Source: Octopus sinensis (lineage: Eukaryota). From it: a DNA stretch of 43,025 nt. The translations under genes and the position numbers were made by a program. The stretch covers positions 1 to 43,025 of the forward strand of contig NW_021834899.1 in NCBI RefSeq assembly GCF_006345805.1, read 5' to 3'. Below the pieces are notes generated by a model. It searched no databases and was not told where the DNA came from. It saw only the letters and a list, made by a program, of their open reading frames with translations. Below, piece by piece: positions 1 to 43,025 of this stretch (within the stretch, counting starts at the first letter, position 1; each line of letters starts with the position of its first letter).

Positions 1-309
1 AATACAATTTACTATCATATTTAAACTTATGTCTGAAAAAATCAGGTCGATTGGATCTACACACGTGGGGATCTCGGGGGTGTTTTGTCGGGAAATAAAG
101 ACTCATTTTTAGTCAGAAATATGTAAAGTTCAGATCCCGCTTGCAACCAAAAACGCTCAAAAAGCTTTTCAAATTTAACCTCCCCCTATGTAGTCAAAAA
201 AAGTCGAAATTTATTCTGGGATTTTGGCCATTTTTTCAAATTTTATATTATTTTTGGACGCTGAATTCAAAAATGTTATCAGATATGAGATTACACGGAA
301 GAGGAGGGA

Positions 310-531
310 AACCATGGCTTCATACGGTTAATCGTCTCCTGAACTTTCCACGTGGCTTCTTTGTAATCTTGATGTTTTGCTGCAATAATTAGATTGTCAG
401 CGTATGATAAAAGGATTGTATCTTCGTCGTTTGGATTTGGGAGATCTCTTGTAAATAAATTGAACAGGATTGGTTATAAGGAGAATCCTTGTGGGACCCC
501 GTTTGGGAGGCATCGTTGTTTTGATTTTCGG
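310..531 (-). mobile_element. Non-LTR retrotransposon RT fragment (second copy at ~18151-18385)
   Basis: Minus strand reads RCLPNGVPQGFSL*PILFNLF...LLSYADNLII, matching the GVPQG and YADD RT motifs. Confidence 0.8.
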
Positions 532-752
532 CTAACACCGTGCAAGCACTGTTAAATGCTTTAACAGTAATAAAATAATGGTATATTTTTTAAAGTATTT
601 AAATTTGTTAATAAGATCGGGTTATGTCGGATGTAGATGATGATACACAGACGAACAATCAACTGAATTTTCACATTAAACAAAAACAGGATTTCATAAA
701 TATTTCAAATTCTGAATATAAAATGTAATAATATTTTAATATTAATTTTGAC

Positions 753-1260
753 ATGCCGACGACCATTTGAGGTTTGAGTCACACTACAACTCCCTCAATG
801 AATCATCCTTCGACAGCAAAATAGAAATTGCTAAGAAAGAGTTGGCCGATCAGGAAGAACTGTATTCCACGTTGATATTGTCGATAGTATCCCTTCTTTT
901 CAACCGATGGACCAATTTAATAAATGAGAAAGGCACTGAGCACGAGGGAACAATGTCATGTTCTGACACAATCCAAGTATTTATTTATTGCTATTTCAAG
1001 ACTCTTCTCGGTCTTTTCAGAATATTTTCCTGCGTTTCTCTGAACAACTTCGACGTCCCTCCCTCGCCCTGGGTTGCCTAGTTGTTGGTGGATTTGGGTG
1101 TGTGCAGAATCGATCAGCCTAATCCAGAACTGCCGATTTTTAATCTTTACTTTCTACTTTGAGGACTTCGAAACCTGTATTTGCTGGTAATACTAATATT
1201 CAGAGACCGACATGACTGTTGAAAATCCTACCATAATGATTCCATGAGAATCTTTTCCGT
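753..1260 (+). pseudogene. Disrupted multi-exon host gene of unknown function (second copy ~18620-19130)
   Basis: Coding-like stretch with candidate GT-AG introns at 977-1000 (24 nt) and 1177-1203 (27 nt). Copies A and B carry different stops, and B has lost the GT of the first intron. Confidence 0.4.
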
Positions 1261-1640
1261 GTTGACGGATACTTTGGATTTTATTGATTATATCTTAACT
1301 GAATGATTAAATATTTTATCTTTCAGTTCATGGTTGTGGCAATTTCACTTTTATAAATTAATTCTATAAACTGACTTACATATAGGGTGATTCGAAAATA
1401 ATGAATTTACACGACTTTCTGGAATATAAGAAACTTTGTTATGTGCAGTATAGAAAGGCTCTCCTGAATCATGTCCGCAACAAACTGAAACAAGTGCGGG
1501 AGTACGACTGGACGTACAGAGTAATGGATAAAATTGATTGAGGAGAGCGTTACTGCCATCAACAGTTATTTCCAATTTTGTTTGACTAGAGGGAATGCCA
1601 GACATGAATTGCAAGACATTATTGTGGTAATTTATTGTTA

Positions 1641-1700
1641 CAGTCTAACCTTCGTTTGGAACATTAATTGTTCCAAAACAAAGGTTGTTCCAAAAATCGT
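1641..1700. mobile_element. pogo/Tc1-mariner-like terminal inverted repeat (copy at 19506)
   Basis: TA|CAGTCTAACC start with internal ttggaaca/tgttccaa repeats, typical of pogo-type ends. Confidence 0.5.
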
Positions 1701-2149
1701 ATAAAAATTTACCGGTCTGCTTACCTTCTGTGTTTGTTTGGTTATTTTTACTCATTATTACAATAAACTTAATTGATTGATTGAACTTGCAAAAGCTTTA
1801 TCCAGTTTTCAATTTCATCAAAGATGATGTTTTTTATCATCTTCATTGTCGATTTTTTTTCTCTCACTTCTTATGAACTTTTCAATCTTCTGTTTCTAAG
1901 TATTTTCTTTTGGTTGATTGTGATAGAGAGCGGGTGGATATGATAGGTGTTTCTTCATCCACGTTTATTTCATTCAATTGCTTGGTAATAAAACTGGTTT
2001 CTTGCTCACATTCGCTCATCATTTCTTCATCTATTAATATATCTGGTAGAAATTTGGGCTCTTTTCCTCCTCCTCAGATAACTCATATGTATCATCCTCT
2101 CTCTTGACCTCAGAAAAGAGGCTTTTCACCTACATTGAGGTAATAAAGG

Positions 2150-2846
2150 AGTAATGCGCCAGCAAACAGCTCTCGTTAGCAATGGATAAATCCGCTTTCC
2201 TACAAATCAACTCGAAAAAGTCATCAGATCAGAGCTCTGGGCCCCTAACTGAAATTGTGCGCCCCAGCTGCATACGCTACCTGGGGCTTACAATCGACGC
2301 TAACTCGGGCTACCGTCTGCATGTCAAGAAAAAGAGAGCAAAAGCCATTGCGGCTTTCCGCCTCTTAAGAAGCATGCATCTGGATCCTAAGACATTCCTC
2401 TTCGTGTTCCATGCAACCATCCTACCCAGCTTGCTGTACGGAATGGAAGCATGGTACTACTCGAAAGATCTCGAGAAAATTTGCGGGAAATGCGAGAAAA
2501 TCCGACGCTACGCGTTGAAGCTAGCTTACAGGCTTGACCCGCGAGGCCCCGTCCCAAGCTGGGCGGAGACCAGATCCCCGGAGATACGACAGGTCATTGA
2601 GAAATCTATCCGATCTTTCCGGAAAAGAACTCAAGTGACCGACCTGTTTATCGATCGGAAACTCTCTGCACTCGTCAAAAATTAATGAATCTACTTTATT
2701 AATTCTGGCTTACGACAGATGAATTGGACGCAAGCTCAGAAGAGTTCAGTTGCCTTGGCATCAGTCTCGTCCTATCACCGTCCTCAATTCCTGTCACTTT
2801 CTCTTTCTCTGTTAATTACAATAAACTAAATTCATTCATTCATTCA
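2150..2846 (+). mobile_element. 3' end of a LINE (same family as 11255-13195)
   Basis: ORF 2182-2685 has the RT thumb motif IRYLGLTID and PSLLYGMEAW, followed by a 3' UTR with AATAAA and an (ATTC)n tail. MDKSA.L.INS is shared with the 11082 ORF. Confidence 0.85.
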
Positions 2847-2915
2847 CAATGTTGTTTAACTATATAAAACAAAAATAACTCGTCTGAATCGGTTCTGTCT
2901 GAAATAAAAAAAAAC

Positions 2916-3012
2916 ATGGCCAGAACTGAACAAACTGCTCGAAAATCTACTGGAGCGAAAGTTTCAAGGAAACAATCTTCTCGAATCTGCAAAATCTGCT
3001 CGCAAGTCTGTT
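2916..3012 (+). pseudogene. H3: Histone H3 N-terminal fragment
   Basis: MARTEQTARKSTGAKVSRKQ, then a frameshift to KSARKSV. A TATATAAA lies ~55 bp upstream. No histone fold follows. Confidence 0.85.
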
Positions 3013-3575
3013 TCACAATTTGCCATCATTGAGATATCCCCTCTGGTATTTACACTGTTTATAAGCTACTAGGTAGAATTGTGTTTTAATTAAAATTATC
3101 TTAATTTTTAGTTACCCAATTATTAATAGAAAACATAATAAATTGTGGCACGTGTGAGCACTCTTTTGACATACCTTGTTGTTCTGTTACATTATTTGGT
3201 CAATCATTATTTTTTTATTTAATTGGATTAGAAGGAATATTTTGCGATGTAGTTTCTTTTAATTAATAAATTATCTGAAATTTCATCATTTTTAATATTT
3301 GCGAGTTTATTCTTTCAATCTGTTTATATCGTTTATTTGAAATCTTCTCATTTATCTTTATTCATTGAATTTTACCTTATTTTTTGATAGAAAGTTCTAT
3401 TCTTTATATTCTTATGGCAAACTTTTATTTATTTGTTCCCGGATTTGGCGATCTTGTATTGTAGCGCCCTAAAATCTAAAATGATCAATTTCTACCAAAT
3501 TTTAATCATTATTGTTATATTTTTTTTCTAGACTTTTTTTGTAAACTGAACACGAATTTAATTATTGTTATATTA

Positions 3576-4690
3576 TGTCACGGTCCACGAGTGTGCCTAT
3601 GCCGTAGGTGTGCCTCCATCGCAATTTTTTTCCGTTTTTTTGTAAATCGGTGCATCTATTATCGATTAGTCCTAAATCATTATTTATTTAGTTTTTTGTT
3701 ACTTATTGGAAATATTCCAATGTCGGTGATTACAGCAACAATAAAAATACTGAAAGTATCACAATTTAAATATTTATATATTTCCTGATTTTATAAAATA
3801 TGTTTTTAATAACTAATATATATAAAAAAATTGAGTAAAAAATTTTTTAATTAAAAAAAATCTATATGGATGGATTGACCCTAACTCTAACCCTAAGGGT
3901 GCATTAACTCTAAAACCTAATCATTTAAAATTACAAAAGAATGTTTTTATAATTTTTTTAATTGTGAAAAATGTTTTTTTACCAAAATCCCCTCATCATT
4001 CTCAACTTCATAGTTGTCGCCATTCTGTTTCACAACTTTATATATAGTCGTATCCACCTGGTCGTAAAGCGGCATCGTTCGATGTGCCGGATTTGTGTTA
4101 AAATCTCCTCTTATGAGGACAGAATCACCACTTCCTATACACGTTTCATCATCCTTCCATCTCCTTCTTTTTTGCATTTTTTCCCCTGCCCTGATTGTGT
4201 TCCTCAATGCACCATGACATGCCTATCAACATGCATTAAAATAAATTACCTGAACTACTTCCACCTTGGGTTCAAACGCAATGAGATTATTTAAATCATC
4301 GCAATTAATTTTTGGAGGATACTGGCAGCCAGTAAAAAGTAAGAATGGAGTTTTTTGTGTTGTCTCGTGGACGGTCGTATTGTATCTGAATACGATCCTT
4401 CCAAGAAATGGCATATAACTCCCAAATGTTCCTTCTGACACACTTGTTGAAGACAACCATCTTTTAATCGACTGATTAAATCTATTGAATGAATACTAAA
4501 ATTATACCTTTCAACTTGTCCCTGAACCCATGGTCCACGAGGACGCCCAAAAACATGTTTGGTCCCAAACTCCTCACAAAACTTAACCATTTTTGAGTTT
4601 TTAAACTCTTTTCCATTATCTGTATGCAGTATGAGGGGAGGACCATTCGTATAAAAGATTTTCCTGATAAGATTTACAATTAGAGAACGA
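3576..4690 (-). mobile_element. Ginger-like (Gypsy-integrase-type) DNA transposon, 3' half
   Basis: GPPLILHTDNGKEFKN...GRPRGPWVQGQVER|26-nt intron 4482-4507|FNQSIKRWL and YNTTVHETT.KTPF. TGT terminus at 3576, preceded by TATTA. Confidence 0.8.
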
Positions 4691-4712
4691 AAATAATTAT
4701 CGCAATCTAAAG

Positions 4713-5570
4713 CTACTGATGATCGAGAAGACGTTGCCCCTCAGGTTGGGAGCAAGGGGAGGACTGGAAAATGTTGTTCAGAATTGCTTCGTCAAATTTA
4801 AGAAAGCGCATGTACACATTTAAGGAATCTGGTTTGGATAAGAAACCTTGAACGAGAGTTGCAAGCTGACTTCGCGAACCGGCCTGAAAAGTCTCAGAAC
4901 TGAAAGGAAGAAGCGCATCATGTGAACGAGCGATCGAGTTATCAAATAAAACGTTCTCCGTAAGCCGTTGTAGGTCTCGGTAGCGCTCAATGGTTCTATC
5001 ATTCCTTTGAATTGAATGTAGATCTGACGCTAAGTACATCTTGAGGTAAATGCTTCCGAAGTTTGGTAGAAGATTCGCCGTAGATGGGTCCCAGAAATAG
5101 TTTCTGTGAGCCGACTGCGAACGGTCAATTAGGGGGAGGAAAAGACGGAGGCGGAGATCCTGCTTCTGAATTGAAAAATCGCCGATGGCGTTCTTCCATT
5201 CCAATAAGTAATCAGGAAAAGGAAGATCTCGGATATTGAGACCTCGATAACTATCAAGTACTTGCTGGATTTCCGGGTCGAATGCATGGCTTTGGTAGGC
5301 TTCCAGAATCAGGTACATCACACAGTGTGCTATGTAAAGCTGGCATCCCGCGAGGGTACAATCAGATAGACGCTGCTGTGGAACAATGCTCATCACTACG
5401 GAATAAATTCGAGAAATGAGTGGTCCGAAAAAGAATGTATCTGGAGTATAGTCTATCCATGTTATGGTCGACGTCGGTGAACAAAAAGATTTTGAATCGG
5501 CCAACAATATGAAAGGGGTGAGATTTACTTCGTAACTCTTTCGTTGTGCCTTGATCATATCGCCTTTCAT
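4713..5570 (-). CDS. 285-aa intronless ORF, probable endogenous viral element resembling a partiti-like dsRNA virus capsid
   Basis: Intronless and GC-richer than its flanks. The motif order YTPD...LYIAHCVMYLILEA...DLPFPDYLLEWKNAIG...LLPNFGSI recalls partitivirus coat proteins (YxPD...LYFAILF..Q.LRA...LPIPGPL..FF.AL...LPN.P). Recalled similarity only. Confidence 0.45.
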   Translation of the reverse strand: MKGDMIKAQRKSYEVNLTPFILLADSKSFCSPTSTITWIDYTPDTFFFGPLISRIYSVVMSIVPQQRLSDCTLAGCQLYIAHCVMYLILEAYQSHAFDPEIQQVLDSYRGLNIRDLPFPDYLLEWKNAIGDFSIQKQDLRLRLFLPLIDRSQSAHRNYFWDPSTANLLPNFGSIYLKMYLASDLHSIQRNDRTIERYRDLQRLTENVLFDNSIARSHDALLPFSSETFQAGSRSQLATLVQGFLSKPDSLNVYMRFLKFDEAILNNIFQSSPCSQPEGQRLLDHQ

Positions 5571-6751
5571 CTCGTTTCCCTCCTGATGGAGGTCACGTTC
5601 AAAAAGCCATTAACCATAGCCTGAGGATTAGGCGTGATTGACCTAGAGAACATGAATTTAGGGTGCTTTATCATTGCCGCTATTGCACTCGTACACATAA
5701 AGTATCCAGGCAGCGACATAGAGCTAAAAGCAGAGGCTTTAACAAGGCCTAATCCCTTCTAATAAATGCATAAGTGATCCGGATTTAGGACTTCAAAACA
5801 ATGCCCTATGAACCTACTCACTTCATTTACATGAGCAGATGCAAATAGAGATTCTACCATTACAGCTCTTTCCAGCTCCCTTGGGAACGCTGCACATAGT
5901 GATACTACACGTGACAATACTGCATTCCCTGCATTGTAGAAAGGGATAGTACAGAATCGTAGTGCAGACATCGGATCTTCAGGACATGTGTACAACATTT
6001 TGTCCAAGAGACAGCAAAGCTTATCTAATCCTCTGTCTGGTAGATACTTTTGGTACATTTTCAAGACCAAAGACCTCTCAGGCTGGTATGCTGGGTCCAA
6101 ATTGCGCATCACGGTGTGGTATCTGTCCATGAGAGGATCTACTGCATCCGGGTTTCTTTCGGCTGCATGAGCAAATCTTACAGGCGAGAGCGCTTTCATT
6201 AAGGCAACTCTCCACTCTTCAAGTGTTGCTCTTCCTCCTTCTGCACCAGACTCCCCAAAATTCATGGCCATCTTTGCTGTTCTGACTTTGAAACCTTTTT
6301 CAACTAAGGAATATTCTGTGATATCCTGATACTCTTCAGTGATTTCAATGTCTCCAAAATTCGCGGGAGCATCAAATGTATAGTTTATTAAGAAGATAGC
6401 TAGACTGGATGTCACTAAATCCTGGTTAAAGTCAGTCATTCGACTCAAAGTATTTATTATCGCTCGATCGTTCTTCGTATATTTGTATTTTAGCTCTATC
6501 ATAAATGGTCTATATTCGCGAGCGAAGGTGCCAACCTCCATCTTAACATTCATGTTAAGAAGGATCGGCCCTCCACTCATGTACACTTTCTGATAACTAG
6601 GGTTATCCCAGTCTTTGGGTTGTAAAAATTCCCCGAGAGGAATTGTGCGAGGTTTTATTTCATCTTCTTCTTCCAGACCGTGTACCTTTTCTATCTGTTG
6701 ATATTCACTTTCTCCAATTGAATCTTTTACAAAATCTGCGAAGTTTCTCAT
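5567..6751 (-). pseudogene. Endogenous rhabdovirus-like (Mononegavirales) nucleoprotein gene with one internal TAG (5759-5761), C-terminally truncated
   Basis: LMD...YQP...YLPDRGLDKLCCLLDKMLY...SALRFCTI aligns without gaps to vesiculovirus N as recalled (LMD...FEP...WGNDSNYTKIVAAVDMFF...ASFRYGTI). Past the stop the frame continues KGLGLVKASAFSSMSLP, matching the N motif FGLSSKSPYSSVKNP. Confidence 0.8.
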
Positions 6752-6756
6752 ATATG

Positions 6757-7118
6757 ATGACTAGGGCAACCGGAAAGTTGCTCATAATAATGTAAAAAAT
6801 TGACCTTAAAAGTCAACTAAATTGCTTTAAAAAATAAAAAAAGTTGACATAATATGCTTAAAAAGTTGCCCTAAGAAACAGAAATTTATTTATTAAAGCA
6901 CATTAAATAATATTTAACATTTTCAGGTAGGAAATTTCTATCTTTGGTTAAAATTTTGTGAAGAATAGAAAATGATCTTTCTACTTCACACGATGTTGCC
7001 GGACAATCCAATAATAATGCGTGGTGAAATGGAGTAATTGGTAGCTTAGATAACTCCATTATTTTGAAAATGTCGTTTCTTGAAATTCGTAAGCTTATCT
7101 CCGAAGTGACCACCACTC
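6757..7118 (-). mobile_element. hAT-like transposon 3' end (dimerisation-domain fragment plus terminus)
   Basis: CPATSCEVERSFSILHKILT.DRNF hATC motif. The terminal sequence atgactagggcaacc recurs inverted at 33135-33149. Confidence 0.7.
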
Positions 7119-7119
7119 A

Positions 7120-9145
7120 ATGATAATGAGAATGAACTGTTCTCCACATCCCATACTGAAACCAACTTATTTCTATGATTACGAAAACGCAGATTGGAAT
7201 GCTTTCGCAAAGTACGTCGATTCAAGGCTCCAGAACTTCCACCCTGAGAATTTTTCTTCCTTGGACAGAGCAGTGGAAAGCTTCAACAAAACTATCATAG
7301 ATGCAAGGAATTTGATTATCAGAAGAGCATGTATAAGAAGTGGGAGCTCAAAATATGATTCAAGAACAAAAAAACTAATCAGAGAAAGAATCAGCCTCAA
7401 GAAAAGAAAGTATCGACCCAAAGGAATCATCGATCGAATCAGGGCTCTAAACATGCTTATTACGAATAATACCAACCAAGTCCAAAGGAAGAAGCTCAGC
7501 CGAATCTCTAGAGCTATGAATAAACAAGCCTCTATTTCGACCATGTGGACGATGTTGAGACGCTTGAAGAATCCTGACGAGCGTAAAACAGAAACATACC
7601 AGCTCAATCTAAACAATTTTATGAAACACTGTGTCAAGATTAGTCATATTCCTTATAAAAAAATGAACTCACAGCCAAGATTAAAATCAAAGCCATCCAA
7701 AGGGCCCCCGACGACTTATTTTCTTCCTGAAGAGGTGTCTGAAACAATCTCGAATCAGAAGAAAACAAACTCATGTGGACCGGATGGAATTCCACTTAAT
7801 CTACTAAAACACTTGGGCCCTGTTTCAATAAATGCTTTAACCACGATCTATAACACGTCATTAATCACGAACGCTATACCGAACTTATAGAAACTATCAA
7901 AAATCCGGCCAATATTAAAACCTGGAAGACCGAAGAACGACCCCGGCTCCTATAGACCAGTATCCCTTATATGTGTGTTGTCAAGAATCTTGGAAAAACT
8001 GGTCCTAAAACATATTCGACCTTTCCTCCCACAATCTACATTCCAACATGGATTCAAGGAAGGATTGTCAACGACCTCCTTCCTTACCACACTAACAGAT
8101 TTCATAAATGAAGGACACAAAAATGCAGGAAAAATCGATTGTATGCACTATCGACATTGAAAAAGCGTTTGACTCCGTCCCGAGGAAGATCCTAATTCAA
8201 AAGATATTTGGTACAAATATTTCTACACCTATGAAGCTATGGATTGCGAATTTTTTGAGCGTACGTCGTGGGAAAGTGTGCGTCGGGAACGAGAGTTCAA
8301 GATCACGCTTATTGCCCAATGGTGTACCCCAGGGTTCCTTTTTATCCCCGACCCTCTTAAACTTGTTTCTGAATGATCTCCCGGCTCATATGGATAATAA
8401 TGACATACTACTCTCCTATGCCGATGACATAGTTGTCGCATCTAGGGATGTAAATGTCGAATACGCGAAGGAAAGACTACAAAGAATACTGGACTACTTA
8501 TATATAGATGGCTATATGAAAACAGACTACATGAATGTTCCGAAAAGTCAGCAGTCACTCTATTCAAGAAAAATAGGAAGATGGGGACGAAAACTATTGA
8601 TGTCACGTTGAACGGAATTCCAATACCACAAAAGAAAACACAGAAGATATTGGGAGTAACGCTTGATACTTTCCTCTGTTTTTCACCTCACGTAGAATCG
8701 ATCGTATCAACCTGTATAAAGAAGATCAATTTTGTAAAAGCCTTCCTATGGAACTGTGGGAGAACTTATCCGCCAGGGGTAGAGACCCTTTACAATCAGT
8801 ATATCGAGCCAACAATAGGCTATGCATGTGCTGCTTGGGGCAGTAACCTGGCGGCAACGAACCGGCTAAAAATCGAAAAAATTCAAGAAAGATCTATCAA
8901 CCTACTGAAGGACCACACCGATAGGGAAATTGTCCATAGAACACTGGAGTCTCTTGTAGAGGCAAATGGGGGGGATCGTGGAAATGGACCACAAACCATT
9001 CACCGTACATACAGAAAGTGTGTGGGGTCACGGTCGGAACATCGTGAAAAGATGGCTCGACTGTTGAGAAGTGTCGGAATCACCTGAACGTGTTAGTTAA
9101 TTGGTTAAGACGGTGATTCTGTTTGGCTTAAATAATAATAATGTA
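7120..9145 (+). mobile_element. 5'-truncated LINE with degenerate RT
   Basis: SCGPDGI, YRPVSLICVLSRILEK, DIEKAFDSV, GVPQGSFLSP, YADD and KILGVTLD. It has a stop and frameshifts and ends in an (AAT)n tail. Confidence 0.92.
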
Positions 9146-9149
9146 ACTA

Positions 9150-9470
9150 TCAAAATATATCAAATAATCATATAACTCTCTTAGGAGATACAGAAAACAT
9201 GATACAAAGAAAATCACTTGCAACTTTCGCGCTCAAAAGATTAAACAACATATGGTTGAGAGGCAAACAAATTTCTGCGTTTTTAAAAATCAAACTTTAC
9301 ATTATGTTCCTAAAACCAGTCCTACTGTACAACTCCTCCTCTTGGGCACTCACATTGCAGGAAATGGAAAATCTCAAAATGCTGAAAGTGCAGGAAATGG
9401 AAAATCCTTCCACAGAATGCAGCTGAAATACATCCTAGGAATCTTTTGGCCAAAACGGATTTCAAAAGAT
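9150..9470 (+). mobile_element. RTE-like LINE C-terminal fragment (copy ~28140-28435)
   Basis: LKIKLY...KPVLLYNSSSWALT...SFHRMQLKYILGIFWP. Confidence 0.75.
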
Positions 9471-10139
9471 TAAACAACAAAACGGATTTCAACATCAATA
9501 TTCTTAGTAATATTGAAAACAATTGAATAACTTTGGACTTGGAAAAAATGCAGTTTTTTAGAAAAATTTGTGAAATTGTAGATGTGGTCTGGCAAATAGA
9601 CGGTGACGGATGTGATTGTTAGATTCGCAATATGTGATTCAACATTCACAAAAGTATACATTCGGTATTTTATTCTCTGGGTTAAAATCCAGTTACAGGC
9701 GAATCCTCTTTTTGTACGCAAAGTTATTATATAATTTAGTTTGGACGGTATATAAAATAAAGATTAAATTAAAGAAAAAAATCAACAGATTGTATTCAAC
9801 AATACTGTCTTTATATACAAACTAAATCAAAAAATGCACTAATCACTGTTAATAATGTTTATCAGCATTTATAGATGCCTTCAAATCGACTCCCTTCGTA
9901 TAAGAGAAGATTAAAAGAACCAATAAACATAACAATAATGAATAGACAAAAATAAACAGAAAATAAAAAAATTGTAAATAAGTTAGTAATAATAAGAATA
10001 CTGTGTACAAATTTAATTTTTATAAATACAAAATTTCATAGTGCATCACAAGAAAAACTAATAATAAGCGTGAAAATACACCGGTATAATTGATTGTTTA
10101 TGTATCAATTATTTTTTAATTCTAATTAATTATAAAGTA

Positions 10140-10612
10140 CAGTAAAACCTCTGGTGCTCGCCACCTCTGTTACTCGCCACCTCTATTGCTCGCCACATAT
10201 TTTTCAAAAAATTAAAATTTCTAGTAAATTTTGATAAATATTCTATTGCTCGCCATTTTCTAAATCTCGCCATTAATTTTTAAAAATATTTTTTTTGTTA
10301 AACTATTTTTTATATAAAATATTTCAACCACGCTAAATTTAACATGCGTAAGTGCACAAGATTGTCTTTTACTGAAAAACGTCGGATTATTGCGTACATG
10401 GAGGAGAACAAAAGTCTCACGATGGACCGTATAGCTTACTTTTTTTCTTCTGTTTTGAAGAAAAAAAATATCTCGAAGGGCTTGTGAACGATTTAAGACT
10501 TGGAAAAGAGAAAATAATGTCTACTGATCCTATTTTCTCCAATAAGAAGAGATTATCTAACTTAACTTATTCTGTTATTGACACCGAACTATTAACTTGG
10601 ATGGAATATGTC
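10140..10612 (+). mobile_element. pogo/Tigger-like transposon 5' end, truncated
   Basis: TA|CAGTAAAACCTC TIR with repeated ctcgccac units. ATG at 10344 gives MRKCTRLSFTEKRRII... and then YSVIDTELLTWM, a CENP-B-type HTH. Confidence 0.8.
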
Positions 10613-11254
10613 GCGAGCGCAGCGCGCGACCGAGCGCTAGACGCGACTTTGACACCTAACAAGCCTATCATCAACAAATATATTTATTAAATTATTTAAA
10701 ATTTTAACATGATTTAAAATTGAAATAACTTAAGTTTTCCATTGAATCCCATAAAATAATTTATAAGTAGACCTTAATAGAAAAAGTAAAATCAATGAAT
10801 ACTGAACGCTAATTTGGTTTAGGTTGTGAGGGGGGTAATAATTTGACAGATCTCATTGCTATTTTTTCGTTTTAATCTCTAAATTAGGTTTTCTAATCAA
10901 AAATGAACTGTGCAGACAGGCTTGCTCCTTCAGAAGATTTTTGTTTTGACATTTTTATAAATTATGAAGCATTTAGATTTTTTCTCATTATTCTAAAATA
11001 TCAATTATAAATTTTAAAATATTATTTTTATTTATGAAATCGGTTTTAAAGCTCATTCTGCTTTGGCATCGATTTTAATTTTTGTTATCGAATATATTTA
11101 ATCCCAAATACAAGCCTGGGTATTTACAAAATCTCAAGACACGTAACCTCAAGACTATCGAACGGAACCTATGCGAATTTATCTCGCTAGAGATTAAAAC
11201 CCAGCGCTTTTGGTTAAAAGTTGGCGGAATATATTGCAAAAACCTTGCTCCATG

Positions 11255-13195
11255 CATCGGTCTTATCGAAGACTTCTTTGTCAGCTCAAATCATTGCCTC
11301 CTCATCGGTGATCTAAACTCCAAACACACGGCATTTGGTTGTCGCGTGACCAATCGGGACGGCCGGTTACTTGAAAGAGCGGCAGGTAGGCTAGACGTCT
11401 GTGTCCGCACCTCGAAAGCCCGGAACCACCGCTCCCCATTCGGCTGGGACAACCTTTGCGTAGCACTGAGTTCTCAATCAGTCGCGAATCTTATGGGAGA
11501 ACCAATAGTACTCGACGATATTGGGAGCGACCACCTGCCAATGCAGGTCTGTGTCCACGTCTCGGTAGACACCCAAATCCGTTGCCCACCACGATACACC
11601 CTTTCGAACATCAACTGGGCGCACTACCGTTATGCTCTGAACTTGTTCTTTCGCAACAACGTACGCCCAGGCAGCTATCAATCTACCTCGGACATCGACA
11701 ACTCGGGCGCCGAATTGACGGACTTCATGCGACTCTACTTGGAAGCCCACGCTAGGAGGGTGCGCCCAACTAGCAAGGGCATTACACATCAAAACCCCAA
11801 CTCTCTCCAACTTCTGGGCGAAAAGAAACGCCTGCGAAACAAGCTCAAACGCTGTGCCGACCCAACGGACCAAGGTACCCTAAGGTCGGAAATCTCTCTG
11901 CTCAACCACAAAATTGAACTCACAAGAAAGAAAGATCTTGAGAGGATGTGGAAGAAGGCCTGCTCTGGTCTTAATCACAGGAACCCAAACTTCTGGATAG
12001 CCTCACACAGACTCTCTAATCATCTCGTGAACTCTCCGGCACCAGAACTATCGAACTCAGCTGGAATGCCTGCGTCGGTGGAGGAAATCCCCAACATATT
12101 TGCTGATCACCTGGACCGTCCTCTGCCGGACCATGAGGATCGCTGGGGAAACTCACATGCCAGTCCTATAGACCAAGCAGACTCCCTATCTGTTGACCAT
12201 CACCCAATCACCGCCGCTGAGGTGACCTGGGCCATCCTCTCGGCGAGGGACAACGCACCGGGGCATGACATGCTACCAATGAAAATGTTCAAAGAAGGCC
12301 CTCCGGAACTGTCTGAGTTTTTGGCACGCCTCTTCTCGGCTAGTCTTCGCTGGAGCCACGTTCCAAGTGCCTGGAAAGTCGCCGAAATCCGGATGATCAA
12401 GAAACCTGCAAAACCAGCTAACCTGGCCAGCAGCTACCGACCCATAAGTCTAATACCAACGATCTCGAGGCTTATGGAAAATTATGACCAAACGCCTCGA
12501 CTCCTTCGCAGAGCAGAAAAGCGTGCTTCTGCCCCAGCAGTGGGGTTTCCGCTCAGGGGCAGCTGCGGCGATTGTTTTCTGATTCTCCAATCGATGGCTT
12601 TGAAAGCAATCGAGTTCAACGAAACTTTATCCTGCATCTGCCTTGACATTTCTAAGGCATTCGACAGCGTATCCCACTCTGACCTATTGGACGTGGTCCG
12701 CGGATGTGAGCCAACGAGAGAGGCATTTCTCTGGCTGAACTGCTTTCTTTCAAACCGTATCTCCTTTGTGTCCCAATCGGGCTTCCACTCCAGAGATATT
12801 CATCTCCGAAGGGGTGTCCCGCAGGGATCCAGTCTCAGCCCGCTGCTGTTCAACCTTGTGATGAGCAGCTTTCCTTCCTTTCCCAATCCGCGGACAACTT
12901 TTCTCTTGTATGCAGATGACGTCCTCATTATGGATATTTCAAAAAGCCCTGCACTCTCCGAGCACCGTCTCTCCAGCTACATCGGAATGATAGAGACCTG
13001 GTGTCAGGGTAAACAACTGTCCATTGCTATGGACAAGTCGGCGTACCTTGAAATTAACTCACGGCGCAAACCGAGGCAAGAACCTAAGATTCTCAGAGGA
13101 CTTCCCGCACAAGCCATATTCGCTATCTGGGCTTGACGGTAGACGCTAACTCGGAGTACTTACTGCACGTCACTCAGAAAAGGAAAAAGGCCGAA
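11255..13195 (+). mobile_element. LINE ORF2 (APE endonuclease plus RT), truncated at both ends
   Basis: LIGDLNSKH, IGSDHLP, YRPISL, LDISKAFDSV, GVPQGSSLSPLLF, YADD. High GC relative to the flanks. Confidence 0.93.
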
Positions 13196-13643
13196 TTCCA
13201 GAATGCCTATTCCGGTGAATAGAATCTGCAATAGTTTGCATCTCACTCTCATTATCCATGCAAATTTGTGCTTTTGAAATCTTTCGTCTTTGAGGTATAA
13301 GCAGTCATCAATGACAATAAATTTAGTGGATTTTTTAGTTAATTTATATTTTATTTGTCTTGAAGATGTCTGTACAGGTTGGCCATTTAAAATATTGACT
13401 ATAGTATGATATTCTGAGATATTTTTTACAAAACCTATTATTACATATACAGGGGAATACATTTTAAAGAGGACATGTTGAAAATTGAATAATACGCTAA
13501 AAATATTAAATATGCCCACACGAGTAACGAATGATTAAACCACATTAATTATGACATCTGACAGCCAATGACCTCGTAAAAATGATTGATTGACAGGTGA
13601 CATGTAGCCAGCATGGGATGCGTAACCACCATGGGACGCGACA
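13196..13643 (-). mobile_element. Ginger-like element 5' end
   Basis: TGT terminus at 13643 with flank TATTA on the minus strand. ORF remnant KFIVIDDCLYLKD...IHRNRHSG resembles the start of an integrase zinc-binding domain. Confidence 0.6.
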
Positions 13644-14234
13644 TAATAAAATAGACCTCTAGTCGATTGTTTGACAAAATTTGAACAACTTCAGCAGGTT
13701 CTCCATATGGGGATTCAAATCGGTTTAACCTTAGGGAAGGATTTGTCCCAAAATCCTTTAGAATTCTAACCTAACAATTATTCACTAAAAATACTCCGCT
13801 CCCAATTGAAAAATCGTATTTCTATTGATGAACATTCATTTTTTTATTCATGCGTTTAAAATATGGTGAATTTAAATTAGGTGGAGAAAAATTCAATATA
13901 AAATCACTAGCATCCAAGTTGTCTAGCATATGTTATTCAAAATTTACCTGAAACATCTAAAATATTTTCTACATCCATATCCTCTGATGATACATGATAA
14001 AAATCATCCGAACACTCACTTTCTTTGACATTAAAAAAATTAAAAAAACTTTTATCATCATGAATGACGGTGTTTATACCAGAAACTCCTCTTAGTTTTT
14101 TAAATGGTGTTTCATTTATAGAAGAGACTCTCGGCAGCTCGCTTCGCTCACCGCGACCTAGCTCCTGCGGAGGGCCTGTTCATCAAACAACTATAAGTTT
14201 ATGTAGATGTATAAAACTACCTGGTTTAGTAACC

Positions 14235-14375
14235 TTTCAAATTAACCTCCCCCTATGTAGTCAAAAAAAGTCGAAATTTATTCTGGGATTTTGGCCATTT
14301 TTTCAAATTTTATATTATTTTTGGACGCTGAATTCAAAAATGTTATCAGATATGAAACACACGGAAGAGGAGGGA
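14235..14375 (+). repeat. Third copy of the sequence at ~167-309 and ~18008-18150
   Basis: Near-identical ~120 bp (aacctccccctatgtagtcaaaaaaagtcg...gttatcagatatga) plus a shared acacggaagaggaggga. Confidence 0.9.
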
Positions 14376-14447
14376 GGTCTTGCCTGTGTTGCTATTCCCC
14401 ACAATCAGTATTTTGAACATGTTGTCATACGAGTCTTCTCTTGCCAT
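14361..14447 (-). pseudogene. Rab GTPase (Rab3-like) N-terminal exon fragment
   Basis: MAREDSYDNMFKILIVGNSNTGKTSLLFR contains the P-loop GxxxxGKT in a Rab3-type context. It is too short for the ORF track and no downstream exons are visible. Confidence 0.8.
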
Positions 14448-15289
14448 TCCTGTGTTGTGGGAGTTGATGGTTGTATAGTGGGCCAATTAATTATAATTGA
14501 TTTCTCTAATTAGATTTATCTCATTAATTCACATCATTTGAGATATTCCAGGCAGTCTTGGCAATCTGTCGCCCACAGTAGTGTCCCCGCCCAGTGACAC
14601 ACACTCTGGTCACCCTTATTACTGACAGTACGACAATCAATACTAGCCAATTATAACGACCCTATTCATATCAATGCTCTGTGTCGATATCATTAACACA
14701 TGCATGCTTATTATTAAACACCCTCAGCACTCCCATTCATATGTTTTGCCAATAGAGAGAGACAGTAAAGAAAGAAATGATTTTGTGCATCATTAGAATA
14801 AATAGAACTGACTAACTTAATCCCTGAGAGAATATCCCCTCCCCCATCTCGACCAAGAGGAGTACTGGGGTGCAATCCCCACCAAATCCACGGACTCTCA
14901 CGGTGTCTCCGGCTTTTACAAACAACTCAAATATTTTTTTTCGTCTCAAATCGAAACATAAAAAGTTTGTCCGCACAGGAAACGACGAGTTTACTTAAAG
15001 TTTCATCACAATGGACAACATTCCGCACAAAATCTTATTCCTCGAGGTCCAAATCAAGGACACGGATACACACTGCATCATGGGCATCCCACACAGTTTG
15101 CCATATCCTGCAGTAACAAAGACCGATCATCCCATACACGACACATCTGATTCTTCGTCGGGACATTTACAATGACAGGCATGTCTCTTTCCTCACATTA
15201 GCAACTTGGGTGCCTACCTCAGTGGGACGGCCGAGCAAATATTCCGAAGTGACCGAGAACTCGTCTGGGTACAGGCACCCATCGGCTAA

Positions 15290-15710
15290 GTCTTCTAAGT
15301 GCTCTTCTGACTCTGCCAGCTTTGTTGGGCGAGTTACTGTGGAGTTCGGCGGTCCTCCTCGGTTGATTGTTTTTGACCTCAGGAATACAGCATCGTCACT
15401 AAAAATTATCACTGGGATGAACCAAGTGGTTTCTGTGGTGATTGCTGCGTTTTCGACTGTTTTTTATACTATTTTTGGGGGCATCTACGCGGTCGCCTAC
15501 ACTGATGTGATGCAGTTAATAATCATGATTTTTGATTTTTTCGTCCTCCCCCTGACGATAGCCTACCTGACTCCCCCGGCCGTGAAGTTCTTCGGAATCG
15601 GAGCCCTGGTGGCAGCCACAGTGTCCTCAGTGTCGTCACCCGTGTTGGCCGCGGCGTCCCTCCTGACACAGAAAATATACCTGGACGTATTCCGACATGA
15701 GGTATTGAGG
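15290..15710 (+). pseudogene. SLC5A7: High-affinity choline transporter (SLC5A7-like) fragment with an internal deletion
   Basis: LPALLGELLWSSAVLL|29-nt intron 15362-15390|ASSLKII...YTIFGGIYAVAYTDVMQL is joined directly to VLPLTIAYLTP..KFFGIGALVAATVSS. These two blocks are far apart in the intact protein. Confidence 0.75.
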
Positions 15711-15711
15711 T

Positions 15712-16485
15712 GGCTGACTCGAGATATCGGGAAAGGAGTGATTGTTATTTGGTTGCTTCCCGATGTACTCGTCAGCAGCCGTATGGATACCATTCATAAT
15801 GGACTCCCATGTGTTCTTCGAGGAGAGACCCCGTCCTATACAAGAGATATAGCTCTCCAATGATTTTTGATAGTTTTCCCGAGTGAGGGAGGAGTACAAC
15901 AGTTTTTCCGTGAGATATCTTTCCTTGTAGCAGATGGGAGTCTTTGCGCGTCGAGGGGCGCATGGTGTATGTTGATGTTGAAACATCCAACGACCATTTT
16001 ATGATCACTGTCAACCCGAGATCCTCCATATGATCGGGAGTCGAATAAGGCAGCCTTATCGGCCTGTCGACAAAGAATATAATCGATTTGGTTGTAAATT
16101 GATGTAGTTTCACCGATCCCATTTGTTCTACTTCCAGTCCATGTGGTCCGATGTCGTGCAGCGTGGCAGAAAGCCTTGTTACACAAAAATAGTGAAAAGG
16201 TCTCACAGAGATGAGCCAGAAGAGTGCCCGGAAGGTTCCTGTACCCACGGCCATATCGATAACCCTCATGAATACAAGTAGATAAGTGTTTGTGTGTCAC
16301 AAAGCCTTGGCCATAGAGGGCAGCAGAATAAGGCGATAGTCCCCATAGACTTGGTCATCCCCGAGTTTCACTTTGGTTTCTTGTAGACATCCAACGAGAT
16401 CCTGTATTTCTTCATGTCCTCACATAGTGCATGTTTTTTCCAAGTCGATTTAAGGCCTCTTACATTGAAAGACATAATAGATAGT
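15712..16485 (-). mobile_element. RTE-like LINE endonuclease fragment
   Basis: SFNVRGL, TTWTG...YNQIDYIL, SRSYGG...SDHKMVV. Confidence 0.85.
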
Positions 16486-16937
16486 TCGTATGATTGCTTG
16501 TGTTATATCAGACATTGTGCAATAGAGGGTCACATATATATCATAAACATTATCTTAAAAAATCGATGAACGCTGTTTTGCTTTAATTAAAATATTCATT
16601 AGAATCAAAAATTATGATTATGATAATTTATAATAAAAAATTATCAATCCTAAACTAGATTAAATTTTTGTCTAGTCAGTTCTATTAAAACCGATCATAA
16701 AATTTTTTCTGGGTTATTCAAAGGTACAGGTTATATTTAATTTCATTCCACGCAATTCTTATATCACGTTGACCTGATCGGCGGGGTTATCATACTTAAT
16801 ACAAACGACGTCATTTTTTATTTCAATCGGAATTATAACATGAATGATTACAATAACACATTTTTTGCCTGCAATCCTTATGAAGATTTTTTTTTAATTC
16901 TTTTGACCACCAAAATTTAAGGAGATTTCCAGATAAC

Positions 16938-17670
16938 ATGACATTTCAACCTATGTACCAGATTCCCGACAATGATTTGTTTTTAAACCATTACCAGATG
17001 AATTCATATGATTTCATACAGGATTATCGAATTTTCGATAACCCTTATTCAGATTACAATCAGCCTTTCATCCAATATGAAATTGCTCGTCAGCAAATTC
17101 CTGTGACTTTGTACCAGCCTGATGTCAACGATTTGAGTCTTGCCATTTCCAATAATTACAAGGAAGACAATGTGCCTCATCTATTTACTGAACAGGCAAC
17201 AGTAAATGACGACATGCTTCAAAGAAAGTCTTTGGTAGAATTAGGAAACTATTTCAAGGCTAAAAGAATGAACTTTGGTTACTCACAGTCCGAGATGGCC
17301 ATTATAATGAAGAGAGGCGGGTTCCCCGTGTGTCAAACGACTATATGCAGATTTGAGTTGGGTAAACTCCCAACTACTGCAATGGAAAATCTAAAAGATT
17401 CTTTTTTGATTGTTCTAGAATCTCTGAAGAAAAACCCAATTTCCAAGTCCCAATTGAATTCGCTCCCGAAAGCCAGAAAGAAACGAACATGTTTTGATAA
17501 CAAAACCATAGAATACCTCGAAAATATTTTTTCAGTCATCGTTCAGCCAAACAAAGAAGAATCGGGAAGATTGTAGCAAAAACTGACTTGCCAGAATCTG
17601 TAGTCCGGAAGTGTGGTTTGGAAACAGAAGACAGAAAAAACGTCAAACTTTTTCTTCACATGATCTATGA
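16938..17670 (+). CDS. Divergent intronless POU-domain homeobox gene with two frameshifts in the homeodomain (pseudogene or consensus error)
   Basis: POU-specific box FKAKRMNFGYSQ...CQTTICRFE...L...MENLK, then RKKRTCF...LENIF. After shifts at ~17560 and ~17609 it reads IGKIVAKTDLPESVV and VWFGNRRQKKR, with TGA at 17668-17670. Confidence 0.88.
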
Positions 17671-20391
17671 AATTTTCAATAAATACGAGCTTTTTTATCG
17701 TGTTATTTTCATGTCCTGACATTAAATAGTCAATTTTAAATACATATTCGAACAATTTCCTTTATATTTATTGAAACACGTGTTTATCAAAAAGGCTTTG
17801 ATTTGGAATGGACGAAAGTCCAAAAAAAGGTTGAACAGGCTAATACAATTTACTATCATATTTAAACTTATGTCTGAAAAAATCAGGTCGATTGGATGTA
17901 CACACGTGGGGATCTCGGGGGTGTTTTGTCGGGAAATAAAGACTCATTTTTAGTCAGAAATATGTAAAGTTCAGATCCCGCTTGCAACCAAAAACGCCCA
18001 AAAAGCTTTTCAAATTTAATGTCCCCCTATATAGTCAAAAAAAGTCGAAATTTATTCGGGGATTTTGGCCATTTTTTCAAATTTTATATTATTTTTGGAC
18101 GCTGAATTCAAAAATGTTATCAGATATGAGATTACACGGAAGAGGAGGGAAACCATGGCTTCATACGGTTAATCGTCTCCTGAACTTTCCGTGGCTTCTT
18201 TGTAATCTTGATGTTTTGCTGCAATAATTAGATTGTCAGCGTATGATAAAAGGATTGTATCTTCGTCGTTTGGATTTGGGAGATCTCTTGTAAATAATTG
18301 AACAGGATTGGTTATAAGGAGAATCCTTGTGGGACCCCGTTTGGGAGGTATCGTTGTTTTGATTTTCGGTTATTCATTATACCGACTAACACCGTGCGAC
18401 TAACACCGTGCAAGCACTGTTAAATGCTTTAACAGTAATAAAATAATGGTATATTTTTAAAGTATTTAAATTTGTTAATAAGATCGGGTTATGTCGGATG
18501 TAGATGATGATACACAGACGAACAATCAACTGAATTTTCACATTAAACAAAAACTGGATTTCATAAATATTTCAAATTCTGAATATAAAATGTAATAATA
18601 TTTTAATATTAATTTTGACATGCCGACGACCATTTGAGGTTTGAGTCACACTACAACTCCCTCAATGAATCATCCTTCGACAGCAAAATAGAAATTGCTA
18701 AGAAAGAGTTGGCCGATCAGGAAGAACTATATTCCACGTTGATATTGTCGATAGTATCCCTTCTTTTCAACCGATAGACCAATTTAATAAATGAGAAAGG
18801 CACTGAGCACGAGGGAACAATGTCGTGTTCTGACACAATCCAACTATTTATTTATTGCTATTTCAAGACTCTTCTCGGTCTTTTCAGAATATTTTCCTGC
18901 GTGTCTCTGAACAACTTCGACGTCCCTCCCTCGCCCTGGGTTGCCCAGTTGTTGGTGGATTTGGGTGTGTGCAGAATCGATCAGCCTAATCCAGAACTGC
19001 CGATTTTTAATCTTTACTTTCTACTTGAGGACTTCGAAACCTGTGTTTGCTGGTAATACTAATATTCAGAGACCGACATGACTGTTGAAAATCCTACCAT
19101 AATGATTCATGAGAACTTTTCCTGTGTGTTGACGGATACTTGGATTTTATTGATTATATCTTAACTGAATGATTAAATATTTTATCTTTCAGTTCATGGT
19201 TGTGGCAATTTCACTTTTATAAATTAATTCTAAAACTGACTTACATATAGGGTGATTCGAAAATAATGAATTTACACGACTTTCTGGAATATAAGAAACT
19301 TTGTTATGTGCAGTATAGAAAGGCTCTCCTGAATCATGTCTGCAACAAACTGAAACAAGTGCGGGAGTACGACTGGACGTACATAGTAATGGATAGAATT
19401 GATTGAGGAGAGCGTTACTGCCATCAACAGTTATTTCCAATTTTGTTTGACTAGAGGGAATGCCAGACATGAATTGCAAGACATTATTGTGGTAATTTAT
19501 TGTTACAGTCTAACCTTCGTTTGGAACATTAATTGTTCCAAAACAAAGGTTGTTCCAAAAATCGTATAAAAATTTACCGGTCTGCTTACCTTCTGTGTTT
19601 GTTTGGTTATTTTTACTCATTATTACAATAAACTTAATTGATTGATTGAACTTGCAAAAGCTTTATCCAGTTTTCAATTTCATCAAAGATGATGTTTTTT
19701 ATCATCTTCATTGTCGATTTTTCTTCTCTCACTTCTTATGAACTTTCAGTAACTGCATTATATTCGTCTTTAGCAAACAGTTATCTTTGTTTCTAAGTAT
19801 TTTCTTTGGTTGAATGTGATAGAGAGCGGGTGGATATAATAGGTGTTCTTCATCCACGTTTATTTCATTCAATTGCTTGGTAATAAAACTGGTTTCTTGC
19901 TCACATTCGCTCATCATTTCTTCATCTATAATATATCTGGTAGAAATTTGAGCTCTTTTTCCTCTCCTCAGATAACTCATATGTATATCCTCTCCCTTGA
20001 CCTCAGAAAAGAGGCTTTTCACCTACATTGAGGTAATAAAGGAGTAATGCGCCAGCAAACAGCTCTCGTTAGCAATGGATAAATCCGCTTTCCTACAAAT
20101 CAACTCGAAAAATCATCAGATCAGAGCTCTGGGCCCTAACCGAAATTATGCGCCCCAGTTGCATACGCTACCTGGGGCTTACAATCGACGCTAACTCGGG
20201 CTACCGTCTGCATGTCAAGAAAAAAGAGAGCGAAGCCATTGCGGCTCTCCGCCTCTTAAGAAGCATGCATCTGGATCCTAAGACATTCCTCTTCGTGTTC
20301 CATGCAACCATCCTACCCAGCTTGCTGTACGGAATGGAAGCATGGTACTACTCGAAAATCTCGAGAAAATTTGCGGGAAATGCGAGAAAAT

Positions 20392-21541
20392 GGCTATGCG
20401 ACAACTCGCCTATAGACGAGTTGTCGCCTAACTCGCCTAAATTTATTTGGCGACAACTCGCCTACTTAAAATAAATAAAAAATTATTTTTACCAGATTAA
20501 TCTAATTAATTAAAATTTCAACAATTTTTTTACTTTAATCTTTATTATGACTGACTTTGAACTGCTTAAAAGCCAAGAAATGGCAAACTTTTACTACACC
20601 AGAACTATTTGTATAATACAAATAGAAAAAAAGACGGTCTTACCTATTGGAGGTGCAGAAATCGAGAATGCAGGGCGAGGTGCACGGTGGATGCTCAAAA
20701 CAAGTTGAGCACAAAAAATGCTCATAACCATGGCCCCTTTGAGGATCATGAGATAAAAAGCATGAAACTATTTTCTGACCTGAAAGATGCCGCAAAGGCG
20801 TCAGAAGAAGACAGAACTATGAATGTGGTGTCAAGAAGCCTCATTGGAGCCAATGTTGACGTCATTAAAATATTGCCAAAGGAACGTTCATTGACTCGTC
20901 TCGTTCAACGGGAAAGAGAAACACTGATACCAAATTTTGTTCCGACCATTCCTAAAATTCCTGAAAGTTTGCGATACAGAAAATGCCTACTGTGCATTAT
21001 TTGAAGAAATAAAGACACTTGTTGTTACTTCACCAGCAATTATTTAATTGATTTTGAAAAGGGGTTAATTAACTCCACAAAATCAGTTTTTTCGTCGTCT
21101 AATGTATTTGGCTGCAATTTCCATTTCGGCCAAATGATATGGCGGAAAAAAACATGTCTTGGTCTTGTGGGAGCCTACAAAGACGTTTCATCGTGGGAAC
21201 GAAAATTATTGAGGAAATGCTACCATTTAGCTTTCATCACTGTGGAAAATGTTTTATTGAAATTTGAAAATTTTTTTTGATGCGACAGGAATGGAGTGTC
21301 TGCGATAGACTGCAAAAAGGAACTTGAACTGAGAATAGCATGTGAAAATTTTCATGAATTTGAAGTAGATTGCTATTTTAAGCTAATTGATGGTTGATTT
21401 GCTTTAAAAGTTCAGATAAAAAGTACTGTTTTAAAATTTTATTTTATTTACCCTTAAAATATTTTTCTTCGTAGACGAGTTGTCGCCAAAAATTTAGGCG
21501 AGTTAGGCGACACTCGCCTGTAGACGAGTTGTCGCTCAACG
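20392..21541 (+). mobile_element. Internally deleted Mutator-like element (FLYWCH-MULE)
   Basis: TIRs of ~70 bp built from gcgacaactcgccta units. FLYWCH finger YLY...TYWRC...CRARC...HNH and MULE motif GCNFHFGQMIWRK. Absent from copy A. Confidence 0.88.
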
Positions 21542-21931
21542 TTACAGGCTTGACCCGCGAGGCCCCGTCCCAAGCTGGGCGGAGACCAGATCCTCGGAGA
21601 TACGACAGGTCATTGAGAAATCTATCCGATCTTTCCGGAAAAGAACTCAGGTGACCGACCTGTTTATCGATCGGAAACTCTCTGCACTCGTCAAAAATTA
21701 ATGAACCTACTTTATTAACTCTGGCTTACGACAGATGAATTGGACGCAAGCTCAGAAGAGTTCAGTTGCCTTGGCATCAGTCTCGTCCTATCACCGTCCT
21801 CAATTCCTGTCACTTTCTCTTTCTCTGTTAATTACAATAAACTAAATTCATTCATTCATTCACAATGTTGTTTAACTATATAAAACAAAAATAACTCGTC
21901 TGAATCGGTTCTGTCTGAAATAAAAAAAAAC

Positions 21932-22028
21932 ATGGCCAGAACTGAACAAACTGCTCGAAAATCTACTGGAGCGAAAGTTTCAAGGAAACAATCTTCTCGA
22001 ATCTGCAAAATCTGCTCGCAAGTCTGTT
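21932..22028 (+). pseudogene. H3: Histone H3 N-terminal fragment, copy B
   Basis: Same as 2916-3012. Confidence 0.85.
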
Positions 22029-22588
22029 TCACAATTTGCCATCATTGAGATATCCCCTCTGGTATTTACACTGTTTATAAGCTACTAGGTAGAATTGTGT
22101 TTTAATTAAAATTATCTTAATTTTTAGTTACCCAATTATTAATTGAAAACCTAATAAATTGTGGCACGTGTGAGGATTCTTTTGACATACCTTGTTGTCC
22201 TGTTACATTATTTGGTCAATCTTTATTTTTTATTTAATTGGATTAGAAGGAATATTTTGCGATGTAGTTTCTTTTAATTAATAAATTATCTGAAATTTCA
22301 TCATTTTTAATATTTGCGAGTTTATTCTTTCAATCTGTTTATATCGTTTATTTGAAATCTTCTCATTTATCTTTATTCATTGAATTTTACCTTATTTTTT
22401 GATAGAAAGTTCTATTCTTTATATTCTTATGGCAAACTTTTATTTATTTGTTCCCGGATTTGGCGATCTTGTATTGTAGCGCCCTAAAATCTAAAATGAT
22501 CAATTCTACCAAATTTTAATCATTATTGTTATATTTTTTTCTAGACTTTTTTTGTAAACTGAACACGAATTTAATTATTGTTATATTA

Positions 22589-23696
22589 TGTCACGGTCCA
22601 CGAGTGTGCCTATGCCGTAGGTGTGCCTCCATCGCAATTTTTTCCGTTTTTTTGTAAATCGGTGCATCTATTATCGATTAGTCCTAAATCATTATTTATT
22701 TAGTTTTTTGTTACTTATTGGAAATATTCCAATGTCGGTGATTACAGCAACAATAAAAATACTGAAAGTATCACAATTTAAATATTTATATATTTCCTGA
22801 TTTTATAAAATATGTTTTTAATAACTAATATATATAAAAAATTGAGTAAAAAATTTTTAATTAAAAAAAATCTATAAGGATGGATTGACCCTAACTCTAA
22901 CCCTAAGGGTGCATTAACTCTAAAACCTAATCATTAAAATTACAAAAGAATGTTTTTATAATTTTTTTAATTGTGAAAAATGTTTTTTTACCAAAATCCC
23001 CTCATCATTCTCAACTTCATAGTTGTCGCCATTCTGTTTCACAACTTTATATATAGTCGTATCCACCTGGTCGTAAAGCGGCATCGTTCGATGTGCCGGA
23101 TTTGTGTTAAAATCTCCTCTTATGAGGACAGAATCACCACTTCCTATACACGTTTCATCATCCTTCCATCTCCTTCTTTTTTGCATTTTTCCCCTGCCCT
23201 GATTGTGTTCCTCAATGCACCATGACATGCCTATCAACATGCATTAAAATAAATTACCTGAACTACTTCCACCTTGGGTTCAAACGCAATGAGATTATTT
23301 AAATCATCGCAATTAATTTTTGGAGGATACTGGCAGCCAGTAAAAAGTAAGAATGGAGTTTTTTGTGTTGTCTCGTGGACGGTCGTATTGTATCTGAATA
23401 CGATCCTTCCAAGAAATGGCATATAATCCCAAATGTTCCTTCTGACGCACTTGTTGAAGACAACCATCTTTTAATCGACTGATTAAATCTATTGAATGAA
23501 TACTAAAATTATACCTTTCAACTTGTCCCTGAACCCATGGTCCACGAGGACGCCCAAAAACAGTTTGGTCCCAAACTCCTCACAAAACTTAACCATTTTT
23601 GAGTTTTTAAACTCTTTTCCATTATCTGTATGCAGTATGAGGGGAGGACCATTCGTATAAAAGATTTTCCTGATAAGATTTACAATTAGAGAACGA
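22589..23696 (-). mobile_element. Ginger-like element 3' half, copy B
   Basis: Duplicate of 3576-4690, with the intron at 23489-23514. Confidence 0.8.
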
Positions 23697-23718
23697 AAAT
23701 AATTATCGCAATCTAAAG

Positions 23719-24576
23719 CTACTGATGATCGAGAAGACGTTGCCCCTCAGGTTGGGAGCAAGGGGAGGACTGGAAAATGTTGTTCAGAATTGCTTCGTCA
23801 AATTTAAGAAAGCGCATGTACACATTTAAGGAATCTGGTTTGGATAAGAAACCTTGAACGAGAGTTGCAAGCTGACTTCGCGAACCGGCCTGAAAAGTCT
23901 CAGAACTGAAAGGAAGAAGCGCATCATGTGAACGAGCGATCGAGTTATCAAATAAAACGTTCTCCGTAAGCCGTTGTAGGTCTCGGTAGCGCTCAATGGT
24001 TCTATCATTCCTTTGAATTGAATGTAGATCTGACGCTAAGTACATCTTGAGGTAAATGCTTCCGAAGTTTGGTAGAAGATTCGCCGTAGATGGGTCCCAG
24101 AAATAGTTTCTGTGAGCCGACTGCGAACGGTCAATTAGGGGGAGGAAAAGACGGAGGCGGAGATCCTGCTTCTGAATTGAAAAATCGCCGATGGCGTTCT
24201 TCCATTCCAAGAAGTAATCAGGAAAATGAAGATCTCGGATATTGAGACCTCGATAACTATCAAGTACTTGCTGGATTTCCGGGTCGAATGCATGGCTTTG
24301 GTAGGCTTCCAGAATCAGGTACATCACACAGTGTGCTATGTAAAGCTGGCATCCCGCGAGGGTACAATCAGATAGACGCTGCTGTGGAACAATGCTCATC
24401 ACTACGGAATAAATTCGAGAAATGAGTGGTCCGAAAAAGAATGTATCTGGAGTATAGTCTATCCATGTTATGGTCGACGTCGGTGAACAAAAAGATTTTG
24501 AATCGGCCAACAATATGAAAGGGGTGAGATTTACTTCGTAACTCTTTCGTTGTGCCTTGATCATATCGCCTTTCAT
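23719..24576 (-). CDS. Partiti-like capsid EVE ORF, copy B (285 aa, open)
   Basis: Differs from 4713-5570 at two residues (LPFPDYL vs LHFPDYF). Confidence 0.45.
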   Translation of the reverse strand: MKGDMIKAQRKSYEVNLTPFILLADSKSFCSPTSTITWIDYTPDTFFFGPLISRIYSVVMSIVPQQRLSDCTLAGCQLYIAHCVMYLILEAYQSHAFDPEIQQVLDSYRGLNIRDLHFPDYFLEWKNAIGDFSIQKQDLRLRLFLPLIDRSQSAHRNYFWDPSTANLLPNFGSIYLKMYLASDLHSIQRNDRTIERYRDLQRLTENVLFDNSIARSHDALLPFSSETFQAGSRSQLATLVQGFLSKPDSLNVYMRFLKFDEAILNNIFQSSPCSQPEGQRLLDHQ

Positions 24577-25750
24577 CTCGTTTCCCTCCTGATGGAGGTC
24601 ACGTTCAAAAAGCCATTAACCATAGCCTGAGGATTAGGCGTGATTGACCTAGAGAACATGAATTTAGGGTGCTTTATCATTGCCGCTATTGCACTCGTAC
24701 ACATAAAGTATCCAGGCAGCGACATAGAGCTAAAAGCAGAGGCTTTAACAAGGCCTAATCCCTTCTAATAAATGCATAAGTGATCCGGATTTAGGACTTC
24801 AAAACAATGCCCTATGAACCTACTCACTTCATTTACATGAGCAGATGCAAATAGAGATTCTACCATTACAGCTCTTTCCAGCTCCCTTGGGAACGCTGCA
24901 CATAGTGATACTACACGTGACAATACTGCATTCCCTGCATTGTAGAAAGGGATAGTACAGAATCGTAGTGCAGACATCGGATCTTCAGGACATGTGTACA
25001 ACATTTTGTCCAAGAGACAGCAAAGCTTATCTAATCCTCTGTCTGGTAGATACTTTTGGTACATTTTCAAGACCACAAGACCTCTCAGGCTGGTATGCTG
25101 GGTCCAAATTGCGCATCACGGTGTGGTATCTGTCCATGAGAGGATCTACTGCATCCGGGTTTCTTTCGGCTGCATGAGCAAATCTTACAGGCGAGAGCGC
25201 TTTCATTAAGGCAACTCTCCACTCTTCAAGTGTTGCTCTTCCTCCTTCTGCACCAGACTCCCAAATTCATGGCCATCTTTGCTGTTCTGACTTTGAAACC
25301 TTTTTCAACTAAGGAATATTCTGTGATATCCTGATACTCTTCAGTGATTTCAATGTCTCCAAAATTCGCGGGAGCATCAAATGTATAGTTTATTAAGAAG
25401 ATAGCTAGACTGGATGTCACTAAATCCTGGTTAAAGTCAGTCATTCGACTCAAAGTATTTATTATCGCTCGATCGTTCTTCGTATATTTGTATTTTAGCT
25501 CTATCATAAATGGTCTATATTCGCGAGCGAAGGTGCCAACCTCCATCTTAACATCATGATCGGCCCTCCACTCATGTACACTTTCTGATAACTAGGGTTA
25601 TCCCAGTCTTTGTCTTTGGGTTGTAAAAATTCCCCGAGAGGAATTTGCGAGGTTTATTTCATCTCCTTCTCTCAGACCGTGTACCTTTTCTATCTGTTGA
25701 TATTCACTTTCTCCAATTGAATCTTTTACAAAATCTGCGAAGTTTCTCAT
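24573..25750 (-). pseudogene. Rhabdovirus-like nucleoprotein EVE, copy B (frameshifted)
   Basis: Duplicate of 5567-6751 with the same TAG plus several extra indels. Confidence 0.8.
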
Positions 25751-25755
25751 ATATG

Positions 25756-26116
25756 ATGACTAGGGCAACCGGAAAGTTGCTCATAATAATGTAAAAAATT
25801 GACCTTAAAAGTCAACTAAATTGCTTTAAAAAATAAAAAAAGTTGACTTAATATGCATAAAAAGTTGCCCTAAGAAACAGAAATTTATTAAAACACAACA
25901 TTAAATAATATTTAACATTTTCAGGTAGGAAATTTCTATCTTTGGTTAAAATTTTGTGAAGAATAGAAAATGATCTTTCTACTTCACACGATGTTGCCGG
26001 ACAATCCAATAATAATGCGTGGTGAAATGGAGTAATTGGTAGCTTAGATAACTCCATTATTTTGAAAATGTCGTTTCTTGAAATTCGTAAGCTTATCTCC
26101 GAAGTGACCACCACTC
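25756..26116 (-). mobile_element. hAT-like 3' end, copy B
   Basis: Duplicate of 6757-7118. Confidence 0.7.
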
Positions 26117-26117
26117 A

Positions 26118-28136
26118 ATGATAATGAGAATGAACTGTTCTCCACATCCCATACTGAAACCAACTTATTTCTATGATTACGAAAACGCAGATTGGAATGC
26201 TTTCGCAAAGTACGTCGATTCAAGGCTCCAGAACTTCCACCCTGAAAATTTTTCTTCCTTGGACAGAGCAGTGGAAAGCTTCAACAAAACTATCATAGAT
26301 GCAAGGAATTTGATTATCAAAAGAGCATGTATAAGAAGCGGGAGCTCAAAATATGATTCAAGAACGAAAAAACTAATTAGAGAAAGAATCAGTCTCAAGA
26401 AAAAAAAGTATCGACCCAAAGGAATCATCGATCGAATCAGGGCTCTAAACATGCTTATTACGAATAATACCAACCAAGTCCAAAGGAAGAAGCTCAGCCG
26501 AATCTCTAGAGCTATGAATAAACAAGCCTCTATTTCGACCATGTGGACGATGTTGAGACGCTTGAAGAATCCTGACGAGCGTAAAACAGAAACATACCAG
26601 CTCAATCTAAACAATTTTATGAAACATTGTGTCAAGATTAGTCATATTCCTTATAAAAAAATGAACTCACAGCCAAGATTAAAATCAAAGCCATCCAAAG
26701 GGCCCCCGACGACTTATTTTCTTCCTGAAGAGGTGTCTGAAACAATCTCGAATCAGAAGAAAAAAAACTCATGTGGACCGGATGGAATTCCACTTAATCT
26801 ACTAAAACACTTGGGCCCTGTTTCAATAAATGCTTTAACCACGATCTATAACACGTCATTAATCACGAACGCTATACCGAACTTATAGAAACTATCAAAA
26901 ATCCGGCCAATATTAAAACCTGGAAGACCGAAGAACGACCCCGGCTCCTATAGACCAGTATCCTTATATGTGTGTTGTCAAGAATCTTGGAAAAACTGGT
27001 CCTAAAACATATTCGACCTTTCCTCCCACAATCTACATTCCAACATGGATTCAAGGAAGGATTGTCAACGACCTCCTTCCTTACCACACTAACAGATTTC
27101 ATAAATGAAGGACACAAAAATGCAGGAAAAATCGATTGTATGCACTATCGACATTGAAAAAGCGTTTGACTCCGTCCCGAGGAAGATCCTAATTCAAAAG
27201 ATATTTGGTACAAATATTTCTACACCTATGAAGCTATGGATTGCGAATTTTTTGAGGGGACGTCGTGGGAAAGTGTGCGTCGGGAACGAGAGTTCAAGAT
27301 CACGCTTATTGCCAATGGTGTACCCCAGGGTTCCCTTATCTCCGACCCTCTCAACTTGTTTCTGAATGATCTCCCGGCTCCTATGGATAATAATGACATA
27401 CTACTCTCCTATGTCGATGACATAGTTGTCGCATCTAGGGATGTAAATGTCGAATACGCGAAGAAGAAAGACTACAAAGAATACTGGACTACTTATATGG
27501 ATGGCTATATGAAAACAGACTACATGCATGTTCCGAAAAGTCAGCAGTCACTCTATTCAAGAAAAGGGAAGATGGGGACGAAAACTATTGATGTCACGTT
27601 GAACGGAATTCCAATACCACAAAAGAAAACACAGAAGATATTGGGAGTAACGCTTGATACTTTCCTCTGTTTTTCACCTCACGTAGAATCGATCGTATCA
27701 ACCTGTATAAAGAAGATCAATTTTGTAAAAGCCTTCCTTTGGAACTGTGGGAGAACTTATCCGCCAGGGGTAGAGACCCTTTACAATCAGTATATCGAGC
27801 CAACAATAGGCTATGCATGTGCTGCTTGGGGCAGTAACCTGGCGGCAACGAACCGGCTAAAAATCGAAAAAATTCATGAAAGATCTATCAACCTGCTGAA
27901 GGACCACACCGATAGGGAAATTGTCCATAGAACACTGGAGTCTCTCGTAGAGGCGAATGGGGGGGATCGTGGAAATGGACCACAAACCATTCACCGTACA
28001 TACAGAAAGTGTGTGGGGTCACGGTCGGAACATCGTGAAAAGATGCCTCGACTGTTGAGAAGTGTCGGAATCACCTGAACGTGTTAGTTAATTGGTTAAG
28101 ACGGTGATTCTGTTTGGCTTAAATAATAATAATGTA
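26118..28136 (+). mobile_element. 5'-truncated LINE, copy B
   Basis: Duplicate of 7120-9145, with YADD changed to YVDD. Confidence 0.92.
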
Positions 28137-29703
28137 ACTATCAAAATATATCAAATAATCATATAACTCTCTTAGGAGATACAGAAGACATGATACGAAG
28201 AAAATCACTTGCAACTTTCGCGCTCAAAAGATTAAACAACATATGGTTGAGAGGCAAAAAAATTTCTGCGTTTTTAAAAATCAAACTTTACAATATGTTC
28301 GTAAAACCAGTCCTACTGTACAACTCCTCCTCTTGGGCACTCACAGTGCATGAAATGGAAAATCTCAATCCTTCCACAGAATGCAGCTGAAATACATCCT
28401 AGGAATCTTTTGGCCAAAACGGATTTCAAAAGATTAACAACAAAACGGATTTCAACATCAATATTCTTAGTAATATTGAAAACAATTGAATATTGAATAA
28501 CTTTGGACTTTGAAAAATGCAGTTTTTTAGAAAAATTTGAAATTGTAGATGTGGTCTGGCAAATGGACGGTGACGGATGTGATTGTTAGATGCGCAATAT
28601 GTGATTCAACATTCACAAAAGTATACATTCGGTATTTTATTCTCTGGGTTAAAATACAGTTACAGGCGAATCCTCTTTTTGTACGCAAAGTTATTATATA
28701 ATTTAGTTTGGACGGTATATAAAATAAAGATTAAATTAAAAAAAAAATCAACAGATTGTATTCAACAATACTGTCTTTATATACAAACTAAATCAAAAAA
28801 TGCACTAATCACTGTTAATAATGTTTATCAGCATTTATAGATGCCTTCAAATCGACTCCCTTCGTATAAGAGAAGATTAAAAGAACCAATAAACATAACA
28901 ATAATGAATAGACAAAAATAAACAGAAAATATAAAAAAATTGTAAATAAGTTAGTAATAATAAGATACTGTGTACAAATTTAATTTTTGTAAATACAAAA
29001 TTTCATAGTGCATCACAAGAAAAACTAATAATAAGCGTGAAAATACACCGGTATAATTGATTGTTTATGTATCAATTATTTTTTAATTCTAATTAATATA
29101 AAGTATAATAAATAACAAAAAATGTCACCCTTTAGTGAGTGTGTGAGATGCCTCTTTTTTCCGTTCAACAATTAAGAAAAATGTTTAGATAGCAGAAGAT
29201 ATAGGAGAATATGCTTGCCCTAAAGATTCTTACGTTCAATGCAAGAGGAATATCTAAGCCTCCTCGAGAAATATTTTCTTTCACGACCTAAAAAGATATA
29301 TAGTTTTTATTGGATGTATAAACGATATAATCTGCGTAATCGTGATCCATCTGAATAACCAAGGCTCTCCTAAAAATATACTAACAATTATAATATGCAC
29401 ACAGTGTGGAAAAATGGTAAAAAACCTGACCGAACTGGATGAATTCTACTCAGCATTATCAAAAACGTATAACGAATATGAGCCTTCCTCACTTATATAC
29501 AAAAAAGAACTCAGAAGATACCTTCATGGGAAGACAGTGCAAAGATACATGCTTTGGCCCATACTTGGCCATTTCTGTACACTAAATAAACTGTTCTTGT
29601 GCCGCATTCTCCCATCATTCATACCACATAACCACTTGGATGGGCGAACGAAGAAATAAAGATGGAAAGCTAGTCTCTACATACAACCAAATTGATTATA
29701 TTA

Positions 29704-32151
29704 TGTCACCGGTTTTATAGCCCACTGGGTTGGATAACCCACCTACTGCACCAACTTAATGAAATAACAAATTTTGATGACACCACTACTATATACGATA
29801 AAGAGGAAAAGAGAGGGCTCAGGACGCTTAAAAATCGTTTTTGCTTCAAAGTTCCTGAAAAAACGTATATAAAAGTCGGAAATAAAAAACTGCGTTTTTT
29901 TACTCTAGAACAGGGGTCACCAAACTTTTTGCACTCGCGGGCCGGATTGACCCCAACACAATGAACGCGGGCCGGAGCACGTGCATAGGATTATAATTTT
30001 ACTAGAAATTCATAAGTGTGTTTTTTACAATAAAAACTAATTTAAAACAAAAATAAAGTAAACAAAAATTTTAATGAGAGCTATGGAACTGTGATCTTTT
30101 TTTGATAAGTTCATCAATATTTGGTTTTAAATTGCTGCACCCTATCATGAGAATTGATTTTAAGTGTCCGTCAGTCAATCTTGCACGATGGGCAGACTTA
30201 ACATATTTCATCCTCGAAAACGTTTGCTCACATTGGTAAGTTGTGCCAAATATAGAAATCATCTTTTATATTTTTTCCAAGCTCTTCAGTTCTCCGTGAT
30301 ACAGAACTCGCCGACAAACTTATTCCATCAAATAAGGAAGAATTTAGTGGGCACAAACAATTAACTGCTTTCAATAATGCAATTTTGATATACATCCCAT
30401 CACTAAAGGGTTTCCCGTGTTGTGAAATAATTTTCGTTATCTCGTATCCAGCTCTTGTTACATTTCATTATTTTCAAAATTTTTTTTTATAAGGCCTTGT
30501 TGAATTTGTAAAGTGCGTTTCAGTGATTCAACTTTATCCTCACGTAGCTTTCCAGTGTACTTGGAATATATCGGAGCATGATTCGTTTCATAATGACGTC
30601 GAATGTTATACTCCTTCATAAGAGAGATGTTCGTGGCATATTAAAAAATAAGCTTTCTGCTTTAATTCATCTTCGCAAAAAATACTACTTCAATTCCCAT
30701 ATTTATTGAATACACGGCATTCGCGGTCAACCTTTCTTTTCATATAGACATAGCAACAAAGAAAATTTAACGTTAATGCTGATAAGTTTTTTTTCGAATT
30801 AAATCTTGCAAAATAGTTTAATTTTTTAATTAAAGTTTTTATTTAAGTTATTATTAAGGTATTAATGAATATCTCGAAATAGTGCGCGGGCCGGATAAAA
30901 TGTTGTCGCGGGCCGGATCCGGCCCGCGGGCCGTAGTTTGGTGACGTCTGCTCTAGAAGAAAGTGAGCTAAAGTTAAAAATTATTGAGGTATCTATTTCA
31001 AAACAATTGAAGATCGAGCATATGAATACTCATTTTGGTAGACAGAATGCTATCGTTACTAAGAGACCAAATATATTCAGCAACAAGGGAAGAAATTTGT
31101 AGTGTGATAGGAAAATGTGTCTATTGCCAAGTAATGTTGTTAATCAGTGTTAGTCGAAAAATTTCATGGCAACAAACCCCATAATTGCAAGAGGACCTAG
31201 AGATCGGTATATTGCAGATTTAGTGGATCTAAGGAGATATTCAAACCTTAACAGCAATTATGGATGGGTCTTTTTTTTGAATAAGTCATAGTTGGTTGTT
31301 GTAATCGACTCCTTTTCCAAATTTGCAGTGGTAAAACTTGCAAAAACGAAATCACCTGAAGAAATAACAAGAAAGTTAAAAAAGATTTTCTTCTTAATCC
31401 GACCCCCGTTTATCTTGCAAACAGACAACGGGAAAGAGTTCAAGAATAAATGCATGGAAATAATGTGCTCCGAATTAAACATCACTCATATTTGTGGACG
31501 ACCTAGAGCACCCTGGGTTCGGGGGCAAGTGGAGAGGTTTCTTATAGTCAATTTATTTGTAGGTTTAATCAATCAATTAAAAGATGGATTAGCTCTACAA
31601 GTGCATACAACGGAATGCTAGGGAAATTCAAGGAATTTTATCAAGAAATTGTATACAAATATAACTCTACACAACACGAAACTACCAAATGGGCGCCCTT
31701 CAAAATTTTTATGGGGGATAAAAGAGATTCGGAGAGAACAGAAGATCAAATAAATGCATTGTTAATGTTCGACTGAACAAATGCAGAACAAAGTGATGAG
31801 TCAAATTCGAATTATTTTGAAAATGACGATAAAAGAACTGAGAAACAAGTGCATGAAAACCTTGTTAAAGCTGGAGAGAAAATGAAAAAACGTCGTAAGT
31901 GGAAATATGACGCAGAAGACATTAAAATTCGAGATACAGTGCTGCTTAAAAAAAATTTGATTAAAATATTGATTTTTTAAATGAATTAATTCTTATTTTT
32001 TATTGACTCCCATTAAATAAATAAAATTTTATTTATTTTAAAAATGTAAAGCACAAATGAATTCAGATGATTTTTAGATTATATTTATATTTTTTTGGTA
32101 GTTTTTTCGATGGTGGGTTATCCAATCCGGTGGGCTATAAAACCGGTGACA
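29704..32151 (+). mobile_element. Ginger2-like DNA transposon with both TIRs, a 5-bp TSD and an intron-containing integrase gene
   Basis: 40-bp TIRs (tgtcaccggttttatagcccac... / ...gtgggctataaaaccggtgaca) and TSD TATTA. HHCC finger and DDE core: RYIADLVD, VIDSFSKF, LQTDNGKEF, GQVERFN. Introns at 30989-31012, 31131-31153, 31268-31291 and 31537-31562. Confidence 0.9.
29911..30950 (-). mobile_element. Internally deleted hAT (Buster/SPIN, GTF2IRD2-like) element
   Basis: TIRs caggggtcaccaaact / agtttggtgacgtctg and 8-bp TSD CTCTAGAA. Remnants KRKVDRECRVFN and FGTTYQCEQTFSRMK...QFHSSH. Confidence 0.93.
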
Positions 32152-33149
32152 TATTATATGCCGGATTAATGACAAACGCCCTCTCATATGAAGATTTAGT
32201 CAGTGATCACAGAGTGGTTATTGTCACCTTCAGCATGGCCAAACATAAGAAACATAACAACATTACAAACAATGTTATTGAGAACACATGAAGTGGATAT
32301 GCAACAGAAATTACAAAAAATATTTGCTCCCATCTGAAGAAACAAACAGTAGGAATTTCGTGAGATGGGATTAGCACATAATAAAAAAAGTAGAAAGCTA
32401 TTCACGCGGGAGACGGCCAATACGGATCGGACGGTACATACAGAACTAGCAAAGGAGTTAAAAGAAATCCATACACAGGAACTAAACGAAAAAGACTATA
32501 ACAAAAGAAAAGCCTTTCAGGGGCAGAGGGACCAGATCCGTAAAAAATCAGAGGACTGAGCAAAAGATCTGCTCCGCAAAATTAAAAGGTTATTTAAACT
32601 AAAAGATAATTCACAAATGTATGTGGGCACTCGTTTATTACGACACGTAAACCAGAAATAACGAATAATCATCAAGGATAAAAATGGCAAAACTTTACTG
32701 AATGCTGAGGAGCAGGTGGAGATAATTGCAACACATTTTGAGAAATTTTTCAATGTGATTAAAGACCCCTAACTAATTACAATTTTGGAAATAAAAACAG
32801 CATGTTAAAAACTAAAAAATAACAAAAGCCCTGGACTAGATACAATAAATCCAGAATTTAAAATATGGCCCTTTCTCCCTTTGTGAAAAAATCGCTACAC
32901 TACTAACTGAATGTTTTCAACTAACTCAACTTATTGACCATTGAAAGAATGAATATTTATTTGACCTAAATGACACATTAATTTTACAAAATCATATGTA
33001 ATACCCCTATAATTTTATTTTTATAATTAAATTTTTAAACAAAATCAGACAAATTCGAATTAGAGAGAAATTTGTGTGCTCTCAGGCTTTCCGCTATATC
33101 CAACTGGTTGACATTATTGACATTATTGACTTTTGGTTGCCCTAGTCAT

Positions 33150-33330
33150 TAGGTATGTTGTCCCCCCATTTCTTCGCAAGATCTCTTCAAAAGTGGGAGA
33201 GTTTTGTAGATTATTGATTAAATTTCTGAAATTTTTCCCGAATTTCCCCACGCTGTGCAGGCGTAACTAATTGTGGGTTCGATATACTGATTATAGACGG
33301 TTTGGCGAGTGGCGAGGCTCTCCACTGTCT
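33150..33330 (-). mobile_element. LINE fragment related to 7120-9145
   Basis: LYNQYIEPTISYACTAWG. Confidence 0.7.
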
Positions 33331-33593
33331 TTATTTTCAAAGGAAAATTCTAAGTATGAAGATGGCATATTCTTTGACAAATCCGCAATGATTTGTGTAA
33401 ACATTCGTATTGGTGGAAATTATTCTTTCTGGGTAAATAATTAAAACCGTGGTGTGATCCCCTGAAGTAATTAATTAACTAAAAAGAGAAATCGCCAAAA
33501 AAATCTAGCTATTTAAAATCAATTAAATCAGAATTAAAATTTAAAAGGAAAAAAACTCAATAAATGAGCCAATAATAACGAGAAATCAATGAA

Positions 33594-35048
33594 CTAAATA
33601 ATATATCCCAAGTCAAGTTTTTTCTTCGACTTGACCTCTTGGATTCCATCAAGAAAGTCAATATGATAGATTGTATCCTGCTCCTTCCTCAGCGCAATCA
33701 TCCCCTTAAGAAATGACCCACAACTCCAATACTGCCTCGATGCACACAGCACGACACTGTGACCCATTAAAGTCCTCTGTCGACCTTGCCAGCTCAAAGT
33801 AGTTGACATCCTTACTAATCTTTTATACCAACTCAAAAAACCCCACAGTCATTTTCCTTGAGTGAATTTGCAGAATTCGAAGACGAGCTTCCTCATTCGG
33901 GTTGGGAAATTCGATTTTCTTGTCAAATCGTCCTGAGCGAAGCAAGGCCGTGTCCAGAATATCAACTCTGTTGGTTGCTGCGATCACTTTAACGTCTGTG
34001 TTAGGCAGGAATCCGTCCATTTGAAACAACAACTCAATCATCGTTCTCTGCACTTCTCGATCCCCAGTTTTCTCGCTGTCAAACCTCTTAGTCCCTGAAA
34101 TCACTCCAAACACTAAAACCAATGGCATCCAGTTCGTCTATAAAGATTATGGCCGGAGCCTTCTCTTTGGCCAAATTGAAAGCATCCCTCACCATTTTTG
34201 CCCCATCGCCGATAAACATTTGCACAAGCTGAGGACCGGCCATTTTAGGAATGTTGACTTGGTCTGGGCTGCACATGCCCGAGCCATCAACGTCTTTCCC
34301 GTACCAGGGACACCGTAGAGAAGTACTCCTACCGAACTTACCAATATGAGTACCCACCCTTAGGAGGCTGAATTCCAAGAGACTCAAATTTATCTTTATG
34401 TTCCATTGGGAGGACTACAGCTTCAATCAGCTCTTCAATTTGTTTTTCGAGCCCCCCAATGTCACTGTACTCCTCCGTGGGTCTCTCGTCTACTTCCATT
34501 GCCTTTACTCTCGAATCATACCTTATTTTATAAATAATATAATACTCTCTTGGAAGCTTCTCCAAAATAAGATAACTGTCCTTATTGACCCCCTAACAGT
34601 AAAACACGTGGATACATACGACAAGGTCATCCGGTTTTAAATCCTCTGGCTCTACTAGTCCAATGACTGGAAGAAAGTATGTCTGTCGGGTTGAGGTCTT
34701 TACAATAGCACATTTTCCTTTTCGCTGTGAGTCCAGGTTTATTGTTGCTCCTTCTTCCTCAAATTGGTCATTATCCAACTCCAGGATCTAAGGAATGAGG
34801 TTAAAAAGAACCTCAGCGACGTTGGACACCAAATATGGGAGCATTCGGTTGACTTTCAGTTTTTCTTTGCTCTCCTTATTTTTGTTTTTCATGAACTGAA
34901 TGTCATATTTGAGGGTCTGCATCTCAGAGCGCATGCACTGTGGTTTGATTATGGTAGATTATACGAATATTTCATCTTCTATTAGTTTTGTCCATCCTTT
35001 TATCTCCTCGGTAGGGAGTTTAAGAACGTCCTCATCACCGGAAGGCAT
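33594..35048 (-). CDS. PSMC3: 26S proteasome AAA-ATPase subunit 6A (Rpt5), ~414 aa, 9 exons
   Basis: [24 protein letters not shown], Walker [24 protein letters not shown], Walker [24 protein letters not shown] introns at 34938-34964, 34788-34811, 34593-34619, 34522-34545, 34329-34357, 34095-34119, 33815-33841 and 33705-33732. One base is missing in the T-run at 34243-34246. Confidence 0.96.
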
Positions 35049-35609
35049 TTCCTAGTTTAATATTATAAAAATGATGTTTTTATGTTAATTATAATTAATA
35101 TTTTGTATATTCATTGACAAAAGTATTATATGATAACACCACATCAACTTCTTCATCCATTAAAAGAATGCTGCTTTGTAATAATATTTCTTTAATATTA
35201 TCTAAAATAACTTTTATCAAAAATAAAAAAAGTGTGAAAGTGCGATTCCTCAAATATTGACGCAAATTTAAAGCTGACTTGAGAATTTCAGTAGTGGTCG
35301 TATGAGACAAACTTGGGATGAAAATAGATCTTTCATATCAAGACTATTATCAAATGAGGTTTTTCAGGGTTCTCAATTATCTCCAATCCTATTTAATCTC
35401 ATGATGAGGATCTATCACGGCCAGAAGATGACAATAATCTGTTATTATATTAAGAAATAGAAGTATAATAGCAGAAACGCAAAGAACACAAGATAACCCT
35501 AATAATTTGAGTTCGTGGCTATATAAAAACAAATTGGAAGCAAGTCCGGAAAAATCTATTTTGATTTTGTTCACGAAAAACAGAATGCTTTAGAAAGCTT
35601 CAATTGAAG

Positions 35610-36850
35610 CAGAGTTGGACGGGACAATTATACCTCAGAAAAAAACCCAAAAGACATCTTCCCAACTTTTTCAACCCATGTCGAAAATATAGTTATGGCG
35701 TGTACAATAAACGTTAATTTCCAGAATTTTTTCTGGAGAACGAAAGAAAATACTAAAGCCTATATGGCAGGGGTGTCAAACTCATTTTGCTTTGGGGGCT
35801 GCATGTATAATATGTGACATGGCTAATCAGGCCCCTATGGGCAACCTGTCCTTTACGTGTTACTATGGCAACTACTTAACCACTGACAAATTTTCATTTG
35901 TAAGTCGTGTTCTATGAACAGTTTTTTTATTTCATGAAAATGTGCCATTTCTTTGTTATGTTCGGCAACTGTATTTTTGTCAAAGAAATCTCTTTAAACA
36001 AATACACATTATCAGGACAAATAATTTTGGCTGTTTTCACAGGACTTTGATGAAATCACTATCACAATATGATTTCCCATTTATTGCAAGCATTCTGCTG
36101 ATTTCATAACTTGTAGTAACTGATTAACTGGTTATATATCAGACAATGCATTTTTGCATCTATCGTTGTAGAAAAATATAGAAGTTCCCATTTTTTGAAA
36201 CACTTCATCTTTCAAACACAGTTTTTTAGTAACAGAAGAAACAAGTAACATTGTCAAACAAGATTTACAATATACTAATTATAAAAAATGGATTTAAAAA
36301 TATGCACAGATATTTGAAACACCCCACTTGAAACAAGCTCTCGAAAAAATTGAATAAATAAAGATGGACACAAAATAATGACGAATAAGTTCAGAATATG
36401 CAGGCAGAACAAATTATAGAAATCAACTCAAAAATGTCACAAAATAATGAAAACTATTTTATATTTTAAAGGCTCGCGTGCCGCACCTATACATGCAAGA
36501 GGCCGCGTGTTTGACACCTCTGCTATATGGTCTAAATAACATATACAATCAATACGTGGAACATACGATTGGCTATGCGTGTGGAATCGGACGAAAAAAC
36601 TCAATTGGAAAAATCAATCAAAAATCAACAAAATTCAGTTGAAGGTAGCAAACCTGCTAAATAAATATTTCGATAGAGATTATTCCAAAAGGCTGGAACA
36701 TCATAAAGTAATCTGATGTAATTTATCTACGCAAGTTTCGTTATAAAAATTCCACTTTGTACCGAAAATGCGTTGCAATGACGTCGGAACATTGGGAAAG
36801 GTTGCAAGAACTGCTGAGGGAGGCTGAGATCACCTGAATCTTTTTTTGGA
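35610..36850 (+). mobile_element. Highly decayed LINE 3' remnant (family of 7120-9145), interrupted by a hAT
   Basis: IPQKKTQK and YNQYVEHTIGYACG, with a matching ...atcacctgaa end. Confidence 0.65.
35768..36522 (-). mobile_element. Non-autonomous hAT (Buster-type) element
   Basis: TIRs caggggtgtcaaac / gtttgacacctctg and 8-bp TSD CTATATGG. Decayed GTF2IRD2-like residues (SYEISRMLA..GKSYCDSDFIK, FKEISL) on the minus strand. Confidence 0.9.
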
Positions 36851-37199
36851 TATGAAGGTTGTTTTCTGGTTCAATAAATAAAAAAAACCTATAAAAATAA
36901 ATTGAATTGAATGTTTTATTTTTACGTGAAACTAAGAAAACGAAAAATAAGTTATGCGGTTAAGCAATTCCTCATCGGACATAAAATTCAATGGACCACG
37001 CCGTTGAATGGACCGACTAGTTTTTATTAAAATAAAATAGAATTTTTATGAATTAGACGACGGTCGAATTATTTTAAGTTAATAGATAATATTATTTCCA
37101 ATAAAAAATAATTATTAAGCATTGGGGCATTTGATTGAGAGGACGAGCGAATAGACAGGCAGTTTCCGCGCAATATCACGAGCGAAATGCGCTGAAAAA

Positions 37200-37600
37200 G
37201 CCAGCTAGACTCACTCAGGATTATTTTAATTTTGATTTCGATCCGTCATCTTTTAAAGATGTTGATAAGAAAAAAAGATACAGATTGAAAAAATTTTCGA
37301 ATCTGATCAGGTTTAAAGACGGAAAAACTTACATTTGCAGGAAGATACTGAACTTCGTTTTTTGGCGCTCGAGGAATATGAGCTAAAGCTCAAACACATT
37401 GAAATTACCTATTGTTAAGCATGGTCAGTCCGAGCATAATATGGATCACCTTATACGAGATCGTTTATTTGATAGCCTTCGTTATTGTTATTACGATGTT
37501 ACCCGAACTGAGGTTGCTCAGATTTTTTCAAAATGTTCATTTTTTCAGGTAGTTTTCATAACATTCTCTAAGACATTGTCTCAGATTATAACTCCACCGT
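37200..37600 (+). mobile_element. Ginger-like integrase N-terminal (HHCC) fragment
   Basis: EHNMDHLIRDRLFDSLRYCYYDVTRTEVAQIFSKCSFFQ, followed by GT at the position equivalent to the 31131 intron. Confidence 0.55.
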
Positions 37601-37727
37601 TCAAGAAACTACTTAAGTCAGTTAATTATAATCCCGGAATTCATTTCACAAGAAACGGAGATGCATCTGAAAAGTTTGATCCTGCCCACGGTGATCGGTC
37701 TGGCACGACGATGTCATAGGGTCAGAG

Positions 37728-38796
37728 TTCTACACCTTTTTGGTATCAAATATCCGAACTGTGATGTCAAACGTAATTATTGTGGTTTCTAATATCCGAA
37801 CAGAGATGTCAAACGTCATTACTGTGGTTTCTAATATCCGAACTGAGATGTCATTATTGTGTTTTATAATGTTCGAACTGTGATGTCAAATATGTTAATG
37901 TCAAAATTACGTATCTAAAAAATATAAATGGATTTTTGTTCGTTCGAAATGAATACTTTAGTTAAAACTATGAATACTTCTTCTCGTGTTAGTAAAACAT
38001 ATAATAAAACAAATTTGGAAGCCAAAATAAGAATTATATCTGCTTATAAAATTTAAGATGCAGATCGGCATATTGTGGCGGAATCGAATAGAGTTAAGCG
38101 AAATACAGCTTATAAATGGATACGAAATGCTTCACAACTTAATAAAAAACGTAGAGGATTCAGATGGTCAAAAATCACAGACACTGAAATATCGAGAATG
38201 ATAAACTATGTTGAGGAAAATCCTATCATCACTCTAAGCGAAATTTGTGCGAGACTACTTAATGAAACTGGAATTTCTATCCATTATTCGACAGCAGCTA
38301 AATATTTACATGGAAAATTATTTACAGTTAAGAAAGTATTTTTATATTTGTAAAAGCAAGGTTATAACTGAAACCAATTTAATGAATTCAGAAGCAAACA
38401 AAATGAAAAAGAAAGAATATGTCGAAAAAATAATAAATAGAAAAAGTCGAGACAAAAATATAATTTATATGGACGAAACCAATGTAAACTTATTTTTAAG
38501 AAGAACTCAAGTATAATTTATTAATGTTGATCGAGATGAACAATTTAACTTCCGATGACAATATTTAGCAACTTAACATTGATTTCATTAATAAATATCA
38601 TTTTTTCACTAATGTGCAGAAAAAATTAAAGGATGTTTATATTGTGGACTGTTGAGATCACAATTCGGATATTTGATATCGCAAAAAATATAGGAACGGA
38701 CTTTTGACATCACCGTCCGGATATTAGAAACCACAATAATGACGTTTGAATATTTGACATCCTAGTTTGGATATTCGATACCAAAAAGGTGTAGAA
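37728..38796 (+). mobile_element. Internally deleted IS630/Tc1-like transposon with long repeat-containing TIRs and a micro-intron
   Basis: TIRs ttctacacctttttggtatc... / ...gataccaaaaaggtgtagaa with ~42-bp subterminal repeats. HTH TAYKWIR...ENPIITLSEI, intron 38336-38360 (25 nt) joining FTVKK|VITE, and first catalytic Asp in IIYMDETN. Confidence 0.85.
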
Positions 38797-38814
38797 GTCC
38801 TTTTTTTGGTAGAC

Positions 38815-39025
38815 ATTATGTGCCTCCTGAGCGTTGCTATATCCGATTGGAAGTTCCAACTGACATGGTGGACCACATAACGCCACGCTAAGACCGGAAG
38901 GTAAGAAATCCCCATTTGCAACTGTGTCTTGGCAGAACTACTCGTCGTCTCGCGGGCAAAGGAACGATGACAAGAATTGACCCCGAGCTGGAAACTAGTC
39001 TCCTTCGGATTCGAACCCACGATTG
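38815..39025 (-). other. GC-richer segment starting with a Pol III B-box; possible SINE remnant
   Basis: GGTTCGAATCC on the minus strand at 39007-39017. No A-box or cloverleaf is visible. Confidence 0.3.
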
Positions 39026-39039
39026 TCTAGAATCTAGAT

Positions 39040-40095
39040 AAGCTGAAATAGAAAAGATAAATCCCGGGTCATCATTTGCTCATTTTCATTGTATTATTCA
39101 TCAGCAATATTTGTGTTCAAAGATATTAACAATAGAAAATTCCATTAGTTTGGTCACGAAAACAGTATCAGAGGTCATCCCCTCAACCACCGGCAGTTTA
39201 GTAAACTGTTGACAGATATTAATAATCAATTCAGCGACATTCCTTTTTATACTCCATCACTTCACAAAGTTGTTAAAAAATTTTATTTGTTGAGATCGGA
39301 AATAATTTTATTTATGGAGATGAAAGGGCAAAACACAGACGAAATGAATAGTCAATCTTGGATCAAAGATTTGGCATCTGCAGTGGATATTACCCCATAT
39401 ATGAACGACCTTAATTTAGAATCGCAGGGCAGACAAGCTTATAACTCAGTTGTCAGATCATATCAAGTTTTTTATTTCGAAAATAAAATTATGGAAGTTT
39501 CAGCTATTAAATGAAGATTTATCTCATTTTCCTACGTGCAAAGAGCTCAGGAGTACTGTTGATGCACATAATGTAATAAATTTTTCTCAGTATGAAAGAC
39601 AACTAGAATCGTTGTTAAATGAATTTTAAGAAAGATTTAATGATTTTTTGTCTTTTGAATAACAATTTTCATTATACGCATCACCATTCTCTTTCAAGGT
39701 TTCCAATGCAGATGAAAGTTTACAAATGGAATTATTGGAAATCCAATCAGATTCTATACTTAAAGCTAAATATTTGGAAGTCGGAATACCTGCTTTTTTC
39801 ATATCTTTCTGGAAAGTTTAAAAATTTTAAAAAGTTTGCGACAAAAATCATTGCTATATGTGTGTGAACAGCTTTTTTCATTTATGAAATTGACAAAAAC
39901 TGCTCAAAGAACATAGCTCAGCCTGACATATCAAAAATTGTATCTAAAAAAAGATGTCAATCCTCTTGAAGCAGCTCTCACCAAAATTTAAGGGCGATGA
40001 TTGAATAATTTAGATAAATATCAGAATTAATCTTCCCTTAAATGAGAAATTATTATAAATGCGGCCCTCGAAGCGAAATGAGTTTAAAATCCCTG
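39040..40095 (+). mobile_element. Decayed hAT (GTF2IRD2/Buster-like) transposase 3' part with right TIR
   Basis: FHCIIHQQ.LC and CEQLFSFMKLTK. Ends ...gagtttaaaatccctg followed by GTCTAGAT, which fits the NTCTAGAN target. Confidence 0.85.
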
Positions 40096-40129
40096 GTCTA
40101 GATTCAACATCCATAGCTAATATATTTAT

Positions 40130-42800
40130 CTGAAAAATCCTCAACTGACCGGCCTTGTTATGAGGCGCAGGCATTTCTTACCCGCTTGTCTGTTTTCCGT
40201 AAAAATAAAGTCATTCCGTCTCGGATCCCTAAATCAGCCAAAATTCAAGTGACAAAATCTTTGGCTCTTGCAATCGAGCGATCTCTGGCCTCAAACTCGC
40301 CAGATGATTGGTACAAGCTCTTCTCTTTTGCCTCCGTTTGTCTCGGAGGCTCTCCCAGCCACAACCACGGTGGCGACCACACGTCTCTTTCGCAGAATAT
40401 TAAATCAAATTGTGAAATATTCGACAACGCTAAATTCGATATCAGCGCCATTTCTCCTCAGTCCGTAAAAAAGCACCGTCGTCCAAACGTATCCATTCAA
40501 GACATCACTAGAATGGTTCGAGGCAAGCTCATGCAAGGCAATGTGCGCAGTGCTGTCCGTGTTATCTGCTCTAACTCATCTATTGCCCCTCCTTCGGACA
40601 AGGTTCTTAGTCAACTACGTTCAAAACACCCTGCGGCACCGGACGATCTATCCGAAATTCCTGAGTTGGTCACTGGTTTCGTTTTTAACGCATATTCCGT
40701 CACTTCAGCAGAAGTATCTGCTGCTCGCAATTTTTTCCCCCTCAGTAGCAGTGGTGGTATTGACGGTTTGAAACCCATCCATCTCAAGGACCTTCTTTCT
40801 CCGGTAACTTCTGAGGCGGGAAGATGCCTAATGTTGGCCATCATGTGCCTATGCACAAGAATTATCTCTGGTGAGATCCCTCCTTTTGCAAGGGATTTAC
40901 TTTTCTCCGCAAATCTGACGGCTCTAAACAAATGTGATGGTGGAATACGACCCATTGCTGTTGGGAATGTCTTTAGACGCCTGGCGGCTAAAATTATTTG
41001 CCGTTCGGTAGTCTGTGAAGCAAGTGAACTTTTAATGCCGATCCAACTGGGCGTAGGTGTGAAAGGTGCTTGTAAAGCAGCCGCCCATGGTATACGGCAG
41101 CTGGATTTCTCCGAAAAGAATGGAGTCCCTTTTCTCCTTAAACTGGATGTCATGAATACATTCAATTCTATCCGTCGAGATCATATTTTAGAATCTGTTC
41201 GTAATCGTTTTCCCTCATTATATCCCATCGTACATCTATCATATACCTCCCCAAGTTGTCTCCTATTTGCTGACAACGTTATTATGTCTGAATCGGGGAT
41301 CCAACAGGGTGACCCATTGTGGCCTCTTCTGTTCTCCCTAGGCGTACATCATATTGCGTCTCAATTATCTTCCAAAGTCAATCTTTGGTATCTTGATGGC
41401 GTCACACTTGGTGGAGATTTGGAGGTCGTGAAAAATGATGTCACAAGAATTATTTCTGGATTTGCTTCTATCAGACTCGTTCTCAACGGATCTAAATCTG
41501 AACTAATCCACCTGTCTGCAAATCCACTCGAATTTAAATTTATCTTCTCAACTTTAGCTCATTGTATTGAGCATCACCGCTTTTGACGAACTTATTATCC
41601 TCGGATCACCAATCAGTGGTAAGGGTACTAAGAAGGCTCTGGCTAAAAAGGAAGAGGAAATAGAAATCCTCATTTCGCGTATCTGTAAACTTGAATCACA
41701 CCTGGGGCTTTTTCTACTCAAGAACTATCTCTTTATTCCGAAACTTACTTTTCTCATGCGCTCTACGCCGTGCTTCCGAAAACAAGAATACTTATCTCGC
41801 CTGGATAATCTGGTTTCCAAAGCTCTTGGGCTACTGGTGAACACAAAATTCAAATTTGATGATATGGTGCGTGCCAATTTGCCCATCCGTTATGGGGGAA
41901 TCGGTATTCGCTCTTGCCCTCGGGGGCTTAAAGTCCCGGACATTCTGTCAGCTCAAAAGAACTGGGACAACATATATATTGTTCTCACATAAAGATATCC
42001 AGTCACACGCCGATCAGTTTCAGTTGGCAAGCATTAATTGTGCCTGTCAACCGCATTCGGTCGATTGGCTGAATGCGTTACCGATCTCGTCAGCGGGCAT
42101 GTTCCTAAACAACGAATCAGTCCGCATCGGAATCTGTTTACGGCTTGGCATAGAGATTTGCCAGCCGCACCATTGCAGATGTGGACAACTCATTGACAGG
42201 AGAGGTTTACACCCTCTCTCTTGTCGCCTTAGTGCCAGCAGGATCCCCAGGCACGCCTCATTGAACGACGTTGTAAAGCGCGCGCTTAACGCCGCTGGAT
42301 TCCCCTCGATGTTAGAACCGATAGGACTAGACCGTAGGGACGGAAAACGCCCTGACGGGTCGACTTTATTCCCGTTTAGGGAGGGAATGGCACTCGTGTG
42401 GGATGTTACCTGCGTAGATTCATTTTCCTCATCATCGTTGGTTGACTCCGCTTCTCGTCCTGGATCTTCATCTGCCCTTGCCGAATCTAGGAAAACTGCA
42501 AAATATGGCTCTTTGACCGATACCTGCTGCTTGATTCCTCTGGTTTTCGAGACCAGTGGGATAATTGGACCCAAAGCCCTCAAAATCCTCTCAGAGATTG
42601 GTTTAATCATCTCGAGGAGGAGTCACGACAGTCGTGAAACAAGCTGACTTTTTCAGCGGATATCGTTCGCGATATTACGTGAAAATTGCCTGTTCATCCG
42701 CTCGGCGACTCATCTAATTTAGTTAACTTCTCTATTGTCTGCAAGTTTTAAATGTTTTTTCGACAAATTGAGTGCTTTTATTTAAAAAAAATAAAAATAT
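40130..42800 (+). mobile_element. CRE-clade non-LTR retrotransposon (RT plus restriction-like endonuclease), frameshifted
   Basis: GGIRPIAVGNVFRRL, QLGVG, GIQQGDPL and WYLDG (YLDD degenerate). C-terminal CRCG...HPLSC...RH...KRPDG...VWDVTC, then an A-rich tail. Confidence 0.9.
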
Positions 42801-43025
42801 ATTTATGTATTCAATTACTTAAAAAATTATTTTTTAATTTTGGTAAACATAAAGTTGTTTTTTTAGCGTGGTTGTTTACTTTCTTTTAATTGCTGTCTAT
42901 AGGTATGTAAAAAATTCTTCAGAGTATCGAATTTCTAAAGATGCTTTGCAAAATAAATTTCTGGAAAATTTTTAGCCTTTTAGCCGGGGCACAGCACGGG
43001 AGTGGTGCATGGCTCCACGCATTTC

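Follow-up and report, generated by a model that had tools for sequence, protein, structure and literature searches.

A rhabdovirus-like nucleoprotein fragment joined without spacer to a probable partiti-like fragment, and followed by a non-LTR retrotransposon 3' end

Endogenous bornavirus-like N (EBLN) sequences are mononegavirus N mRNAs copied by LINE-1. They end in the viral poly-A and each derives from one virus. LTR elements or LINE-1 are the usual explanation for the entry of RNA virus sequences in vivo. In the accessible parts of two reports, Aedes nrEVEs are tied to LTR elements (Ty3/gypsy, Pao-Bel) (PMC8048955, PMC5497376). Two further systems bear on how separate RNAs can end up in one insertion. 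Tripartite LINE chimeric retrogenes, in Magnaporthe and mammals, are ascribed to double template jumps in the available text of PMC2104539. According to available excerpts, R2 reverse transcriptase jumps serially across separate templates (PMC8594491, PMC8857657), and only upon reaching the template 5' end (PMC8594491). Such a route, using a non-LTR element with a restriction-like endonuclease (RLE), has been shown in vitro for R2.

Here, we describe a cassette in a window of 43,025 nucleotides, the whole stretch of DNA analysed. In the sense direction, the order is hAT end, N piece, ORF2 piece, 19-base filler, 64-base retrotransposon 3' end, and Ginger. The features are as follows.

4294..4681, minus strand: 3' half of what we take to be a Ginger-type integrase, the insertion target (Pfam rve; uninterrupted copy L070)
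4682..4745, minus strand: 3' terminus of a high-copy, RLE-type non-LTR retrotransposon, presumably CRE-like, comprising the final ~15 codons plus a short 3' UTR (genome matches)
4746..4764, minus strand: filler of 19 bases, with no credible source among loci compared
4765..5600, minus strand: ORF2-family fragment, probable partiti-like second segment or capsid, in a different frame from N (sibling similarity, leader)
5600..6751, minus strand: rhabdovirus-like nucleoprotein fragment, codons 1-384, with TAG at 5759-5761 (sibling similarity)
6752..6761, minus strand: leader remnant and hAT target, the 10 bases before the N start codon
6762..7098, plus strand: one end of a hAT-type DNA transposon, a later insertion (full copy L138)
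23688..25760, minus strand: second whole cassette copy, within a 10-kb duplicated segment
33600..34934, minus strand: proteasome ATPase (Rpt5-like) gene with 19-29-base introns, marking the contig owner

Like EBLN, the cassette combines a mononegavirus N mRNA with a non-LTR element. Unlike EBLN, with its viral poly-A, the element's own 3' end would have primed synthesis, and a second virus is included. Aedes nrEVEs share with the cassette their origin as RNA-virus fragments, the prominence of nucleoprotein, a location in repeat-rich DNA, an attribution to retroelement reverse transcriptase and template switching, and some composites (accessible parts of PMC8048955 and PMC5497376). In those parts, the composites derive from one virus and have an LTR partner. 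Conversely, the cassette has an RLE-type non-LTR 3' end and seemingly joins two virus phyla. Furthermore, piRNA output is demonstrated for the Aedes nrEVEs; for the cassette, any such output would be hypothetical. Tripartite LINE chimeras, so far as the available text describes them, also contain several RNA copies head to tail with the LINE 3' end last. Those chimeras hold cellular RNAs flanked by direct repeats; the cassette has viral parts and its upstream flank has been replaced by a hAT. With R2, as described in the excerpts, the cassette would share an RLE-type non-LTR enzyme and one cDNA made from separate templates with little or no homology. However, R2 jumping was shown in vitro and end to end, while the cassette junctions are internal and the element is CRE-like rather than R2. 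The literature searched, which included few subscription papers and no supplements, gave no rhabdovirus/partitivirus fusion that lacks a spacer and has an RLE element at its end.

The ORF list contains two co-oriented minus-strand frames, at 5759-6760 (333 aa, stop to stop) and 4713-5609 (298 aa). Hence, the two-ORF block of ~2 kb described in the initial annotation is real and, as also stated there, no poly-A tail was seen at the cassette. The same annotation called the block GC-richer. Its GC content (41.5% for N and 44.3% for ORF2) is indeed above that of the flanks (25-38%), but one host gene within the window has a similar value (43.4%), and the difference is therefore not diagnostic. The cassette is no fusion gene, since the N and ORF2 frames differ and there is a stop inside N. 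These properties also exclude an in-frame N-ORF2 fusion protein.

A second copy of the block does exist, as first annotated, but its flanks were duplicated alongside, hence there was one event and not two. Positions 1-10146 of the window are duplicated at 17842-29112, flanks included (2526-10146 matches 21542-29112 at 98%; 1-2501 matches 17842-20391 at 95.5%). This 10-kb duplication rules out two independent insertions within the window. The N frame of the second copy is further broken through small indels. Two more cassette copies, on contigs C9311 and C10060, both match the second locus across 20 kb. All four assembled copies, on three contigs, have the same N/ORF2 junction and differ by few substitutions and indels. 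Hence, they trace to one event.

The organism carrying the cassette is probably not the mollusc host. In the Rpt5-like gene, the introns predicted are 24, 27, 29, 19, and 22 bases long (from the C9311 and C10060 copies of this one gene, in which the last exons are imperfect). A second Rpt5 orthologue, on chromosome-scale contig C2 (208 Mb), has long introns, with the corresponding exon the only one in a 3-kb stretch. Mollusc-type haemocyanin gave 37 match rows, 35 of them on chromosome-scale contigs. [quoted passage not shown] Since the introns here are 19-29 bases long and mollusc sequence is present in the same assembly, the contig owner is probably a co-assembled dicyemid. A dicyemid viral insert was not found in the literature searched, again with few subscription papers and no supplements. 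As a warning, viral inserts in this assembly would be misattributed to the mollusc host.

From its start at 6751, the N frame runs to an in-frame TAG at codon 331 (5759-5761) and, beyond this, to a TGA at 5567-5569. A GLxxxSxxSS motif follows directly after the TAG. Among related sequences in the genome, sibling L008 has an uninterrupted frame of 582 codons, and the window N matches residues 1-386 of this at 84%. Relative to the L008 frame, the window N is without ~196 C-terminal codons. Similarity to siblings ends at 5600, and N is 3'-truncated as the initial annotation had it. A DNA search of the same genome returned, among the matches listed (40 of 135 candidates scored), four copies, 20 N-like siblings at 71-82%, 15 hAT ends, and one Ginger.

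By itself, the window N piece had no match in Pfam or other sequence searches. The earlier description of N as rhabdovirus-like is borne out via sibling L008. This protein had three matches among 1.84 billion proteins, one being a repeat artefact. The other two (phmmer E 5e-5 and 1.5e-4) are Rhabdo_ncap proteins above the Pfam cut-off. L008 itself scored E 0.0059 and 16 bits against PF00945, under the cut-off of 26, and hhalign gave a probability of 94.6 for rhabdovirus nucleoprotein. Note that PDB profile matches for N depend on inclusion of the two Rhabdo_ncap proteins in the alignment. The N fold model (pLDDT 40) returned nothing at E<=0.001, and rhabdovirus nucleoproteins recur among the top 50. 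Neither of two candidate viral contigs was a relative of the sibling N. We interpret the first ORF as a divergent rhabdovirus-like N, apparently a distant relative of PF00945 and not a member by cut-off. The assembly also contains 33 matches to Mononegavirales L (PF00946). One L piece matches the two top L entries at 3e-89 and 3e-82 (VSV is named in one), compared with 1e-7 or weaker for other mononegaviruses. We infer that the L pieces and this N come from the same virus type. In a tree of N copies, the branching order did not resolve.

At locus L032, N is followed by an ORF for a 266-aa protein without similarity to ORF2. This rules out N and ORF2 as adjacent genes of one virus. A search of the same genome with ORF2 gave 22 rows, comprising the four cassette copies and 18 others at 33-68% identity, most with stops. 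N sequence was present in the 1.5 kb flanks of none of the 16 ORF2-family matches examined. Relative to its family, the window ORF2 is without approximately the first 9 codons and without the C-terminus.

Searches for the identity of ORF2 gave no match in Pfam or the ESM Atlas, a best E of 0.71 against PDB sequences, and no hit among protein collection candidates of near length (0/393) or longer (0/7999), or among viral contigs (0/78). With a model of pLDDT 35, Foldseek found nothing at E<=0.001 and the best VIA scores (Z 6.0) were to unrelated chains. Such a profile would suit a host, transposon, or other orphan fragment, which would make the cassette a virus-host chimera. We give this only a slight chance of being correct. 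The 18 other family members are fragments that lack introns and mostly contain stops, and tiny introns are frequent in the genes of this genome. In addition, neither terminal repeats nor a transposase were seen around the copies, and decayed copies show a strong purifying pattern between them.

Links to a partiti-like polymerase also argue against a non-viral ORF2. RdRP_1, the domain of this polymerase, has three matches in the assembly, and relatives were found among viral contigs at eight loci (53-62% identity). The five of these eight contigs examined are 1.74-1.87 kb long, with one frame of 537-549 codons each. They match the monocistronic polymerase segment, of 1.4-2.4 kb, that Partitiviridae would require. 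A defining feature of Partitiviridae is conservation of the 5' end between capsid and polymerase segments. The 50 bases before the polymerase start at L059 match the leaders of ORF2-family loci L067 (0/2000 shuffles) and L068 (p 0.006). The leaders of L034 and L039 do not match (p 0.7), so two of four starts do, and 3/24 control pairs likewise gave p<0.01, which makes the evidence moderate. The matching leader is in register before the start codon, and the first codons also resemble the polymerase insert. Furthermore, polymerase pieces lie ~1 kb upstream, in the same sense, of the ORF2 starts at both L067 and L068. Note that these sister loci are probably one event. Genome-wide, the leader pattern had seven matches. 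Three were already known, and the other four either had no viral ORF beside them or fell on chromosome-scale contigs. On the basis of leader similarity and co-location with polymerase fragments, ORF2 is probably a partiti-like second segment, encoding capsid. The initial annotation had proposed a partiti-like capsid from an unrelated virus. In agreement, ORF2 is not the gene after N in the sibling, but neither sequence nor fold gave a capsid match.

For eight pairs of viral-fragment copies, synonymous sites differ by 73-92% and non-synonymous sites by 9-26%. High synonymous and low non-synonymous divergence indicates that each copy was a separate capture, taken from viruses that diverged while under selection. 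Both ORFs have multiple relatives in the genome, and we read each family as a set of viral fragments acquired one by one.

Similarity of N to siblings L006 and L009 stops at 5600, and this very base is where matches to the ORF2 siblings L023 and L028 begin. There is no spacer between the two, as first reported, and the junction has a 1-base overlap (2 against one sibling) and a frame change. A TGA overlaps an ATG at 5570, which could be taken for stop-start coupling of N and ORF2. Since siblings share this internal methionine codon, the overlap is due to chance. Long-read-type indels in the window, and near-identical overlapping contigs, are what might be expected if the junction were an assembly artefact. 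However, a read-derived contig of 1740 bases, from run X1, spans 4826-6565, and so the N/ORF2 junction, at a depth of 97.5 with one difference from the window; note that the run may be the source of the assembly and so not independent. Two further runs on this sample, X2 and X3, yielded 0 and 2 contigs, which does not show that the junction is missing from them. Moreover, the four assembled copies carry distinct variants and the same junction. The artefact reading is largely refuted and we consider it extremely improbable.

At its other end, ORF2-family similarity stops at 4765 and filler separates it from the tail at 4682-4745. Of the 40 listed matches to these 64 bases, 36 stop at 4745 and most are 92-99% identical. 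Four relatives examined are the ends of ORFs with reverse transcriptase plus RLE and, in tblastn, the tail aligns to residues 501-515 of the 515 in the element ORF. A related element within the window carries RVT_1. The element has C-terminal cysteine/histidine and RPDG motifs, and the putative label 'CRE-like' is based on the usual meaning of such motifs. The tail is co-oriented with the viral ORFs and flush with the middle of the Ginger integrase, where uninterrupted copy L070 resumes exactly at 4681. Hence, read from its 3' boundary, the locus has the form of a target-primed non-LTR insertion, with an intact element end flush with the target. The initial annotation placed the block between Ginger and a hAT. 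The hAT end is there, but Ginger does not abut the block because the filler and the 64-base tail intervene.

A LINE truncates the hAT at about 7097, and the hAT end that is left lies 10 bases ahead of the N start. The full copy, L138, is 2.7 kb with inverted ends and an 8-bp duplication. We rejected the hAT as part of the viral capture since it is an ordinary multi-copy element. A pattern search for the upstream half of the Ginger target gave six matches, none beside the N leader or Ginger. The upstream flank of the cassette, where one side of any target-site duplication would lie, has been replaced by the hAT end and LINE. Elements around the cassette are in mixed orientation.

We think it reasonably likely that the cassette is a single fossil insertion, made by target-primed reverse transcription with serial template jumps. 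The initial annotation suggested template switching or serial capture, and the co-oriented retrotransposon 3' end, previously overlooked, backs this. The reading rests on the arrangement of three pieces, all in sense, in which the retrotransposon 3' end comes last and directly abuts the target. Because target-primed synthesis begins at the element 3' end, the copying order would be tail, ORF2, then N. The setting would be a probable dicyemid, with a compact genome, infected by rhabdovirus-like and partiti-like viruses. First, a CRE-like enzyme may have cut the Ginger integrase and primed DNA synthesis on the 3' end of its own RNA. It would then have copied 64 bases of element RNA and no more, the extent being visible in the tail itself. 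Next, it may have jumped, through the 19 filler bases, to the plus-sense RNA of a partiti-like second segment, and copied 836 bases, nearly to the 5' end. A further jump, with the 1-base overlap, would have led into N mRNA and 1.15 kb would have been copied, up to the start codon. What followed can be read from the locus: the hAT inserted at a later time, 10 bases upstream, a stop arose in N, and the region was duplicated. Note that R2 jumps are reported at template 5' ends and the junctions here are internal. Hence, RNA fragments must be assumed as templates.

A direct virus-virus junction could also arise by deletion. That is, two separate captures, one of N and one of capsid-like sequence with the retrotransposon tail, would have landed close together in repeat-rich DNA and then been fused. 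The genome is full of truncated elements and the junction is clipped on both sides. Besides, the suggested search for more EVE-EVE junctions found no second spacer-free case in the loci compared; three other loci hold both rhabdovirus-like and partiti-like pieces, with gaps of 673-1813 bases (0.7-1.8 kb) and retroelement pieces between. However, the 1-base overlap (2 against one sibling) is not extended microhomology, and no retroelement or host remnant sits between N and ORF2. The break also lies close to the ORF2 start (~9 codons away), where it would be expected if copying had neared a template 5' end. Finally, the tail is 92-99% identical to its family in most listed matches, and ORF2 is still open, leaving little time for three events. 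We therefore regard fusion by deletion as possible, though rather unlikely.

It is very unlikely, in our view, that the chimera pre-existed as RNA, produced by virus recombination or as a read-through transcript of older inserts, and was retroposed whole. The same-sense order is compatible with this. Likewise, in the accessible parts of one report, pre-integration recombination is the explanation given for composite inserts that combine non-adjacent parts of a single virus (PMC8048955). Yet the junction is out of frame and would join the mRNA of a negative-strand virus to a segment of a double-stranded RNA virus. Viruses of these two kinds replicate with different enzymes. Nor were near-identical parents present among the matches listed, where the best N siblings are at 72-82% as DNA and ORF2 relatives up to 68% as protein.

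Several observations also count against a single insertion by template jumping. These are the replaced upstream flank, where a target-site duplication would be sought, the internal junctions, the lack of a second direct virus-virus junction, an ORF2 without match outside this genome, the leader match at only two of four starts, a junction-spanning run that may have supplied the assembly, and the clean fusions, which number three of ten in the following comparison.

We merged viral blocks from most, not all, listed matches into 53 events. Four were dropped for short flanks and one for lying on a chromosome-scale contig, leaving 48. Within 400 bases of these, CRE-like sequence was downstream and co-oriented in 11 cases, and downstream and opposite in none. 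Upstream, it was co-oriented in five and opposite in three. Excluding the window, 10/47 blocks have the downstream co-oriented arrangement, which accounts for 10/18 contacts (p 0.005 against one in four). In controls from the same loci, CRE-like sequence was found at 2/32 DNA-transposon fragments and 3.4% of random positions. Clean sense fusions, to a 5'-truncated CRE-like element reaching its 3' end, make up 3/10. The partners are an ORF2-family sequence (L034), L-polymerase (L045/L048), and N (L100). Among the remaining downstream co-oriented cases, one is ambiguous (L110) and six have 60-380 intervening bases, with two sharing another repeat unit.

If formed by template jumping, the cassette would provide a base-level record of germline entry by non-retroviral RNA viruses via an RLE-type non-LTR element. 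One insertion with two unrelated viruses would imply co-infection of a single germ cell. The large number of N, P-like, L, polymerase, and ORF2 fragments, each acquired on its own, suggests two virus lineages that persisted in what is probably a dicyemid. The cassette is most likely a neutral by-product, and it could serve as a small-RNA template. A wider reading is that dicyemid CRE-like retrotransposons routinely self-prime, jump through viral RNA fragments, perhaps ones cut by small-RNA machinery, and build multi-virus heritable cassettes yielding candidate antiviral piRNAs. We consider this decidedly doubtful. If true, viral sequence would be acquired serially, much as spacers are, in a phylum for which no viruses are described in the literature searched. 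For the heritable antiviral archive that the initial annotation raised as a possibility, one small-RNA library would make the hypothesis testable. Matches to the Piwi domain form two sets, with 17 rows on chromosome-scale contigs and 6 rows on small contigs. A compact gene on small contig C9497 matches Piwi at 1e-24 to 1e-17, ahead of Argonaute-2 (6e-13), and we infer that this PIWI-clade gene belongs to the organism carrying the cassette.

The assembly seems to contain two animals: a mollusc, represented by chromosome-scale contigs, and a compact-genome parasite with tiny introns, on small contigs. Rpt5 is present in both gene styles (window 33600-34934 versus locus L074, on contig C2). Piwi genes are likewise found in both, on large and small contigs. 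Several compact genes encoding Piwi/Argonaute domains are on small contigs (L111 on C9497, L112 on C8702, and others on C12468 and C7758). One compact gene of this type was tested and assigned to the PIWI clade. Matches to the viral L polymerase were on chromosome-scale contigs in 4 of 33 rows. Among the loci considered are the following:

L062, 5756-7626 (chromosome-scale contig C23): Mononegavirales L fragment
L059, 4878-9564 (contig C12814): viral/LINE cluster, flanked by LINEs
L045, 2577-2640: short stretch, some 17-19 bases long, directly duplicated where L polymerase meets CRE-like sequence

Since the L062 fragment is on a chromosome-scale contig, the large-genome host carries a viral insert of its own.

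We also considered the edges of viral fragments. At six loci (L006, L010, L061, L094, L108, and L060) the same AT-rich repeat unit adjoins viral 3' ends, accompanied by short tandem copies and sometimes with a CRE-like fragment behind. The point of contact differs in position between viral fragments. At these loci, the unit is a putative element truncating the viral sequence. L060 also has a long array (1-2700) in which a short unit is tandemly repeated, with all three minus frames open and a LINE fragment adjoining. The duplication at L045 is absent from the sister copy, L048. At L091 (2898-2968), an N fragment is followed by a short stretch resembling another CRE-like end. This stretch had no significant match in the tail library.

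In the L059 cluster, one piece is P-like and another is N-like, the latter being a second N-like sequence that is far more divergent. The cluster also includes a LINE fragment and a partiti-like polymerase insert that retains its leader. The final 45 or so residues of the divergent N-like frame (7593-7730) match dozens of loci. This segment is read-through into a repeat and is not viral.

Fragments of the ORF2 family, probably partiti-like capsid sequences, occur in other arrangements. At L016 (1507-2150), one such fragment lies head to head with an inverted copy of its own last 29 codons. In L023 (C12471) and L028 (C12462), a piece of partiti-like polymerase comes first, next a fragment from a different non-LTR family, and then the ORF2-family leader and start. 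All pieces of both loci are co-oriented, in a single sense.

The remaining features concern hAT elements and other parts of the window:

Window 6754-6761, L138, and L142-L147: hAT insertions
Window 15117-15863: sodium:solute symporter fragment
Window 16884-17576: POU-homeobox gene, very divergent
Window 20391-21542: insert of about 1.1 kb with a FLYWCH zinc finger

At several insertions, the hAT family seems to favour 8-base targets that resemble one another. The 10-kb duplication in the window carries the FLYWCH-bearing insert in its second copy only.

Follow-up and report, generated by a model that had tools for sequence, protein, structure and literature searches.

Fossils of rhabdovirus nucleoprotein (N) genes are common in arthropods. 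In the mosquitoes Aedes aegypti and Ae. albopictus, these nrEVEs or NIRVS comprise fragments of N, G, and L that are, like those reported here, flanked by transposons, clustered, rearranged, and duplicated (PMC5497376, PMC7161354); the viral DNA (vDNA) behind them is ascribed to the reverse transcriptase of retroelements acting by template switching, followed by insertion (PMC5497376). A second system comparable to the present one is that of Betaplatrhavirus beihai (the current name of Beihai dimarhabdovirus 1; PMC12451637) and of the platrhaviruses of parasitic flatworms, for which, as for the present fossils, a parasite concealed inside the sampled animal is suspected to be the true host (PMC12451637, PMC9241645). 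Beihai dimarhabdovirus 1 is suspected of infecting a flatworm in fish gills, and the parasite-associated rhabdovirus radiation has been placed at the root of the vertebrate rhabdoviruses (PMC9241645). Partitivirus-like endogenous elements of animals constitute a third described system (PMC3407116).

The locus studied here is situated in a window of 43,025 nt (the whole stretch of DNA analysed, i.e., positions 1 to 43,025 of contig NW_021834899.1 in the Octopus sinensis assembly GCF_006345805.1). We regard it as likely that this locus is a fused fossil of two viruses, copied by a retroelement into the germ line of what is probably a dicyemid, and that it is now most likely inert. The features concerned are the following:

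4271..4690, minus strand: 5'-truncated fragment of an rve integrase (PF00665, E=1e-9), next to the chimera on its 3' side
4764..5600, minus strand: second viral fossil, from which the leader and some 9 initial codons are missing; probably the capsid segment (segment 2) of a partiti-like virus
5596..5604, minus strand: junction of the two viral fossils, at 5600, with an overlap of one base; spanned by one short-read contig
5600..6758, minus strand: copy A, rhabdovirus-like N fossil, with a leader of about 7 nt, ATG at 6751, 330 open codons, a stop at 5761-5759, and 53 further N codons
5720..5758, minus strand: KGLGLVKASAFSS, corresponding to the motif G(L/I)SxKSPYSS of rhabdovirus N, downstream of the stop
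6762..6873, no strand assigned: MITE-like element of 112 nt with terminal inverted repeats of 9 nt, adjoining the 5' end of the N fossil
23770..24606, minus strand: partner fossil of copy B
24606..25750, minus strand: copy B of the N fossil, with stop and junction as in copy A and with extra frameshifts, which are partly perhaps assembly errors
33594..35048, minus strand: host marker, an RPT5-like gene (proteasome ATPase) interrupted by 8 introns of 24-29 nt with GT-AG borders

Copy A is read on the minus strand from 6751 to 5567 as 330 codons, the TAG, 63 codons, and a second stop. An earlier sequence-only reading of this DNA had recognised both the 330 open codons, which indeed run from the ATG to the TAG, and the continuation of the frame beyond it; of the 64 additional codons it had counted, however, the frame provides 63, and only 53 are N-like. 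The last 10 represent out-of-frame read-through, because homology to N stops at 5600 and homology to another ORF family starts there. With reference to a natural homologue of 582 residues, copy A corresponds to residues 1-386, its 3' part being cut off at the junction. The counterpart of the RNA-binding-region motif, which the same reading had located behind the stop, is present: GLVKASAFSS is identical to the published central-region motif G(L/I)SxKSPYSS (PMC4234470) at 5 of the 9 specified positions and has F for Y, while K and P differ. The core GLGLV...S.FSS is found again in both lineages of N described below.

Neither stop nor junction is a long-read error, because one short-read contig of run X1 covers both (4826-6565, 1 mismatch, no gap); run X1 possibly represents the source sample and is no independent support. 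In the sequencing runs X2 and X3 the fossil is not covered, which proves nothing. Short-read depth is high across 6789-6921. The chimera unit is surrounded by transposon pieces (LINE, rve, and MITE-like), among which an LTR element was not identified, and a scan for bacterial promoters, irrelevant to the locus, gave chance level only. The marks by which an nrEVE is recognised are all found: flanks composed of transposon sequence, genes of the host elsewhere on the contig, a stop together with a truncation, and presence in a short-read DNA run. Copy A is a broken, truncated non-retroviral endogenous viral element, very likely of a rhabdovirus N gene.

That the encoded protein is a rhabdovirus nucleoprotein is assumed with high confidence, because several weak lines agree (Pfam, Foldseek, and the presence of G, L, and a G-L signal in the same assembly); no single score lies above a curated threshold and no one test is decisive. 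Among 24,736 Pfam families, copy A with its stop read as X matched Rhabdo_ncap (PF00945) as the sole family (E=0.031), such that the profile comparison proposed in the sequence-only reading leads to the expected family, but at 13.6 bits against a curated cut-off of 26 bits. The alignment places residues 232-363 on profile positions 173-302 and thereby includes GLVKASAFSS; the 330-codon ORF alone matched no Pfam family. The longer homologue reached 16.0 and 16.8 bits, again below the 26-bit cut-off, and 8 of the 15 aligned N copies, in an alignment spanning both lineages, matched PF00945, all below the cut-off (best E=6.7e-4); since they come from related copies, these matches are not independent. 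The gap-free similarity of about 60 residues to vesiculovirus N that the sequence-only reading had noted was not reproduced: searches of PDB sequences with phmmer (E<=1) and with profiles (E<=5 and E<=10) brought up not one rhabdovirus N of solved structure. No N homologue was found by the word-indexed protein search, in the atlas, or in viral and metagenome contigs, in agreement with the earlier suggestion of a divergent rhabdovirus-like N from an unsampled virus, and the full HMMER library searched with N yielded two repetitive matches only, which are probably spurious.

Concerning structure, the AlphaFold comparison, likewise proposed earlier, was of divided outcome. The fold to be expected of N is helical and two-lobed. 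Both models are poor (pLDDT 36 and 38), and comparison with PDB folds gave nothing, a lyssavirus N being met only at rank 13 (E=1.1); in the Foldseek search of the trimmed model against BFVD, on the other hand, rhabdovirus or rhabdo-like nucleoproteins make up 13 of the 50 best matches, including 5 of the first 10, none of them at E<=0.001 and some of them presumed to be such from the virus name. With the full model, N of Beihai dimarhabdovirus 1 (538 residues) takes rank 3 in BFVD and is the sole nucleoprotein in the top 50.

One natural N homologue, of 582 codons, is followed by a second ORF (gene 2) in the P position, for which 17 matches in two similarity bands, as for N, were obtained; the junction between N and gene 2 is without the canonical A7 signal. 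L is represented by 33 matches on 16 contigs. A G fragment scores above cut-off and is joined to L via ATGAAAAAAA-C-AACA, to be compared with the rhabdovirus gene-end/gene-start signal TATG(A)7 ... AACA (PMC4234470). At this G-L junction (L050, G000:C9340:10375-14943) the signal is intact, which implies that genome-length or read-through RNA was captured and not a single mRNA. Of the rhabdovirus gene order N-P-M-G-L, the assembly shows N then gene 2, and G then L; no locus connects both halves, nor N to G or L. The best match of the L fossil is L of Beihai dimarhabdovirus 1 (47%, E=2.5e-88), the same virus whose N ranks third in the structural search. In an L tree of 300 columns, built from 8 fossil pieces and 29 of 39 hits (the other ten hits, and 5 of the 13 L loci whose pieces overlapped the region too little, are not included), the fossils constitute three lineages within a clade of their own (91/85); this clade is sister to Betaplatrhavirus beihai, the single named betaplatrhavirus available, at 84/78, and both together join the alpharhabdoviruses at 99/95. 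Judged by this tree, the L fossils belong within Rhabdoviridae and group weakly with a betaplatrhavirus, their tie to the N of copy A being indirect.

Further viral pieces accompany these genes. At L112:109-1024 (G000:C13496), a gene 2 fossil is joined gap-free to an ORF bearing a GDD motif, for which searches gave no identity and whose homologue in L022 adjoins an N fossil of the second lineage. A nodavirus methyltransferase fossil (L023:2955-3782, G000:C10696; PF19222, E=3e-12) is situated at most 1.5 kb from fossils of N and gene 2; a symplekin gene that contains tiny in-frame inserts lies nearby. The start of an unassigned ORF, possibly a gene 3, was seen at three loci (L023:6526-6696, L108:2308-2514, and L026:5255-5474): at two of them it comes after gene 2, and at the third it forms an in-frame fusion with a second-lineage N.

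The partner of copy A in the chimera is likely, though with less assurance than in the case of N, to be the capsid segment of a partiti-like virus. Its ORF has 22 matches in the assembly and none in Pfam, PDB sequences, the protein database, the atlas, or viral contigs; compared with 5 homologues, it shows pS of 0.75-0.94 (synonymous sites being saturated) and pN of 0.23-0.34. RdRp fossils (PF00680, E=2e-22, 8 matches), which we take to be partiti-like from their motifs, lie 1.3-1.5 kb from two homologues of the partner ORF. Partitivirus segments share their 5' termini. The leader of the capsid-like locus L040 matches that of the RdRp locus L090 at a score reached by none of 2000 shuffles, and no other non-self hit was obtained in 30,900 windows; for the leader of L044 against the RdRp leader, 2 of 2000 shuffles reach the score, and the leader of L035 gave no match. 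Shared segment termini as a partitivirus trait were not found in the accessible text of PMC3407116. While the sequence-only reading is supported as to a divergent N fossil, it had overlooked the 3' truncation, the fusion to this second viral ORF, and the many independent copies.

The chimera unit exists in two copies in the window and once in each of two sister contigs, as far as their sequence was retrieved, and stop and junction are common to all four copies of the locus. Positions 1-10146 and 17842-29112 of the window constitute a tandem duplication of about 10 kb; a FLYWCH-containing stretch of 1.1 kb (20392-21541) is found in the second duplication copy only, and a very divergent POU-homeobox ORF (16884-17576; PF00157, E=4e-8) lies between both copies of the duplicated unit. 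The short-read contigs of X1 exhibit the open-frame version of copy A without the frameshifts of copy B. Since these contigs match A and not B, we discarded the idea that copy A had merely arisen from copy B by duplication during assembly. Single-base indels in the window contig are unreliable, because the RPT5 gene exhibits a one-base loss at about 34240, a residual indel error, that is absent from two sister contigs.

Used as genome query, copy A gave 52 matches on 24 contigs (58 candidates scored), all at coordinates <0.35 Mb. Compared with 11 copies of the same lineage, it shows pS of 0.73-0.98 and pN of 0.03-0.15; a second N lineage exists at about 40-47% identity. With synonymous sites saturated and pN low, the N copies were functional genes while they diverged, and the simplest assumption is that this took place in the viruses, ahead of capture. 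The 24 N copies examined fall into 15 clusters at 90% nucleotide identity, or 13 if two non-overlapping pairs are merged, and at least 13 separate N captures from a diverged virus swarm are likely on these sequence comparisons. Part of the N diversity could stem from more than one co-sequenced parasite lineage, against which stands that only one type of RPT5 was found on the small contigs.

Concerning the carrier, the sequence-only reading had spoken of the germ line of one host; the fossil is located instead in a second organism hidden in the assembly, a tiny-intron animal and not the mollusc that is the main organism. The 8 introns of the RPT5-like gene were placed by hand and checked in the sister contigs, in both of which the gene splices to an ORF of 414 aa, whereas in a second RPT5 orthologue, on the chromosome-scale contig C2, one intron measures about 1.1 kb. 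Genes with short in-frame inserts are also found on two other N-bearing contigs. Molluscan haemocyanin is located on chromosome-scale contigs, its top database entry being presumably from squid. Dicyemids are common renal parasites, with about 75% of sampled cephalopods infected (PMC12953835), and for D. japonicum 36.7% GC, 49% repeats, and many LINEs are reported (PMC6736024). Among animals, introns of <30 nt are, according to the accessible text of PMC13644364, reported only in myxobolids (22-27 nt) and Dicyema. All 8 RPT5 introns are below this length, which also fits myxobolids.

From intron size and company, we consider the carrier to be a dicyemid with good confidence. Location of the fossil in the mollusc itself or in another tiny-intron passenger, e.g., a myxozoan-like one, is unlikely: it would agree with the similarly tiny introns of myxobolids and with decayed rhabdovirus-like pieces that the mollusc chromosomes possess on their own (N at G000:C9:72705869-72706150, L at G000:C23:23140149-23141653), but is opposed by the two distinct RPT5 orthologues of very different intron size, by the chromosome-scale contigs carrying 0 of the 52 N matches, and by the frequency of dicyemids in cephalopod kidneys, myxobolids being parasites of fish. 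The pieces on C9 and C23 are separate from, and more decayed than, the fossils on small contigs. As to the formation of the chimera in the probable dicyemid, rhabdovirus-like N RNA and partiti-like RNA would have been together in a co-infected cell, where the reverse transcriptase of a host retrotransposon would have copied viral RNA into DNA; a template switch between the two RNAs would have produced the junction at 5600, and the chimeric DNA would have been inserted into a germ cell of the tiny-intron animal, the various copies representing separate captures of diverged viruses. A template switch has a little better than an even chance of being the origin of the junction, and is slightly favoured because the joint is seamless. 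The competing explanation, by which two neighbouring viral insertions of the same orientation were joined by a later genomic deletion, has appreciable but somewhat less than even probability. It accounts for both partners being without sequence at the junction, with an overlap of one base, and is in line with the crowding of viral fossils on the contigs that carry them and with host transposon sequence that elsewhere separates a capsid-like from an RdRp piece; it would have to explain why not one host base is left at the junction and why in L112, too, gene 2 is joined without a gap to an unrelated ORF with a GDD motif, both observations being nevertheless compatible with deletion.

Concerning its present role, the locus is by a small preponderance to be regarded as an inert fossil, with a template for piRNAs as the main rival, possible although with only about one chance in three, and a useful protein product as quite improbable. 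In its more far-reaching form, in which antisense transcription in a repeat-rich cluster would yield putative piRNAs against both viruses as a working antiviral memory, the piRNA explanation is doubtful. Viral pieces are clustered, 12 of 44 contigs (sister contigs counted) carrying more than one viral gene type, and EVE-derived piRNAs have a precedent in Aedes (PMC7161354, PMC5497376); piRNA use is possible because a PIWI-clade gene (Piwi-like E=1e-24 vs AGO2 6e-13) is situated on a small N-bearing contig. Strand bias, however, which same-strand inserts of a flamenco-like cluster would show, is not significant, with 18 of 28 adjacent pairs co-oriented (p=0.09; copy B, the matches on C23, and three sister contigs set aside) and 14 of 23 distant pairs (p=0.20), and the LINE pieces in the window are oriented opposite to the viral ones. 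Piwi-domain genes were seen on the small contigs G000:C9497, C12468, C8702, and C7758, one of them clearly of the PIWI clade and with tiny inserts; piwi is not mentioned in the accessible text of the Dicyema genome paper. Very improbable is the domestication of copy A as a gene for a putative truncated, dominant-negative N. Its 330 open codons from the native start and the open-frame version in the short-read contigs, free of the frameshifts of copy B, would fit such a role; the product, however, would stop before the conserved motif and without about 250 C-terminal residues, a MITE-like element adjoins the start, and three substitutions in the N ORF that distinguish copy A from all three other copies affect two codons and are protein-changing. 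The partner fossil is equally open, and youth alone therefore explains the open frame. The dominant-negative product proposed in the sequence-only reading thus meets a stop that precedes the RNA-binding-region motif and is common to all four copies, and such a product would be unlikely judging from the sequence.

While the type of element is ordinary, the animal that carries it and the virus lineage behind it seem to be new. Should the carrier indeed be a dicyemid, the fossils would constitute a first record of viruses in that phylum within the openly accessible literature searched, in which no report of dicyemid viruses was found; in PMC11097642, Dicyemida are among the 31 phyla sampled, and viral reads may be listed in the supplementary tables of that paper. 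The radiation of parasite-associated rhabdoviruses would then reach further than the flatworms. The N captures, of which at least 13 are likely to be separate although the genome is small, speak for a chronic infection of the germ line, and a heritable defence by piRNAs in animals other than arthropods becomes open to direct test. There is also a warning in these findings: a viral fossil listed under the assembly of a host may be that of a parasite sequenced along with it. Rather speculative, and more likely wrong than right, is a broader proposal in which dicyemids would harbour an unsampled RNA virome, archived as germ-line chimeras by LINE template jumping and feeding a PIWI-based inherited memory. 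If true, this virome would comprise a new rhabdovirus clade near the flatworm betaplatrhaviruses and the alpharhabdoviruses, together with partiti-like and noda-like viruses, and mosquito-style antiviral memory would exist in a 30-cell spiralian parasite.

Despite the similarities to the known systems, there are several differences. Unlike the NIRVS of Aedes, the present fossils are found in a non-arthropod parasite with a small genome, with LINE, rve, and MITE-like flanks. Fossils of the P position, with their 17 matches here, were not detected in mosquitoes according to the accessible text of PMC5497376. The piRNA output and single-strand organisation of the Aedes elements would be at most putative for the present fossils. 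Betaplatrhavirus beihai is closest in L, in sequence match as well as in tree position, whereas the N of copy A is too divergent for a sequence match in the searches run. With the partitivirus-like elements of animals (PMC3407116), the assembly shares RdRp-like and probable capsid-like pieces with similar 5' leaders; unlike in those elements, the capsid-like ORF is without database match and is fused directly to the gene of a negative-strand virus.
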